Positions 1 through 56,340 of a stretch of 56,340 nt of DNA are shown piece by piece. Source of the DNA: Candidatus Rokuibacteriota bacterium (GTDB taxonomy: Bacteria; Methylomirabilota; Methylomirabilia; Rokubacteriales; CSP1-6); NCBI GenBank assembly GCA_003220675.1, contig QHTD01000063.1:1-56340 (forward strand), in the 5' to 3' direction. Each line of letters opens with the position of its first letter. The stretch's first letter is position 1. The position numbers were made by a program, and so were the translations under genes. Below the pieces are notes generated by a model. It was given only the letters and a program-made list of their open reading frames with translations. It made no database searches and had not been told where the DNA came from.

Positions 1-638
1 TGGCCGCGGAAGAGGTCGTCCACATGACGCAGGCGGTCCAGGTTCACGTCGAGGATCGAGACGTCGGCGCCGAGGCCGACCGCCGCGCGCGCCGCGTTGA
101 GCCCCGCCGTGCCCGCGCCCAGGATGACGACGTTACCGGGCGGGACGCCGGGCACGCCGGAGAGTAAGATGCCGCGCCCGCCGCGGGCGCGGCCGAGGTA
201 GAAGGCGCCCTCCTGCACCGAGAGTCGCCCGGCCACCTCGCTCATCGGTGTGAGGAGCGGCAGGCTCCCATCGGCGCGCTGGACCGTCTCGTAGCCGATC
301 GCGATCGTGCCCGAGTCGCGCAGCGCCCGTGCCAGCTCGGGCGCCGGGGCGAGGTGAAGGTAGGTGAAGAGGATCTGGCCCGGCCGCAGCCGCGGATACT
401 CCGCCGGGAGAGGCTCTTTGACCTTCAGGACGAGGTCGGCGCGCTGCCAGACCTCGTCGGCCGTGGCGAGCGCCGCACCGACGGCGGCGTACTCGTCGTC
501 GCGGATGCCGCTGCCGGCACCGGCGCCGCGCTCGACGACGACCTGGTGGCCGGCTTCGGCGAGCGCGCGGGCGCCGGCCGGCGTCAGCGCGACACGCTGC
601 TCGCCCGGCTTGATCTCGCGCGGAACGCCGACGGTCAC
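1..638 (-). CDS. ald: Alanine dehydrogenase (5' part; runs off the window edge)
   Basis: Not in the ORF track. Manual minus-strand translation from GTG at 638 gives MTVGVPREIKPGEQRVALTPAGARALAEAGHQVVVERGAG..., later PLLTPMSEVAGRLSVQEGA and the Rossmann motif VVILGAGTAG. AAGGAG SD upstream; GTGA overlap with the stop of the upstream hydrolase. Confidence 0.95.
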   Translation of the reverse strand, partial: MTVGVPREIKPGEQRVALTPAGARALAEAGHQVVVERGAGAGSGIRDDEYAAVGAALATADEVWQRADLVLKVKEPLPAEYPRLRPGQILFTYLHLAPAPELARALRDSGTIAIGYETVQRADGSLPLLTPMSEVAGRLSVQEGAFYLGRARGGRGILLSGVPGVPPGNVVILGAGTAGLNAARAAVGLGADVSILDVNLDRLRHVDDLFRG

Positions 639-1513
639 CGCGGCGACTCCTTGGCGAGGAACTCTCGGATCAGCCGGTTGACGAGCGCGGGCTGCTCGTG
701 GACGACCCAGTGCGATCCGTCGGGCACGCGCTTGACCGTGAGGTCGGGGACGAAGCGCTCCAGCCCGTCGAGGTTCCCGGTGAGGAGCGCGCGATCGCGC
801 TCGCCCCAGATCACGAGCGTCGGGACGGTCAGCGTGAGCCGCGAGGGCTCGCCGCCGAAGCTTCGCGCGGGGACTCCCTCGGCTCCGGGCGGGCCGACGC
901 CGGCCGCGCGGTAGTAGTTCAGCCCGCCGGTGAGCGCGCCGGGCTGGGACCACGCGGCGACGTACTGGGCGCGGTCCTCGTCCGTGAACCACGCGCCGAC
1001 GCGTGTGAACATCGCGAGCATCCGCGCGTAGTCGTCCGCCGCGAGAATCTGCTCGGCCTGGGCGCTCCGGAACGTCAGCATGTAGCGGCTCGCCTCCTGC
1101 TGGGCGGGATTCTCACGGAGCTCGCGCTCGAAGACCGCGGGGTGCGGGGCGTTCACGATGACGAGCTTCTCGAGACGCTCCGGATGCGTGATCGCGAACG
1201 CCCAGGCGACGACGCCGCCCCAGTCGTGGCCGACGAGGATGAACGTCTTCGCCCCGAGGTGCTCCGCGAGTGCCCGCACGTCGGCGACGAGGTGCTTCAT
1301 CGCGTACGCGGCGAGATCCGTCGGCTTCGACGAGAGGTTGTAGCCGCGCATGTCGGGCGCCACCGCGCGATGGTCGCGCCCGAAGTCGGCGAGCTGCGCC
1401 GTCCACGCGTACCAGAACTCGGGGAACCCGTGGAGGAACATGACGAGGGGCCCGCGGCCCACGGTCACGTAGTGGAGGCGGACGCCGTTCACGTCCGCGT
1501 AGGCGTGGTCCAT
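635..1513 (-). CDS. Alpha/beta hydrolase, epoxide hydrolase-like
   Basis: HGFPE, GYNLS, nucleophile GHDWGG, NYYR and C-terminal His (SHWV) motifs. Confidence 0.92.
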   Translation of the reverse strand: MDHAYADVNGVRLHYVTVGRGPLVMFLHGFPEFWYAWTAQLADFGRDHRAVAPDMRGYNLSSKPTDLAAYAMKHLVADVRALAEHLGAKTFILVGHDWGGVVAWAFAITHPERLEKLVIVNAPHPAVFERELRENPAQQEASRYMLTFRSAQAEQILAADDYARMLAMFTRVGAWFTDEDRAQYVAAWSQPGALTGGLNYYRAAGVGPPGAEGVPARSFGGEPSRLTLTVPTLVIWGERDRALLTGNLDGLERFVPDLTVKRVPDGSHWVVHEQPALVNRLIREFLAKESPR

Positions 1514-1514
1514 G

Positions 1515-2357
1515 TCACTTCACGTATAGCAGGAAAAAGCGCGCGAGGCGCGCCTCGAAATCGGGCGGGAGCGCGCCGTGGCGCCCGTAGGCCAGGAACA
1601 GGAACTCGGCGCGCGGGTTCGCCGCGAGCGCCGCGCGCAACCGCTCGGCGTGGGCGAAGGCGATCTGCTCGTCCTCGCGGCTCGCGATGAGGAGCACCGG
1701 GACGGCGAGCCGCGCGGCCGCCTCGACGGGCGCGGGGCGCGTGATGTCGTGGCCGAGGAAGAGGCGCGCCCAGACGCGCGTCATCCCGACGAGCGGGTAC
1801 TTCAGGAGCCAGAGCCATGCGTAGAGCTCGTGGCCGAGCAGGGTCAGGTCGGCGAACGGCGCGTACGCGGCGGCGGCGCGGATGCGCGGGTCCTCGGCGG
1901 CGGCGAGCAGCGCGACGGCGCCCCCGAGCGAGAAGCCGAAGACTCCCACCGGGCCGAACCCACGCGCCGCCAGGAAATCGACGGCGCGCCCGAGGTCCCG
2001 GCGCTCCCTGAAGCCGAGCGTCGTCAGGCGCCCCTCGCTCCGGCCGAAGTAGCGCTGGTCGAGGAGGAGCACGGTGAAGCGCGGCGCGAGGCCCGCCGCG
2101 ATCGGCAGCATGTCGGCCTTGTCGGCCGGGTAGCCGTGCAGGAGGATGACGGCCGGCGCGCCGGGGCGCGGGACGAGCCACGCCGCGAGCTTCAGGCCGT
2201 CGTCGGTCATGATCGTCACGTCCTCGACGGCGAGCCCGAAGTCTCGGGGCGCCAGCGGAACGGCGAGCCGCGGTGGCCGGACCGCGAGCCAGAAGGCGAG
2301 GAGGCTCGCGACGAGGAAGCCGGCGACGAGCACCGCCGCGTAGAGGGCGAGCCTCAC
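1515..2357 (-). CDS. Membrane-anchored alpha/beta hydrolase (serine esterase/peptidase-like)
   Basis: N-terminal hydrophobic helix, LLHGY, GFSLGG nucleophile elbow, Asp (EDEQI) and His (GRHG). Confidence 0.88.
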   Translation of the reverse strand: MRLALYAAVLVAGFLVASLLAFWLAVRPPRLAVPLAPRDFGLAVEDVTIMTDDGLKLAAWLVPRPGAPAVILLHGYPADKADMLPIAAGLAPRFTVLLLDQRYFGRSEGRLTTLGFRERRDLGRAVDFLAARGFGPVGVFGFSLGGAVALLAAAEDPRIRAAAAYAPFADLTLLGHELYAWLWLLKYPLVGMTRVWARLFLGHDITRPAPVEAAARLAVPVLLIASREDEQIAFAHAERLRAALAANPRAEFLFLAYGRHGALPPDFEARLARFFLLYVK

Positions 2358-2363
2358 GCGGGG

Positions 2364-2392
2364 ATGCTAGAGTCGGCGCGCGCGCGTGTCAA
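2364..2392 (-). promoter_or_regulatory. Sigma70-type promoter TTGACA-N17-TAGCAT, probably leaderless
   Basis: Minus strand: TTGACA (2392-2387), 17-nt spacer, TAGCAT (2369-2364), 6 nt, then the GTG start at 2357. Confidence 0.7.
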
Positions 2393-2407
2393 CGGCGCCG
2401 CCTGCCG

Positions 2408-2413
2408 TATAAT
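2408..2413 (+). promoter_or_regulatory. -10 element TATAAT, 7 nt before the ATG at 2421
   Basis: Perfect TATAAT in very GC-rich context; no SD between it and the ATG. Confidence 0.6.
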
Positions 2414-2420
2414 TTGTGCG

Positions 2421-5400
2421 ATGCGCTGCTCCGCCTGCCAGGCCGATAACCCTCCGCCGAACCGCTTCTGCGACCACTGCGGGACCGCGCTCGAAGCGAG
2501 CTGCCCGAGCTGCGGCGCGACCCTCCGCCCGGGCGCGCGCTTCTGCGGCGCGTGCGGCCAGCGCCTCGGCGAGACGCCGCCGCAGGCACCGGTCGCGGCC
2601 CCGCCGCCCGAGTCACCTGGCGCGGCCGCGGTCGGGGCGCCGGGGAGCGGATTCCGGCCGTCGCTCGCGTCGTACACGCCCAAGCACCTGGCCGATAAGA
2701 TCCTCAAGTCGCGCTCGGCGCTCGAGGGCGAGCGCCGCCAGGTGACGGTCCTCTTCGCCGACGTCGCCGGGTTCACGACGCTCGCCGAGAAGCTCGACCC
2801 GGAGGACGTCCACGGCATCATCGAGCGCTGCTTCGAGCTGATCACCGCCGAAGTGCATCGGTTCGAGGGCACGGTCAACCAGTACACGGGCGACGGCGTC
2901 ATGGCGCTCTTCGGCGCGCCCATCGCCCACGAGGACGGACCGCGGCGCGCCGTCCACGCGGCGCTCGGAATCCAGCAGGCGCTCCGCGATCACTCGCAAC
3001 AGCTCCAGGCCGAGCGCGGCCTCGGTCTGCAGATGCGGATCGGCATCAACACGGGGCCCGTCGTCGTGGGCAGGATCGGCGACGACCTCCGGATGGACTA
3101 CACCGCGGTCGGGGACACGACGAACCTCGCGGCGCGCATGCAGCAGGCCGCGCGCCCGGGGAGCGTGGTCGTGACCGAGGCGACGCACAAGGCGATCGGC
3201 GGGTACTTCGAGACGCTGGACCTCGGGGAGCGGGAGGTCAAGGGTCACGCGCCGGTCCGCGCGTTCGAGGTGCTCCGGCCACGCGAGCGCCGCTCGCGGC
3301 TCGAAGTCGCCATCGAGCGCGGGCTCACGCCGCTCGTCGGCCGAGAGCGCGAGATCGCGACCTTGCACGACCGCTTCGCGGAGGTGAAGGCCAGTCGCGG
3401 CCAGGTCGTCTTCGTCGCCGGCGATGCGGGCATCGGCAAGTCGCGCCTCCTCCTCGAGTTCCGTCGCGGGCTCGCCGATGCGCACGAGACCGTGACGTGG
3501 CTCGAGGGGCAGTGCGTCTCCTTCGGCCAGGCGGTCCCGTTCCTGCCGCTGATCGACCAGCTCCGCGAGAACTTCCGGATCGAGGAGTTCGACGGCGAGC
3601 CCGAGATCATCGCCAAGGTCGAGCAGGGGATGCGCCGCATGGGCGGGCTCGAGCCGCACATCCCGTACGTGCGCTACATGCTCTCCGTCGATGCCGGAGA
3701 TCCCGAGGTCGTGGCCATGGCCCCGCTCGCGCGCCGCCGGAAGGTCTTCGACGCGATCCGCGCGCTCTCGCTCCGTGGTGCGCGGCTCCGTCCGCTCGTG
3801 CTCGTGTTCGAGGACCTCCACTGGGTGGACTCGAGCACCGAAGAGTACCTCGCCTCCATTATGGACTCGATCGCGAGCGTGCCGCTCCTGCTGGTCCTGA
3901 CCTATCGGGTCGGGTACAACCCGCCGTTCGGCACGCGGAGCTTCCACACGTCCCTCGCGTTGCACACGCTGTCCGAGGCCGAGGCGCTCGCGATGGCGGG
4001 ACGGGTCCTGGGTACCGAGCGGCTGCCCGACGAGCTCAGGGCCGCGCTGATGCAGAAGGCCGAGGGCGTGCCGCTGTTCATCGAAGAGGTGACCAAGACG
4101 CTCCTCGATCTCGGCGTGCTCCGGAAGGAGACGGGGGGGTACCGGATCGTGGGGCACATCGGCGGCGTCAGCGTACCCGACACGATCCAGGACATCATCA
4201 TGGCGCGGCTCGACCGGCTCGGCGACGACGGCAAGCGCATGGTCCAGCTCGCCTCGGTGATCGGGCGGCAGTTCCTCGTGCGTCTGCTCCAGCGTGTCGG
4301 CGGGCTCCAGGACCGACTGGAGGGGCTGCTCCTCGAATTGAAAAAGCTCGAGATCGTCTACGAGCTCGGGCTCCTCGACGAGCCGGCCTACATCTTCAAG
4401 CACGCCGTGATCCAGGACGTCGCCTACAACAGCCTGCTGAAGGAGCGACGCAAGGAGCTCCACCGTGCCGTCGGCTACGCGATCGAGGAGCTCTACGCGG
4501 ACCGTCTCGCCGAGCACTACGAGGAGCTGGCGCACCACTTCTACCAGGGCGAGGACTGGCCGAAGGCGTTCGGGTACCTCGTGAGCTCCGGCGACCGCGC
4601 CAAGGACGCCTACGCCAACCAGGCGGCGCTCGACGTCTACGGCAGGGCGCTCGAGGTCGGAAGCCGCGCCGCCAGTCGCGTGACCTCGCGTCAGCTGATG
4701 GAGATCCACCGTCGCCGGAGCCAGGTGTGGTTGCTGCTGACGTGGTACTCCGAGGCGATCGCGGATCTGGAAGAGATGCTCGCGCTCGCCCGCGCATCGC
4801 GGGATCGGCTCGGCGAGGGAGAGGCGCTCGCCGAGCTCGCCCATAGCCACTGGGCGACGTTTTCCTCCGACCACATGCCCCGGGCACGAGACTGCGCCGA
4901 AGCGGCCCTCACGATCGCGCGGGAGACAGGCGACCAGCGGGTTCTGGCGAAGAGTCTCGGATACCTCGGACTCCTGGACCAGGTCGGCGGCGACCTCGAA
5001 GAGGCGGACCGGAAGCTCGAGGAGTCCCTCCGCCTCGCGGAGGCGGGAGGGTTCAAGGACTCGATCGCCCAGAATCAAACGTGGCTCGGGGCGCACGCGA
5101 ACTGGCGGGGGGACTTCCGCAGAGCCCTCGTTCTCTGCCGTCACGCCGAGCGTGCGTCGGCCGAGATCCACGACGGCTTTCAGGAGCTCCTCGCGCTCGC
5201 GTTCGTCTGCCTCGCCCACATCGGGCTGGGGGAGTATCGCGAGGCGCTCGCCGTCATCAACGACGGTCTGACCAAGGCCCGAGACCGGAACAACCTCTTT
5301 ATCGCGGCGCGCCTGCAGAATACGCTGGGATGGCTGCATCAGGAGCTTGGCGATTTCAGGCGATCCGTCGAGCTCGATCGCGAGAGCGCCGATCTCGGGC

Positions 5401-5999
5401 GGGCGGCGAAGAATCCGAATGTCGAGATCAGTGCACTCATCAACCTCGGGCTCGACCACCTGAACCTCGGCGAGTCCCCGCGGGCCCTGGCGCTTTTCGA
5501 GGAGACCATGGTGCGCGTGGAGAAGCAGGGGTTCGGCGCCCACCGCTGGCGATGGGCGATGCATCTCTCGACGTATCTGGCGGAGGCGTTGCTGACGATC
5601 GGCAGGCCCGAGCAGGCCCTGGGTCAGGTCGAGAACGCGTTGGTCCAGGCGCGCCCCACGGGGTCGACGAAGTACGTCGCCAAGTGTCACGCCCTCCGAG
5701 GACAGATCGCCCTGCAGGGGCGACAGTGGAGTCAGGCCGAAGCGGATCTCGCTGAAGCACTGCGCATCGCCCGGCGGATCCAGTACCCGACGCTCACCTG
5801 GCAGGCCGCCCACATGCTGGCGCGGGCGCAGGCGGAGCAGAAGAAAGTCGAGGAAGCCGTCGCGACGGCGCGCCTCGCCGCCGACACGATCGCGGCGGTC
5901 GCGGCGCGTGCGCCGGACGCCGCGGTCAAGAGCACGTTCCTCGCCTGGCCGCGCGTCCAGGCGGCGATGGAGGATCTGGAGCGGATCCAGCGCGCCTGA
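2421..5999 (+). CDS. Double zinc-ribbon / class III adenylate-guanylate cyclase / STAND AAA-ATPase / TPR protein
   Basis: Start moved to ATG 2421 (MRCSAC...). Four CxxC motifs; cyclase motifs VLFADVAGFT, QYTGDGVMALFG, GDTTNLAARMQ; Walker A GDAGIGKS; FEDLHW; helical TPR-like C-terminus. Confidence 0.93.
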   Translation: MRCSACQADNPPPNRFCDHCGTALEASCPSCGATLRPGARFCGACGQRLGETPPQAPVAAPPPESPGAAAVGAPGSGFRPSLASYTPKHLADKILKSRSALEGERRQVTVLFADVAGFTTLAEKLDPEDVHGIIERCFELITAEVHRFEGTVNQYTGDGVMALFGAPIAHEDGPRRAVHAALGIQQALRDHSQQLQAERGLGLQMRIGINTGPVVVGRIGDDLRMDYTAVGDTTNLAARMQQAARPGSVVVTEATHKAIGGYFETLDLGEREVKGHAPVRAFEVLRPRERRSRLEVAIERGLTPLVGREREIATLHDRFAEVKASRGQVVFVAGDAGIGKSRLLLEFRRGLADAHETVTWLEGQCVSFGQAVPFLPLIDQLRENFRIEEFDGEPEIIAKVEQGMRRMGGLEPHIPYVRYMLSVDAGDPEVVAMAPLARRRKVFDAIRALSLRGARLRPLVLVFEDLHWVDSSTEEYLASIMDSIASVPLLLVLTYRVGYNPPFGTRSFHTSLALHTLSEAEALAMAGRVLGTERLPDELRAALMQKAEGVPLFIEEVTKTLLDLGVLRKETGGYRIVGHIGGVSVPDTIQDIIMARLDRLGDDGKRMVQLASVIGRQFLVRLLQRVGGLQDRLEGLLLELKKLEIVYELGLLDEPAYIFKHAVIQDVAYNSLLKERRKELHRAVGYAIEELYADRLAEHYEELAHHFYQGEDWPKAFGYLVSSGDRAKDAYANQAALDVYGRALEVGSRAASRVTSRQLMEIHRRRSQVWLLLTWYSEAIADLEEMLALARASRDRLGEGEALAELAHSHWATFSSDHMPRARDCAEAALTIARETGDQRVLAKSLGYLGLLDQVGGDLEEADRKLEESLRLAEAGGFKDSIAQNQTWLGAHANWRGDFRRALVLCRHAERASAEIHDGFQELLALAFVCLAHIGLGEYREALAVINDGLTKARDRNNLFIAARLQNTLGWLHQELGDFRRSVELDRESADLGRAAKNPNVEISALINLGLDHLNLGESPRALALFEETMVRVEKQGFGAHRWRWAMHLSTYLAEALLTIGRPEQALGQVENALVQARPTGSTKYVAKCHALRGQIALQGRQWSQAEADLAEALRIARRIQYPTLTWQAAHMLARAQAEQKKVEEAVATARLAADTIAAVAARAPDAAVKSTFLAWPRVQAAMEDLERIQRA

Positions 6000-6877
6000 T
6001 GCCGGAGACGACCCTGGGCGCGCTCGCGGCGCTCGGCTCGGCGCTGACCTGGGCGGTGACGAGCCTCCTCGCGCGCGCGCTGGTGCCCGAGCTGGGCTCG
6101 GTCGCGGTCAACGCCGTGCGCTCGACCGTCGGGAGCGCCCTCCTTGTCGTCTGGGTGCTCGCGACCGCCGGCGCGGGCGCGTTCACCGCGGCGTCCGCGA
6201 GCGCGCTCGTGCTCCTGGCGCTCTCGATCGTGGCCGCGACCGCGATCGGCGACACCGTGTTCTTCGAGAGCACGCGCATGCTCGGTGTCGGTCGCGCGAT
6301 GACGATCTCGATGACCTACCCCGTGGGCGCCGCCGCGCTCGCGGCGGCCTTTCTCGGCGAGCCGGTCACGCTACCGGTCGCCGCGGGAACCCTCCTCACC
6401 CTCGGCGGCATCGTCCTCATCGTGGCGCCGTGGGCCGCGCGCGCGCCGGACGAGCGGTTCTGGTTCGGCGTGGGAGCGGCGACGCTCGCGGCGCTCGCCT
6501 GGGCGGTCTCTGTGGTCCTCCTCAGGGCGCCCCTTCGAGAGATGGAGGCGATGACGGCGCAGGCGATCCGGTTGCCGCTGGCGGCGCTGGTGCTGTGGGC
6601 GACGCCCTGGGCGCGCGCCGCGGCGGGCAGCCTCCGGCGGATCGGCGGCGCGGCCCTCGCCCGGCTGGCCGTGCTGAGCGTCGTGACCGCGCTGAGCTCG
6701 GTGATGTTCGTCGCGGGCGTCAAGTACGCGGGCGTGGCGGTGGCGACGGTGCTGTCGTCCACGGCGCCGATGTTCGCGATCCCGCTCGCGCGGGTCTGCT
6801 TCGGCGAGCGGCTGTCGCGCGGCGCGCTGGTCGGCGCGGGCGTCACCGTCGCCGGGATCGTCGTGCTGCAGCTCTGA
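5999..6877 (+). CDS. DMT/EamA-family transporter
   Basis: About 10 hydrophobic helices in two repeats, with typical FLGEPVT and FGERLS motifs. Confidence 0.9.
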   Translation: MPETTLGALAALGSALTWAVTSLLARALVPELGSVAVNAVRSTVGSALLVVWVLATAGAGAFTAASASALVLLALSIVAATAIGDTVFFESTRMLGVGRAMTISMTYPVGAAALAAAFLGEPVTLPVAAGTLLTLGGIVLIVAPWAARAPDERFWFGVGAATLAALAWAVSVVLLRAPLREMEAMTAQAIRLPLAALVLWATPWARAAAGSLRRIGGAALARLAVLSVVTALSSVMFVAGVKYAGVAVATVLSSTAPMFAIPLARVCFGERLSRGALVGAGVTVAGIVVLQL

Positions 6878-6912
6878 GCGCTCGATACTAGAACCGCGTC
6901 GGAGTAACCGCG

Positions 6913-6987
6913 TTCGAGCGCGGGCTTCGCCCGCGCAACCTCGTTCTGGGGGAGGCCTCGGAGGGGGCCGCCGAGGCCCCCTCCGAA
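6913..6987 (-). repeat. REP/MITE-like bipartite palindrome, copy 1
   Basis: Hairpin TCGGAGGGGGCC..GGCCCCCTCCGA, then GGCCTCCCCCA, then TTGCGCGGGC-GAA-GCCCGCGCTCGAA (minus strand). Homologous to 27195-27305. Flanked by the direct repeat ACTAGAACCG (6887-6896 and 6989-6998). Confidence 0.85.
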
Positions 6988-6989
6988 GA

Positions 6990-8789
<1,800 letters not shown>

Positions 8790-8795
8790 CGTCTC

Positions 8796-8804
8796 ATCGT
8801 ACCA
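8796..8804 (-). promoter_or_regulatory. Extended -10 (TG-G-TACGAT) 6 nt before the typA ATG
   Basis: Minus strand reads TGGTACGAT-gagacg-ATG; no SD. Confidence 0.6.
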
Positions 8805-8889
8805 CGCGACGGTCGGCGCCCGGCTCGGCGGGGAGCGCCGATGAGAGGGAATAGCCGCTCCGGCCGCCGGGCATAGTATCCTGAACCGC

Positions 8890-9540
8890 ATGGGCGGGCC
8901 CCGCTGTCCCCGGTGCGACCGAGGGAAGGGTCGGCGCTGCCACCGCGACGGCGCCCTCGAGCAAGCGCTGTCGGGCGTGTACATCTACCCCTTCCGCTGC
9001 TCGCTCTGCGGCCACCGCTTCCGGGCGCTCGCGTGGGGCAGGCGCTACGTCAAACAGGCGGTGGACCGCCGCGAGTGGGATCCCGTCGCCGTCCGCGCGC
9101 CGGTCGTGCTCCGGACCGGCGACGCGAGCGCGGCGGGCGAGGCGACGGCGCTCTCGTTCCAGGGCTTCACGGTGAAGACCGAGGCGCGGCTCGTCGAGGG
9201 CGCCACCGCGAGCGTCAAGCTCGACCTCGTCGCTGGCGAGCCTCCCATCGAGGTGGAGGAGGCCGTCGTCCGGACGATGCGCTCGGACGGCGTGGGCTTC
9301 CAGTTCGTGCGGCTCCGCCCCGAGGAGGAGCGTCGCCTGCGGCGCGTCGTCGTTGGCCTGTTCGCCCGTGGGCGCGACGCGACGGTCCCGCCGCGTCCTA
9401 CCCTGCCGCGCGAGGGGAGGCTCCGGATGCTCTGGTCGGCCGACGTCCAGCTCGTGGTGCTCGTCATCACCGTGATCGTGCTGTCCTGGCTCTGGCTGTC
9501 GCCGTGGTTCGTGCGATGCGTGTACGGCGTGAATTGTTGA
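8890..9540 (+). CDS. Zn-ribbon + PilZ-domain membrane protein
   Basis: CPRC...CSLC at the N-terminus, DRREWDP (RxxxR-like), ALSFQG (D/NxSxxG-like), GVGFQF, C-terminal TM helix. TATCCT lies 7 nt upstream of the ATG. Confidence 0.7.
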
Positions 9541-9559
9541 GTATATTGTTGCGTATAAT
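9533..9559 (+). promoter_or_regulatory. AT-rich tandem 12-mer overlapping a TATAAT -10 upstream of the cyclophilin operon
   Basis: ATTGTTGAGTAT (9533-9544) then ATTGTTGCGTAT (9545-9556); TATAAT at 9554-9559. Confidence 0.55.
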
Positions 9560-9592
9560 GTCGAGTGCGCTGGCGTCCCGGAGGCTTCCCGT

Positions 9593-10159
9593 ATGACCCA
9601 TCGCCTGCTCGCGCTCGCTGCCGCGATCCTCGCGGGGACCACGCCAGCCCTCGCGCAGGCGCCGAAGCCGGCGCAGCCGGCGCCCGCGGCGCAGGCGAAG
9701 GCGCCGGAGGCGGTGATCACGCTCGAGAAGGGTGGCGAGATCCGGATCGAGTTGTTCCGGACGGACGCACCCGGGCACGTCGACAACTTCACCAAGCTCG
9801 CCGGCCGAGGGTTCTACGACGGCCAGCGGTTCCACCGCGTCGAGCCGGGCTTCGTCGTCCAGATCGGAGATCCCAAGTCCAAGACGCTGCCGCTCGACCA
9901 CCCGGACATGGGCACTGGCGGTCCGGGCTACACGATCAAGGCCGAGTTCAACAAGCGCGAGTTCGTCCGCGGCGTCGTCGGCATGGCGCGCGGCCGGGAC
10001 CCGGACTCCGCGGGGAGCCAGGTCTTCGTCATGCTCGCCGACGACAAGGGCCTGAACGGCCAGTACACCGCCTTCGGCCGGGTCGTGAGCGGCATGGACG
10101 TCGTGGACCGGATCAAGGTCGGCGACCGCGTGAAGTCCGTGACGATCGTCCCCAGATGA
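9593..10159 (+). CDS. Cyclophilin-type peptidyl-prolyl isomerase, exported
   Basis: Signal peptide (..PALA/Q); FYDGQRFHRV, VVQIGDP, GMAR, DSAGSQ, YTAFGRV. Confidence 0.93.
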   Translation: MTHRLLALAAAILAGTTPALAQAPKPAQPAPAAQAKAPEAVITLEKGGEIRIELFRTDAPGHVDNFTKLAGRGFYDGQRFHRVEPGFVVQIGDPKSKTLPLDHPDMGTGGPGYTIKAEFNKREFVRGVVGMARGRDPDSAGSQVFVMLADDKGLNGQYTAFGRVVSGMDVVDRIKVGDRVKSVTIVPR

Positions 10160-10169
10160 GGACGAGCGG

Positions 10170-10604
10170 GTGACTCAGACCGCCGTCATCACGCTCGAGA
10201 AAGGGGGCGAGATCCGGATCGAGTTCTTCCCAGAGAACGCGCCAAAGACCGTCGCGAACTTCGTGACGCTCGCCAAGCGGGGGTTCTACAACGGGCTCAC
10301 CTTCCACCGCGTCGTCCCGAACTTCGTCGTCCAGGGCGGCTGCCCCAAAGGCGACGGCACCGGCGGTCCCGGCCACACGATCCCCGCCGAGTTCAACACG
10401 CAGAAGCACGTGCGCGGCAGCGTCGCAATGGCGCGGAGCCAGCACCCCGACTCCGCGGGCAGCCAGTTCTACATCTGCTACGGCCCCACGCCCCATCTCG
10501 ACGGAAACTACACCGTGTTTGGACGCGCCGTCGCCGGCATGGAGCACGTGGACCGCATCCGGCAAGGTGATCGAATGGCGTCGGTGACGATCGTCGAAGC
10601 GTAG
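10170..10604 (+). CDS. Cyclophilin-type peptidyl-prolyl isomerase, cytoplasmic
   Basis: FYNGLTFHRV, QGGCP, AMAR, SAGSQFYI, HLDGNYTVFG; no signal peptide. Confidence 0.93.
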   Translation: MTQTAVITLEKGGEIRIEFFPENAPKTVANFVTLAKRGFYNGLTFHRVVPNFVVQGGCPKGDGTGGPGHTIPAEFNTQKHVRGSVAMARSQHPDSAGSQFYICYGPTPHLDGNYTVFGRAVAGMEHVDRIRQGDRMASVTIVEA

Positions 10605-10607
10605 CGG

Positions 10608-12206
10608 ATGACCTGGTCGCTGCTCATCAGGAACGGCTCCCTGATCGACGGCACCGGCGCACCCGCGCGCCGGGCGGACGTCGCCGTGGAGGGCGACCGC
10701 GTCGTCGCCGTCGGCTCCGGGCTCCAGGGCGAAGCGCGCCGAGTGATCGACGCCGGCGGCCACGTCGTGGCGCCCGGCTTCATCGACGCTCACGCGCACT
10801 CGGACCTCTTCTACTTCGACTGCCCCGCGGCGGAGTCGAAGCTCCGGCAAGGGTGCACGACAGAGGTCGTCGGCATGTGCTCGTTCTCCCCGGCGCCGGT
10901 GAGTCCAGCCAGCCGCGACGCGGTCCGCGCATGGGCCGGTGGCATCGGCGCGCGCCTCGATATCCGGTGGGAGACCTTCGGCCAGTATCTCGACCTGCTG
11001 CGCGCCGCGACGCCGTCCGTCAACGTCGTCCACTTCGTGGGCCACGGCGCGCTGCGCCTGGCGACGATCGGCCCCGAGAACCGCCCGGCCGGTCCGGACG
11101 ACCTCAAGGCGATGGAGCGCCTCGTCGCCGAAGCGATGGAGGCGGGAGCGTTCGGCTTGTCGACGGGGCTCGTCTACCCGCCGAGCGCGTACTCGACGAC
11201 GGAGGAGCTGATCGCTCTCGCTCGATCGATGGCTCGGCGCGACGGCCTCTACTTCTCGCACATCCGCGGCGAGGCCGCGATGCTCGAGGACTCGATCGTC
11301 GAGGCGATCCGGATCGGTGTGGAGGGCAAGGTCGGCGTCCAGATCGCCCACGTGAAAGCGGCGGGGCGCGAGAACTGGTCGAAGATCGACCGGGCGCTCG
11401 CGCTCATGGACGAGGCGCGGGCACGCGGCGTGGACGTCTGGGGCGACGCCTACCCCTACCACGCGGGCTCCACCAAGATGGACAACCTGCTGCCCGCGTG
11501 GGTGCACGACGGCGGGGTCGCCAAGCTGCTCGAGCGGATCGGCGACCGCGCGACGCGCCGGCGCATCGTCGAGGAGTGCCTCGTCGACGGCGAGCGCTGG
11601 GGCACCGCCGCGATGGGCGCGGTCGGCTTCGACGAGATCCGGATCGCCACGTGCGCCCGGCGAGACCTTGAAGGCCTCACGCTCGCGGCGCTGGCGCGCC
11701 AGACGGGCACGACGCCCGCCGAGGCGATGCTGAACCTCCTTCTCGCTGAGAAGGCGACCGTCGCGATGGTCGCCTTCTCGCAGAGCCCCGACAACGTCGA
11801 GAAGGTGCTTCGCCACCCGGCGATCATGGTGGGTTCCGACTCGATCGGGCTCTTCGCAGGCGAGGCGCCGAAGCCGGGCAAGCCTCACCCGCGCGCCTAC
11901 GGGACGTTCCCTCGCGTGCTCGGCGTCTACGCGCGCGAGCACAAGCTCTTCTCACTCGAGACGGCCGTCCACAAGATGACCGGCATGCCGGCCGCACGGC
12001 TCAGGCTCCGTGACCGCGGGCGCGTACACGAGGGGTACGCGGCGGACCTCGTGGTCTTCGATCCGGCGACGGTGAAGGACGAGGCGACGTTTGCCGACCC
12101 TCACCGGTACCCCACGGGGATTTCCCACGTCATCGTCAACGGCGACGTGGTGGTCGACTCCGGGCGCTTCCGCGCCGCGGGCAGCGGCCGGGTGCTCACG
12201 CCGTGA
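10608..12206 (+). CDS. N-acyl-D-amino-acid deacylase (amidohydrolase superfamily)
   Basis: APGFIDAHAHSD, GLSTGLVYPP, HIRGE, YPY, GSD, HPRAYGTFPR, ADLVVFDP. Confidence 0.92.
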   Translation: MTWSLLIRNGSLIDGTGAPARRADVAVEGDRVVAVGSGLQGEARRVIDAGGHVVAPGFIDAHAHSDLFYFDCPAAESKLRQGCTTEVVGMCSFSPAPVSPASRDAVRAWAGGIGARLDIRWETFGQYLDLLRAATPSVNVVHFVGHGALRLATIGPENRPAGPDDLKAMERLVAEAMEAGAFGLSTGLVYPPSAYSTTEELIALARSMARRDGLYFSHIRGEAAMLEDSIVEAIRIGVEGKVGVQIAHVKAAGRENWSKIDRALALMDEARARGVDVWGDAYPYHAGSTKMDNLLPAWVHDGGVAKLLERIGDRATRRRIVEECLVDGERWGTAAMGAVGFDEIRIATCARRDLEGLTLAALARQTGTTPAEAMLNLLLAEKATVAMVAFSQSPDNVEKVLRHPAIMVGSDSIGLFAGEAPKPGKPHPRAYGTFPRVLGVYAREHKLFSLETAVHKMTGMPAARLRLRDRGRVHEGYAADLVVFDPATVKDEATFADPHRYPTGISHVIVNGDVVVDSGRFRAAGSGRVLTP

Positions 12207-13765
12207 TGACCCGGTATCTCGCCCGGCACGCCGTCTGCATCGTCGCGGTCGCGCCGCTCATGGCCGGCCTCGAGCTGGGCCGGCGCATCTATGCGACCAA
12301 CGACGACGCGCGCTTCGCCGTGCTCGCCCAGGATGTCCTCTCGCACGGGTTCCGGCTCTTCCCCGACCTCAACGGCGTCCCGTACTACAACAAGCCCGCG
12401 CTCCTGGCATGGCTCATCGCGCTCGCGTCGTGGCCCGCGGGCGCGGTGAGCCAGCTCACTGCGGCGCTGCCGTCGGCCGTCGCCGGCGTCGGGCTCGCGT
12501 TCGTCGTGTACGCGCTCGGGCGCGGCATGTTCGGCGCCGACGCCGGGCGGTATGCGGCGCTCGTCGCGGTGGCGACACAGGGGTTCTTCCTCCAGGCGCG
12601 CCTGCCGCTGCCCGACATGCTGATGACGCTCTTCATCACGACGGCGCTCTGGCACTTCTGGCGCATGACCCGGAGCGACGCGCACGCCGCGCACTGGGTC
12701 GGCTTCTACGGGTTCACGGCGGCGGCGTTCTGGACGAAGGGGCCGGCGGGCTTCCTGCCGCTGGCGGTGGTACTCGGCTGGGCCCTCGTCAACCGCCGCG
12801 ACGCGGGCTGGCGCCGGCTCCGCGTCCTCCGTGGGCTCGCCCTCCTCGTCGTGCTCGTCGGGCCGTGGTGGCTCTTCGCCCTCCGGGCCGACAGCGCTGC
12901 CGTCCGCGACACCGTCGTCGTCGATCAGCTCCTCTGGTACCTGCCGGTCTCGCTCACGCTGAAGTCGGTCGCGCTCGTGCTGGTGCAGGCGATCCGTTGC
13001 GCCCGCGGCGAGGACGCCGAGCGCCGCGACGTGCGGGCGCTCCTCGTGTGGGTGGCCGTCACGTTCGTCGTCGTCGGCGCGTCGCGCCAGCAGCGGCTGC
13101 GCTACTACCTCCCGCTCGTGCCGCCGGCGGCGCTCCTGATCGGCTGGTGGCTGGCGAGCGCCGTCCCCAAGCGCCGCGAGGCGGCCCGCATGCCCTGGCG
13201 GGTGTACGCCGCGCTCGTCCTGCTCCTCGTCGCAGCCACGGCCGGCACGCTGCTCGCGAACGGGCGGTTGCCCCGGGACGCCGCGGTCTCGCTGCCGGCC
13301 TCGCTCGGCGAGCTCCTCGTGCTCGCGGGAGCGCTCGGCGCGATGCTCCTCGCGCTGGCCTGGGGCGTCCGCTTCGGCCGGATCGGCCGCGCCTTCGCCG
13401 TCGCCTGGGTCGGGAGCGCCATCTTCGTCGCGGGCGCGTACCACTGGGAGGTCGGACGATTCAACGTGGCGAACGATTATCCGCGCGTGTCCGAGCGGAT
13501 GCGGCCGGTGCTCCGCGAGGCGTCGGTGGTGGCGACGTGGGGCCTGCCCGCGCTGGCGTTCTCGTTCTACTTCGACCGGCCGGTCGTGGCGGTGGAAACG
13601 AGCGCCGACCTCGACCGCGTCATGTCCGGAAAGCCCGCCGTCGCCATCATGACGGAGGGCGAGCTGGCCCGCCAGGACCACGACCCGCTCGAGGTCTTGA
13701 TGAGCGACCGGCTCGCGCTCCGCGCGATCTCGCTGGTCAGGAAGGACGTCGCGAAACGTTTGTGA
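12203..13765 (+). CDS. ArnT/PMT-like (GT-C) membrane glycosyltransferase
   Basis: NDDARF, NGVPYYNKP, PDM, TKGP, RYYLP motifs; many TM helices. Confidence 0.85.
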   Translation: MMTRYLARHAVCIVAVAPLMAGLELGRRIYATNDDARFAVLAQDVLSHGFRLFPDLNGVPYYNKPALLAWLIALASWPAGAVSQLTAALPSAVAGVGLAFVVYALGRGMFGADAGRYAALVAVATQGFFLQARLPLPDMLMTLFITTALWHFWRMTRSDAHAAHWVGFYGFTAAAFWTKGPAGFLPLAVVLGWALVNRRDAGWRRLRVLRGLALLVVLVGPWWLFALRADSAAVRDTVVVDQLLWYLPVSLTLKSVALVLVQAIRCARGEDAERRDVRALLVWVAVTFVVVGASRQQRLRYYLPLVPPAALLIGWWLASAVPKRREAARMPWRVYAALVLLLVAATAGTLLANGRLPRDAAVSLPASLGELLVLAGALGAMLLALAWGVRFGRIGRAFAVAWVGSAIFVAGAYHWEVGRFNVANDYPRVSERMRPVLREASVVATWGLPALAFSFYFDRPVVAVETSADLDRVMSGKPAVAIMTEGELARQDHDPLEVLMSDRLALRAISLVRKDVAKRL

Positions 13766-13796
13766 CGCCGCCCGTCCGGGCGGCGGAGGAGGTTCC

Positions 13797-15242
13797 ATGC
13801 CCACAGGACAGCTCTTCATCGGCGGCGCCTGGCGCCCGTCGGTCTCCGGTGAGACCTATCAGACGATCAACCCCGCGACGGAGGAGCCGAGCGCAACCGT
13901 CGCCCGGGGCGACGAGCGCGACATCGACCTCGCCGTCGCCGCCGCGCGCAAGGCGTTCGACGGCGGTCCCTGGCCGCGGATGACCGCCGCCGAGCGTGGC
14001 CGGATCGTCTGGAAGCTCGGCGACCTCATCACGCAGAACCTCGACGAGATGGCGCGGCTCGAGAGCCTCTGCACCGGCAAGACCCTGTTCGACTCGGGCA
14101 AGGTCGAGATTCCGTTTGCCGCGGAGGTCTTTCGCTACTACGCGGGCTGGGCGACGAAGATCCACGGCGAGACGCTCCTGCTCCGGGAGACCGCCTTCAC
14201 GCTCACACTGCGCCAGCCGGTCGGCGTGGTGGGCGCGATCGTCCCGTGGAACTTCCCGTTCCTCCTCTCGTCGTGGAAAATCGCGCCGGCGCTCGCGGCG
14301 GGCAACACGGTCGTGCTCAAGCCCGCGTCGCTCACGCCGCTGACGGCGCTCAAGTTCGCGGAACTCTGCCACGAGGCCGGTCTCCCCGAGGGGGTCTTCA
14401 ACGTCGTCACCGGGCCCGGCGGCCGCGCGGGGATGGCGCTCGTGCGCGACCCGCGCGTGGACAAGATCGCGTTCACCGGCTCGACCGCGGTGGGCAAGGA
14501 GATCATGCGCGAGGCCGCGGGAACGCTCAAGCGGCTTTCGCTGGAGCTCGGTGGCAAGTCGCCGAACATCGTCTTCGCCGACGCCGACATGGACGCCGCG
14601 GTGAAGGGGGCGATGACCGGCATCTTCTACAACAAGGGCGAGGTCTGCGCTGCCGGCTCGCGGCTCTTCGTCGAGGAGAAGATCCACAACGTGTTCGTCG
14701 CGCAGCTCACCGAGAAGGTCAAGGGCCTCAAGGTGGGCGACCCGATGGATCGCGCCACCCGCATGGGGCCCGTCGTGTCCAAGGCGCAGATGGAGACGGT
14801 GCTCGGCTACATCGAGACCGGCAAGAAAGAGGGCGCGCGCCTGGTGGCGGGCGGCGGCCGGGCGAACGTGGGCGGCGGGAAGGGCTACTTCGTCGAGCCC
14901 ACGATCTTCGACGGCGTCACGAACACGATGAGGATCGCGCGCGAGGAGATCTTCGGCCCCGTGCTCTCCGTCATCCCCTTCAAGTCCGTCGAGGCGGGCA
15001 TCGCGGAGGGCAACGAGACCACGTACGGGCTCGCGGCGGCGGTGTGGACGCGCGACGTCGCCAAGGCCCTCAAGGCCGCGCGCGCGATCCGCGCGGGCAC
15101 GGTGTGGGTGAACGCCTACAACCTCTATGACGCGGCGTTGCCCTTCGGCGGCTTCAGGGAGTCCGGCTTCGGCCGTGAGATGGGCTCGGTCGGGCTCGAT
15201 CACTACACGGAGGTCAAGACCGTCTGGGTCGACCTCTCGTGA
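13797..15242 (+). CDS. NAD(P)-dependent aldehyde dehydrogenase
   Basis: PWNFP, FTGST, LELGGKSP (catalytic Glu), GEVCAAGSR (catalytic Cys), EEIFGP, PFGG. Confidence 0.97.
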   Translation: MPTGQLFIGGAWRPSVSGETYQTINPATEEPSATVARGDERDIDLAVAAARKAFDGGPWPRMTAAERGRIVWKLGDLITQNLDEMARLESLCTGKTLFDSGKVEIPFAAEVFRYYAGWATKIHGETLLLRETAFTLTLRQPVGVVGAIVPWNFPFLLSSWKIAPALAAGNTVVLKPASLTPLTALKFAELCHEAGLPEGVFNVVTGPGGRAGMALVRDPRVDKIAFTGSTAVGKEIMREAAGTLKRLSLELGGKSPNIVFADADMDAAVKGAMTGIFYNKGEVCAAGSRLFVEEKIHNVFVAQLTEKVKGLKVGDPMDRATRMGPVVSKAQMETVLGYIETGKKEGARLVAGGGRANVGGGKGYFVEPTIFDGVTNTMRIAREEIFGPVLSVIPFKSVEAGIAEGNETTYGLAAAVWTRDVAKALKAARAIRAGTVWVNAYNLYDAALPFGGFRESGFGREMGSVGLDHYTEVKTVWVDLS

Positions 15243-15249
15243 TCAACGC

Positions 15250-15966
15250 TCACGGGTGAGCCTCCGCGTCCGCGAGAATCGTGCACCGAGGGTGCAGGCG
15301 GAGCGCTGAGGCCGGCACCGCCGGATCGACGGCGCCGTCGAGGAGCCGTGCGAGCGGCGCGCGCTTGGCGGAGCCGCTGACGAGCACGACGACCTCGCGG
15401 GCGCCACGGATCGTCCCGACGCCGAGCGTCACCGCCCGGTCGCTGACCGGGCCCTGGACGACCTCGTCGGTGAGGATGTAGCTCACGGTCCCAGGGGTGA
15501 GGCGCACGAGGCGCGTCGGCGAATCGAACTCGCTCCCCGGCTCGTTCGAGGCGATGTGCGCGTTCGGCCCGAGCCCCATCATGACGAGGTCGAGGCCGCC
15601 CGCGCGCTTGAGCGCCTCCTCGTACTCGCGGCACATCGCCTCGAGGTCGGGCGCGCCGACGTCGAACGGGTGGCAGCGCTCGGTCGGCACGCCCGCCCAG
15701 GACAGGAATTCGCTCCGCACCTGTCGCCAGAAGTACCCGTCGGCGGGCGCGGGCGGGCAGAGCTCGTCGATAGAGAAGACGTGCATGCGACCGTAGTCGA
15801 CCGGCTCTCGCGCCTGCCAGTCGCGCAAGCGCGCGTACATGCGTCGCGGCGTGCGCCCCGCCGGCACCGCCATGGCAAGGTCGGGCCTGGCGGTGAGGCG
15901 CTCGCGGAACAGTGTCGCCGCCGCTTCGGCGAGCTCCGCCGCATCGCGGAAGACGACGACCTTCAT
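15250..15966 (-). CDS. Glucosamine-6-phosphate deaminase-like protein (NagB / 6-phosphogluconolactonase superfamily)
   Basis: AGRTP, SIDE, GGLDL..GLGPNAHIASNEPG, TLGVGTI, PASALRLH. Confidence 0.85.
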   Translation of the reverse strand: MKVVVFRDAAELAEAAATLFRERLTARPDLAMAVPAGRTPRRMYARLRDWQAREPVDYGRMHVFSIDELCPPAPADGYFWRQVRSEFLSWAGVPTERCHPFDVGAPDLEAMCREYEEALKRAGGLDLVMMGLGPNAHIASNEPGSEFDSPTRLVRLTPGTVSYILTDEVVQGPVSDRAVTLGVGTIRGAREVVVLVSGSAKRAPLARLLDGAVDPAVPASALRLHPRCTILADAEAHP

Positions 15967-15967
15967 C

Positions 15968-16330
15968 CTAGGTCGAGACGACTTTGTCGGCCGCCGCCAC
16001 CTTCTCGGCGAAGATCTTCGGCGTGACGAACTGCGCGTTCATGGACTTGAGGTCCTGCTCCGTGACCCCACGGGCCACCGAGCAGCGGCCTCAGACCCAG
16101 ACGGGCACTCGGTGCTCGACGACCTTGCGGATCATCTCGGTGAGGGGTGGCATGCCGACCGGTTGCACGGACACCGCGACGGTCTCCTTCACGAGATAGG
16201 CGGCCTCGCCGGCGATGAAGATCTCCGGCTGGTGGCCCGCCTCGACCGCGCCGAGCGCGAAGTTGAAGGGGAAGCCGGCGCGCGTCGGGTCGTCGGTGCC
16301 CGAAGTTCCCACGTACAGGATCCTGGCCAT
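15968..16330 (-). CDS. DsrE/DsrF-like protein, probable selenoprotein (Sec at codon 80, UxxC)
   Basis: The ORF track stops at TGA 16093-16091, but the frame continues: ...RVPVWV-U-GRCSVARGVTEQDLKSMNAQFVTPKIFAEKVAAADKVVST-TAG (15970-15968), giving 120 aa and ending 1 nt before the nagB-like ATG. Has the DsrE features DDPTRA..PF, GEA, CxxC-like motif, RG and ADKVV. Confidence 0.88.
16055..16085 (-). promoter_or_regulatory. Candidate bacterial SECIS hairpin
   Basis: Starts 5 nt after UGA: CUGCUC-G-GUGGCCC-[GUG]-GGGUCAC-G-GAGCAG, 13 paired positions; the apical loop begins with GU 19 nt after UGA. Confidence 0.75.
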
Positions 16331-16372
16331 GTCCTGCCTCCTTCCCGCGTGCGTCGCGGCAGCGGCGCGATC

Positions 16373-16903
16373 CTAGCCCGCGGCCGCCTTCGCGGCGGCG
16401 AGCGCCGCGTTGTAGTTCGGCTCGGACCCGATCTCCTTGACGTACTCGACGTGCTTGACCGTGCCGTCCTTGCCGACGACGAACACGGCGCGGGCGTTGA
16501 GGCCGGCGAGCGGCCCGTCCTTGATCGCCACGCCGTAGCGCTGCCCGAAGGCGCGGTCGCGGAAGTCGGACAGGGTCTTCACGCTGCTGACCCCGGCGGC
16601 GCCGCACCAACGCTTCTGGGCGAACGGCAGGTCCATGCTGATCGTCCACACCTCGATCCCGGGCCCGAGCTTGCCCGCCTCCTGGTTGAACCGCCGCGTC
16701 TCGGTGTCGCACACGGGGGTGTCGAGCGACGGCACGGAGCTCAGGAGGAGCACCTTGCCCTTCGCGTCGCTCAGGCGCACGGCCTGGAGGCTCGTGTCCA
16801 CCGCGGTGACATCGGGTGCGGGCTGCCCGGGCTTGATCTCCGGGCCGACGAGGGTGAGGGGGGTGCCCTTGAAGGTGACGACGCCCTTGCGTTCCTCAGC
16901 CAT
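16373..16903 (-). CDS. tpx: Thiol peroxidase (atypical 2-Cys peroxiredoxin)
   Basis: VTFKGTP, PSLDTPVC, ISMDLPFAQKRWC, ARAVFV, EPNY. Confidence 0.96.
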   Translation of the reverse strand: MAEERKGVVTFKGTPLTLVGPEIKPGQPAPDVTAVDTSLQAVRLSDAKGKVLLLSSVPSLDTPVCDTETRRFNQEAGKLGPGIEVWTISMDLPFAQKRWCGAAGVSSVKTLSDFRDRAFGQRYGVAIKDGPLAGLNARAVFVVGKDGTVKHVEYVKEIGSEPNYNAALAAAKAAAG

Positions 16904-16997
16904 GGAAGTTCCCTCCTGGTCCCTTGGGGTTCGGCGGGACTGCCGCGATTCCCGCAGAGTATATATCGTGCGCTACACTGCAGCACGGGAGAGAGCC

Positions 16998-17831
16998 GTG
17001 ATGCTCGGGTACCTGCTGATCGCCGCCCTCGTGGTGTCGCTCGCCCCGCCGGCGGGCGCGCAGTCGAGCGTCGTCATCCTGTCCACGACGACGTCCACGC
17101 AGGACTCCGGGCTCCTCGACGTGCTGGTGCCGATCTTCGAGCGCCGGACGGGCTACACGGTCAAGACGATCTCGGTCGGCACGGGCCAGGCGCTCGCGCT
17201 GGCCGCGCGTGGTGAGGCGGACGTGACGCTCTGCCACGCGCCGTCGCTGGAGACGCAGTACCTCGCCGACGGCAGGATGACGAACCGCCGGCTCGTCATG
17301 TACAACGACTTTGTGATCGTCGGGCCCGAAGCTGACCCCGCGAGGATCGCCGGCGAGCGGAGCGTGGTCGCGGCGCTCAGGCGGATCGCGGGTGCGGGAG
17401 CTCGGTTCGTCTCGCGCGGCGACAAGTCCGGGACCCACGCGCTCGAGCTCGCGCTCTGGAAGCAGGCGGGTGTCGTGCCCGCCGCGCCCTGGTACATCGA
17501 GTCGGGCCAGGGCATGGGCGCGACGCTCGGCCTCGCCGACGACCGCCGCGCGTACACGTTGACCGACCGCGCGACGCGGCTCGCCTTCGGCAAGCGCGTC
17601 GCGCTCAGGATCATGGTCGAGGGCGACCGGGCGCTGCTCAACATCTACTCGGTGATGGAGGTCAATCCCGCGAACGGGCCCCACGTCAACGCCGCGGGCG
17701 GCAAGGCGTTCGCCGACTTCATGGTCTCGCCCGAGGTCCAGCGGATCATCAGGACCTTCGGTGTCGACCGGTACGGCCAGCCGCTGTTCGTCCCGATCGC
17801 CGGCAAGCGGGAGGGAGACGTGACGTCATGA
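16998..17831 (+). CDS. tupA: Tungstate ABC transporter substrate-binding protein
   Basis: Start GTG 16998 or ATG 17001; signal peptide; STTTSTQDSGLL (TTTS), GTGQAL, MYNDF, SRGDKSGTH, YTLTDRAT. Confidence 0.93.
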   Translation: MMLGYLLIAALVVSLAPPAGAQSSVVILSTTTSTQDSGLLDVLVPIFERRTGYTVKTISVGTGQALALAARGEADVTLCHAPSLETQYLADGRMTNRRLVMYNDFVIVGPEADPARIAGERSVVAALRRIAGAGARFVSRGDKSGTHALELALWKQAGVVPAAPWYIESGQGMGATLGLADDRRAYTLTDRATRLAFGKRVALRIMVEGDRALLNIYSVMEVNPANGPHVNAAGGKAFADFMVSPEVQRIIRTFGVDRYGQPLFVPIAGKREGDVTS

Positions 17832-18523
17832 CCCTGCTGCTCGACGGGGTGCGACAGGCGCTCGGGTTGCTCGTGGAGGGCGACGGCGAGATCTGGTCGA
17901 TCCTCTGGCTCTCGCTCGAGGTCTCGGGGAGCGCGACGCTGATCTCGTTGCTGATCGGCATTCCCGCCGGGACGGCGCTCGCCCTCACGCGCTTCCCGGG
18001 GCGCGGGCTCGTCGTGAGCGCCGTGAACTCGGGGATGGGGCTGCCGCCGGTCGTCGTCGGCCTCTTCGTCACGATCGTGCTCTGGCGGAGCGGGCCGCTG
18101 GGCAGCCTCGAGATTCTCTACACGCCCGCGGCGATCGTCGTGGCGCAGGCCGTCATTGCCTCGCCGATCGTCACCGGGATCACGCTCGCCGCCGTCCAGC
18201 AGGTGCCGCGGGAGTTCCGCCTCCAGCTCCTGGCGCTCGGCGCGTCGCGCGTCCAGATGGTCTGGACGGTGCTCCGCGAGGCGCGGCTACCGATGCTGGC
18301 TGCCGTCATGGCGGGGTTTGGTGGCGTCATCTCCGAGATCGGCGCCTCGATGATGGTGGGCGGCAACATCAAAGGGCAGACGCGCACGCTCACGACCGCG
18401 ATGGTGCTCGAGACCAGCAAGGGGGACTTTGACGTGGCGATCGCGCTCTCGCTCCTCCTGCTGGCCCTCGTCTTCCTCGTCAACTGGGCGCTCACCTCGA
18501 TCCAGCAGCGGCGGGCCGGGTAG
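17828..18523 (+). CDS. tupB: Tungstate ABC transporter permease
   Basis: MGLPPVVVGL, RSGPLG, ISEIGASMMVGGNI, TRTLTTA; overlaps the tupA stop. Confidence 0.93.
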   Translation: MTLLLDGVRQALGLLVEGDGEIWSILWLSLEVSGSATLISLLIGIPAGTALALTRFPGRGLVVSAVNSGMGLPPVVVGLFVTIVLWRSGPLGSLEILYTPAAIVVAQAVIASPIVTGITLAAVQQVPREFRLQLLALGASRVQMVWTVLREARLPMLAAVMAGFGGVISEIGASMMVGGNIKGQTRTLTTAMVLETSKGDFDVAIALSLLLLALVFLVNWALTSIQQRRAG

Positions 18524-18551
18524 GAACGAGCGTAGGAATTCCCAGAGTCCT

Positions 18552-18571
18552 TTCGCAGCCGCCAACCTCTC
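18552..18571 (+). repeat. 20-bp direct repeat, left copy (TTCGCAGCCGCCAACCTCTC)
   Basis: Exact match to 21455-21474. Confidence 0.85.
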
Positions 18572-20065
18572 ATGAATGGGGCCGACTTTCGCAGTGAGCT
18601 GACGTTGCCGAGTCATCCCGATGCGATCGTCCTCGCGCGCGCCTATGCGCGAGCGTTGGCGACGCTGGCGGGGCTCCCACCGACCGAGCTCGACGCACTG
18701 GTGGACGCGGTGACGACCGCCTGCGCCGACATCGTGCAGAATGCGCTGGCGCCGGGCGAGGTCGACGCGCTCGCGCTGGGCGGTGTCGTGACGCCCTCGG
18801 CGTTGACGCTGGCGATCCGCGAGCGGGGTGCGCCCTTCGACCCGACGAGCGCCGCGGCGGCGGCCGCCGAGACGATCCTGCCGCCGGTGCGCGGCCGGGA
18901 CTGGGAGCGTATTGGCCAGGCCGTGGACGAAGCGCACTGGTCCAGCCTCGGCAAGGACGGCATGGAGCTGTCGCTCATCAAGCGGCGCCCGCACCCCGAC
19001 GTCACGCGGCAGCTGTCCGCCCCTGAGCTGACGCCCTTCCACGACGAGGAGCCGCTCGCGCCGCCGCAGATGTATGACATCCGCCGCTTGCGGCCCGGCG
19101 ACGCTTTGGCCGTCTCGCAGTGCGTCTACCGCTGCTACGGCTACAGCTACGGGAACGCCGACCTCTACTACCCGCAGCGGATCGTTCACCTCAACGAGAC
19201 GGGCCAGCTCGTGTCCATCGTCGCCGTCGACGAGGCGGACGCGGTCGTCGGACATCTCGCACTGGAACGACCGGACCTCGGTCCGCTCGCCGAGAGCGGC
19301 CAGGCCGTCGTGGCGCCCGCCCACCGCGGCCGTCACCTGCTGGAGCGGCTGCGGACGTTCGCGGAGGAGGAAGCGCGACGGATCGGCCTCGCGGGCATCG
19401 TCGGCTATCCCGTCACCACGCACGTGTTCAGTCAGCGGATGGAGGAGTCCATCGGCGCGCATCTCTGCGGCGTGGCGCTCGGGCAGATGCCACGGTCGAC
19501 CACGTTCAAGGAGATCGCCGCGGAGCCGCTGCCCCAGCGGGTCAGCACGATGCTGTACTTCAAGTACATGACAGCCCCACGGCGGACGCGCGTGCACGCC
19601 CCGCCGCAGCACCGCGCCGTCCTGGAAGGTCTCTACAAGGCGCTCGCGGCGCCCGCCGACTTCGGCGTCCCGGCCGAGCCGACCGGGCAGGGACGCGTCA
19701 CGGCAACCCTCGACCGCTCATGGGGCTACGGGGAGATTCACGTGCAGGTCGCGGGCGCCGACACCGCGGCGGAGATCCGTCGCGCCCGGCGGGATCTCTG
19801 CGAAACCGGCGGCGTCGAGGTCGTCTACCTCTTCCTCCCGCTCGCTCAACCCGGCACGCCCGCGCTCTGCGCGGTGGCCGAGTCGGACGGCTTCTTCTGG
19901 AGCGGCGTGGGTCCCTGCTACGCGACCGACGGCGACATGCTGTGCCTGCAATATCTCGCCACCGAGCTGGATCTCGGCCTCGTCCAGGTAGCGGGACCGG
20001 CCGGACGGGATCTGCTCGCCTACGTCGCCGCCGAGCGCGCGCGCGTGCGGGCGCTCACGAGCTGA
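18572..20065 (+). CDS. RsbW-like HATPase domain (degenerate) fused to a GNAT acetyltransferase domain
   Basis: N-terminal anti-sigma-kinase-like fold (LTLP...IRERGAPFDP...VDE...GMEL); GNAT region YGYSY..YYP, VVGHLAL, AVVAPAHRGRHL, THVFSQ. Confidence 0.8.
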   Translation: MNGADFRSELTLPSHPDAIVLARAYARALATLAGLPPTELDALVDAVTTACADIVQNALAPGEVDALALGGVVTPSALTLAIRERGAPFDPTSAAAAAAETILPPVRGRDWERIGQAVDEAHWSSLGKDGMELSLIKRRPHPDVTRQLSAPELTPFHDEEPLAPPQMYDIRRLRPGDALAVSQCVYRCYGYSYGNADLYYPQRIVHLNETGQLVSIVAVDEADAVVGHLALERPDLGPLAESGQAVVAPAHRGRHLLERLRTFAEEEARRIGLAGIVGYPVTTHVFSQRMEESIGAHLCGVALGQMPRSTTFKEIAAEPLPQRVSTMLYFKYMTAPRRTRVHAPPQHRAVLEGLYKALAAPADFGVPAEPTGQGRVTATLDRSWGYGEIHVQVAGADTAAEIRRARRDLCETGGVEVVYLFLPLAQPGTPALCAVAESDGFFWSGVGPCYATDGDMLCLQYLATELDLGLVQVAGPAGRDLLAYVAAERARVRALTS

Positions 20066-20103
20066 GTCAAGCAGAAGAGCGCGAGCCCTGTCCGCTGGGT
20101 GAT

Positions 20104-20514
20104 CTACGGCGCCTTCCAGATAACCTTGCCACTTCGGTCGTGAAGGATGAGTGCTGGAGAGCCGTCAGCGCCGGCGAATAGCTCTGCTCGGAGTGTCCTA
20201 TTGCTATCGACGAGACTCAGTCCCATGTTCCCGCCGGCGTCGGCGCTCAACGAGAGCGACTTCCCATCCACAGAAATAAGGCTGAGGCCCACCGAGCCAT
20301 CTTGAAGCAGGCTTAGAGCGGCACGAGCCTTTCCGCTCGCCGGATCGTTTATGAGAAACCTCTGAGCCTCCACAACCGGGGCGGGGCCACGCTGCTGTCC
20401 CATGAGCGCGAGCGCAGTGGCACCAACGAGTACGAAAGTCCCCAATCGCTTCAGCCACCGGTTCTCCCGCTCCAGCCGGTCGAGGCGGTGCTTAAGGCCC
20501 TCAAGCTCATTCAT
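20104..20514 (-). CDS. Hypothetical protein (coiled coil, TM helix, beta-rich tail)
   Basis: GGGGGTG SD-like sequence; RLDRLERENR followed by a hydrophobic helix; ends GKVIWKAP; more A/T-ending codons than its neighbours. Confidence 0.75.
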   Translation of the reverse strand: MNELEGLKHRLDRLERENRWLKRLGTFVLVGATALALMGQQRGPAPVVEAQRFLINDPASGKARAALSLLQDGSVGLSLISVDGKSLSLSADAGGNMGLSLVDSNRTLRAELFAGADGSPALILHDRSGKVIWKAP

Positions 20515-20541
20515 GGTTCACCCCCCTCTGTCTCCTTCACG

Positions 20542-21468
20542 TCAGTACCGGGCATCCGCGGGCTTGTTGCCCTTCGGCCAGTCCCGGTCCTTGCCGGCAA
20601 AGTCAGGCCGCGGCTCGCGGGTGAAATACGCGGCTACATCGTAAGCCTCTTGATCGGTCAGCGTCTCGCCCTGTCCCAGCGGCATCTTAGCCTTGACGAA
20701 CGCGGCCGCGGTGTCCAGGCGCGCCATCCCCGCCCCGATGTTGAACGAGTGCGGGCCCCAGAGCGGTGGAAAGACGGGCTCGCCGTTCGGGCTCGTGATC
20801 CCCTGCCCGTCGGGGCGGTGGCACGCCGCGCACTTTGCCGCATAGACCTCCTTGCCCTTCGTCCGATCCGGCTCCCGGAGGGGCTTGATGCGGAGGAATC
20901 CACGCCCCGCGACGGCCATGCCCGTCGGCACGCCGCGGGACAGCCACGATATGTACGCCAGCACCGCGCGCATCTCTTCACCGTCCCGCGGCAGAGGCTT
21001 GCCGTTCATGGAGCGCTCGAAGCAGTCGTTGATCCGATCCTCGAGATCCTCGACTCTGGCGCTGCGGCTGGAATACTCGGGGAAGAGCCCCCAGATGCCC
21101 GCCCATGGGGCGGCCCAGGCCTGCCGTCCGCGGTCGAGGTGGCAACTCGTGCAGTGCACGCGGGCGCCGACGTACGCCTTGGCGTACACGGGCGTGTGGG
21201 TCAGGATTCGTTCCCCCTGGCGGATCGCCTCACCGAGCGGACCGTCGGGGATCGACGCCTCGCTCGGTGGCCGGAGCGGCGCCACCGGCGGCGTTTTCGG
21301 ACTCTCGGGACGCCTCGTCTGGCCATGAACGCACTGTGGCGTCGACGACAGCAGGCCGGCGACGACGCACGCGACCATCAATCGCGTGAGAACGTCCACC
21401 CGTCTTGCGTCAGAAGACCCACACGGGGTGATCGACGACGCCGTCATTCGCCCCTTCGCAGCCGCCAA
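20542..21468 (-). CDS. tsdA: TsdA-like diheme cytochrome c (thiosulfate dehydrogenase/tetrathionate reductase family)
   Basis: CTSCH and CAACH heme motifs, RINDCFERSMNG (active-site Cys region), FPPLWG.SFNIGAGM, KMP, QEAYDVAAY. Start uncertain (TTG 21468 with strong SD, or ATG 21447 or 21378). Confidence 0.82.
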   Translation of the reverse strand: MAAAKGRMTASSITPCGSSDARRVDVLTRLMVACVVAGLLSSTPQCVHGQTRRPESPKTPPVAPLRPPSEASIPDGPLGEAIRQGERILTHTPVYAKAYVGARVHCTSCHLDRGRQAWAAPWAGIWGLFPEYSSRSARVEDLEDRINDCFERSMNGKPLPRDGEEMRAVLAYISWLSRGVPTGMAVAGRGFLRIKPLREPDRTKGKEVYAAKCAACHRPDGQGITSPNGEPVFPPLWGPHSFNIGAGMARLDTAAAFVKAKMPLGQGETLTDQEAYDVAAYFTREPRPDFAGKDRDWPKGNKPADARY

Positions 21469-21474
21469 CCTCTC
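21455..21474 (+). repeat. 20-bp direct repeat, right copy
   Basis: Exact match to 18552-18571; covers part of the SD and the TTG start of the tsdA-like ORF. Confidence 0.85.
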
Positions 21475-21694
21475 CTCCTTCCCCCTTGTCCCGAGCCAAG
21501 ATCGCGTCCCCCGGAGCCAGAGTCAAGCCGCCAGGAGGAGGAGTGCCCCTCGGCGGCGCTCAGACCGGTGCCGAGCCGTCGGCGACCCTGCCCTCAACGA
21601 CGATTCTTCGCGGTCGTCCATTCCGCTGGTGCAGCCAGCCACGATCTTCCTGCTCGGCCAGCGTGCGGTGACGGTTCGCCTGTAAGATGAGGGC

Positions 21695-22465
21695 GTGATG
21701 CGGTGCCCGCTGCTCCCGGCAGTCGCGCTCGCGTGGCTCGCCCTCGGGTCCGGCCCCGCGCGCGCCGCGGAGCCTCCGCCCCTGACTGTCTTCGCCGCCG
21801 CTGACCTCGTGTTCGCGCTCAAGGAGATCGTGCCGCGCTTCGAGAAGGCGCTCGGCGTGCGGGTCACGCTGGTGCTCGGCTCGACGGGCCAGCTCGCCCA
21901 GCAGATCGAGCACGGCGGCCCCGCCGACGTCTTCTTCGCCGCCGACCAGGCCTTCGTGGATCGCCTCGTGGCAGAGCGCGTGCTCCTCGGCGAGACGCGG
22001 GCGCTCTACGCTCAGGGCCGGATCGTCCTCGCCACCGCGAGAGCGATCGGCTGGAAGCTCACGGAGCTGCGGGACCTGACCGGTCCGAACGTCCGGCACG
22101 TGGCGATCGCCAATCCGGCCCACGCGCCGTACGGCAAGGCGGCCGAGGAGGCCTTGAGGAAGGCGGGCGTCTGGGACGCGGTCAGGCCCAAGCTCGTCTA
22201 CGGCGAGAACATCCGGCACACGCTCCAGTTCCTCCAGACGGGCGCCGCAGAGGCCGGGATGGTGGCATTGTCGGTCGCGAACGTCCCCGAGATCGACTGG
22301 GTGCCGATCGACCCGCGCCTGCACGCGCCGCTCAATCAGGCGACCGCGGTCATGCGCCGCAGTCCCCGGCCCGAGCTGGGGCTCGCGTTCATCCAGTTCG
22401 TGAACGGGCCGGAGGGGCGCCCGATCATGAAGCGCTACGGGTTCCTCTTGCCCGGCGAGTTCTGA
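21695..22465 (+). CDS. modA: Molybdate ABC transporter substrate-binding protein
   Basis: Signal peptide, [39 protein letters not shown]. Confidence 0.93.
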
Positions 22466-22472
22466 GCGGACG

Positions 22473-23126
22473 ATGGACTGGTTCCCCGTCTGGCTCTCCC
22501 TGCGCGTCGCGCTCACGGCGACGGCGCTCACGCTGCTCGCTGGCGTCCCCACCGCCCTCTTGCTCGCCCGCAAGCGCTTCCCCGGACGGAACGTTCTCGA
22601 GGCCATGGTCGTCCTCCCGCTGGTGCTCCCGCCCACGGTGCTCGGCTACTACCTGCTCGTGGTGATCGGAAGCCGCGGCCCCGTCGGGCGGGCACTGGCC
22701 GCGATCGGCGTCGAGTTCGCCTTCACGTGGGGCGCCGCCGTGCTCGCGGCGTGCGTCGGCTCGATCGCCCTTGTGATCAAGTCGGCGCAGGCGGGCTTCG
22801 AGACCGTGGATCGGCAGCTGGAGCAGGCCGCCCGCACGCTCGGGCGCTCCGAGTGGTCGGTCTTCTGGAGCGTGACGCTGCCGCTGGCCTGGCGGTCCGT
22901 TCTGGCCGGGGCTGTGCTGGCGTTCTGCCGGGCGCTCGGCGAGTTCGGGATCACACTGATGGTGGCGGGGAACATCCCGGGCCGGACGCAAACCCTGCCG
23001 CTGGCGATCTACGACCGCGTGCAGGCCGCGCAGATGGGCGAGGCGAACGCGCTCGCGCTGATCGCCGTCGCCGTCGTCGTGGTGCTGCTCTTCGGCCTGA
23101 GCCGGCTGGCGCGGCTTCGCTACTAG
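22473..23126 (+). CDS. modB: Molybdate ABC transporter permease
   Basis: [43 protein letters not shown]. Confidence 0.95.
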
Positions 23127-23128
23127 CG

Positions 23129-24247
23129 GTGGTCTCCGTCGAGATCGTCAAAAGGTATCCCGGATTCACGCTCGACGTGAGCTGGCGTGCCGAGAAGTCC
23201 GTCGTGGGGCTCTTCGGGCCGTCGGGCGCCGGCAAGACGCTGACCCTCCAGTGCCTCGCGGGGCTGATCCGCCCGGACGCGGGGCGCATCGTGGTGGACG
23301 ATCGTGTGTTCTTCGACGCGGCCGCCTCGATCGACCTCCCGCCCCAGCAGCGGCGGATCGGCTACGTCTTTCAGGGCTACGCGCTCTTCCCGCACCTCAC
23401 CGTCGAGGAGAATGTCGCCTTCGGGCTGCGCGACCGTCCCCGCGCCGAGCGCCTCCGCCGAAGCGCCGAAGTGATCGAGCGCCTCGGGCTCGGCGGCCTG
23501 GAGCTTCGCTACCCGCGCGAGCTCTCGGGCGGCCAGCGCCAGCGGGTTGCGCTCGGGCGGGCGCTCGCGATCGATCCGGCCCTCCTCCTGCTCGACGAGC
23601 CGCTCTCGGCGCTCGACGTGCCGCTCCGGCGGACGCTGCGCGACGAGCTGCGCGAGACGCTGCGAGGGTTTGAAACTGCGGCCGTCGTCGTCACGCACGA
23701 CTTCACCGAGGCGTACCGGCTCGCCGATCGCATCGTGGTGTACGAGTCCGGGCGCGTCATCCAGTCGGCGCCGCGCGCCGAGCTCTTGTGGCAGCCCGCG
23801 TCGGAGGCGGTCGCGCGCATCATGGGCCTCGCCAACGTGCTGCGCGGCACCGTCGTGAAGGCGACGCCGGAGCGCATCCAGATCGGCTGGCGCGGCCAGA
23901 CGCTCGAGGCGGTGAACTCGCCGACGCGCTCCTACCTGCCGCCGCCCGACAGCCCGATCGCGTTCTTCATCCGCCCCGAGTACGTGCGGCTCATCCGGAA
24001 GGATCGCGGCGCGCCCGACCCGCAGCATCACATGAACCTCATGTCGGGCCGGCTCGTCGGCGAGGCGGACTTCGGCACCGTGTGGACCCTCCGGCTCCGC
24101 CTCGACGCGCCGGGCGCGCCCGCGCAGGGCGACTTCGATCTCGAGGTCGAGGTGCCGCACCTCGTGTACGAGATCCTCGAGATCGACCGCGACCGGCACT
24201 GGCAGCTCTCGATCCACCGGGGCTCGATCCACGTACTGCCTGCCTGA
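23129..24247 (+). CDS. modC: Molybdate ABC transporter ATP-binding protein
   Basis: Start GTG 23129; GPSGAGKT, IGYVFQ, LSGGQRQR, LLLDEP, VTHD. Confidence 0.9.
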   Translation: MVSVEIVKRYPGFTLDVSWRAEKSVVGLFGPSGAGKTLTLQCLAGLIRPDAGRIVVDDRVFFDAAASIDLPPQQRRIGYVFQGYALFPHLTVEENVAFGLRDRPRAERLRRSAEVIERLGLGGLELRYPRELSGGQRQRVALGRALAIDPALLLLDEPLSALDVPLRRTLRDELRETLRGFETAAVVVTHDFTEAYRLADRIVVYESGRVIQSAPRAELLWQPASEAVARIMGLANVLRGTVVKATPERIQIGWRGQTLEAVNSPTRSYLPPPDSPIAFFIRPEYVRLIRKDRGAPDPQHHMNLMSGRLVGEADFGTVWTLRLRLDAPGAPAQGDFDLEVEVPHLVYEILEIDRDRHWQLSIHRGSIHVLPA

Positions 24248-25368
24248 TGGCGCCCCCCGTCCTGGCGCTCTCGAACGTGCGCGTCAGCTACGGCGGGGCC
24301 GACGTCCTCGACGTCGGGGCTCTCGAGGTCGCCGAGGGCGAGGTGCTCGCGGTGATCGGGCCGAACGGGAGCGGCAAGTCCACGCTCCTGCGCGTGGCCG
24401 GGCTGCTCGAGCGGCCGACCACGGGCCGGGTGAGCTTCCGCCAGCGCGTGGTGGACGCGGCACACGCGCTCGCCGAGCGGCGCAGGATGGCGATGGTGTT
24501 CCAGCAGCCGCTGCTCGCCGACATGACGGTCGCCGAGAACGCGGCGCTCGGCCTGGCCTTCCGCGGCGTGGGTGCCGACCTTTGTGAGGCGCGGGTCGGT
24601 CGCTGGCTCGAGCGGCTCAACATCGCGCCGCTGCGCGACCGACGCGCGCGGACGCTCTCGGGCGGTGAGGCGCAGCGCGTCGCGCTCGCGCGGGCGCTCG
24701 TGGTCGAGCCGGATCTCTTGTTGCTCGACGAGCCCTTCGCGGGGCTCGACGAGCCCTCGCGGGGCACGCTCCTGCCCGACCTCGCCGCGATCCTGCGCGG
24801 CGACCGCGTGACGACGATCCTCGTCTCCCACGACCGCGGCGAGGCCCAGGCCCTCGCCGACCGTGTGGCGGTCCTGATGCGGGGGCGGATCCTCCAGCTC
24901 GACGAGACGGCGCGCGTGTTCCACGCGCCAGCGTCCGAGGAGGTCGCGCGCTTCGTCGGCGTCGAGACGATCGTGACGGGTCGGGTGCTCGCGCGTGACG
25001 GCGGCGTCACGGTGGTGGAGGTGGCGGGGCGCAAGCTCGAGGTCGCCGCCCCGGCGCGGCCCGGCGAGCTGGTGAGGCTCGGCATCCGTCCCGAGGATGT
25101 GACGCTCATGCTTCCCACGGAGCACGCGCCCCTGTCGAGCGCGCGCAACCACCTCACGGGGACGATCGCGCACCTGGTACCGTCCACGCCGGCGACCCGC
25201 ATCGTCGTGGACGTCGGCTTCCCGCTCGTCGCCAGCGTCACGGCGCGCTCCGTCGCCGACCTCGGCCTCGCGGAAGGGCTCCCGATCACCGCGGTCTTCA
25301 AGGCGAGCGCGGCCCATCTGATCGGTCTGGCCGGGAGCCCGGGCGGCCCCGGACACGCCTTTGCTTGA
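24247..25368 (+). CDS. tupC: Tungstate-type ABC ATPase with C-terminal TOBE domain(s)
   Basis: Start ATG 24247; [31 protein letters not shown]; TOBE motifs SSARN and VTARS..LGL..FKASA. Confidence 0.8.
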
Positions 25369-25394
25369 CACTGCGAGCCTTCCGGAGCTATAAG
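25365..25394 (+). promoter_or_regulatory. Sigma70-type promoter for moaC-acuC
   Basis: TTGACA (25365-25370), 18-nt spacer, TATAAG (25389-25394); AAGGAGG SD before ATG 25446. Confidence 0.6.
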
Positions 25395-25445
25395 AAGCGG
25401 GCAGGATCCATGAGTTGCGAACCCTCCCACCCAAGGAGGCCTCGC

Positions 25446-26063
25446 ATGGAGCAGGAGACTCTCATCGAGCGACTGACTGCCGAGAACGAGGAATTCCGGC
25501 GCCTCCGCAGCGAGCACCAGGCCCACGACCAGGAGCTCGAGGCGCTCAAGCGCACCGGCCCGACGAAGTCCCGCGCGGGCGCGTCGCGCGGCCTCTCCCA
25601 CCTTTCCCCGGAGGGCGCCGCGCGCATGGTGGACGTCTCCGACAAGCGTGAGACCGTCCGCGAAGCGGTGGCCCGCGCGGTCCTCAAGATGGCGCCCGCG
25701 ACCCTGCGGGTGATCCGTCGCGGCAACGCGCCCAAGGGCGACGTGCTCGGCGTCGCCCGCACGGCCGGCATCCTGGCGGCCAAGCGCACGCCCCAGCTCA
25801 TCCCGCTCTGTCATCCGCTGCGCATCACCGGCGTGGACGTGACCTTCTCCGACGACCTCCGCCGCGGGGAGCTCGCCGTCGAGGCGCGCGTGAGGACCGT
25901 GGACAAGACGGGCGTGGAGATGGAGGCGCTCACCGCGGTGAGCGTGGCGGCGCTCACCGTGTACGACATGATCAAGGCGGTCGAGAGGGGCGTGACGATC
26001 GCGAAGGTCCAGCTCGTCGAGAAGTCGGGCGGCAAGTCCGGGCCGTGGCGGCGGCGCGCATGA
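25446..26063 (+). CDS. moaC: Cyclic pyranopterin monophosphate synthase with an N-terminal DUF465-like coiled-coil extension
   Basis: [47 protein letters not shown]; preceded by [35 protein letters not shown]. Confidence 0.93.
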
Positions 26064-27190
26064 TCAAGACCGCGCTCGTCCACTCGGACGCGTACACGCG
26101 CTTCGACTACGGGCCGGAGCACCCGCTCAGGATGGAGCGACTCGGCCTCACGTGGCGGCTCATGGAGGCGTACGGCCTCACGACGCTGCCGAACGCGAGC
26201 GCGCACGCCCCCGACCCCGCGATCGAGAGCGCGATCGCGCGCTGGCACACGAAGGACTACCTCGACGTGCTCAAGGCGGCGAACGGCGGCGTCCCGCCGC
26301 CGAACGCCGCGCGCTGCGGCCTCGGCCCGGGCGACAATCCGGTGTTCCCCGGGCTCTGGGACGCCGCGCGGCTCTGCGCCGGCGGCTCGCTGCTGGCCGC
26401 CGAGCTGGTCGCGAGCGGCCAGGCGACGCGCGCCTTCCACTTCGCCGGCGGCCTCCACCACGCGCTGCCCGGGCGCGCGTCGGGGTTCTGCTACGTCAAC
26501 GACGCGGTCCTCGCGATCCTCTACCTCAAGGCGCGCGGCCTCCGCGTCCTCTACGTGGACATCGACGCCCACCACGGCGACGGCGTCCAGCACGCCTTCT
26601 ACGCGGACCCGGAGGTCATGACCATCTCGACGCACGAGCGCGGCGACTATCTCTTCCCGGGTACCGGCTTCGTCGAGGAGGCGGGCGGGGGCGAGGCCGT
26701 CGGCTACTCCGTGAATCTCCCGCTCGAGCCGTTCACCGACTCGTCCGTCTATCTCGCGGCGTTCGAGGAGGTCGTGCCACCGCTGCTCGGCGCGTTCAAG
26801 CCCGACGTCGTCGTCGCCCAACTCGGGATCGACTCCCACCGCACCGACCCGCTCACGCACCTCGCGCTGGACGTCCAGGGGTTCACGCGCGCGGTCGCGC
26901 GCATCGTCGAGCAGGCACCCCGGCTCGTGGCGCTCGGCGGTGGAGGCTACGACCTGTCCAACGTCGCGCGCGCGTGGACCGCCGCGTGGGCGGTCATGAA
27001 CGGCGTCGAGCTGCCGGCGGAGCTCCCGGCGTCATTCGCGGAGGACGCCCGACGCTACGGGTTCCGGATGCGAACCGTGTGGGACCCGCCGGAGCCGCCC
27101 GAGGACGTGAAGCGACGCCGCGCCGAGGCGTACGTGCAGCAGCAGATCGAGGCGATCCGCCGCATCATCTTCCCGATCCACCGCCTCTAG
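26060..27190 (+). CDS. acuC: Zn-dependent lysine deacetylase (AcuC / HDAC class I-like)
   Basis: Start ATG 26060 (ATGA overlap); [43 protein letters not shown]. Confidence 0.9.
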
Positions 27191-27194
27191 TCAA

Positions 27195-27305
27195 TCGGAG
27201 GGGGCCGTCGAGGCCCCCTCCGAGGCCTCCCCCATAGGATCGGTTGCGGCGGCAAAGCCGCCGCTCGAACCCGGGATCGTTGCGCCGGCGGAGCCGGCGC
27301 TCGAA
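27195..27305 (+). repeat. REP/MITE-like bipartite palindrome, copy 2 (second hairpin present twice)
   Basis: Hairpin 1 at 27195-27223; TTGCG...CGCTCGAA hairpins at 27244-27269 and 27280-27305; lies between convergent genes, right after CTAG. Confidence 0.85.
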
Positions 27306-27318
27306 GCGCGCTTAACGC

Positions 27319-27963
27319 TCAGGGACCCGGCTGGACGAGCAGGGCTCGGATGTCGAGGAAGGCCTGGCGCTCGTCGAAGAGGGAGAGGCTATAGATCTCG
27401 CGGACGCGGCCCGCTCCATCGATCAGGTAGAGGCGTGCAGGGTGATCGATCTCGCCGGCCGGTAGGGGCTTCGTCCACTCGTCCCACGCCGCGAGCATCG
27501 GTCGCAGGGCGTCGCTCGCGTCCCGAAGGAACTTCCAGCCGCGCGGGTCGGCGCCGAATCCCTTCGCGTAGCGCGCCAGGGTCTCGGTGGTGTCCCGGTC
27601 GGGATCGACCGTGACCGAGACGAAGTTGACGCGCGAGGGAAAGAGCCCCGCCGCGGTCAGCCGCCGCTGCAGCACGGCCATTCGCTGGGTGACGAGGGGA
27701 CACGCGGACGGGCACGAGGTGTAGATGAACGCGAGCAGGACGATGCGTCCCGCGAAGTCCGTGAGGCTCACCGGGCGGCCCTCCGGATCGCCGAGGGTGA
27801 ATCGCGGGGCTCTGCCAATGACGCCGAGGCTCGGGTGGGTCGAGAGGAGGCGCGCTGCGCCGGCGCGCTGGGGAGCGTCGTGAGCGCGCGCAGGACGCGG
27901 CGCCACGGCGAGCAGCAGCGCCGCGACCAGGACGAGGCTGGCGAGCTGGCGCCCGCCGCGCAT
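27319..27963 (-). CDS. SCO1/SenC-family copper chaperone
   Basis: Signal peptide, FIYTSCPSACP (CxxxC), VTVDPDRDT, IDH, YLID. Confidence 0.92.
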   Translation of the reverse strand: MRGGRQLASLVLVAALLLAVAPRPARAHDAPQRAGAARLLSTHPSLGVIGRAPRFTLGDPEGRPVSLTDFAGRIVLLAFIYTSCPSACPLVTQRMAVLQRRLTAAGLFPSRVNFVSVTVDPDRDTTETLARYAKGFGADPRGWKFLRDASDALRPMLAAWDEWTKPLPAGEIDHPARLYLIDGAGRVREIYSLSLFDERQAFLDIRALLVQPGP

Positions 27964-27966
27964 GCG

Positions 27967-29178
27967 TCAGTAGAGGAGCATGTCGTGCGCCCGCGCCGGC
28001 CCCGTCGGGAGCTTGGTGAAGTCCACGTCGAAGAACGGATCCATCTTGAGCCGACCGTCCGGGCCGATGTGGACGAGCCGAACCCAGAAGTTTCCGGAGT
28101 AGTCCATCGTCGAGAGGAGCGAGTTCGTGACGTACATGCGCTTGCCGTCCATCGTCACGTGCATCATGTTCGGGGACACGCCGGGAACCACGGTGTCGTG
28201 GAGCCGAGGCCGGTCGGGGCGCGACACGTCCCACGCCTGGATCTCGCTCCGCATGAAGCAGGAGACGTAGAGGTAGCGGTCGTCCGGCGACTGGCGGAGA
28301 TCCGCGGGCAGGCACCCCTTGCCGAGGTCCGCCGCCTTCTTCGCCGTGAAGCTCCCTGCCTTCGTCTGCGCGAAGAACCAGATCGAGTCGCCGAGCGCCG
28401 AGTTGGTCCAGCCGTGCGTCGCCCCCGGCTTGAGGCTCCAGCGCACCTCGAGCGGGACCGGGTCGGTGACGAGCGTCTGGATCACCTTGCGCTCCTTGAA
28501 GTCCCAGACGAGCATCGTGTTGCCGCCATCCTTCATGTCCCACTGCGCGAGCGGCTTCATGTAGTTGCGGAGCGGCGTGAAGCTCGAGGTGATCATGCGG
28601 TTGATCTCGGGCTTCACGGCGACGTCGTACGCGTAGGGCGCGTTGTCCGGGTTCTTGAACACCCGGATGAGCTGGCCGTCGTTCGTGAACTCGGCCAGGC
28701 CCCCCGGCGGAGCCCCGTCGGCGGAGGACAGAAACGTGAGGAGCATGCGCCCGGGCAGCGCGTAGTACGTGTGGGGCCCGTGAAACCCGGTCAGCGCGCT
28801 GACGTCGTCGATGGTCTTGACGATCCTCGGCTTGGCGGGATCGGCGGCGACCTCCAGGATGAAGAGCCGTTTGGAGAGCAGGGTCCCCGCCCAGATCTTG
28901 GTCCGGTCGTCGGTGAAGCCCATGTGGTGCGGCTCGTTGCCCGCCGAGCCGAGATCCACCGTGTTGATGACGCGCCCGTAGCCGGGCGAGGCGAGGTTGA
29001 CGTCGATGACGGCGAGGAAATCGTTGTCCTTGGCGTCGGCATCGACCGAGTAGACGTAGAGGTACTTCTCGGGCGCCGCCAGGCGCTTCACGTAGGGGGA
29101 CAGGCACACTTCCGCGACGGCAACGCTCGCGGTGGCGATGACGGCGAGGAGAGCGAGGGAAAGCGTCCGGCGCCTCAT
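27967..29178 (-). CDS. Secreted SBP56 / methanethiol-oxidase-like beta-propeller protein
   Basis: Start ATG 29178 with AGGAGG SD; signal peptide; EVCLSPY, EPHHMGFTDDR, GPHTYYALPGRML, PLEVRW, DGKRMYVTNSL, AHDM. Confidence 0.88.
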   Translation of the reverse strand: MRRRTLSLALLAVIATASVAVAEVCLSPYVKRLAAPEKYLYVYSVDADAKDNDFLAVIDVNLASPGYGRVINTVDLGSAGNEPHHMGFTDDRTKIWAGTLLSKRLFILEVAADPAKPRIVKTIDDVSALTGFHGPHTYYALPGRMLLTFLSSADGAPPGGLAEFTNDGQLIRVFKNPDNAPYAYDVAVKPEINRMITSSFTPLRNYMKPLAQWDMKDGGNTMLVWDFKERKVIQTLVTDPVPLEVRWSLKPGATHGWTNSALGDSIWFFAQTKAGSFTAKKAADLGKGCLPADLRQSPDDRYLYVSCFMRSEIQAWDVSRPDRPRLHDTVVPGVSPNMMHVTMDGKRMYVTNSLLSTMDYSGNFWVRLVHIGPDGRLKMDPFFDVDFTKLPTGPARAHDMLLY

Positions 29179-29251
29179 GGAAATCCTCCTGGTTGACCGG
29201 ACCCTAGCACACGCGGGTGGTTCCAGCAACGCGGGGCGCCGCGCTGGCCGG

Positions 29252-29279
29252 TTGACAAGCCGGTCGATTCGCCGATAAT
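29252..29279 (+). promoter_or_regulatory. Sigma70-type promoter
   Basis: TTGACA (29252-29257), 16-nt spacer, GATAAT (29274-29279). Confidence 0.55.
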
Positions 29280-29345
29280 CACACTGCGCTCGGGTCCCCT
29301 TCAGCTTTCCTCTGGCATCGTTCTTCCGTTCGCGACACGGGAGGA

Positions 29346-30911
29346 ATGACCATGGGCCGATCGACGCCGTTCGAGGGCAGGCTGGCTCGCGCCGTCGTCG
29401 TGACGCTGCTCGTGTGCGTGGGGCTCGGCACGCCCACGTCGTCCCGCGCCGCGCCCGAGGGGCAGCTGACGTGGGGCGTCCACATCTCGCTCGCCCCGAC
29501 GTGGTTCGACCCCGCCGAGACCGCGGGGATCATCACGCCCTTCATGGTGCTCTACGCGCTCCACGACGCGCTGGTGAAGCCGATGCCCGGCAACCCGATG
29601 GCGCCCAGTCTCGCCGAGTCGTGGAGCGCCTCGCCCGACGGGCTCGTCTACGAGTTCGTCCTGCGCAAGGGCGTCAGGTTCCACACCGGCGACCCCGTGA
29701 CCGCCGAGGACGTCAAGTTCTCCCTCGAGCGCTACCGCGGCACGGCCGCCTCCTCCTTCAGGGAGCGCATCGCCGCCGTCGAGGTGATCGACCCCCAGCG
29801 CGTGCGCGTCCGTTTCAAGCAGCCGTGGCCCGACTTCATGACCTTCTACGGGACCCCGGCGACCGGGGCCGGCTGGATCGTGCCGAAGAAGTACGTCGAG
29901 AAAGTCGGCGACGACGGCTTCAAGAAGGCCCCGGTGGGAGCTGGCCCGTACCGGTTCGTCTCCTTCACGCCGGGCGTGGAGCTGGTGCTCGAAGCCTACG
30001 AGCAGTACTGGCGCAAGACCCCGAGCGTGAAGCGCCTGGTGTTCAAGGCGGTGCCGGACGAGTCGACGCGCCTGGCGATGCTCAAGCGCGGCGAGGCCGA
30101 CATCGTCTACTCGATCCGCGGCGCCCTGGCCGAGGAGCTCCAGCGGACGCCCGGGCTCACGCTCAAGCCCAACTACCCGCCCGCCACCTTCTGGCTCGTC
30201 TTCGTCGATCAGTGGGATGCGAAGTCGCCGTGGCACGACCGGCGAGTGCGCCTGGCCGTCAACCTGGCGATCGACCGAGCGGCGATCAACCAGGCCGAGA
30301 CCCTGGGCTTCTCGAAGATCAACCACAGCATCATTCCCTCGAGCTTCGACTTCTTCTGGCAGCCGCCCGCGTACGCGTACGATCCGGCCAGGGCCCGGCA
30401 GCTCCTCGCCGAGGCCGGCTACCCGAACGGCTTCGACGCCGGTGACTACTACTGCGACGTGTCCTACGCCAACCTCGCGGAGGCCGTCGTGAATTACCTG
30501 AAGGCGGTCGGCATCCGGGCCCAGCTCCGGCCGCTCGAGCGCGCGGCGTTCTTCGCCCAGTACCGGGAGAAGAAGCTCCGGAACATCATCCAGAGCGGCT
30601 CCGGGGCCTTCGGGAACACGGCGACCCGCCTCAAGGCGTTCGTCGCCGCCGCCGGCGCCTACGTCTACGGCAGCTATGCCGACGTCGACGGGCTCTTCCG
30701 CGAGCAGGCGAGCGAGATGGACCGGAAGAAGCGCGAGGCGACGCTCCAGCGGATCCAGCAGCTCATGCACGAGAAGGCGATGGTCGCGCCGATCTGGGAG
30801 CTCGCCTTCATCAATGGCCACGGGCCACGCGTGGAGGAGTCGGGCCTGACGCTCATCACCAACCACGCCTACTCCGCGCCGTACGAGGACCTGAGGCTCA
30901 AGCCGAGGTGA
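29346..30911 (+). CDS. Orphan ABC substrate-binding protein, family 5 (peptide/nickel type)
   Basis: Signal peptide; PSLAESW, FVLRKGVRFH.G..TAEDVKFS, PVGAGPY, YDPARARQLLAEAGY; no adjacent permease. Confidence 0.93.
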   Translation: MTMGRSTPFEGRLARAVVVTLLVCVGLGTPTSSRAAPEGQLTWGVHISLAPTWFDPAETAGIITPFMVLYALHDALVKPMPGNPMAPSLAESWSASPDGLVYEFVLRKGVRFHTGDPVTAEDVKFSLERYRGTAASSFRERIAAVEVIDPQRVRVRFKQPWPDFMTFYGTPATGAGWIVPKKYVEKVGDDGFKKAPVGAGPYRFVSFTPGVELVLEAYEQYWRKTPSVKRLVFKAVPDESTRLAMLKRGEADIVYSIRGALAEELQRTPGLTLKPNYPPATFWLVFVDQWDAKSPWHDRRVRLAVNLAIDRAAINQAETLGFSKINHSIIPSSFDFFWQPPAYAYDPARARQLLAEAGYPNGFDAGDYYCDVSYANLAEAVVNYLKAVGIRAQLRPLERAAFFAQYREKKLRNIIQSGSGAFGNTATRLKAFVAAAGAYVYGSYADVDGLFREQASEMDRKKREATLQRIQQLMHEKAMVAPIWELAFINGHGPRVEESGLTLITNHAYSAPYEDLRLKPR

Positions 30912-30927
30912 GAACGCAACGACCGTC

Positions 30928-33162
30928 ATGAAACTCACGATTCGTCTCGTCGGGGCCATCTGGCTCTCGGTGCTGATCGTCATCGGGGGGTTCGCGTTCC
31001 TGCAGATCCGCGAGGAGCGCGAGCGGCTCGTCGACGACCTGAAGCGCCGCGCGGTCCTCGTGGGCGAGGGGCTCAAGGAGGCGATCGAGCCCCAGGTGGC
31101 GCGCGACTCGACGGCGGGCGTCGAGCGAATATTGAAGAAGTTCGGGACGGCGCGGCGCGGGATCGCGGTGTACGACCGGTTCGCCGGCCTGATGGTCGCG
31201 ACGCCCGACATCGCGCCGTCCCTCCCACCGTCGCTCCCCGAAGTGACCGACGCGGTCGCCAACGACGTCGTGAGCCAGGGCTTTCGCGTCGTGGGTGTCC
31301 GGCGGGCGTACGTGTACGCGACGCCCCTCACGCGGGACGACCGGGCGGTGGGTGCGCTCGTGGTGATCCTCGACGCCGCGCACCTGGAGGGCGCGGCGTG
31401 GAACCTCTGGTGGAGCAACGCGCTCCGGTTCCTCGCTTTGGCGCTCGTCGTCTCGCTCATCGCGCTGGTCGTCGTGCGGAGCAGCGTCACGCAGCCGATG
31501 GCGAAGATGTCGGAGTGGACGAAGAGCCTCCGCGCCGGGCGCTACGTGCCGCCACCCGACGTGCCCGACGCCAACGTCTTCGGCCCGCTGGCGCGCGAGG
31601 TGGCGGGGCTCGCGCGGAGCATGCAGCGGGCCCGGGCGGCGGCGGAGCAGGAGGCCGCGCTGCGCCTGGTGGGCGAGTCCATCTGGACGGAGGAGCGCCT
31701 CAAGCAGTTCGTCAACCTCCGCCTCGCCGGCCGGCCGCTCGTCGTCGTGTCCAACCGCGAACCGGTGAGCCACGTGCGGAAGGGCGGGCGGATCCAGACT
31801 CTGACGCCCGCCAGCGGGCTCGTGACCGCGATGGATCCGATGATGCGCGCGTGCGGCGGCGTGTGGGTCGCTCACGGGAGCGGCGATGCCGACCGGGAGA
31901 CCGCGGACGCGCGCGGGCGGCTCGGCGTGCCGGAGGACGACCCGCGCTACACGCTGCGCCGGGTGTGGCTGACGAAGGAGGAGGAGCACGGCTACTACTA
32001 CGGGTTCGCGAACGAGGGGCTCTGGCCGCTCTGCCACATCGTGCACACGCGGCCCGTGTTCCGGCCCGACGACTGGGCCCACTACCTCGCGGCGAACCGC
32101 ACGTTTGCCGAGACGCTGCTCGACGAGATCCGCGACGCCGAGGAGCCGCTCGTCCTGATCCAGGACTACCACTTCGCGCCGCTGCCCGCGCTCATCAAGG
32201 CGGAGCGGCCCGACGCCCGTGTGGCGATCTTCTGGCACATCCCGTGGCCGAACTCCGAGGCCTTCGCGATCTGCCCCTGGCAGCCGGAGCTGCTCGCCGG
32301 GATGCTGGGCGCCGACCTCGTCGGCTTCCACACGCAGTACTACTGCAACAACTTCCTCGAGACGGTCGACCGCACGCTCGAGACGCGGATTGACTGGGAG
32401 CGCTTCACGGTCACCCGCGGCGAGCGCGTGACCGCCGTCAAGCCCTTTCCGATCAGCGTCGCGCCCGGGTTCGTCGACGATCCGCCCCAGCGCACGCGCG
32501 AGGAGCTCCTGCGCGAGCTCGGGGTCTCGGCCGAGTTCCTCGGCGTCGGCGTCGAGCGGGTGGACTACACGAAGGGGCTCCCCGAGCGCTTCCGCGCGCT
32601 CCGGTGGTTCTTCGAGCGCTACCCGGAGTACCGCGGGCGCGTCGTGTTCGTGCAGCTCGCCGCGCCGAGCCGCTCCACGATCAAGCGCTACGCGGAGCTC
32701 GCGCTGGAGGTCGAGCAGACCGTCCGCGAGGTGAACGAGGCGCTCGGGACCGTGAGCTGGCGGCCGATCCTGTACCTCGCCCGCCACCACGAGCACCGCG
32801 AGATCTGGTCCTACTACCGTCACGCGGACTTCTGCATGGTCACCTCGCTCCACGACGGCATGAACCTCGTCGCCAAGGAGTTCGTCTCTGTTCGCGACGA
32901 CGAGGACGGCGTGCTCATCTTGAGCCGGTTCGCCGGCGCCTCCCAAGAGCTACGGGACGCGCTGATCATCAACCCGTATGACCTCGCTGGCGCCGCCGAG
33001 GCGATCCGCACGGCGCTGGAGATGCCGAAGGAGGAGCGGCACGCGCGGATGACACGGATGCGCTACGTCGTGAGCGAGCACAACATCTACCGCTGGGCCG
33101 GGCTCCTCCTGAGCGAGCTGTCCAGAATCCCGGTCGAGACACCGGGAGTCAAGACGTCCTGA
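30928..33162 (+). CDS. otsA: Trehalose-6-phosphate synthase (GT20) fused to an N-terminal TM-extracytoplasmic sensor-TM-HAMP module
   Basis: Two TM helices around a ~140-aa domain, a HAMP-like segment (QPMAKM...PLAREVAGLARSM), then intact OtsA motifs SNREP, SGLV, YYGFANEGLWPLCH, QDYH, HIPWP, RVDYTKG, DGMNLVAKE, NPYD. Confidence 0.93.
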   Translation: MKLTIRLVGAIWLSVLIVIGGFAFLQIREERERLVDDLKRRAVLVGEGLKEAIEPQVARDSTAGVERILKKFGTARRGIAVYDRFAGLMVATPDIAPSLPPSLPEVTDAVANDVVSQGFRVVGVRRAYVYATPLTRDDRAVGALVVILDAAHLEGAAWNLWWSNALRFLALALVVSLIALVVVRSSVTQPMAKMSEWTKSLRAGRYVPPPDVPDANVFGPLAREVAGLARSMQRARAAAEQEAALRLVGESIWTEERLKQFVNLRLAGRPLVVVSNREPVSHVRKGGRIQTLTPASGLVTAMDPMMRACGGVWVAHGSGDADRETADARGRLGVPEDDPRYTLRRVWLTKEEEHGYYYGFANEGLWPLCHIVHTRPVFRPDDWAHYLAANRTFAETLLDEIRDAEEPLVLIQDYHFAPLPALIKAERPDARVAIFWHIPWPNSEAFAICPWQPELLAGMLGADLVGFHTQYYCNNFLETVDRTLETRIDWERFTVTRGERVTAVKPFPISVAPGFVDDPPQRTREELLRELGVSAEFLGVGVERVDYTKGLPERFRALRWFFERYPEYRGRVVFVQLAAPSRSTIKRYAELALEVEQTVREVNEALGTVSWRPILYLARHHEHREIWSYYRHADFCMVTSLHDGMNLVAKEFVSVRDDEDGVLILSRFAGASQELRDALIINPYDLAGAAEAIRTALEMPKEERHARMTRMRYVVSEHNIYRWAGLLLSELSRIPVETPGVKTS

Positions 33163-33164
33163 CC

Positions 33165-33938
33165 GTGCCGCCTCGTCTCCTCGCGCGTCTCGAGCGTGAG
33201 CTCGCGCGCGGCGCCGGTCTCGTGGCGATCCTCGACTACGACGGGACGTTGACCCCGATCGTCCCGTCGCCGCGGGCGGCGGTCCTCGCGCCGTCGGTGA
33301 GGACCACCCTCCTGCGTCTGGCAGCGAGCGACCGCGCCCGCCTGGCGATCCTCTCGGGGCGCGCGCTGGCAGATGTCCGAGCCAGGGTCGCGATCGACAA
33401 CGTCATCTACGGTGGCTGTCACGGCCTCGAGATCCAGGGCAGGGGCCTCGCCTTCCGCCATCCGCGGGTCCGCGCGGCGCGGATCGTCGCGGCGCGGCGC
33501 ACGCTCGCCGCCGGGGCCGAGGCGATCCCGGGCTCGCGCGTCGAGTTCAAGGGGCTCGCGGTGAGCCTCCACTACCGGCGCGTGGCGCTCTCACGGCGCC
33601 GCGCGGTGCGGGACCTCGCGACGCGTGTGCTGCGCCGCGTGCCGGATCTGGCGCTCATCTCCGGGCGTGAGGTCTTCGACTTCGTGCCGCGGGTCCGCTG
33701 GAGCAAGGGCGAGGCCGCCCGCTGGATCGCCCGCCGCGCGGGACGGACGCTGCGACGCGGCAGGCCGGTCGTCGTCTACGCGGGCGACGACGCCACCGAC
33801 GAGGCGGCGTTCGCCGCGCTGAAGGGGCGCGCGCTGACCGTCCGGGTCGGCGACGGACCGAGCGTCGCGGAGTACCGTGTCCGTGATGTCCGGGCGATGC
33901 AGGCGGTGCTCCGGCGCCTCGCCGTCGCCCTCGGCTGA
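33165..33938 (+). CDS. otsB: Trehalose-6-phosphate phosphatase
   Basis: HAD motifs DYDGTLTPI, SGR, HGLE, LHYR, KG, GDDATDE. Confidence 0.93.
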   Translation: MPPRLLARLERELARGAGLVAILDYDGTLTPIVPSPRAAVLAPSVRTTLLRLAASDRARLAILSGRALADVRARVAIDNVIYGGCHGLEIQGRGLAFRHPRVRAARIVAARRTLAAGAEAIPGSRVEFKGLAVSLHYRRVALSRRRAVRDLATRVLRRVPDLALISGREVFDFVPRVRWSKGEAARWIARRAGRTLRRGRPVVVYAGDDATDEAAFAALKGRALTVRVGDGPSVAEYRVRDVRAMQAVLRRLAVALG

Positions 33939-33963
33939 CACGGTCCCGTCGACAGGGTACGAT
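33935..33963 (+). promoter_or_regulatory. Internal promoter CTGACA-N17-TACGAT
   Basis: CTGACA 33935-33940, TACGAT 33958-33963, ATG 9 nt later with no SD. Confidence 0.55.
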
Positions 33964-33972
33964 CTCCCCACG

Positions 33973-34638
33973 ATGCGTACGGCCGCGCGCCCGTTCCTCT
34001 TCGTGGGTTGCGTCGAGCTGCGACAAACGCTCGACTCGCACGCGCGCGACGCACGCGAGCTGATGCACCGACTGGCGGAAGTGCCGGCCGACTCCGTGTT
34101 TTTCCACACCTTCGGCTACTTCCTCCGCCACCGGCCGTTCACGACGGCGTACGGCAACGACTTCGCCCGGTGGGCTGCGGTCGAGATCGGCGACCGCACG
34201 CTCGCCGAGCGCCTGGCCGTCGTGGATCCGTTCGCGTTCGCGACCGTCGAGGCGCTGCGCGAGCACCTCGTGACGATTCTCCAGGACCACCTGCGGCTGC
34301 ACGGCGGCGACCCCCGCGTCGAGTTCGACCGGGCGTTCCATTTCCAGCGCTCGCACATCGTCGAGGTGGGGCTCGGGCTCGCCGCGACGACGCTCGCGGA
34401 GTTCCGCGCGGGGCTCGCGGCCGCCGACGCGAGCGCCATCTATCTGCACACGGTCGAGGCGCGGGCTCGAGGCGGCCGCCGCGCCGGCGACTTCGCCGAG
34501 TGGCTCCGGGCGGCGCTCGAGCTGCCGACGCTCGCGGAGCGGTTCCAGCGCGTCGACCCGTACCTGACGACGCTGGAGCGGGTCCGCGGGCGGCTCTTGA
34601 GCCTCGTCGATCGGGCGCTGGAGGAGGAGCCGGCGTGA
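33973..34638 (+). CDS. DUF5752-like protein (TreT-associated, OrfY-like)
   Basis: Start ATG 33973; internally repeated motifs PF.F..C, SVFFHT..NDFARW and SAIYLH..EAR..DFAEW, ..DPY..TLE..R; typical position before a TreT-like GT. Confidence 0.75.
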   Translation: MRTAARPFLFVGCVELRQTLDSHARDARELMHRLAEVPADSVFFHTFGYFLRHRPFTTAYGNDFARWAAVEIGDRTLAERLAVVDPFAFATVEALREHLVTILQDHLRLHGGDPRVEFDRAFHFQRSHIVEVGLGLAATTLAEFRAGLAAADASAIYLHTVEARARGGRRAGDFAEWLRAALELPTLAERFQRVDPYLTTLERVRGRLLSLVDRALEEEPA

Positions 34639-35825
34639 GCCGGATCGACGACTACCGTCAGGTGGCTCCGCAGGGCGCGGTGGACATGATACTGAAATTG
34701 GCCGACCGCGTGCGGGGGCGACGGTTCCTCAACGTCACCGGCGGGCGGCTGGGCGGCGGCGCGGCCGAGATCCTCCGCGAGGCTGTCCCGATCCTCAGCG
34801 ACCTGGGTGTCGACACGAGCTGGGAGATTACGGGGGGCGATTCCCCCTACTATGCGACCGCGCGCGCGCTTCAGGCGACGCTCGAGGGCGCGGAGCGTGT
34901 GCTCAGCGACGAAGGCCTCGCCCGCTGGGTCGAGGTGAACCGGGTCAATGCCAAGAAGCTCATGCTCGACGCCGACCTCGTCCTCGTCCACGACGTCCAG
35001 CCCGCGAGCCTGGTGACCCACCGCACCGACGGCCGGTGGGTCTGGCGGTGCCACTTCGACTGCTCGGCCGCCCGCCCGGCCGCCTGGTCCTTCTTCCGGC
35101 GGTTCGCCGATCAGTATGATGCGGCAGTTTTCTCGCTGCCGGGGTTCGAGTGCCGGCTGGGCATCCCGATGTACGTCATCCAGCCGTCCATCGACCCGCT
35201 GTCCGAGAAGAACCGGGAGCTGTCGCCGCGCGAAGTCGCGGACATCCTGGCTGCGCTCCGCGTGGTTCCGGACAAGCCGCTGCTGGTCCAGATCGGGCCG
35301 TTCACGCCGGGGTACGATCCGATAGGCGTCGTGAACGCTTACCGGTTGGTGGAGAAGCACCACGACGTGAGGCTCGTCCTGGCGGGCATGGCCGACGACG
35401 AGCCCGAGCGGGTCGAGATCCGGGACGAGCTCCTGCAGGCCGCCCGCGAGGACCCCGACGTCGTCGTGCTCGAGCTGCCGGCGGACGCGCACCGTCAGAT
35501 CAACGCGCTTCAGCGGGCGGCCACGATAGTCTTGCAGAAGTCGGTGCGCGCGGGGTTCGAACTCGGCCCCGCCGAGGCGATGTGGAAGGGCAAGCCCGTG
35601 ATCGGTGGCTACGCGGGCGGCCTCGCGCAGCAGATCATTCCCGACGTGACCGGCTACATGGTCCACTCCGTGGACGGCGCCGCGTTCCGGATCCGCCACC
35701 TCCTCAACAATCCAGAGCTGATCCCCCGGATGGGCGCTGCCGGCCGGGAGCACGTGCGGCGCTCGCTCCTCATCACGCGCCACCTGATGGACTTTCTGGC
35801 GCTCATGATCCACCTCGCGCAATGA
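34635..35825 (+). CDS. TreT-like GT4 glycosyltransferase with degenerate donor-binding motifs
   Basis: Start GTG 34635; GGGAAE, HDVQP, WRCH, PSIDPLSEKN, INALQR, EAMWKGKPVIGG; but QIGPFTPGYDP and RAGFEL in place of SRFDxxKDP and REGFGL. Confidence 0.85.
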   Translation: MSRIDDYRQVAPQGAVDMILKLADRVRGRRFLNVTGGRLGGGAAEILREAVPILSDLGVDTSWEITGGDSPYYATARALQATLEGAERVLSDEGLARWVEVNRVNAKKLMLDADLVLVHDVQPASLVTHRTDGRWVWRCHFDCSAARPAAWSFFRRFADQYDAAVFSLPGFECRLGIPMYVIQPSIDPLSEKNRELSPREVADILAALRVVPDKPLLVQIGPFTPGYDPIGVVNAYRLVEKHHDVRLVLAGMADDEPERVEIRDELLQAAREDPDVVVLELPADAHRQINALQRAATIVLQKSVRAGFELGPAEAMWKGKPVIGGYAGGLAQQIIPDVTGYMVHSVDGAAFRIRHLLNNPELIPRMGAAGREHVRRSLLITRHLMDFLALMIHLAQ

Positions 35826-37081
35826 CGGACCGCCTCCAGGCCCCCGCGTTCCCGGCCGAGGTCGAGCGTCAGCTCGAGGGCGCCTCACCGTGCGAGATCG
35901 CCCTCGGCGTGCTCACCTACAACAACGCGACGACCGTGCCGACAGTCGTGGAGGTCGTCCGCACAGGCCTCGAGCGTCACTTCGCCGGCATTCCCGCCGT
36001 GCTGATCAACGCCGACGCCGGCTCGTCGGACGCGACGCCGGATCTTCTCGCGGCGGCCGGGCTCCCCCTCGTCCGGGCGCGTCACGAGACACCGCTCGCC
36101 CAGCGCATCGCCGTGCCCTTCCACGGCGTGCCCGGGCGTGGCGCCGCGCTCCGTCTGACCTTCGCCGTCGCGCGGCGGCTCGGCGCGCGCGCACTCGTGC
36201 TGCTGGAGGCCGACGTGACCTCCGCGGGCGCCGAGTGGCTCAGGCACCTGCTCCGTCCCGTGCTCGAGCAGAAAGCGGACCTCGTGGTCCCGGTGTACGC
36301 GCGCCACCGTTACGACGGCACGCTCACGAACCTCGTCCTGGCGCCGCTGGTCCGTGCGCTCTTCGGGCGCCGGCTGCATCAGCCGCTGGCGGGGGCCGCG
36401 GCGCTCTCCGCCCGGCTGCTCGATCGTCTGCTCGACGACCCGCGATGGCCGGCGCCCGGACAGAACCAGACGGACCTCTGGATCGAGGCGACCGCGATCG
36501 TCGACGGCTTCGCCGTCTGGGAGGCGTGGCTCGGCCGACGGCGCGCGGAATCGCGGACCCGCACGGCGGACCTGCCGACGATGGTGGCCCAGGCGGTCGG
36601 CGGACTCTTCGCCGTGATGGGCCGGTACGACGACCTGTGGCTCGAGATCCGCGGCAGCGAGCCCGTCCCCGCCACGGATGCGCCGGTCATCCCGTCGGTG
36701 GAGCCCGTGGCCCTCGACGTCGACCGCATGGTGGACGCGTTCCGGCGAGGGCTCCGGGATCTCGGCGCGATCTGGGAGCACATCCTGGCGCCCGAAACGC
36801 TCGGCGACGTCCTGAGCCTCGACACGGCCAGCCCGGCGCGGCTCGCCTTCCCGGACGAGTTGTGGGCGCGCGTGGTCTACGACTTCGCGCTCGGCTACCA
36901 CTACAACGTCGTGTACCGCGACCACCTGCTGCGCTCGCTCGTCCCGCTCTACCTCGGCCGCACCGCCGCGTTCGTCGTGGCGACGCGCGACCGCGACGCC
37001 GGGGCCGCCGAGGCCCACCTGGACGCGGTTGGCGCGGCCTTCGAGCGGCACAAACGCTACCTCGTCGAGCGGTGGCGATGA
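35822..37081 (+). CDS. GT-A (GT2 / glucosyl- or mannosyl-phosphoglycerate synthase-like) glycosyltransferase with degenerate motifs
   Basis: Start ATG 35822; [48 protein letters not shown]. Confidence 0.8.
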
Positions 37082-37112
37082 CGATCATCGAAGGGGCGCG
37101 GGCCTCGCGACC

Positions 37113-38801
<1,689 letters not shown>

Positions 38802-38808
38802 ATCATCG

Positions 38809-38830
38809 ACGGGGGCCTCGACGGCCCCGT
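38809..38830. repeat. Partial copy of the REP-like hairpin
   Basis: GGGGGCCTCGACGGCCCC (38811-38828) is the exact reverse complement of 27201-27218; follows CTAG (treS stop). Confidence 0.7.
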
Positions 38831-38891
38831 AAACACAGGAGGCCAGCGTACTCGAAGCTGAAGCAGAAACCGACGGAAACCAGGAGGGATC

Positions 38892-39551
38892 ATGATGAAC
38901 CAACGGATCTGTGCATTCGCCGTCTCGATGCTGGTGCCCGCGGCGATCGTCGCCGCGTGTGCGAAGCGTACCGTCACGGTGGACGTCTCCGCTCCGCCAC
39001 GGGCCGCCGCGCCCGCACCACCGCGCTCGGGTGGAGCCGCGGCGACGGAGTCGCCAGTCACGCCGCTCACGGAGGTCACGACGCGGCCGGGCACGGCGTC
39101 GCCCGGCACGACGTCGCCCGGCACGTCGTCGCCCGGCGCGGCGTCGCCCGGCACGTCGGAGCCGCGCGCGCCGCTCGGGTCGGCGCGTCCGGCCCCCGCC
39201 GAGTTCGCCGCGCGGGCCGAGCTCGAGGACATCCACTTCGACTTCGACCGCCACGACATCCGCCCGGGCGACGCGAGGATCCTCGACGTCAGCGCGGCCT
39301 GGCTTCAGGAGAACCCGGGCACGCTCGTCCTCATCGAGGGCCACTGCGACGAGCGTGGCACGGACGCCTACAACCTGGCCCTCGGCGACCGTCGCGCGAA
39401 GGCCGCGATGGACTACCTCGTCTCGCGCGGCATCCAGGCCGAGCGGATGAACACGCTGAGTTACGGAAAGGAGAAGCCCGTGTGCCAGGAGCACACCGAG
39501 GCGTGCTGGGCCAAGAACCGGCACGCCCACTTCCTCGTGAAGGCGCGCTGA
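38892..39551 (+). CDS. pal: Peptidoglycan-associated lipoprotein (OmpA-like C-terminal domain)
   Basis: Lipobox VAAC; IHFDFDR, IEGHCDERGT..YN.ALGDRRA, SYGKEKP.C.....C...NR. Confidence 0.88.
   Translation: MMNQRICAFAVSMLVPAAIVAACAKRTVTVDVSAPPRAAAPAPPRSGGAAATESPVTPLTEVTTRPGTASPGTTSPGTSSPGAASPGTSEPRAPLGSARPAPAEFAARAELEDIHFDFDRHDIRPGDARILDVSAAWLQENPGTLVLIEGHCDERGTDAYNLALGDRRAKAAMDYLVSRGIQAERMNTLSYGKEKPVCQEHTEACWAKNRHAHFLVKAR
39087..39161 (+). repeat. Five tandem 15-bp repeats encoding PG[T/A][A/T/S]S-like units in the Pal linker
   Basis: ccgggcacggcgtcg / cccggcacgacgtcg / cccggcacgtcgtcg / cccggcgcggcgtcg / cccggcacgtcggag. Confidence 0.9.
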
Positions 39552-39566
39552 CTCTAGGTCCGGGCG

Positions 39567-40832
39567 GTGCGCCGCGTCCTCCTCGTGCTCTGGGTCGCCG
39601 CCCTGACCGGCTGTGCCGGGAGCGCGCCCGAGCGCGGCGCCATCACGCTGGTGTTCAAGTACGCGCGCATCCTCGGGCCGGCGGATCCTCTGCCGGGGCT
39701 CTTGCGCGAGTTCGAGGCGGCGCATCCGAACGTCCGCGTCAAGGGCGAGTCGCTGCCGTGGACGTCAGACGAGCAGCACCAGTTCTACGTCATCAACCTC
39801 GAGGGGAGGAGCCCCGGCTTCGACGTGATGATGCTCGACCTCATCTGGGTGCCCGAGTTCGCGCGCGCCGGCTGGCTGCTCGACCTCACGCCGCGTCTCG
39901 GCCCGGGCGAGCTCCGGCCGTACTTCCCGAGCACGGTCGAGGCGGCGACGTACGACGGCCGCGTCTTCGCGCTGCCCTGGATCATGAACGTCGGGCTCCT
40001 CTACTACCGCGCGGACCTCCTCCGGAAGTACGGGCTCGAGCCGCCGGAGACCTTCGAAGCGCTCGTGCGGCAGGTGCGCCGGATCCGGGAGGGCGAGCGC
40101 GACCCCGCGCTCGACGGCTACCTGTGGCAGGCGAAGCAGTACGAGGGGCTCGTGGTGAACGTTCTCGAATCGTTCTGGGCGAACGGGACGCGGCTGCTCG
40201 CGGCCGACGACACGGTGTTCCCCGAGCCCGAGCGGGCCGCCGAGGCGCTCGCGTTCCTCCGCGGGCTCATCGCGTCGGGCGTGAGCCCGGCCTGGACGAC
40301 GGCGGCGGACGAGGAGCTCTCGCGGCGCGCCTTCGGCGACGGCCACGCGATCTTCCTCCGGAACTGGCCGTACGCAATGGACCTGTTCCAGGCGCGGGAC
40401 TCCAGGGTGCGCGGCCGCGTCGGGATCGCGCCGCTGCCGCGGCTCGCGCGCGGCCCGCGGGGCGCGGGCTCGACCGGCGGCGCGCACCTCGGCGTGTCCC
40501 GGCGGAGCCGCCACCCGGACCTCGCGGTCGGGCTGGTGCGCTTCCTCACGAGCGAGCGCGCCCAGAAAGCGCTCGCGCGCGGCGCGGCGCTCTCCCCAAC
40601 GCGCGAGGCGCTCTACGACGACCCCGAGCTCGTGCGGAGCCGCCCCGACCTCCCGGCGCTCCGCGCGCTCATGCGCGCGGGCCGCCCGCGTCCCGTCACG
40701 CCCTACTACCTCTTGCTCTCCGCGACGGTCCAGCCCGAGTTCTCGGCGGTCCTGGTCGGCGTCAAGCCGCCAGGGCGCGCGATCGGCGACGCGCGTCTCA
40801 GGCTCACCCACTTCTTCGGGGCGCTCCGGTGA
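39567..40832 (+). CDS. Sugar ABC transporter substrate-binding lipoprotein (trehalose/maltose-binding type)
   Basis: Lipobox LTGC; DLIWVPEFA, LLYYRADLL, QYEGL, FLRNWPY, GGAHL, RPVTPYY. Confidence 0.88.
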   Translation: MRRVLLVLWVAALTGCAGSAPERGAITLVFKYARILGPADPLPGLLREFEAAHPNVRVKGESLPWTSDEQHQFYVINLEGRSPGFDVMMLDLIWVPEFARAGWLLDLTPRLGPGELRPYFPSTVEAATYDGRVFALPWIMNVGLLYYRADLLRKYGLEPPETFEALVRQVRRIREGERDPALDGYLWQAKQYEGLVVNVLESFWANGTRLLAADDTVFPEPERAAEALAFLRGLIASGVSPAWTTAADEELSRRAFGDGHAIFLRNWPYAMDLFQARDSRVRGRVGIAPLPRLARGPRGAGSTGGAHLGVSRRSRHPDLAVGLVRFLTSERAQKALARGAALSPTREALYDDPELVRSRPDLPALRALMRAGRPRPVTPYYLLLSATVQPEFSAVLVGVKPPGRAIGDARLRLTHFFGALR

Positions 40833-41701
40833 CCGGGCGCGAGCGCGCAGACCGGCGACAGGCGCTTCGCTTGCTGGCGCCGACGCTCCTGGCGCTCGGC
40901 GCGCTCACGGTCTACCCGGGATTCTGGGTGGTGTGGCTCTCGCTCCAGCATCGGGTCCCGATCTTCCACGTGGCGCGCTTCGCCGGACTCGACAACTACG
41001 TGTTCCTCGCGAGCGACCCGCGCTTCTGGAACGCCGCGCGCACGACGGTGGTCTTCACCGCCCTGTCGGTGGCGCTCGAGCTCGCGCTGGGCGTCACGGT
41101 CGCGCTCGCGCTCCACCGCCAGCGGCGCGGCCGGCGGCTCGGGCTCTCGCTCCTTCTCCTGGCGTGGGCGATGCCGTCGGTGGTGACCGCGAAGCTCTAC
41201 GAGTGGCTCTACCATCCCGCAGCCGGGCTCGTCAGCGTGCTGCTCGGCGGTCACGCGTTGAACTGGCTTGGCGACCCGTACCTGGCGCTCCCGGCGGTCA
41301 TCCTCGCCGACGTGTGGCGCACCATGCCCTTCGTCGCGATCCTCTGCTACGCGCGCCTGGTGACGATTCCCGCGGAGGTCTACGAGGCGGCTCAGGTGGA
41401 CGGCGCCGGCCGGCTGGCGACGCTCGGCCGCATCACGCTGCCGCTGCTGGGCCGCATCGTCATGTTAGCGCTCCTCCTGCGGATGCTCGACGCGCTGCGC
41501 GCGTTCGATATCATGTTTGTGCTCACGGGCGGTGGTCCGGCGGGTACCACCGAGACACTCACGGTCTACGCCTACCGGAGCCTCTTCCAGATGCTCCAGC
41601 TCGGCTTCGGCTCGGCGGTCAGCGTGGTCGTCTTTGCGCTCGTGATGGGCGTCGCGTGGGCGTACCTCCGGCTGCTCCGCGCACGCGCGGTCGTGGCGTG
41701 A
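40829..41701 (+). CDS. Sugar ABC transporter permease (MalF/SugA type)
   Basis: Start GTG 40829; GLDNY, ADVWRTMPF, YEAAQVDGA, LDALRAFD, LTGGGP. Confidence 0.92.
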   Translation: MTGRERADRRQALRLLAPTLLALGALTVYPGFWVVWLSLQHRVPIFHVARFAGLDNYVFLASDPRFWNAARTTVVFTALSVALELALGVTVALALHRQRRGRRLGLSLLLLAWAMPSVVTAKLYEWLYHPAAGLVSVLLGGHALNWLGDPYLALPAVILADVWRTMPFVAILCYARLVTIPAEVYEAAQVDGAGRLATLGRITLPLLGRIVMLALLLRMLDALRAFDIMFVLTGGGPAGTTETLTVYAYRSLFQMLQLGFGSAVSVVVFALVMGVAWAYLRLLRARAVVA

Positions 41702-42519
41702 GACGCCCGGAACAGACCCTTGTCGACGTGCTGGTCCTGCTGGCGCTCGGCGCGTATGCGGTGCCGTTCTTCTGGCAGCTCCTGACGTCGTTCAAGCCCG
41801 AGACCGAGCTGCTGCGCGTCCCGCCGCTCCTGCCGAGCCGGCTGACGCTCGCGCATTATAGCGTCGTGCTCGAGCAGAGCCTGATCCCCCGTGCGCTCGT
41901 GAACAGCGTGGGGATCGCGACGCTGACGACCCTCCTGGCGCTCGCGGTGGGGGTGCCCGGCGCGTACGCGATCGCGAGGCTCCCGCTGCCCGGCAAGGGC
42001 GCCCTCCTCCTCGCGATCGTCGCGAGCACGGCGTTTCCGCAGATCGCGACCGTGAGCCCGCTCTACCTCCTGATGCGCACGATCGGCCTCCGAGACACCT
42101 GGGCGGGCCTCGTCCTCGTCCACTCCTCGTTCGCGCTGCCGCTGACGATCTGGCTCCTCGTCGGGTTCATCCGCGAGATTCCCCGCGAGGCCGAGGAGGC
42201 TGCGTCCGTCGACGGCGCCGGCACGCTCGCGACGCTCCGCTGGGTCGTGGCGCCCCGGCTCGCGCCCGGGATCGCCTCGACCGCGCTCCTGACGTTCCTG
42301 TTCAGCTGGAACGAGTTCCTCTTCGCGTACACGTTCACGGCCTCGGAGGCGAGCCGGACGATTCCGGTCGCGCTCGCGCTCTTCCCCGGCGTCTACGAGG
42401 TGCCCTGGGGCGACATCGCCGCCGCGTCCATGCTGGCGAGCCTGCCGCCCGTGCTCATCGTGATCGGGCTCCAGCGGTTCCTGGTCCGCGGGCTCGTCGC
42501 CGGCGCACTCAAAGAGTAG
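41698..42519 (+). CDS. Sugar ABC transporter permease (MalG/SugB type)
   Basis: Start GTG 41698; TSFKP, AYAIARL, EEAASVDGA, SWNEFLFA. Confidence 0.92.
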   Translation: MRRPEQTLVDVLVLLALGAYAVPFFWQLLTSFKPETELLRVPPLLPSRLTLAHYSVVLEQSLIPRALVNSVGIATLTTLLALAVGVPGAYAIARLPLPGKGALLLAIVASTAFPQIATVSPLYLLMRTIGLRDTWAGLVLVHSSFALPLTIWLLVGFIREIPREAEEAASVDGAGTLATLRWVVAPRLAPGIASTALLTFLFSWNEFLFAYTFTASEASRTIPVALALFPGVYEVPWGDIAAASMLASLPPVLIVIGLQRFLVRGLVAGALKE

Positions 42520-42535
42520 AAAAGGGGGATCGAGC

Positions 42536-42844
42536 ATGGAAGGACAACAGCGCTGGGGCTTCGGCGGCCGTCTTGACCCCCTGCTGAAGCGCGCGCGGCG
42601 GATCGCGATCGCGGTGATCGGTGGCACGGTGCTCCTGGTCGGTGGAGCGATGATCATCCTGCCCGGGCCGGCACTGATCGTCATTCCGGTCGGCCTGGCC
42701 ATTCTCGCGACCGAGTTCGTTTGGGCGCGCCGCCTCCTGGAGCGCGTCCGGGCCCGGGTGCGGCGGGCTACGGCGCCGGACGCGCCCGACGCGAGCAAGC
42801 CCGACTCGGGGGAGCGGCGAAGCCGCACGATTTTCGAGAAATAG
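42536..42844 (+). CDS. PGPGW-domain small membrane protein
   Basis: GGAMIILPGPA...GLAILATEFVWARR. Confidence 0.85.
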   Translation: MEGQQRWGFGGRLDPLLKRARRIAIAVIGGTVLLVGGAMIILPGPALIVIPVGLAILATEFVWARRLLERVRARVRRATAPDAPDASKPDSGERRSRTIFEK

Positions 42845-42910
42845 GCCGTGCGCGGCTCACTGAGAGAGGCGGGCGCTTCCCGGCGGAACCGCGTACACTC
42901 TCCAGGGGTT

Positions 42911-42935
42911 TGGGGGGCCATGTCGGGGCCTCCCA
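42911..42935. repeat. Second-type intergenic palindrome
   Basis: TGGGGGGCC-atgtcgg-GGCCTCCCA, a 9-bp stem with one G-T pair, followed by CTAG at 42940. Confidence 0.5.
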
Positions 42936-42958
42936 TTCCCTAGATCACGAGGTGCGCC

Positions 42959-43255
42959 ATGGGGCTCAAGTACATTGTTGTCGCCGTCGTCGCCATTGCC
43001 ATCACCGCCTTTGCGCTCCAGAACAACACGCCGACCGCCGTCCGCTTCCTGTTCTGGAACCTCCCCGGGGTCCCGCTGGCGACGATCATCCTCGTGTCGG
43101 TCACCCTGGGCGTCGTGCTCGTCGGCGTGCCGCTCCTGATCGGGCGCTGGCGGCTGCGCTTGCGCCTACGCTCGCTCGAGGCGCGGGTCGGCACGACCGA
43201 GACGCGAGACGGCGAGCGCGACCGCGCCTCGGGGTCCTCGCAGTCCTGGCCGTGA
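42959..43255 (+). CDS. LapA/DUF1049-family membrane protein
   Basis: GAGGTG SD; FALQN...V.FLFW...PLA, second TM helix, short basic coiled coil. Confidence 0.82.
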   Translation: MGLKYIVVAVVAIAITAFALQNNTPTAVRFLFWNLPGVPLATIILVSVTLGVVLVGVPLLIGRWRLRLRLRSLEARVGTTETRDGERDRASGSSQSWP

Positions 43256-43296
43256 GCGCGCGAACGGGAGCTTCCCGCCTGGACCGGAGGGAGAGA

Positions 43297-43818
43297 ATGA
43301 TGGAGGTCAGTCGATCACGAGCGCTGCCGGTGGTGCTGCTCGGTACGCTGATCGTCGGCGGGTGTGTCCTAGCGCCGCCGGCGGGAACGCTCGACCCGCC
43401 GCGCGTCGAGGTCCTCGCGACCGACGCGCGCGCGGTCCGCTACGGCGCGGAGGCGGCCCAGGTTTTCGAGCACCCGGAGATTCGGGACAAGGTGCGCGCG
43501 CTCTTCGGCCGCGACTGGAGCGCGGACGGCGCGCGCTGGGTCTCGGCGCCGGTGCCCGCGTTCTTCTCGAAGTCGTCGCCGCCGCAGGTGCTCCGAATCG
43601 GGGAGACCGACTACATCGCCCTGGTCGGATGCATGGCGGCGGCGTGCGCGACCCGTCGAGCGCTCGTGCTCGTGAGCGCCGACGGCGAGCGTCTGCTCGC
43701 CCGCGTGGACGACGGCGGCTTGACGCACCTCTACGCCTTCGGGCCCGGGATGATCACGCTGACGCCGGAAGATCGGCTGGTCGTCGAGGCGGCGTGGCGC
43801 GCGCTCCAGCCGCACTGA
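43297..43818 (+). CDS. Hypothetical lipoprotein, possibly Ivy-like
   Basis: Start ATG 43297 or 43300 after GGAGG; lipobox-like VGGC; GCMAAAC loop. Confidence 0.65.
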   Translation: MMEVSRSRALPVVLLGTLIVGGCVLAPPAGTLDPPRVEVLATDARAVRYGAEAAQVFEHPEIRDKVRALFGRDWSADGARWVSAPVPAFFSKSSPPQVLRIGETDYIALVGCMAAACATRRALVLVSADGERLLARVDDGGLTHLYAFGPGMITLTPEDRLVVEAAWRALQPH

Positions 43819-43911
43819 CGCGTGGCGCGGACCTGATGCTTGGTCTCGTGGTGTCGCCGCGGTGGCGACGCAAGCGGCGCGGCTCGGCGCGCGCCCGGGG
43901 AGGGCCGGTCG

Positions 43912-44619
43912 ATGGCTGATTTCTGGCGCGATCTCATCTGGACCGCCGTCCGCGACACGACGAACACGCTGAGCGTGGTGATGCCTGGTGTCCTCGCGAT
44001 GCTCGCGCTCGTGGTGCTGGGCGCCGTGCTCGGCTGGATCGGCGGCGCACTCGTCAGGCGTCTCGCCCACGCCGGGGACCTCGACCGGCGGAGCCGAGAG
44101 TGGGGCCTGACGCACGCGCTCGCGCGTGCGGGCGTCTACAGGACGCCGTCGGAGCTTCTGCGGCTCGTCGTGTTCTGGGGCGTCTTCGTGATCTTCGCGA
44201 CCATGGGGATCGACGCCCTCGCGATTCCCGGCGCGCCGGGCGCCACGGGGATGCTGATGTACCTGCTTCCACGCGCGCTCTCCGCGCTGCTGATCCTCGT
44301 GGTCGGCTGGCTTGCGGCGAACTTCCTCGGGCAAGCGGTGCTGATCGCCGCGGTCAACGCGAGCCTGCCCGAGGCGCGGCTCCTGGCCCGCGCGGCCCGA
44401 TGGCTCGTGCTGCTGTTCGCGTTCGCGACAGCGCTCACCGAGATCGGGATCGGCCGCGACATGGTTCTGGTCGCCTTCGGCATCCTCTTCGGCGGGCTCG
44501 TGCTCGCCCTGGCGCTCGCCTTCGGCCTCGGCGGTCGTCACCTCGCCCGCCACATCCTGGAGCGCGGGCGGCTGCGCGAGCGGGTGCCCTCGGACCGCGA
44601 GACCATCAACCACATCTGA
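43912..44619 (+). CDS. CmpX-like / MscS-associated conserved TM-helix membrane protein
   Basis: Start ATG 43912; repeated P..L..L..L..GW helices, YLLPR, AFG...ALALAFGLGGR. Confidence 0.8.
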   Translation: MADFWRDLIWTAVRDTTNTLSVVMPGVLAMLALVVLGAVLGWIGGALVRRLAHAGDLDRRSREWGLTHALARAGVYRTPSELLRLVVFWGVFVIFATMGIDALAIPGAPGATGMLMYLLPRALSALLILVVGWLAANFLGQAVLIAAVNASLPEARLLARAARWLVLLFAFATALTEIGIGRDMVLVAFGILFGGLVLALALAFGLGGRHLARHILERGRLRERVPSDRETINHI

Positions 44620-44738
44620 ACGGCCGGCCGATCGCGGGATGCTCGCGCGGGACGAGCCCGGTCATCGCAGAGCGCCACACCGTAGGCGGCGGGGCGCCGT
44701 GCTAGAGTGGCGTATCGCCGTACGCGGAGGATCTGGAC

Positions 44739-45359
44739 GTGAGTGGAGTGCTCATCACGTTCGAGGGCGTCGAGGGGTCGGGCAAGACGACCCAGATGCG
44801 GCGCCTCGGACGTTGGCTCCGCGCCAAAGGGCGCAGAGTCGAGTGGACCCGTGAGCCCGACGGGACGCGCCTCGGGGTCGCCGTGCGCCGCCTGTTCGAG
44901 CATCCCGGCGTCCGGCCCGAACCGCTCGTCGAGGTCTTCCTGTTCATGGCCGCGCGCCACCAGCACGTCGCCGAGAAGGTCCGCCCGTGGCTCGAGCGCG
45001 GCCGCGTCGTGCTCTGCGACCGCTACGCCGACGCGACCGTGGCGTACCAGGGCTACGGGCGCGGCGTCGACCCCAACCTGATCCGCGAGCTGAACGTCCG
45101 GGCGACCGGCGGCGTCCTGCCCGACCTCACGCTGCTCTTCGACCTCGATCCCGTCGAGGGGCTCCGGCGGATCCGCGGCCGGCGGCGCGACCGCTTCGAG
45201 CGTGAGGCGCTCGCCTTCCACCGGCGCGTGCGGCGGGGCTACCTGGAGATCCGGCGCGCGGAGCCCAAGCGCGTGCGCCTCGTGCGCGCGGCCGCGCCCC
45301 CGGACGTGGTCGCCGCGGAGGTGCGCGCGATCGTCGAGGAGTTCCTGCGTGGCGCTTGA
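44739..45359 (+). CDS. tmk: Thymidylate kinase
   Basis: ITFEGVEGSGKTTQ, REP, CDRY..T.AYQG, PDLT, DRFE; TG-c-TAGAGT extended -10 at 44700-44708. Confidence 0.96.
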   Translation: MSGVLITFEGVEGSGKTTQMRRLGRWLRAKGRRVEWTREPDGTRLGVAVRRLFEHPGVRPEPLVEVFLFMAARHQHVAEKVRPWLERGRVVLCDRYADATVAYQGYGRGVDPNLIRELNVRATGGVLPDLTLLFDLDPVEGLRRIRGRRRDRFEREALAFHRRVRRGYLEIRRAEPKRVRLVRAAAPPDVVAAEVRAIVEEFLRGA

Positions 45360-46230
45360 CGCGATCCGCGACCAGCCGCGCGCCGTGGCACTGCTCCGGC
45401 GGGCGCTCGAGACCGACCGCGTCGCGCACGCGTACGCGTTCGTCGGGCCCGCCGGCGCGGGACGGATGACGACGGCGCTCGCGTTCGCCCACGCGCTGCT
45501 CTGCCCGCGCGCCGGGTGCGGCGCGTGCCGCGCCTGCCGGCTCGCCACCCTGCGCCAGCACCCCGATCTTCACGTGCTGGTACCGACGCCGCCCGAGACG
45601 AACCCGAAGGGCGCGCGCGCGATCCGCATCGACGCGATCCGCGAGCTGGAGCGCCAGGCGGCGCTCCGGCCCGCGATGGCCCGCCGGAAGCTGTTCGTCC
45701 TCGACGAGGCCGAGCGTATGACGGGCGAGGCGCCCCAGGCCTTTCTGAAGACCCTCGAGGAGCCGCCCGTCGGAACGGTGATGATCCTCGTCCTGCCGCG
45801 GGCGCGTGCGCTGCCCGCCACCGTGGTCTCGCGCTGCCAGGTCGTGCGCTTCGAGCCGCGCAGCGACCAGGCCGAAGCGGCGCTGCGCGCCCAGGCGCAG
45901 GCACTCCTGGCCGAGGTGCGAGCCGAGGGCGCCGAGGTGATGTTCAGGCGAACCGAGCGCCTCGACCGCGAGACGGCGGAGGGGCTCGTGGACGCCTACT
46001 GGCTCTTCTGCCGCGATCTGGTACTGGCGAAGGCCGGCGCTCCCGCCTCGCTGCTGGCCGACGCCGGGCGTGTCGCCGAGCTCGCCCGCGAGGCCGAGAC
46101 GTGGACGCTCGACGACCTGCTCGGGGCGATCGAGCTCTGCCGGCAGGCGCGCGAGGCGCTGTTGCGCAACGTGGCGCCCCGGCTCACTATCGAGGTGATA
46201 CTGAGCCGCCTCGCCCTGCGGGCGGCATGA
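45349..46230 (+). CDS. holB: DNA polymerase III delta' subunit
   Basis: Start GTG 45349; HAYAF.GP.G.G, C..CGACRAC, HPDL, LKTLEEPP, TVVSRC; follows tmk. Confidence 0.92.
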   Translation: MALDAIRDQPRAVALLRRALETDRVAHAYAFVGPAGAGRMTTALAFAHALLCPRAGCGACRACRLATLRQHPDLHVLVPTPPETNPKGARAIRIDAIRELERQAALRPAMARRKLFVLDEAERMTGEAPQAFLKTLEEPPVGTVMILVLPRARALPATVVSRCQVVRFEPRSDQAEAALRAQAQALLAEVRAEGAEVMFRRTERLDRETAEGLVDAYWLFCRDLVLAKAGAPASLLADAGRVAELAREAETWTLDDLLGAIELCRQAREALLRNVAPRLTIEVILSRLALRAA

Positions 46231-46240
46231 GGATACATCC

Positions 46241-47101
46241 ATGGAACCTCCGACTGAATACCTGATCGGTGTCCGGCTCCACGAGAGCGCGCAGGCCGAC
46301 GACTGCAAGCTGGTGGATCTGGACGCCCACGTGGGCGACCTTGTGATGGTCGAGACCGCGAACGGCACCGCGATCGGTGAGGTGCGGCGGCCCAGGCGCG
46401 AGCTCCCGGAGTCGAAACGCGAGCGCTTGTACCGGCGAGTCGTGCGGATGGCCAGCGAGACGGAGGTGCGCGAGTACCGCGAGCGCCGCGAGCGCGAGAC
46501 GCGCGCGGTCGGCACCTGCCAGCAGATGGCGCGCGGGCGCGGGCTCCAGCTCAAGGTCGTGGACGTCGAGATGCAGCCCGCGGCGCGCCGCGTGACCGTC
46601 TATTTCAACGCCGACGAGCGCGTCGACTTCCGCGAGCTGGTCCGCGACCTCGCGCGCCAGTTCCACTCGCGGATCGAGATGCGCCAGGTCGGCGCGCGCG
46701 ACACGACCAAGCTCATGGACGGCATCGGGCCGTGCGGGCGCCAGCTCTGCTGCTCGTCGTACCTCCGGCGCTTCGAGCCGATCTCGGTGAGGATGGCGAA
46801 GGCCCAGGACATGCCGCTCACCGACAACCGGCTGCTCGGCAACTGCGGACGGCTGAAGTGCTGTCTCCTCTATGAGTTCTCGACGTACCAGGAGCTCCGC
46901 TCGCGGCTGCCGCGCGTCAACACGCCGTGCCAGGCCTCGTGCGGCGGCGGGGGCTGCATGGCCGGCAAGGTGAAGTCGATCCGGGTCCTCAAGCAGTCGG
47001 TGGTGGTCGGGTTCCCGGACGGGACCGAGGCGGAAGTGCCGCTCGACCTGCTCACCTGGGAGGGGCGGCCCCACATCCAGGCCCAGCTCGAGGGATCGTG
47101 A
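46241..47101 (+). CDS. ricT: PSP1 / RicT (YaaT) family Fe-S protein
   Basis: RVDFRELV, RIEMRQVG.RD, GIGPCGRQLCC, MAK.Q, GNCGRLKCCL.YE; holB-ricT-metG synteny. Confidence 0.88.
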   Translation: MEPPTEYLIGVRLHESAQADDCKLVDLDAHVGDLVMVETANGTAIGEVRRPRRELPESKRERLYRRVVRMASETEVREYRERRERETRAVGTCQQMARGRGLQLKVVDVEMQPAARRVTVYFNADERVDFRELVRDLARQFHSRIEMRQVGARDTTKLMDGIGPCGRQLCCSSYLRRFEPISVRMAKAQDMPLTDNRLLGNCGRLKCCLLYEFSTYQELRSRLPRVNTPCQASCGGGGCMAGKVKSIRVLKQSVVVGFPDGTEAEVPLDLLTWEGRPHIQAQLEGS

Positions 47102-49044
47102 CCGACCGCGCCCGCACCTTCTACCTCACCACGCCGATCTACTACGTCAACGACCGCCCCCACCTCGGGCACGCGTACACGACGATCCTCGCCGACACGA
47201 TGGCCCGCTACCGGCGCCTCGCGGGCGACGACGTCTGGTTCTTGACCGGGACCGACGAGCACGGCGACAAGATCGCGCAGGCCGCCGCCAAGGCCGGCAT
47301 CACCCCGCAGCAGCTTGCCGATCGCAACTCGGCAGCGTTCCGGGACGCGTGGCGCCAGCTCGGGATCGAGTACTCCGACTACATCCGGACGACCGAGGCG
47401 CGCCACACGACGGTTGTCCAGGCGATCCTCCAGAAGCTCTGGGACGCGGGCGAGATCTACCTCGGCAAGTACGGCGGCCACTACTGCTTCGGCTGCGAGC
47501 GCTTCTACACCGAGAAGGAGATCGTCGACGGCAAGTGCCCGGACCACCAGACGCCGCTCACCTGGATCGAGGAGGAGAACTACTTCTTCAAGATGTCGAA
47601 GTACCAGGCGTGGCTGATCGAAACCGTCGAGCGCCAGCCCGACTTGATCCGCCCCGAGCGCTACCGGAATGAGATCCTCGGCTTCCTGCGGGAGCCGCTC
47701 CAGGACCTCTCGATCAGCCGGCCGAAAAGCCGATTGACCTGGGGGATCCCGCTGCCCTTCGACGACACCTACGTCACGTACGTCTGGTTCGATGCCCTGA
47801 TCAACTACGTCTCGGCGCTCGGCGGCCCCGGCGCGCCGCGCTTCGAGAGATACTGGCCGCACGCCCAGCACGTGATCGCGAAGGACATCGTCAAGCCCCA
47901 CGCGATCTACTGGCCGTGCATGCTCAAGGCCGCCGGCATCGACCTGTACCGTCACCTCAACGTGCACGGGTACTGGACCCTCGGCGGCCGCAAGATCTCC
48001 AAGTCGGTCGGCAACCTCGTCGAGGCGCTCGCGCTCAAGGACAAGTACGGCAACGACGCCTTCCGCTACTTCGTGCTGCGCGAGATGGTCTTCGGCCTCG
48101 ATGCCGACTTCTCCGAGGAGGCGCTCGTCAGCCGTCTCAACGCCGACCTCGCCAACGACCTCGGCAACCTCGTCGCGCGCGTGACCACGCTGATCGCGAA
48201 TGTCGGAGGCGGTAGCGTGCCTGCGACCGAAGGGCGGTTTGCGCGTGGAGGCGAGGCCGCATTTGGTGGGGACCTCAAGGGTGACTTTGAGAAGTCGCGC
48301 GGTAACGTCGACGCGGCGATGGAGGAGTTTGCGTTCCATCGTGCGCTCGCGGCGATCTGGGATTTCATCGGTGCGGTGAACCGCTACGTCGACACGACGC
48401 AACCGTGGGCCCGCCCGTCGAACGACATGGCACGGGGCCAGAGGGACCACGCTCTCTACCACCTGGGCCAATCCTTGTGGTGTCTCGGGCTCGTGCTGGA
48501 GCCATTCCTTCCCGAGGCTGCCCGCAAGATTCGTCACGCCCTGGGCCACACCGGAGACCCGAAGCTTGGTGACGCCGAGTGGGGACGCCTCGCTCCTGGT
48601 ACCCGCGTCCAGAAGCTCTCTGGGCTCTTCCCGCGCATCGAAGCAAAAGATCAATCGGACTTGACGTACGGTGCCACGCGCACCTCTCGCAGGCCACCTG
48701 CGGGACAATCCGGCCCCGCGGTCCTCGCTACAATAGACGACTTCTCGAAGGTCGACCTGCGCGTCGCGGAGGTGCTGACCGCGGAGCCCGTGCCCAAGTC
48801 GAAGAAGCTCCTCAAGCTCACCGTGTCGCTCGGCAGCGAGCAGCGGACGCTCGTCGCGGGGATCGCCGAGCACTACGCGCCGGCCGATCTCGTGGGCAAG
48901 AAGGTGGTCGTCGTGGCGAACCTCGAGCCGGCGCAGCTGATGGGGATCGAGTCCAACGGCATGGTCCTGGCCGGCTCGACCGAAGGGAAGCTGGCCGTGC
49001 TCACGCTCGACCGGGACCTTCCGCCGGGGACGAAGATCACATGA
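47098..49044 (+). CDS. metG: Methionyl-tRNA synthetase with C-terminal tRNA-binding domain
   Basis: Start GTG 47098; TTPIYYVN..HLGH, GTDEHG, C..CE, CPDH, YVWFDAL, KISKS, LANDLGNL, GIESNGMVL. Confidence 0.97.
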   Translation: MTDRARTFYLTTPIYYVNDRPHLGHAYTTILADTMARYRRLAGDDVWFLTGTDEHGDKIAQAAAKAGITPQQLADRNSAAFRDAWRQLGIEYSDYIRTTEARHTTVVQAILQKLWDAGEIYLGKYGGHYCFGCERFYTEKEIVDGKCPDHQTPLTWIEEENYFFKMSKYQAWLIETVERQPDLIRPERYRNEILGFLREPLQDLSISRPKSRLTWGIPLPFDDTYVTYVWFDALINYVSALGGPGAPRFERYWPHAQHVIAKDIVKPHAIYWPCMLKAAGIDLYRHLNVHGYWTLGGRKISKSVGNLVEALALKDKYGNDAFRYFVLREMVFGLDADFSEEALVSRLNADLANDLGNLVARVTTLIANVGGGSVPATEGRFARGGEAAFGGDLKGDFEKSRGNVDAAMEEFAFHRALAAIWDFIGAVNRYVDTTQPWARPSNDMARGQRDHALYHLGQSLWCLGLVLEPFLPEAARKIRHALGHTGDPKLGDAEWGRLAPGTRVQKLSGLFPRIEAKDQSDLTYGATRTSRRPPAGQSGPAVLATIDDFSKVDLRVAEVLTAEPVPKSKKLLKLTVSLGSEQRTLVAGIAEHYAPADLVGKKVVVVANLEPAQLMGIESNGMVLAGSTEGKLAVLTLDRDLPPGTKIT

Positions 49045-49295
49045 CGCCGCTGCCGCGGCTCGGTCAGGACGAGCTCGTCGACGCGGTCCTGGCGATCGCC
49101 GAGCGCGACCCGTCCATCGCGCGCGTGCTGCGCGAGATCTGCGGCCTCGACGGCGCGGTCCGCGCGAGCGCGCTCGACCTCGTCGGCGCCCACCTCCGTA
49201 TCCACTCCGCAGCCGGCGACGTCCTCGACTGCGTCGCGGTGCTCAAGGGCGACGAGGTCGCGCGGCGGATCGCCGAGCGGCTCGGTCCGGCCTAG
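49041..49295 (+). CDS. Small hypothetical protein (84 aa)
   Basis: ATG 49041 overlaps the metG stop (ATGA); codon usage like the host. Confidence 0.7.
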   Translation: MTPLPRLGQDELVDAVLAIAERDPSIARVLREICGLDGAVRASALDLVGAHLRIHSAAGDVLDCVAVLKGDEVARRIAERLGPA

Positions 49296-49319
49296 CGCCG
49301 GACCCGTCGATCCTGCCGG

Positions 49320-50309
49320 ATGGAGCAGGCGCTGGCATGGCTCTCCCGCTGGGGCGTTTCGCTCGCCTCGCTCGGCGGCGGCCTCCTCACGCTGCTCGTC
49401 TTCCGCCGCGGTCTGCCAAACGTCGGGTGGATCGTCGGTTACCTGCTGCTCCTGTGGCTGCTCTTCGCCGTCTTCATCGAGATGCGGCAGGCCCTCGCGG
49501 GCTCGGCGCAGAAGTCCCGGCGGCTCATCGTCTCGGCGGTGGACTACACGATCCAGACCCTCTACCACGGCCTGCTCCTCTTCGTGCTGCCGGCGTATTA
49601 CGCCGCCGCCACACTCACCTCGCTGAACGGCGTGTTCCTCGCGCTGCTCGTGGCGCTGGCGCTCCTGACGACCATCGACCCGTGGTACCGGGCCATCGTC
49701 CAGCCGCGGCCGTGGCTCAGCTACCTCTTCTTCGTCATGTCGATCTTCGCGCCGCTCAACGTGGCGCTGCCACTCGTGGGGGTGCCGCCGTTCCCGTCGC
49801 TCGTCATGAGCGCGTTCCTGGCGTGGGTCTCGCTGACCCCCGCCCTGCGCCGCGGGCAGCGCGCGACGTGGCCGATGGCCTTCCGCACGGCGGTCGCGGT
49901 GGGCGTCGTCGCCGCCACGTTCGTCGCGCTCGGCCGGGCCCTGATCCCGCCGGCGCCGCTCTTCCTCGCGCGCGCCGCGATCGCCTGGGACGTCGTGAAC
50001 ATGGACTCGCTCGAGCCCGCGCCCGACACCATCGGCGCGGACGAGCTCAGGCTGCGCGGTCTGATAGCGTACACTGCGATCTACGCGCCGGCCGGGCTCT
50101 TCCAGCCCATCAACCACGTGTGGCGGCGCGAGGGGCAGGTGGTGAACGTGGTGAGCCTCTCCCCCGTCAAGGGCGGGCGGCAGGAGGGGTTCAGGACCTA
50201 TTCGCGTAAGACGTCGTTTCCGGCCGATCCGACGGGTCGCTGGACGGTGGACGTCGAGACGAGCTCGGGTCAGCTCATCGGCCGGCTGCGCTTTCGCGTG
50301 ACCCCATAG
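49320..50309 (+). CDS. DUF5924/DUF2914-like membrane protein
   Basis: Multiple TM helices; C-terminal YTAIYAP.GL...HVW...GGR..GFRTYS.K...GRW.VDV.T..GQLIGR. Confidence 0.8.
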   Translation: MEQALAWLSRWGVSLASLGGGLLTLLVFRRGLPNVGWIVGYLLLLWLLFAVFIEMRQALAGSAQKSRRLIVSAVDYTIQTLYHGLLLFVLPAYYAAATLTSLNGVFLALLVALALLTTIDPWYRAIVQPRPWLSYLFFVMSIFAPLNVALPLVGVPPFPSLVMSAFLAWVSLTPALRRGQRATWPMAFRTAVAVGVVAATFVALGRALIPPAPLFLARAAIAWDVVNMDSLEPAPDTIGADELRLRGLIAYTAIYAPAGLFQPINHVWRREGQVVNVVSLSPVKGGRQEGFRTYSRKTSFPADPTGRWTVDVETSSGQLIGRLRFRVTP

Positions 50310-50336
50310 AACTCCGATTCGCTGAAGGAGGTCGCC

Positions 50337-50750
50337 ATGGCTGAGACAGTGCGAGCCGTCGATTACTTCTACATGCTGGTGCCCGACAAGCCGGGCGAGG
50401 GGGCGCGGATCCTGGGTGCGCTCAAGAAGGCGGGCGTGAACCTGCTCGCCTACTCGGGCTTCCCGAGCGGGCGGGGCGCCCAGCTCGACTTCGTCCCGGC
50501 TGATCCCGCCGCCTTCCAGGCCGTCGCCAGGCAGAACAAGTGGAAGGTGAAGGGCCCGAAGCGTGCGTTCGTGATCGACGGGGACGACCGGGTCGGCGCC
50601 TGCTGGGAGATCCTCGACAAGCTGGCCGCGGCGAAGATCAACGTGACCGCGATGGACGCCGTCGCGACCGGTGTCGGGCGCTGGGGCGCGATCCTCTGGG
50701 TGAAGTCGGGGGCCGTCAAGAAGGCGGCCGGGGTCCTGGGAGCGATGTGA
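50337..50750 (+). CDS. Tandem ACT-like domain protein
   Basis: AAGGAGG SD; repeated DKPG...L..AGVNL and DRVG...L.AAKINV. Confidence 0.78.
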   Translation: MAETVRAVDYFYMLVPDKPGEGARILGALKKAGVNLLAYSGFPSGRGAQLDFVPADPAAFQAVARQNKWKVKGPKRAFVIDGDDRVGACWEILDKLAAAKINVTAMDAVATGVGRWGAILWVKSGAVKKAAGVLGAM

Positions 50751-51523
50751 TCCTGGACCTCGTCGACACGCACGCGCACCTGCACTTCCCGGAGTTCGCG
50801 GGCGACCTCGAGGCGGTCCTCGAGCGGGCGCGCGCCGCCGGGGTGCGGTGCATGGTCACGATCGGCACCGACGTGGAGAGCTCGCGCGCGGCCGTGGCGC
50901 TTGCCGGGCGCGAGCCCGACGTCTGGGCTGCGGTCGGCATCCATCCCCACGCGGCGGGCCTAGCCGACGAGGCTCGACTCGCCGAGATCGAGCGGCTCGC
51001 CGCGGCGCCGCGCGTCGTCGCGATCGGCGAGACGGGGCTGGATTTTTTTCGTCTCCTCTCTCCCCGCGACGCCCAGGAGCGTGCGTTCCGGGCCCAGCTC
51101 GCCCTCGCGCGCCGCCTGCGCAAGCCCGTGCTCGTCCACTGTCGGGATGCCCACGAGGAGACGCTCGCGATCCTCGCCGAGGTGCCTGTGGGCGAGGCGG
51201 GCGGCATCATGCACTGCTTCTCGGGTGACACGGCGATCGCCCGGCGCTGCCTCGATCTGGGGCTGCTCATCTCGCTCGCCGGCCCGGTGACCTACCCGAA
51301 GGCCCGCGCGCTCCCCGAGGTCGCGAAGGTGGTGCCCGCCGACCGCCTCGTCGTCGAGACCGACTGCCCGTTCCTCCCGCCCCAGCCCTACCGGGGCAAG
51401 CGCAACGAGCCGGCCTATCTCGCGGTCACCGCCGCGCGCGTGGCCGAGCTACGCGCGGAGCCGCTCGAAGAGCTCGCGTCGCGCATGTCGGAGAACGCCC
51501 GCACGCTCCTCCGCCTTCGGTGA
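50747..51523 (+). CDS. tatD: TatD-family nuclease
   Basis: Start GTG 50747; DTHAH, GIHPH, IGETGLD, VHCR, HCFSG, ETDCPFL.P, RNEP. Confidence 0.95.
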   Translation: MILDLVDTHAHLHFPEFAGDLEAVLERARAAGVRCMVTIGTDVESSRAAVALAGREPDVWAAVGIHPHAAGLADEARLAEIERLAAAPRVVAIGETGLDFFRLLSPRDAQERAFRAQLALARRLRKPVLVHCRDAHEETLAILAEVPVGEAGGIMHCFSGDTAIARRCLDLGLLISLAGPVTYPKARALPEVAKVVPADRLVVETDCPFLPPQPYRGKRNEPAYLAVTAARVAELRAEPLEELASRMSENARTLLRLR

Positions 51524-52314
51524 CGCGCGCGCTCGCGCTGGCCGGCCTGCTGGAGGGCCGGTCGAACGCGGAGCGCGGGGCGGCGGTGGCGCGCCACCTG
51601 GCGTCGTGCGGCGTTCCGTTCGTCCGCCACGCGTTCACGGCGCCCGAGGGCCGCGGCGAGAGCTTCGCCGTTGACCTGGGCTCGGGCGATCGGGTCTTCG
51701 TTCTCTGCGCCCACCATGACGCGGTTCCCGGCAGCCCCGGCGCCAACGACAACGCCGCCGCCGTCGGGATCCTCCTCACGCTCACCGAGCGCGTCGCGAT
51801 CCCAGCGGGACTCCGCGTGCGGCTCCTCTTCACGGCGGCGGAGGAGCTCGACTACCTCGGCGCGCGCGCCTACGTGCGCGACGTCGGCGTGGCGGGAATC
51901 GTCGGTGTGCTGAGCCTCGAGCTGTGCGGCATCGGCGACAGCCTGGTCGTGTGGGATGCGACCGAGGACACCGGGGTCACGCGGACAATCCGCCGCGCGC
52001 TCGAGTCGAGCGGACTCAAGCACGACGAGGGCTACCACGTCGTCGGCCGCATCCCGCGCTTCGGGAGCGACCACCGCGCGTTCACGGCCGCGGGCGTGCC
52101 CGCCTACGGGCTCACCGTGGTCCCGTCGGCGAACGCCGACGCGCTCCGCCAGTTCATCTTCCACCCGATGTGGGGGGCACTCAGGTTCCTGGTCCGCCGC
52201 CCCGCGCCCTTCGACACCTACCACACGCCGCGCGACGCGCTCGCCACGCTCGAGCCACGCGCGCTCGATCTCGTCGGCACGGCGCTCGCGGCAGTGATCG
52301 CCGAGTTGGGGTGA
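51520..52314 (+). CDS. M28-family metallopeptidase
   Basis: AHHD, PGANDNA, AEE, SDH, YHT..D. Confidence 0.88.
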   Translation: MTRALALAGLLEGRSNAERGAAVARHLASCGVPFVRHAFTAPEGRGESFAVDLGSGDRVFVLCAHHDAVPGSPGANDNAAAVGILLTLTERVAIPAGLRVRLLFTAAEELDYLGARAYVRDVGVAGIVGVLSLELCGIGDSLVVWDATEDTGVTRTIRRALESSGLKHDEGYHVVGRIPRFGSDHRAFTAAGVPAYGLTVVPSANADALRQFIFHPMWGALRFLVRRPAPFDTYHTPRDALATLEPRALDLVGTALAAVIAELG

Positions 52315-52320
52315 GCAGAC

Positions 52321-52608
52321 CTAGGAAAGACGCGGGCCGGACCCGATGCGGGCGAGGAGCCGAGAGGCCCGCTGAGCCTCGGCCGCCGGCACGAGGATGA
52401 TGACCTCGCCCTGGTCGCCGACCGTGAACGGGTGCACGGAGTGCGCGAGACGCGAGGAGAGAAGCGTCGGGATGCCCTCGCTCTCGAAGAGGCTCTTCAC
52501 CACGACCGCCTCGGCCCGATCGCAGCGGCGGACCTCGGCGAGGCCGCCGTCCGCGCGGGGCTCGCGCGGCAGCGTCGGAAACCGGATCACCTTCCCGCGG
52601 CGGGTCAT
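52321..52608 (-). CDS. DUF2007-like small protein
   Basis: Start ATG 52608; EAVVVKSLFESEGIP, V.ILVP....RA..LL. Confidence 0.75.
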   Translation of the reverse strand: MTRRGKVIRFPTLPREPRADGGLAEVRRCDRAEAVVVKSLFESEGIPTLLSSRLAHSVHPFTVGDQGEVIILVPAAEAQRASRLLARIGSGPRLS

Positions 52609-52615
52609 CGGTCCG

Positions 52616-52623
52616 AGTATAAT
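52616..52623. promoter_or_regulatory. Overlapping divergent -10 elements (AGTATAAT)
   Basis: TATAAT on + (52618-52623) and TATACT on - (52621-52616). Confidence 0.65.
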
Positions 52624-52658
52624 CCCTTTGCTCGCCACCCAGCCGGCGGGAGGGACCG

Positions 52659-53957
52659 ATGGAAAAGTTCGAGTACTTCGGCGGAATTCCCGAGATCGGA
52701 ATCGTTCCCCGGGCGCCCCACGCGGGTCCCCTCGTCCGCCACGTCTACGAGCAGGAGCACGGGCGGGGCGGCTTCGCGGGCAAGGTCACCCACACCTACC
52801 ATCTCTACCCGCCGAACAACTGGCTGCCGGACGAGACGCGCGTGCTCGACCGCCGCACCTGGGCGCCCGACTGGGAATCGCCGCTCGGGCCCCTCGGCGG
52901 CGTGCTCCATGCGCTCGACGTGATGTCGCCCGACGCCCCGCGCGACGTCTACCGGGGCATGGCGCGGCTCGTGGCAAACGCGACGGTGGCGATGAACGTG
53001 ACGGCCCCGCGGGCGCCGATGGACTACGTCTTCGAGCACCACTCGGCCACGCTCGTCTTCTTCATCCATCAGGGCGGCGGGACGCTCGAGACGATGTTCG
53101 GCCCGATCGAGTTCCGGAAGGGGGACTTCCTGATCGTGCCCAAGGGAATCGCGCACCGGTTCGAGCTCCAGCCCGGGCCCCAGTCCTACTGGGTGTACGA
53201 GTCCTTCGCGGGTGACCCCGAGAAGTCCGAGGCGCCGACGACCGGGCAGTTCATCACGCACAGCCGGAGCGACTACAAGTTCCCGCGTACGCTCGACACG
53301 CGCAACGAGGCGGGTCGCTTCGAGATCGTCTCGAAGGTGGCCGAGGTCTACACGCGCCGGGTGCATCCGACGCACCCGTTCGACGTCGTCGGCTGGCGGG
53401 GCGACTATCTCCCGTACAAGTTCGCCGTCGAGGACGTGCGCCCGCTCGTCGCCGACCGCTCGCACGTGCCGCCCTCGGGCCACACGATCTTCAAGCTCCC
53501 GGGCTGCTACATCTGCGTCTTCACCGTGCGCTCGGTCGAGAAGGAAGGGATGTGGCTGCCGTTCTTCCACCGAAACCTCGACTACCTCGAGACGATCGGC
53601 TACCACTTCGGCGATTTCTTCAGCGGGGGCGGCGTGGTCACGGCGGGGATGGTGACGCTCCATCCGGTCGGCCTGCCGCACGGCCCGAAGCCGGCCGCCC
53701 TGAGGGCGTTCCTGGACAGCCGGAACCCCCGCGTCCATCACGAGGTCGCCATCATGGCGGACCTCGCGAACCCGACCCAGATCTCGGAGTTCGCCCTCTC
53801 CCTCTCCAAGCCGGACTACATGCGGAGCTGGGTGGACTACACGACCGACCCGCGCTTCACGCACCGGCCCGACCGGCTCGCCGAGGTCCGCGCGCTCGCC
53901 GAGCGGTACGCGGACGCGCGCGACGAGCTGCGGCCCCAGGATCCGGCGCCCGAGTGA
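52659..53957 (+). CDS. Homogentisate 1,2-dioxygenase-like cupin enzyme (divergent)
   Basis: EHGRGGF.G, L.TMFG...F.KGD...PKG, HPFDVVGWRGD..PY, HVPPSGH, PFFHRN.D..E, TLHP.G.PHGP (His/Glu/His iron ligands present). Confidence 0.82.
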   Translation: MEKFEYFGGIPEIGIVPRAPHAGPLVRHVYEQEHGRGGFAGKVTHTYHLYPPNNWLPDETRVLDRRTWAPDWESPLGPLGGVLHALDVMSPDAPRDVYRGMARLVANATVAMNVTAPRAPMDYVFEHHSATLVFFIHQGGGTLETMFGPIEFRKGDFLIVPKGIAHRFELQPGPQSYWVYESFAGDPEKSEAPTTGQFITHSRSDYKFPRTLDTRNEAGRFEIVSKVAEVYTRRVHPTHPFDVVGWRGDYLPYKFAVEDVRPLVADRSHVPPSGHTIFKLPGCYICVFTVRSVEKEGMWLPFFHRNLDYLETIGYHFGDFFSGGGVVTAGMVTLHPVGLPHGPKPAALRAFLDSRNPRVHHEVAIMADLANPTQISEFALSLSKPDYMRSWVDYTTDPRFTHRPDRLAEVRALAERYADARDELRPQDPAPE

Positions 53958-55195
53958 CGGCGGCCGGCGTCCTCTCCGAGGAGGCGGAGCGCGCGGCGGC
54001 GCTCGCCCTCGACCTGCGCGCGCTGCCCGACGACTTCTACGACGACCCGTTCCCCTACTACCACCGGCTGCGGCGCTGGGACCCGGTGCACCGCGGCCCG
54101 GACGGCTCGTACTTCCTCACGCGCTACGATGACGTCGTCGCCGTCTACCAGGACCACCACACGTGGAGCTCCGACAAGCGTGTGGAGTTCGCGCCGAAGT
54201 TCGGCGCGAGCCCGCTCTACGAGCACCACACGACGAGCGTCGTCTTCCGCGATCCGCCCGACCACACGCGCATCCGGAAGCTCTTCGCCCCGGCGTTCAC
54301 GCCGAGGGCGCTCGCCGCGCTCGAGCCGCGCGTCGCCCGGTTCGTCGATGGGCTCCTCGACCGCGCCGCCGCCCGGGGTGGGATGGACGTGGTGGAGGAC
54401 TTCGCCGCCGCGCTGCCCGTCCAGCTCATCGGCGACATGCTCGGCGTGCCGCGGGAGGAGCGCGGGCCGCTGCGCGGCTGGTCGCTCGCGATTCTCGGCG
54501 CGCTCGAGCCGGAGCCCGGCCCCCGGCGCCTCGAGGCGGGCAGCCGCGCCGTCGACGAGTTCAAGGGCTACCTCCGCCGGCTGATCGCCGACCGGCGGCG
54601 GCGCCCGAGCACGGATCCCGGCGAGATCCTGTCCGCGCTGCTCGCGGCCGAGGACGCCGGCGACCGGCTCACCGAGCTGGAGCTCCTGCACCAGTGCATC
54701 TTCCTCCTCAACGCGGGCCACGAGACCACGACGAACCTGATCGCCAACGCCGTCGTGAGCCTGCTCGAGCACCCGAGGGAGCACCTGCGGCTCCGCGCCG
54801 AGCCCGGCTTGATCACGACCGCCGTCGAGGAGTTCCTCCGCTTCCAGAGCCCGAACCAGCTCGGCAATCGGCGCGCCGTGCGCGAGGCGGTGCTCGGGGG
54901 CGTCGCGATGGACGCGGGAACGCTCGTCACGCTCGGGATCGGAGCCGCCAACCGCGACCCTGCGCAGTTCCCGGACCCTGACCGTCTCGACATCGGGCGC
55001 ACGCCGAACCGCCACCTGGCGTTCATCACGGGTATCCACGCCTGCGCCGGGATGTGGCTCGCGCGGATGGAGGGCCGCGCGGCGATCGGCCGGCTCGTCG
55101 CCCGGTTTCCGAACCTCCGCGCGGCGGGACCGCCGGTCCGTGCGCATCGCGCGCGCTTCCGCGTGGTCAGCTCGTTCCCGATCACCGTCGGCTGA
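53954..55195 (+). CDS. Cytochrome P450
   Basis: Start GTG 53954 (GTGA overlap); DPPDHTR.R, NAGHETT, EEFLR, ANRDP, HLAFITGIHACAG. Confidence 0.95.
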   Translation: MTAAGVLSEEAERAAALALDLRALPDDFYDDPFPYYHRLRRWDPVHRGPDGSYFLTRYDDVVAVYQDHHTWSSDKRVEFAPKFGASPLYEHHTTSVVFRDPPDHTRIRKLFAPAFTPRALAALEPRVARFVDGLLDRAAARGGMDVVEDFAAALPVQLIGDMLGVPREERGPLRGWSLAILGALEPEPGPRRLEAGSRAVDEFKGYLRRLIADRRRRPSTDPGEILSALLAAEDAGDRLTELELLHQCIFLLNAGHETTTNLIANAVVSLLEHPREHLRLRAEPGLITTAVEEFLRFQSPNQLGNRRAVREAVLGGVAMDAGTLVTLGIGAANRDPAQFPDPDRLDIGRTPNRHLAFITGIHACAGMWLARMEGRAAIGRLVARFPNLRAAGPPVRAHRARFRVVSSFPITVG

Positions 55196-55233
55196 GCGAT
55201 CGATGCGCGCCGCGATCGCGTTCGGCCTGCTGA

Positions 55234-55797
55234 GCAACGCTCCTGACCTCCGCCGGCGAGCGCGTGGTCGCGGGAGAGTACTGGCGCCTGATGAGCGCCA
55301 CGCTTCTTCACGGCAGCCTGGATCACCTCGACGGCAACGCGATCGCGCTCTTTATCCTCGGCATGGTCTGCGAGCACGCGTTCGGGCGCGGCCAGCTCGT
55401 CGTTCTCTACGTGGCGAGCGGGCTGACCGGCTCGCTGGCGAGCCTCATGACGAGCCCGGGACCTTCGGTGGGCGCGTCGGGGGCGATCTTTGGCCTGCAG
55501 GGCGCCGCAATCGTCCTCTTCCGGACGCAGCGTGACCGCCTGCTGCTCCGCGACCGGCGCGTCGGCTTCGTGCTCCTGATCTGGGCGATCTACACGATCG
55601 CCGGCGGGCTCCTGACGCCGCTGATCGACAACGGCGTCCACGTCGGCGGCGCGCTCGCGGGCGGGCTAATCGCGCGCCGGCTCCGTCCCGTCGTCCTGGC
55701 CCCGCTCTCGGCCGAGCAGGCGGCCCGCGTGCAGCGCCGGCTCTGGCTCGTCGCCGCGGTGCTCGCCTACACGGTCTGGGGGTGGATAGGCAGTTAG
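55234..55797 (+). pseudogene. Rhomboid intramembrane protease, 5'-truncated (possible pseudogene)
   Basis: GEYWRL, H...H..GN, SVGASGAIFG, HVGG motifs; the frame is closed by TGA at 55231 just upstream of the WR loop, so TM1 is absent; first start codon is GTG 55264. Confidence 0.6.
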
Positions 55798-55947
55798 CTA
55801 CTGTTCCGTCCTCGGGCCACGTACGACAGGGGTCGCGTTGACCACGCGGCACGCGTCCGGTGCCCCGTTGCGGCTGGGCTCCAACCGGGCGCGCCCAGTC
55901 CGCCACCCCCGGCGACATTCCTCAACACTGATTTCAGGGACGGGACC

Positions 55948-56340
55948 CTAGAGGTCACGGGCGGCCGGGAGCTGCGGCAGCGAGGCGGCGGCGCGCGCGC
56001 CGCGACAGATCGCGCGCGCGACCGCGTCGGCGGCGGCCAATCCCAGGCGGGTGAGATCGGCGGGGCGGTCGCCGACGGAGAGCGCGAAGAGCGTGTCGCC
56101 GTCGAACGCCGTATGGGGTGGAGAGAGCGCGCGGTCGAAGCCGAGCATCCCGAGCGCCGCGAGCGCAGCGGCTTCGGCGCGGTCGAGGCGCGCGTTGGTC
56201 GCGATGACGCCGATCGTCGTGTGCTCCGGCGCGGCGAAGCGGCCGAGCGCGGCGCCGGCGAGGAGCGCGCGGGCCGAATCCACGAGGCGCCGACCCTCGG
56301 CGGCATCGCGCGTGCCGGCGACGAGGGCGCCGGTATCGGG
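55948..56340 (-). CDS. Peptidase S58 / DmpA (P1) family, 3' part
   Basis: HTTIGVIATNA.L, P.HT.FDGDTLFALS; the frame stays open to the window edge. Confidence 0.85.
   Translation of the reverse strand, partial: PDTGALVAGTRDAAEGRRLVDSARALLAGAALGRFAAPEHTTIGVIATNARLDRAEAAALAALGMLGFDRALSPPHTAFDGDTLFALSVGDRPADLTRLGLAAADAVARAICRGARAAASLPQLPAARDL

Follow-up and report, generated by a model that had tools for sequence, protein, structure and literature searches.

The window analyzed here is the whole stretch of 56,340 nucleotides, positions 1 to 56,340 of contig QHTD01000063.1 from a Candidatus Rokuibacteriota bacterium (assembly GCA_003220675.1), and all features given with coordinates below lie on its forward strand. 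At 30928..33162 it holds a single open reading frame with an ATG start (stop codon included) that encodes a trehalose-6-phosphate (T6P) synthase of 744 aa with a long N-terminal extension. The protein begins with a transmembrane helix (TM1, residues 7-25, 30946..31002), followed by an extracytoplasmic sensor with a WalK-like single-Cache/PDC fold (residues 26-164, 31003..31419), which was recognized by AlphaFold2 (AF2) modeling, Foldseek and profile matches, and by a second transmembrane helix (TM2, residues 165-183, 31420..31476). Next come a HAMP domain composed of AS1, connector and AS2 (about residues 185-236, 31480..31635), delineated by alignment onto the Pfam HAMP domains of kinases, and a 34-residue helical output linker (residues 237-270, 31636..31737), defined by its conservation and spacing across homologues. 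The remainder is a GT20/OtsA catalytic domain (residues 271-732, 31738..33123; Pfam GT20 E 8e-119). A preliminary description of this DNA had proposed the order TM-sensor-TM-HAMP-helical segment-OtsA, with about 265 extra N-terminal residues and an extracytoplasmic domain of about 140 aa. All of these elements are present in the one reading frame, the extension amounts to 267-270 residues beyond the start of solved OtsA enzymes, and 139 residues separate TM1 from TM2.

TM1 and TM2 are the only strongly hydrophobic 19-residue segments of the protein (Kyte-Doolittle means of 2.51 and 2.79, all others being at most 1.5), and they fall within predicted helices 2-58 and 151-202, respectively. This two-pass topology places the GT20 domain in the cytoplasm. 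The AF2 model of the whole protein, PDC/Cache-type sensor included, has a mean pLDDT of 84. Relatives keep the ATG start and the N-terminal motif, and in the 17 loci checked an in-frame stop precedes the start by 2-39 codons. The fused gene is also the sole GT20 match of the 4.08-Mb genome, which is 96.9% complete.

The OtsA domain and its trehalose gene island

The catalytic domain matches the Pfam Glyco_transf_20 family almost from end to end (397.8 bits, the gathering score being 32.5, with 3-472 of the 473 profile positions covered), and phmmer finds the solved Tps1/OtsA enzymes at E 6e-75. Structural comparison with VIA-align gave Z scores of 43-44 and rmsd values of 2.0-2.5 Å over 438-456 residues against the M. 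thermoresistibile and E. coli OtsA and the fungal Tps1 structures; for 5jio (Z 43.7) and 1uqu_A (Z 43.6) the rmsd is 2.1-2.2 Å over 442-453 residues, and the GT-B fold superposes. Identity with E. coli OtsA is 31%. PMC1769515 lists 11 residues of that enzyme that bind glucose-6-phosphate or UDP-glucose, and 10 of the 11 on this list are identical in the window protein (R277, G297, Y357, W366, D413, H437, R544, R582, D643 and E651). R277 aligns with Arg9 of E. coli OtsA, which binds glucose-6-phosphate. The eleventh, 'Trp40', is unmappable, as the numbering used would put it on a Gly that is flanked by two Trp residues; the first of these Trp corresponds to the invariant W313 and the second to H316. 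The catalytic motifs, which the preliminary description had called intact, thus appear to be so, judging from the substrate residues and the Pfam match. The window protein shares its GT-B fold, its substrate residues and its pairing with otsB with the soluble OtsA/Tps1 enzymes (1gz5/1uqt/1uqu, 5jio and Candida Tps1 5hut); it differs from them in the N-terminal extension, since the solved enzymes have neither membrane segments nor a sensor or HAMP domain. A further residue, K549, matches Lys267 of E. coli OtsA.

Scores against the NCBIfam equivalog models are all under the trusted cut-offs. The OtsA model TIGR02400 (430.1 vs 564.85) and PRK14501 (481.8 vs 634) are nevertheless the best-scoring ones, and the glucosylglycerol-phosphate synthase (GgpS) model TIGR02398 reaches 283 against a cut-off of 569. 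Since these cut-offs are naming thresholds for close orthologues, we regard the window protein as a member of a divergent GT20 subfamily. The product might be a compound other than T6P, such as glucosylglycerol-phosphate or another sugar-phosphate, so that the receptor would control a different solute or glycoconjugate. Besides the scores under the cut-offs, this alternative draws on a group of comparable long proteins that the ESM Atlas clusters together and that is automatically named 'putative Glucosylglycerol-phosphate synthase' and on H316, which stands in place of the second Trp of the W-x-x-W segment of E. coli OtsA. We consider it quite unlikely, given that the OtsA models far outscore GgpS, that every mappable glucose-6-phosphate or UDP-glucose contact residue is identical to that of E. 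coli OtsA, that the best structural matches are OtsA and Tps1, and that the adjacent gene encodes a T6P phosphatase.

This phosphatase gene, otsB (33165..33938), starts 3 nt past the synthase stop codon and is assigned by Pfam Trehalose_PPase (E 2e-35) and by TIGR00685, above the NCBIfam cut-off (139.6 bits vs 68.05). Of 27 related loci, 19 have otsB as the next gene downstream of the fused one; the set is partly redundant (L026 and L039 are the same place, as are L014, L004 and L046). The next two genes, with approximate starts, encode a DUF5752 protein (Pfam E 3e-54) and a TreT-like GT4 glycosyltransferase (together 33877..35825). The latter matches Pfam TreT_GT1 (E 3e-35) and Glycos_transf_1, and scores 294.8 bits with the NCBIfam TreT model, under its cut-off of 775. 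The pair adjoins the fused gene in 12 of the 27 loci, downstream in nine and upstream in three. Further downstream lies treS (37029..38801), encoding a maltose alpha-D-glucosyltransferase/trehalose synthase (TIGR02456 908.6 bits vs 678.35; Pfam Alpha-amylase and Malt_amylase_C). The fused gene therefore sits in a trehalose island made up of otsB, the TreT-like gene and treS. A weak msc-like ORF was also noted 10 kb downstream of the synthase.

The input half of a sensor kinase

The sensor domain is predicted to consist of a long helix and an antiparallel sheet (pLDDT about 90). Three segments that had been read from the sequence as Cache-like strands, GIAVYD (78-83), YVYATPL (127-133) and VGAL (141-144), fall inside the predicted strands 77-83, 125-136 and 139-149. 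Foldseek returned 49 matches at E ≤ 1e-3, mostly Cache/PDC sensors. The best is full-length Bacillus subtilis WalK (9a5d_A; E 9e-12, TMq 0.74, 264 columns), which is an integrative model and not a purely experimental structure. Crystal structures of WalK extracellular domains (4ywz, 7dud and 5is1) match at E 1.4e-6 to 1.8e-6 with TMt of 0.71-0.74, and the next matches are DctB, CitA, KinD, Mlp24 and Tlp3. A profile of the homologues (alignment A1) also detects the WalK extracellular domain at E 3.5e-5 to 2.9e-4, with 5is1 at 3.5e-5 over profile positions 35-153. A sensor fold, on which the receptor reading depends, is thus detected by structural comparison.

Direct family assignments are sparse in this part of the protein. 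Of 30 homologues, eight are recognized by Pfam sCache_3_2 (best E 1.5e-5) and three by Cache_WalK, all under the gathering scores, and neither model recognizes the window protein itself. At E up to 10, no Pfam family was found on its residues 1-270, 1-175 or 156-270, and a phmmer search of the module against PDB sequences gave no match. The source assembly comprises 437 contigs and yielded 12,313 ORFs for own-genome profile searches; among these, the sensor sub-profile (residues 28-160) detected only the fused protein itself. Across the wide family the near-invariant sensor residues are limited to the structural L38, P133 and G142, and no shared ligand pocket is evident from sensor conservation.

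HAMP domains are modules of about 50 residues with a helix-connector-helix arrangement and heptad-spaced hydrophobic residues; AS1 contains a conserved Pro, and AS2 opens with a conserved Glu. The AF2 model of the window protein has a matching arrangement (helix 151-202, a 12-residue loop 203-214 and helix 215-249), and its conserved hydrophobic positions follow a heptad pattern (187/191/194/198/201 and 218/221/225/228/232/235/239). All 30 aligned sequences have P190 and E224. Even with an E limit of 10, Pfam HAMP (PF00672) has no match in the window protein, and it matches 6 of 30 homologues, all under the gathering score (best E 0.004). Residues 1-269 align with residues 21-288 of a kinase from a related genome (L043; BLASTP E 2e-14), which has a Pfam HAMP at 207-258 (E 1.3e-15), and hhalign detects a second kinase (L044; probability 98.9%, E 1.6e-17) with a Pfam HAMP at 187-236. 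Window residues of about 185-236, directly after TM2, are in register with the Pfam HAMP of both, and the alignment with kinases of related genomes extends from TM1 through the end of HAMP. In the own genome, the sub-profile of residues 184-250 has one non-self match among the 12,313 ORFs, a kinase whose matched stretch (residues 392-448) largely coincides with its Pfam HAMP domain (389-438). In addition, NCBIfam HK_WalK matches residues 124-243 (E 8e-7), and all three weaker module matches checked in related genomes are HAMP-HisKA-HATPase_c kinases. The segment described earlier as HAMP-like is therefore supported by homology, in register, to kinase HAMP domains verified by Pfam, with a direct Pfam match lacking.

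Neither HisKA nor HATPase_c was found in the window protein, and GT20 fills its whole cytoplasmic part. By sequence homology, what it shares with sensor histidine kinases is the input half only. The order of TM1, single-Cache domain, TM2 and HAMP is common to WalK (YycG) and related sCache-HAMP kinases, but the window protein lacks their HisKA/HATPase_c part and has a glycosyltransferase as output, so that no phosphorelay or response regulator would be involved. HAMP proteins work as dimers. For two copies of the 275-aa module, complex prediction gave scores of 0.34, 0.36 and 0.37, with the mark set at 0.42 and three controls scoring 0.00, an outcome that speaks neither for dimerization nor against it.

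Conservation of the fusion and its output linker

Of 201 genomes sampled from the same phylum, with record titles that name Rokubacteria or Methylomirabilota, 126 contain the module at E ≤ 1e-20, as do 69 of the 104 high-quality ones; these tallies include the unpublished genomes G011, G086, G122 and G162, and no claim is made on these alone. A second sample, centered on the genome of L024 (record title Candidatus Binatia), led back to the same places and thus did not reach beyond the phylum; G234 and G263 were flagged there as unpublished too. Most of the matches are in open frames of about 740-800 aa, and the module abuts GT20 in 26 of the 27 fetched loci. At E ≤ 1e-3, 708 representative clusters match, and the module is retained across lineages that are just 27-37% identical within it. 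Relatives of a distant member (P0031) are 64-78% identical to it and 750-790 aa long, and their NCBI names point to Acidobacteriia, Terriglobia, Blastocatellia and Acidiferrales. Long forms thus appear to occur in Acidobacteriota as well, according to NCBI source names and ESM Atlas cluster taxa. Short GT20 genes with open frames of about 493-640 aa are found in the same phylum, at times beside a long form; their existence implies that the enzyme needs no module.

The survey bears directly on whether misassembly or a frameshift has fused a kinase 5' half with otsA, an artefact that the fragmented source assembly could bring to mind. It is refuted by recurrence: the identical frame, start codon and junction are found in many separate assemblies, including contigs of 0.36-2.1 Mb, and the architecture is widespread in the phylum. 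The fusion is genuine and ancient.

Within the module, conservation is highest in AS2 and the linker. In the linker, the AS2 helix continues to a short break, followed by a helix with a W253-T254-x-x-R257-L258 motif. Its mean pairwise identity exceeds that of the sensor in both alignments (46% vs 30% in A1 and 58% vs 42% in A2). One row from the unpublished genome G011 (L008) is part of A1 and A2, and so of the two AF2 models derived from these alignments. W253 is invariant among 30 sequences. The spacing between E224 and W253 is 29 residues in 26 of 30 sequences of A1 and in 23 of 26 of A2, and that between W253 and R277 is 24 residues in 24 of 26. This near-invariance contrasts with the HAMP connector, which varies from 32 to 37 residues. 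The linker helix is an addition to OtsA, as the structural match with solved OtsA chains starts no earlier than model residue 268-271. In 58 representatives the sequence goes on for 30 residues or more after the W-T motif; 48 of these run into the GT20 start motif and none has another recognizable output domain. The composition of the other 10, with much Arg, Pro and Gly, suggests metagenome calls that are frameshifted or chimeric. We do not claim an S-helix 'ERT' identity for the W-T-x-E-R-L motif, in which the residue order differs.

These features can be read in two ways. The ex-kinase module could serve as a membrane tether without signaling, anchoring OtsA at the inner membrane face, for example to put trehalose synthesis near transporters, channels or envelope lipids, with an activity that is constitutive or controlled by substrate. 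The absence of family-wide conserved ligand-pocket residues, the failure of the Pfam HAMP and Cache models on the window protein and the short GT20 forms that do without the module are in line with tethering. The pLDDT of the linker falls below 50 at 241-251, which could indicate a flexible tether instead of a rigid transmission helix. A single TM helix would suffice for anchoring, however, and a folded sensor of 139 aa would be superfluous. The signature Pro and Glu of HAMP are invariant, the whole module is kept across strongly diverged lineages, and the linker and AS2 are conserved above the rest of the module with a near-fixed linker length. The last point favors signal coupling over simple tethering, and we judge a pure anchoring role to be rather unlikely.

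Proposed signal control of trehalose-6-phosphate synthesis

With its domain order, its kinase-type input, its intact OtsA residues, the adjacent otsB and the wide conservation of the fusion, the gene product is probably, at roughly 60%, a transmembrane receptor-enzyme in which the input half of a WalK-type kinase is joined to an intact OtsA and an outside cue controls T6P synthesis. The join point lies where the dimerization and phosphotransfer helices of a kinase would normally begin. The protein would act as a dimer, like other HAMP proteins, and a cue sensed outside or within the membrane would change HAMP packing. This change could pass through the fixed-length helical linker to the strand that opens the N-terminal Rossmann half of OtsA and bears R277, and T6P synthesis would go up or down, and with OtsB that of trehalose too, without a phosphorelay or transcription. 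The conserved output linker of fixed length is what makes such switching of T6P synthesis by an outside signal plausible. The trehalose gene island suggests that the cue is osmotic, desiccation-related or envelope-related. It can also be speculated, at low probability, that the protein is a one-component receptor for which T6P is the intracellular signal, as T6P is in plants and fungi, while bulk osmolyte comes from the TreS and TreT-like routes.

Receptor enzymes of this kind are familiar from other outputs. Membrane adenylyl cyclases, diguanylate cyclases and PP2C phosphatases are known with TM-sensor-TM-HAMP inputs, and they follow the same one-protein logic of a transmembrane sensor and HAMP fused to a cytoplasmic enzyme. 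They handle dedicated signals or phosphoryl groups, whereas the output of the window protein is a GT-B enzyme of central metabolism and compatible-solute synthesis. To our knowledge no HAMP-regulated GT-B enzyme has been described, and a full-text literature search found none. The same search, with subscription journals and supplements outside its scope, found no paper on a membrane-bound or HAMP-linked T6P synthase, in agreement with the earlier remark that such a fusion lacks biochemical characterization. The architecture is not unseen, as it is already present in automatic annotation: the JGI pipeline labels many relatives 'trehalose-6-phosphate synthase/HAMP domain-containing protein'.

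Transcription and the supply of substrate are usually described as what governs bacterial trehalose synthesis. That a prokaryotic T6P synthase can be controlled post-translationally has a precedent in the TPSP-GT-MSC complex of Thermoproteus tenax, where, according to PMC3634074, the synthase is activated by complexing with a separate soluble glycosyltransferase. The T. tenax synthase is genetically linked to a GT4-type glycosyltransferase and a mechanosensitive channel, to be compared with the TreT-like GT4 gene and the weak msc-like ORF of the window, and it is fused to a phosphatase, whereas the window synthase is fused to a membrane sensor.

If the sensor switches the committed enzyme directly, the response could come within seconds, without gene expression. 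A GT-B glycosyltransferase would then join the short list of HAMP outputs as a new output class, and the protein would offer a simple test system, its product being easily assayed, for how HAMP motion is turned into enzyme activity. Should T6P itself be the signal, a sugar phosphate would be a receptor-made second messenger in two abundant soil phyla. Trehalose is one of the main compounds that protect soil bacteria when they dry out or meet osmotic shock. The family is apparently widespread among Methylomirabilota/Rokubacteria and, judging from source names, Acidobacteriota. Both phyla are abundant in soil, have few cultured members and respond to drought in ways that bear on the carbon cycle of soils.

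Domain architecture of the fused synthase

The gene for the fused trehalose-6-phosphate (T6P) synthase occupies positions 30928-33162 of the forward strand as one open reading frame of 744 codons plus a stop, and contains the sole Pfam GT20 match in the source assembly (4.08 Mb, 437 contigs, 96.9% complete), of which the window is one entire 56-kb contig. The GT20 domain spans residues 271-732 (E 8e-119); therefore ~270 residues precede the enzyme part, in line with the ~265 extra residues reported in the preliminary description. In a Kyte-Doolittle scan two segments only, residues 7-25 and 165-183, proved strongly hydrophobic, as expected from the proposed two-TM arrangement. Together with the domain assignments below, the claimed architecture is confirmed.

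The GT20 part shares 31% identity with E. coli OtsA, matches the solved Tps1/OtsA sequences at E 6e-75 and, in a full-length AlphaFold2 model (mean pLDDT 84.1), superposes on OtsA/Tps1 structures from residue 268-271 onward (Z 43-44). Eleven substrate-binding residues of E. coli OtsA are listed in PMC1769515; by alignment ten are identical in the fused synthase, in agreement with the earlier reading of intact catalytic motifs, and the eleventh, 'Trp40', is unmappable by the numbering used there. The OtsA equivalog models of NCBIfam match best yet stay under their trusted cut-offs, which marks the domain as a divergent GT20 subfamily.

For the sensor domain, 30 homologues were aligned (A1) and residues 1-275 were modelled from this alignment with AlphaFold2; the mean pLDDT is 84.2, with values of ~90 in the inter-TM domain. 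The model comprises a long helix (residues 2-58, TM1 continuing outside the membrane), a short helix followed by a sheet (strands 77-83, 88-91, 116-122, 125-136 and 139-149), a helix of residues 151-202 (TM2 continuing into the cytoplasm), and a 12-residue loop leading into helix 215-249. The three strings previously called Cache-like each fall within predicted strands. Foldseek returned 49 PDB matches at E <= 1e-3, the top one being full-length B. subtilis WalK (9a5d_A, an integrative model and not a purely experimental structure; E 9e-12, TMq 0.74, 264 columns), followed by the extracellular domain of S. aureus WalK in three crystal structures (TMt 0.71-0.74) and, below WalK, by the Cache/PDC sensors DctB, CitA, KinD, Mlp24 and Tlp3. 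The predicted fold is thus the Cache-like one proposed. The WalK extracellular domain is also matched by the A1 sequence profile (positions 34-153, E 3.5e-5 to 2.9e-4), and in the ESM Atlas residues 1-270 have neighbouring clusters that carry sCache_3_2 and HAMP. Pfam finds nothing in the sensor region of the fused synthase itself even at E 10; among the 30 A1 members it reports sCache_3_2 in 8 and Cache_WalK in 3, all below or near threshold.

The HAMP-like segment is borne out by alignment onto the Pfam HAMP domains of kinases, direct Pfam HAMP searches giving no match in the fused synthase and weak matches in 6 of the 30 A1 homologues. In related genomes the N-terminal module has weaker matches, located in open frames of ~470-600 aa, and all three that were fetched are HAMP-HisKA-HATPase_c kinases (Pfam HAMP E 1e-15, 8e-13 and 4e-10). 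One of these aligns over module residues 1-269 (BLASTP E 2e-14), and another aligns with the module at an hhalign probability of 98.9%; in both alignments, module residues ~185-236 overlie Pfam HAMP. Against all 12,313 ORFs (>=150 aa) of the source genome, a sub-profile covering residues 184-250 gave a single non-self match (E 0.0029), which covered residues 392-448 of a kinase with Pfam HAMP at 389-438. The NCBIfam WalK model matches residues 124-243 (E 8e-7), and Af1503 HAMP chains match A1 profile positions 188-237 at E 0.18-0.54, not significant alone. P190 and E224, which we take to be the HAMP signature Pro of the first helix (AS1) and the Glu starting the second (AS2), are invariant in A1, and conserved hydrophobic positions in both helices follow a 3-4 spacing. 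Because of the kinase alignments, the sub-profile and WalK matches, the two signature residues and this spacing, we consider residues ~185-236, as judged from sequence, a divergent but genuine HAMP domain.

Genomic context

The fused synthase heads a trehalose gene island (33165-38801). The phosphatase gene otsB, which passes its NCBIfam cut-off, starts 3 nt past the synthase stop codon and is followed by a DUF5752 protein, a TreT-like GT4 transferase (Pfam TreT_GT1), a glucosyl-3-phosphoglycerate-synthase-like protein (weak, NCBIfam E 3e-10, under cut-off) and TreS (TIGR02456, 908.6 bits, above cut-off). Up to three routes to trehalose lie next to one another. The DUF5752/TreT-like pair (33877-35825) accompanies the fused synthase in 12 of 27 loci, L031, L034 and L035 among them; it is found on the downstream side in close relatives and on the upstream side in distant ones. 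DUF5752 is a possible partner of TreT-type enzymes. The listed DUF5752 start overlaps otsB by 62 nt; since matches in relatives begin at residue 4-36, mostly ~25-36, the real start is probably further downstream.

Beyond TreS lie an OmpA-family protein, a family-1 sugar-binding protein and an ABC permease of a sugar transporter (38892-42519), which may form a disaccharide uptake system tied to the island. A weak mechanosensitive-channel-like ORF of 259 aa (43840-44619; Pfam MS_channel_1st_1 E 6e-5, NCBIfam msc 55 bits against a cut-off of 100) resembles the msc gene that PMC3634074 describes in the T. tenax trehalose operon. On the other side of the synthase, a homologue of the 56-kDa selenium-binding protein (SBP56, E 4e-59) adjoins a SCO1/SenC protein (27319-29229, reverse strand), this pair being upstream of a peptide-type binding protein (29346-30911).

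Occurrence of the fusion

The fusion recurs in related genomes and is therefore not an assembly chimera. In 11 of 11 loci from relatives a single open frame encodes both the module and the GT20 motifs, and the GT20 match starts within a few bases of the module end in 26 of 27 further loci; L021 ends at a contig edge and L027 gives only a partial GT20 match. All 17 loci checked for it retain the start codon and first residues, with stops closely upstream. Some of these loci represent the same place twice (e.g. L026 and L039). Among 201 sampled genomes of the same phylum, 126 match the module (E <= 1e-20), including 69 of the 104 high-quality ones, and 147 match GT20 (E <= 1e-30); therefore the long form represents most GT20 genes in the phylum. 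A short form also occurs there (open frames of ~493-640 aa, higher Pfam scores), and a few genomes hold it beside the long one; the two look like distinct subfamilies able to coexist.

Four genomes (G118, G197, G079, G196) possess a long receptor-type gene (~752-757 aa) plus a short one of ~508-638 aa, the latter with the higher Pfam GT20 score. In G040:C10:1547268-1549342 and G143:C19:276147-278338 the module is broken across two or three frames beside an intact GT20 part, reflecting either frameshifted pseudogenes or assembly errors. Locus L024 of genome G206 ('Candidatus Binatia bacterium', an NCBI title that conflicts with the genome collection's placement in the phylum studied here) has two genes of the long form, with 64-66% identity in the module.

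At E <= 1e-3 the module was detected in 708 clusters among 1.84 billion representatives. GT20 follows it in 8 of 10 such representatives scanned with Pfam, and a GT20 start follows in 48 of the 58 with 30 or more residues beyond the linker motif; no other output domain was found after the motif among those 58. Close relatives of the distant member P0031 are 750-790 aa long and come, where source names are given, from Acidobacteriia, Terriglobia, Blastocatellia and Acidiferrales, and the Atlas clusters show the same taxonomic direction. The fused architecture is ancient and widespread.

Linker conservation and proposed function

Within the module, conservation is highest in AS2 (mean pairwise identity 41% in A1 and 55% in a second homologue alignment, A2) and the linker 237-270 (46% and 58%), compared with the sensor (30% and 42%) and the HAMP connector (20% and 34%). 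The E224-W253 distance is 29 residues in 26/30 and 23/26 sequences, and W253 is 24 residues from the catalytic Arg in 24/26, unlike the connector, whose length ranges from 32 to 37. W253 is invariant in A1, and A235, E242, A243, R246, T254, R257 and L258 are >=90% conserved. No solved OtsA structure has the helix bearing W253-L258. Such conservation and spacing would be the pattern expected of a register-dependent signalling helix, not of a passive tether, and the spacing points to coupling. Against coupling, AlphaFold2 confidence falls below 50 at residues 241-251 of the full-length model, so the join is possibly flexible, as it could be if the module were a mere membrane tether. We regard such a tether, the main rival, as unlikely. 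The most likely function, with a probability of about 0.6, is that of a receptor-type T6P synthase, in which an extracytoplasmic or membrane cue would set the level of T6P synthesis via HAMP.

The HAMP domain in relatives has already been flagged by JGI automatic names. Our full-text literature search found no description of a membrane-receptor T6P synthase, consistent with the earlier statement that no biochemical characterization was known. We rate the fused synthase as a probable HAMP-linked receptor enzyme with a new type of output.

Follow-up and report, generated by a model that had tools for sequence, protein, structure and literature searches.

A candidate trehalose homeostasis operon of Rokubacteriales with a receptor-type OtsA and putative pseudo-glycosyltransferases

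What do two glycosyltransferase homologues whose catalytic residues appear to be lost do in a bacterial trehalose gene cluster, and do they serve the receptor-like synthase encoded beside them? The question is raised by a window of 56,340 nucleotides from a contig of a soil Candidatus Rokuibacteriota bacterium, in which 14 genes, among them those for trehalose synthesis, recycling and uptake, occupy positions 30928-44619. According to our reading, to which we assign a probability of about 0.5, the locus would be a trehalose homeostasis operon combining a receptor-type OtsA with a repurposed pseudo-glycosyltransferase module, an arrangement without description in the literature searched.

Gene content and limits of the locus

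All 14 genes (numbered g1 to g14 in order) lie on the + strand, as the sequence-only reading had claimed and as a GC3 frame plot and a start-codon survey bear out. The domain calls of that reading were every one reproduced by Pfam, NCBIfam and fold comparison, and its overlapping stop and start codons are real for g3/g4, g4/g5, g8/g9 and g9/g10 (4 nt each); the gap between g1 and g2 is of 2 nt. Pfam matches were obtained at E<=0.01 for 12 of the 14 proteins, g5 and g13 being the two for which this search returned no family. Comparison with homologues places the likely starts of g3, g6 and g14 at ATG 33973, 37113 and 43912, respectively. The co-directional run extends past 44619 through tmk, holB, PSP1 and metG, and on the other side a gene for an SBP_bac_5 periplasmic binding protein (g0, 29346..30911, + strand; Pfam E 6e-79) ends 17 nt upstream of g1, so that strand by itself sets no limits to the system. 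This gene precedes the OtsA gene only in two same-genus loci of the 40 compared (L032 and L033), and probably lies outside the system. A sigma70-like site (11/12 matches) is found at 29252-29279.

The trehalose theme first read from the sequence is supported by the homology of OtsA, OtsB, TreS and an importer. The trehalose synthase TreS, or maltose alpha-D-glucosyltransferase (g6, 37113..38801; Alpha-amylase and Malt_amylase_C), scores 909 bits against the NCBIfam TreS model TIGR02456 (cut-off 678). The importer comprises a trehalose/maltose-type ABC substrate-binding protein (g8, 39567..40832; SBP_bac_1, PF01547) and two permeases (g9, 40829..41701; g10, 41698..42519; both BPD_transp_1, PF00528). 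Thermococcus litoralis and Pyrococcus possess a trehalose/maltose ABC system with treT. The likeness is twofold, since among PDB entries g8 comes closest to the trehalose/maltose-binding protein of T. litoralis (1eu8, E 3e-70) and a TreT-type gene lies in the importer's cluster; here, however, the cluster contains no malK ATPase and no TrmB regulator, and the TreT is degenerate.

The genes for envelope proteins look different in their distribution. The OmpA-family, Pal-like lipoprotein g7 (38892..39551; PF00691, E 2e-18) is present in 3 of 40 loci, namely L032 and L033 (70-71% identity) and L058 (41%). The PGPGW small membrane protein g11 (42536..42844; PF09656, E 3e-17) is found in L033 only, and the LapA-domain membrane protein g12 (42959..43255; LapA_dom, PF06305, E 3e-12) in L032 and L033 only. 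The putative lipoprotein g13 (43297..43818), which displays a lipoprotein-like signal only, gave no Pfam or NCBIfam family, and tblastn against the 60 compared loci found no match to it. Pal-like g7 is a genus-level passenger and the three others would likewise be passengers; none of the four is conserved beyond the genus, contrary to the system first proposed.

Two soil RNA libraries contain contigs with matches to parts of g1, g2, g4, g5, g6, g7, g8, g10 and g13/g14, at a depth of 2-3.5 that may include DNA carry-over; they give a weak hint of expression of the locus.

A sensor-fused trehalose-6-phosphate synthase

The first gene (g1, 30928..33162) encodes a receptor-type trehalose-6-phosphate (T6P) synthase, whose GT20 domain (PF00982, E 8e-119, residues 271-732) matches PDB entries of OtsA/Tps1 at E 6e-75 and keeps the RVDYTKG and DGMNLVAKE motifs. 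Two transmembrane segments (TM1, aa 7-25; TM2, aa 165-183) flank a periplasmic domain of ~140 aa and are followed by a HAMP-like linker (aa ~186-235). Pfam assigns no family to this N-terminus even at E<=10, and finds neither HAMP nor Cache in g1 and six of its homologues. The linker has a conserved P/G/E-L-A pattern, the top PDB matches of a g1 profile (A4) are to the Af1503 HAMP domain (E 0.11-0.23), and the Atlas features of g1 resemble sCache_3_2/HAMP clusters (0.96-0.97). The proposal of a receptor-like N-terminus is supported by these features, which suggest an sCache-like periplasmic sensor with a HAMP-like linker; through such a fusion, an extracytoplasmic signal would set T6P synthesis directly. 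PF00982 is carried by 120 of 120 homologues of residues 1-270 among the matches listed. The N-domain is matched in 153 of 201 sampled genomes of the phylum at E<=1e-5, a count that includes weak, probably non-OtsA matches, and g1 is the sole GT20 match in its own genome (96.9% complete). The next gene (g2, 33165..33938) encodes the trehalose-6-phosphate phosphatase OtsB (Trehalose_PPase, PF02358, E 2e-35).

Two glycosyltransferase homologues with lost catalytic residues

The DUF5752 call on g3 (33973..34638; PF19027, E 3e-54) has gained in precision: the top Foldseek matches of its predicted structure (pLDDT 90) are to Thermoproteus tenax OrfY (4cso, E 5e-15, TM 0.81-0.84, 30% identity). Since g3 has the OrfY fold, g3 and g4 form a bacterial orfY-treT pair. 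The OrfY gene lies directly 5' of a TreT homologue in 40/40 DUF5752-anchored loci; this order is as read here, the T. tenax comparison being one of pairing, not order. The T. tenax TreT is reportedly an active enzyme. In contrast, the TreT partner here has neither R-x4-K nor the first Glu, and the pair is joined by a Ggs-like protein and set among OtsA/OtsB, TreS and the importer.

This TreT paralogue of family GT4 (g4, 34635..35825; TreT_GT1 and Glycos_transf_1) is the only TreT_GT1 match in its genome, with 6zj4 (E 6e-93) and 2x6q/2xa2 (E 1e-83) as best PDB matches. P222 and Y227 stand in place of the R-x4-K pair, and A306 in place of the first Glu of E-x7-E, at positions aligned with R, K and E of the T. 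uzoniensis and P. horikoshii enzymes; at the A306 column the two P. horikoshii entries themselves disagree, 2x6q having E and 2xa2 having A. The roles presumed here for R-x4-K, E-x7-E, DxD and His are those established for GT-B and GT-A enzymes. They also rest on an AlphaFold-based passage about a ciliate TreT (PMC13166879). Among 41 TreT-like rows from 40 genomes, H-D-R-K-E-E is kept in 10, one of which has g5 downstream, and R and/or K is lost in 31, 28 of them with g5 downstream. A single clade of the tree (support 91/97) holds 28 of 29 R/K-lost rows. In the degenerate rows, the first Glu is kept in about 60% and the second in all but 4, and the K site of the clade reads E/D/Q/H/T/A. The GGG-x-x-E loop of g4 is nearly invariant, and 72 columns are invariant. 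From these residues, g4 is probably a pseudoenzyme.

The following protein (g5, 35822..37081) was identified by its fold, a GT-A domain with a helical C-domain, as mannosylglycerate/glucosylglycerate synthase-like. NCBIfam GpgS is matched weakly (E 2e-10), and the predicted structure (pLDDT 88.9) is MGS-like over its full length (2bo7/2y4j, E 3e-13, TM 0.64-0.73). JGI labels many of its homologues 'glucosylglycerate synthase', an automatic name. In profiles against GpgS and MGS, its DxD is weakened (E129-A130-D131) and it has lost both the metal His and the Glu of GGE, while the K->R and D->E changes are conservative. The DxD, PGK, GGE and metal-His columns are intact in 12/13 Nitrospirota/Acidobacteria rows, as well as in L061 and L065/L142; the metal His is missing in all 34 remaining Methylomirabilota rows. 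Within the g5 clade the His site reads A/V/T/L/I and the DxD reads EAD/EAE/NAD/DAG. The nucleotide-side motif D65/G67/D70/T72 is nearly invariant, and 31 columns are invariant. The view of g4 and g5 as degenerate glycosyltransferases survives comparison with relatives.

Lineages in which the g5 motifs are kept also keep a glycosyl-3-phosphoglycerate phosphatase beside the gene. In L061 and L065, MPGP adjoins a motif-intact g5 (L065 also has MscS and OtsA/OtsB), and a Nitrospira gene row reads GpgS-like, g5-like, g14-like, MPGP phosphatase. Persephonella marina is said to have an operon with the glucosylglycerate synthesis gene Ggs. The likeness of g5 to GpgS-GpgP, P. marina Ggs (GgS in the brief description of PMC3736172) and R. 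marinus MGS lies in the two-domain MGS fold and the GpgS motif alignment, and its motif-intact relatives adjoin GpgS-like and MPGP-family phosphatase genes. In contrast, g5 itself is without the metal His and the Glu of GGE, and a search of its genome found neither GpgS_Meth nor MPGP.

Both genes are constrained, with dN/dS of 0.17-0.28 (g4) and 0.28-0.35 (g5), against 0.22-0.32 for g1 and 0.17-0.28 for g6. These values, like those of neighbouring enzymes, lead to the view that g4 and g5 either serve a non-enzymatic function or are enzymes whose chemistry has changed. They also render unlikely, indeed hardly credible, that two proteins without catalytic motifs are just decaying, functionless relics held by operon inertia: the invariant columns cited above argue against it, the start/stop overlaps are conserved, and the frames are full-length, with two or three exceptions, among 41 (g4) and 28 (g5) rows, which span three families of the phylum.

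Altered chemistry is a possibility of some standing, though we consider it rather improbable. The module would then make or remodel a second compatible solute beside trehalose, by use of a non-Leloir donor, transglycosylation from trehalose/maltose or hydrolysis, or it would synthesise glucosylglycerate or a different solute without a metal. The purifying selection on both proteins would fit, as would the H, D and second Glu of most degenerate TreT rows (the first Glu in about 60%), the nearly invariant motif of g5 and loop of g4, and the conservative changes in g5; the Nitrospirota members of the g5 family lie in glucosylglycerate-type clusters and the JGI name agrees. However, the lost positions vary freely within the clade, which looks like an abandoned rather than a retuned site, the genome has neither the phosphatase nor the GpgS partner, and the JGI name is automatic.

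Conserved neighbourhood and possible role of the module

The gene-neighbourhood comparison of 40 DUF5752-anchored loci upheld part of the proposed system: OrfY, g4 and g5 form a conserved core across Methylomirabilota, often with g14, and TreS lies near, together in relatives with GlgE or maltokinase. OtsA/OtsB belong to it in a subclade only and the envelope genes in the genus only. In these relatives, genes for GlgE, a maltokinase-like protein and a GT4 protein lie within the cluster. TreS is present in 29/30 loci with g5 versus 2/10 without, counts that overstate the number of events because related genomes are non-independent.

The last gene (g14, 43912..44619) encodes a CmpX-like membrane protein with ~5 TM segments. 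It matches MS_channel_1st_1 (PF05552), the MscS N-terminal 'conserved TM helix' module, weakly (E 6e-5 and 5e-5), and an NCBIfam msc subfamily under its cut-off (E 6e-15). Against the initial CmpX/MscS-type call, the PF05552 module is alone, no MscS pore/beta domain being found. The gene is <=200 nt downstream of g5 in 11/30 and 13/20 loci, and in the locus in 17/30 Methylomirabilota loci with g5; its association with the g5 family is conserved across phyla.

The sequence-only reading had tied the module to OtsA specifically, with OrfY, g4 and g5 as subunits of a membrane-anchored OtsA (+ OtsB) complex, needed for activation or regulation of T6P synthesis. OtsA, OtsB, OrfY, g4 and g5 are indeed contiguous and co-oriented here and in L032, L033, L038, L047, L071, L074 and L117, and OtsA recurs beside OrfY-TreT in other placements (divergent in L034; downstream in L058, L059 and L065). 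In L034, L058 and L059, however, it accompanies a canonical TreT and g5 is absent. A GT20 gene is found in just 10/40 loci (with the sensor domain in 7 of these 10), and the sensor-OtsA gene of most genomes is on a different contig from the module or distant from it. The sensor-fused OtsA/OtsB is added to the core only in a subclade. A precedent is found in T. tenax, where, in the passages of PMC3634074 that concern it, TPSP needs a GT4 protein, itself devoid of TPS activity when alone; according to the same passages, TPS and TPP are fused and activation requires the fusion, whereas OtsA and OtsB are separate here. A specific tie of the module to OtsA is not supported, and such a complex appears doubtful.

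The reading that we prefer, at roughly even odds, has two layers. The first, established by homology, consists of the sensor-fused T6P synthase with intact GT20, OtsB, TreS and the TMBP-type trehalose/maltose importer, TreS connecting trehalose with maltose and the GlgE alpha-glucan route. The second would be an accessory module of OrfY, g4, g5 and CmpX-like g14. Presumably the ancestor of g4 was an active TreT, and that of g5 a glycosyl(-phospho)glycerate synthase, likewise active, that belonged to an older gene island for osmoprotectants; in Rokubacteriales lineages both would have lost nucleotide-sugar-diphosphate- or metal-binding residues, and the partner phosphatase would have been lost as well. 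Apparently still translationally coupled and under purifying selection, they would no longer make any sugar, and may bind a ligand as regulatory or scaffold subunits of trehalose/alpha-glucan flux, a target that we infer from the gene neighbourhood. TreS is the steadiest neighbour of this module, with OtsA alongside it in the present subclade.

A parallel would be offered by T. tenax, yeast and plants, whose trehalose synthases have non-catalytic glycosyltransferase partners. Passages of PMC3634074 describe yeast Tsl1/Tps3 and plant class II TPS as inactive glycosyltransferase homologues kept in trehalose metabolism; those are GT20 paralogues of the synthase, whereas here one putative dead enzyme is a TreT paralogue of GT4 and the other a Ggs-like GT-A protein. 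[quoted passage not shown] 2013), the gene for the GT20 T6P synthase likewise stands with one for a GT4-family protein and one of mechanosensitive-channel type, and the osmotic-stress theme is shared; the tpsp-gt-msc operon is stated there to be unique to Thermoproteales (PMC3634074). Our locus differs by separate TPS and TPP genes, a membrane-anchored TPS, two pseudo-glycosyltransferases plus OrfY, and, in g14, a protein without the MscS pore domain. The osmotic-stress flavour of the first reading finds support in relatives in which one cluster unites an MscS gene with an MPGP phosphatase and OtsA/B.

The gene run and its limits

Since the G+C content of the window is about 70%, genes were called by third-position GC and by start codons close to the preceding stops. 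Fourteen plus-strand genes (g1 to g14) fill positions 30928-44619; the co-oriented run of the sequence-only reading is thus confirmed, and its domain calls were all reproduced with Pfam and NCBIfam. In order along the plus strand, g1 encodes a 270-aa N-terminal extension followed by a GT20 domain (Pfam, NCBIfam), g2 OtsB, g3 (start moved to 33973 from homologues) a DUF5752 protein, g4 a TreT-like GT4 protein, g5 a protein of no Pfam family and g6 (start moved to 37113 from homologues) TreS. These are followed by g7, an OmpA-family lipoprotein, g8-g10, a sugar-binding protein and then two permeases, g11 (PGPGW), g12 (LapA domain), g13, a putative lipoprotein of no family, and g14 (start moved to 43912 from homologues), encoding a membrane protein in which PF05552, the MscS "conserved TM helix" module, is present. 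Stop and start codons overlap by 4 nt at g3/g4, g4/g5, g8/g9 and g9/g10. The g1-g2 spacing is 2 nt, and a stop codon lies between these two separate genes.

The same-strand run goes on past g14 through tmk, holB, a PSP1 gene and metG, and an SBP_bac_5 gene (g0) ends 17 nt upstream of g1. The system is therefore not bounded by orientation alone. The g0 protein was considered as a co-sensor of g1 and dropped, being upstream of OtsA only in two same-genus loci. Membership of all fourteen genes, as first proposed, proved too broad: among 40 DUF5752-anchored loci of relatives, a Pal-like gene is found in 3, LapA in 2, PGPGW in one and the lipoprotein in none, and these four were dropped as system members for poor conservation. 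The importer is present in 5 of the 40 loci, including the distant L061. As for the proposed tie between OtsA and its partners, the full window order does recur in six relatives (L033, L038, L047, L071, L074 and L117), and in L032 but without the importer; however, a GT20 gene is present in only 10 of the 40 loci, being sensor-bearing in 7 of those.

A sigma70-like promoter match (11/12) is seen at 29252-29279, upstream of g0. A weaker one (9/12) lies at 33935-33963, in the 34-nt OtsB-OrfY gap just before g3, a hint that g3-g5 may have their own transcription as well. An SBP56 gene (56-kDa selenium-binding protein family; 27319-29229, minus strand) is oriented divergently to the operon, with a SCO1/SenC gene as its neighbour. 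Contigs from two soil RNA libraries touch g1, g2, g4, g5, g6, g7, g8, g10 and g13/g14; with a depth of 2-3.5 and pieces of 150-244 nt, they are too thin for an operon transcript and give a weak hint of expression, DNA carry-over being possible.

A putative receptor-type OtsA

The g1 product matches PF00982 (E 8e-119) over profile positions 3-472 of 473, i.e., the GT20 domain is there over its full length, and solved Tps1/OtsA structures align with the whole of this domain (PDB, E 6e-75). Its ERVDYTKG and DGMNLVAKEF segments are aligned with identical residues of solved Tps1, so that R-x4-K and DGMNLV-x-x-E are kept; after E. coli OtsA, we take these to be the donor-phosphate Arg/Lys and the C-domain Asp/Glu. 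For the NCBIfam OtsA equivalog TIGR02400, the score is 430 bits, below the cut-off (565). As judged from these alignments, g1 is a divergent OtsA subfamily member with a 270-aa N-terminal extension. The genome has no other GT20 match.

In this extension, residues 7-25 and 165-183 form hydropathy peaks high enough to be TM helices, with some 140 residues between them. Past the second helix, an alignment of eight homologues displays a conserved P...G...E-x-x-x-L-A pattern. The seven best PDB matches of the profile built from it (A4) are all to the Af1503 HAMP domain, spanning residues 186-235 in full, though with E-values of only 0.11-0.23. NCBIfam detects a WalK TM-HAMP region (E 6e-6), language-model features resemble those of sCache_3_2/HAMP clusters (0.96-0.97) and some homologues are named "HAMP domain-containing" by JGI. 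Pfam HAMP and Cache models do not match g1 at E<=10, nor does Pfam HAMP match any of 6 homologues at E<=1. The region is called here a putative two-TM sensor with a HAMP-like linker.

Among the matches listed for residues 1-270, all of 120 homologues carry PF00982. Of the 201 genomes sampled from the phylum, 153 (about three quarters) have an N-domain match at E<=1e-5, a tally that takes in the unpublished genomes G028, G057, G100 and G151. The strong matches belong to open reading frames roughly 740-800 aa long, and the weak ones within this tally (20-29% identity) are probably other sensors.

OrfY and two glycosyltransferase homologues that appear to lack catalytic residues

The g3 product belongs to PF19027 (E 3e-54). 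The sole fold match of its model (24 sequences, pLDDT 90) is Thermoproteus tenax OrfY (4cso; E 5e-15, TM 0.81-0.84, 30% identity), the next-best match having an E-value of 0.67. On the strength of this model DUF5752 is OrfY, in line with the treT-orfY pairing named in the earlier reading. DUF5752 is present in 150 of the 201 sampled genomes, the unpublished G028 and G100 included, and a TreT homologue comes next after it in 40 of 40 loci, from as many genomes.

This TreT homologue, g4, matches solved TreT structures over its full length (6zj4, E 6e-93; 2x6q, E 9e-83); its score for the NCBIfam TreT equivalog is 295 bits, the cut-off being 775. The R-x4-K and E-x7-E motifs have an established general role in retaining GT-B enzymes. 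At the S-R-x4-K site of T. uzoniensis and P. horikoshii TreT, g4 has G-P-x4-Y (P222, Y227), and the first Glu of E-x7-E is missing, A306 standing where both enzymes have E-G-F-G-L. The A306 position is the sole difference between two deposited P. horikoshii sequences (E in 2x6q, A in 2xa2), 2xa2 being presumably the engineered E326A mutant. In PMC13166879, the predicted ADP contacts of a ciliate TreT are S268/R269/K274 and E377/E385. From such residue comparisons g4 can be described as a TreT without its donor site.

Among 41 TreT-like rows surveyed, H-D-R-K-E-E is intact in 10, with g5 downstream in just one of these, and R and/or K are lost in 31, with g5 downstream in 28. Three R/K-lost rows have no g5 downstream: L042, L046 (a poor row) and L055, in which ORF extension merged the two genes. 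The K site of the degenerate rows varies freely (E, D, Q, H, T, A and others). In a maximum-likelihood tree of 38 rows (L046, L052, a truncated L039 copy and L055 were left out), one clade holds 28 of 29 R/K-lost rows (support 91/97), and L065 TreT has an unresolved position beside the canonical rows. Both TreT kinds occur in G029 and in G183. One G183 contig (locus L056, C1:5147035-5166652) carries, in this order, TreS, a GT4 gene, a kinase-like gene (APH/Mak-type), OrfY, degenerate TreT and homologues of g5 and g14, followed by a second OrfY and a canonical, R/K-intact TreT; degenerate and intact OrfY-TreT pairs thus lie side by side. In L055 (10482-12971, minus strand), the degenerate TreT and the g5 homologue form one 829-aa open frame; its sisters L050, L051 and L066 have a TAG stop at the junction, the difference being a small indel. 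This frame could be a real fusion or an assembly error; it was counted as a possible assembly error and not taken as support, because the genome (G175) is 70% complete in 20 contigs. A search for longer proteins matching g5 returned one, at E 9e-11 and covering 25% of g5.

The structural model of g5 (pLDDT 88.9), a GT-A domain followed by a helical C-domain, is matched by Foldseek over its whole length to Rhodothermus marinus mannosylglycerate synthase (MGS; 2bo7/2y4j, E 3e-13, TM 0.64-0.73, TMq 0.64-0.66, 420-426 aligned columns), with GpgS next. The family profile finds GpgS (E 7e-9) and MGS (E 5e-6); phmmer with g5 alone against the PDB gave a chance match only. In the profile alignment, E129-A130-D131 falls on the GpgS DxD and an Ala on its metal His; PGK has become PGR, and GGE has become AGA. 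A scan with one genome per species yielded 564 relatives, the best 80 being from Methylomirabilota and then, at about 42% identity, from Nitrospirota and one Acidobacteria-labelled MAG. In a joint motif alignment of 50 rows, DxD, P-G-K, G-G-E/D and K-I/V-H are kept in 12 of the 13 rows from outside the phylum, as well as in L061 and L065/L142. The metal His is absent from all 34 remaining Methylomirabilota rows, which have EAD, EAE, NAD or DAG for DxD, R for K and A, Q or C for the Glu. The g5 protein is accordingly best described, from its profile and predicted fold, as a probably silenced glycosylglycerate-synthase-like GT-A. The catalytic losses read earlier from the sequence in both glycosyltransferases thus hold in alignments (R-x4-K and first Glu in g4; DxD, His, PGK and GGE in g5).

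Conservation argues that neither gene is junk. Their dN/dS values, computed against four relatives, are 0.17-0.28 (g4) and 0.28-0.35 (g5), next to 0.22-0.32 for g1, 0.17-0.28 for g6 and 0.20-0.47 for g2. Over 20 sequences each, 72 columns are invariant in g4, including the Gly-rich loop and the acceptor-side W-x-W-R-C-H-x-D, and 31 in g5, including the nucleotide-side D-x-G-x-x-D-x-T. A complex prediction of g4 with g5 (alignments A3, A1) scored 0.00 against a mark of 0.32, which speaks neither for nor against contact.

Neighbours, history and possible working of the module

The steadiest neighbour of the module is TreS, present in 29 of 30 g5-bearing loci and in 2 of the 10 that lack g5. The g6 product scores 909 bits for the TreS equivalog-domain TIGR02456 (cut-off 678), and the nearest solved relative of g8 is the trehalose/maltose-binding protein of Thermococcus litoralis (1eu8, E 3e-70). 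In many genomes of family f1, GlgE separates g5 from TreS, and in the genome of the window a GlgE gene lies on another contig; a GT4 gene and a kinase-like gene lie upstream of OrfY in families f2 and f10. In same-genus loci a maltokinase-like gene follows TreS: it is placed between TreS and the Pal-like gene in L032 (10790-12334; Mak_N_cap, APH), and L033 has a same-sized gap at that position. Such a gene is absent from window positions 38801-38892, and a search of the rest of the genome with the L032 query only found none, which shows nothing firm. The last gene, g14, had been read as a CmpX/MscS-type protein. The TM-helix module stands, but PF00924, the MscS pore helix and cytoplasmic beta domain, does not match g14 even at E<=10, and the NCBIfam msc subfamily model gives 55 bits against a cut-off of 100.

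The surroundings of g5 homologues with intact motifs bear on the history of the module. In the Nitrospira locus L138, the g5 homologue has a GpgS_Meth-like synthase gene on one side and a g14 homologue on the other, and next comes a gene for an MPGP-family phosphatase. Directly upstream of this cluster, the Nitrospiraceae MAG contig carries a HAMP histidine kinase, a sigma-54 activator and a response regulator (L138:4227-12881); the whole may be a regulated operon for glucosylglycerate, one that includes a small MscS-TM-type protein. A g14 homologue lies within 200 nt after g5 in 13 of 20 g5-anchored loci, these being all 12 outside the phylum plus L142, and in 11 of the 30 DUF5752-anchored loci with g5 (17 of 30 anywhere downstream). 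An MPGP phosphatase gene is directly upstream of g5 in both Methylomirabilota lineages with a motif-intact copy; in the genome of the window, GpgS_Meth and MPGP have no match. The L065 order, with a degenerate TreT, is OrfY-TreS-TreT-MPGP-g5-g14-MscS-OtsA-OtsB; the gene separating the g14 homologue from OtsA/OtsB there (L065:12402-13472, plus strand) encodes a true MscS-family channel (MscK/MscS models, E 5e-35 to 4e-23). The stress theme proposed earlier was right, MscS, MPGP and OtsA/OtsB sharing this cluster. The simplest history would be an ancestral osmoprotectant island for trehalose (TreT, OtsA/B) and a glycosylglycerate, whose phosphatase was lost in Rokubacteriales, where TreT and the Ggs-like protein would both have lost catalysis.

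Homology indicates predicted trehalose synthesis by OtsA/OtsB, interconversion by TreS and uptake by the TMBP-like importer. Most likely, the sensor and HAMP-like linker would modulate the GT20 domain upon an extracytoplasmic cue, and OrfY, the degenerate TreT and the Ggs-like protein, together with g14, would have a non-catalytic role in trehalose/alpha-glucan flux, binding ligands or forming a scaffold. A bolder reading, to which we give roughly one chance in four, is that the locus encodes a linked pair, a receptor-type glycosyltransferase and a membrane-coupled non-catalytic sugar-sensing complex. In the receptor-type part, the periplasmic sCache-like sensor and the HAMP-like linker would directly gate the GT20 T6P synthase upon an extracytoplasmic cue, so that the signal would switch compatible-solute synthesis without a kinase or a transcription step. 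The second part, made of OrfY, the dead TreT, the dead glucosylglycerate-synthase-like protein and the CmpX-like membrane protein, would be a pseudoenzyme module derived from two former osmoprotectant synthases. This complex might sense how much trehalose or NDP-glucose is present, or the tension of the membrane, and tune TreS/GlgE/OtsA flux or solute release.

A precedent is provided by T. tenax, where, according to PMC3634074, a GT4 protein without TPS activity itself switches on the GT20 synthase; control of a GT20 synthase by a non-TPS glycosyltransferase therefore exists. The same paper states that operons of this type occur in Thermoproteales alone, and that the synthase is activated only when TPS and TPP are fused. 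TPS and TPP are indeed fused in that TPSP-GT-MSC system, whereas g1 and g2 are separate genes. In a partial literature search, neither a sensor-fused OtsA nor the OrfY-TreT-Ggs-like module with its two degenerate glycosyltransferases turned up as already described. Dead glycosyltransferases have repeatedly been recruited to regulate trehalose metabolism; examples are Tsl1/Tps3 of yeast, the class II TPS of plants and the T. tenax GT. Here two folds, GT-B (TreT) and GT-A (Ggs-like), appear silenced together, and intermediate stages survive in sister lineages, which thus offer a natural series of what a glycosyltransferase becomes after catalysis stops. If the reading is true, OrfY/DUF5752, a solved structure without a function, would gain a testable context, and the sensor-fused OtsA would make a simple case in which to study how compatible-solute synthesis is controlled post-translationally.

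The host of this sensor-fused OtsA belongs to an abundant uncultured soil phylum facing drying and rewetting. With a completeness of 96.9%, its source assembly has 437 contigs that total 4.08 Mb. DNA near-identical to window positions 30928-38801 (0.81-0.88 of sampled words) was found in 17 soil metagenome runs from 14 studies, and the population is therefore widespread in soils.
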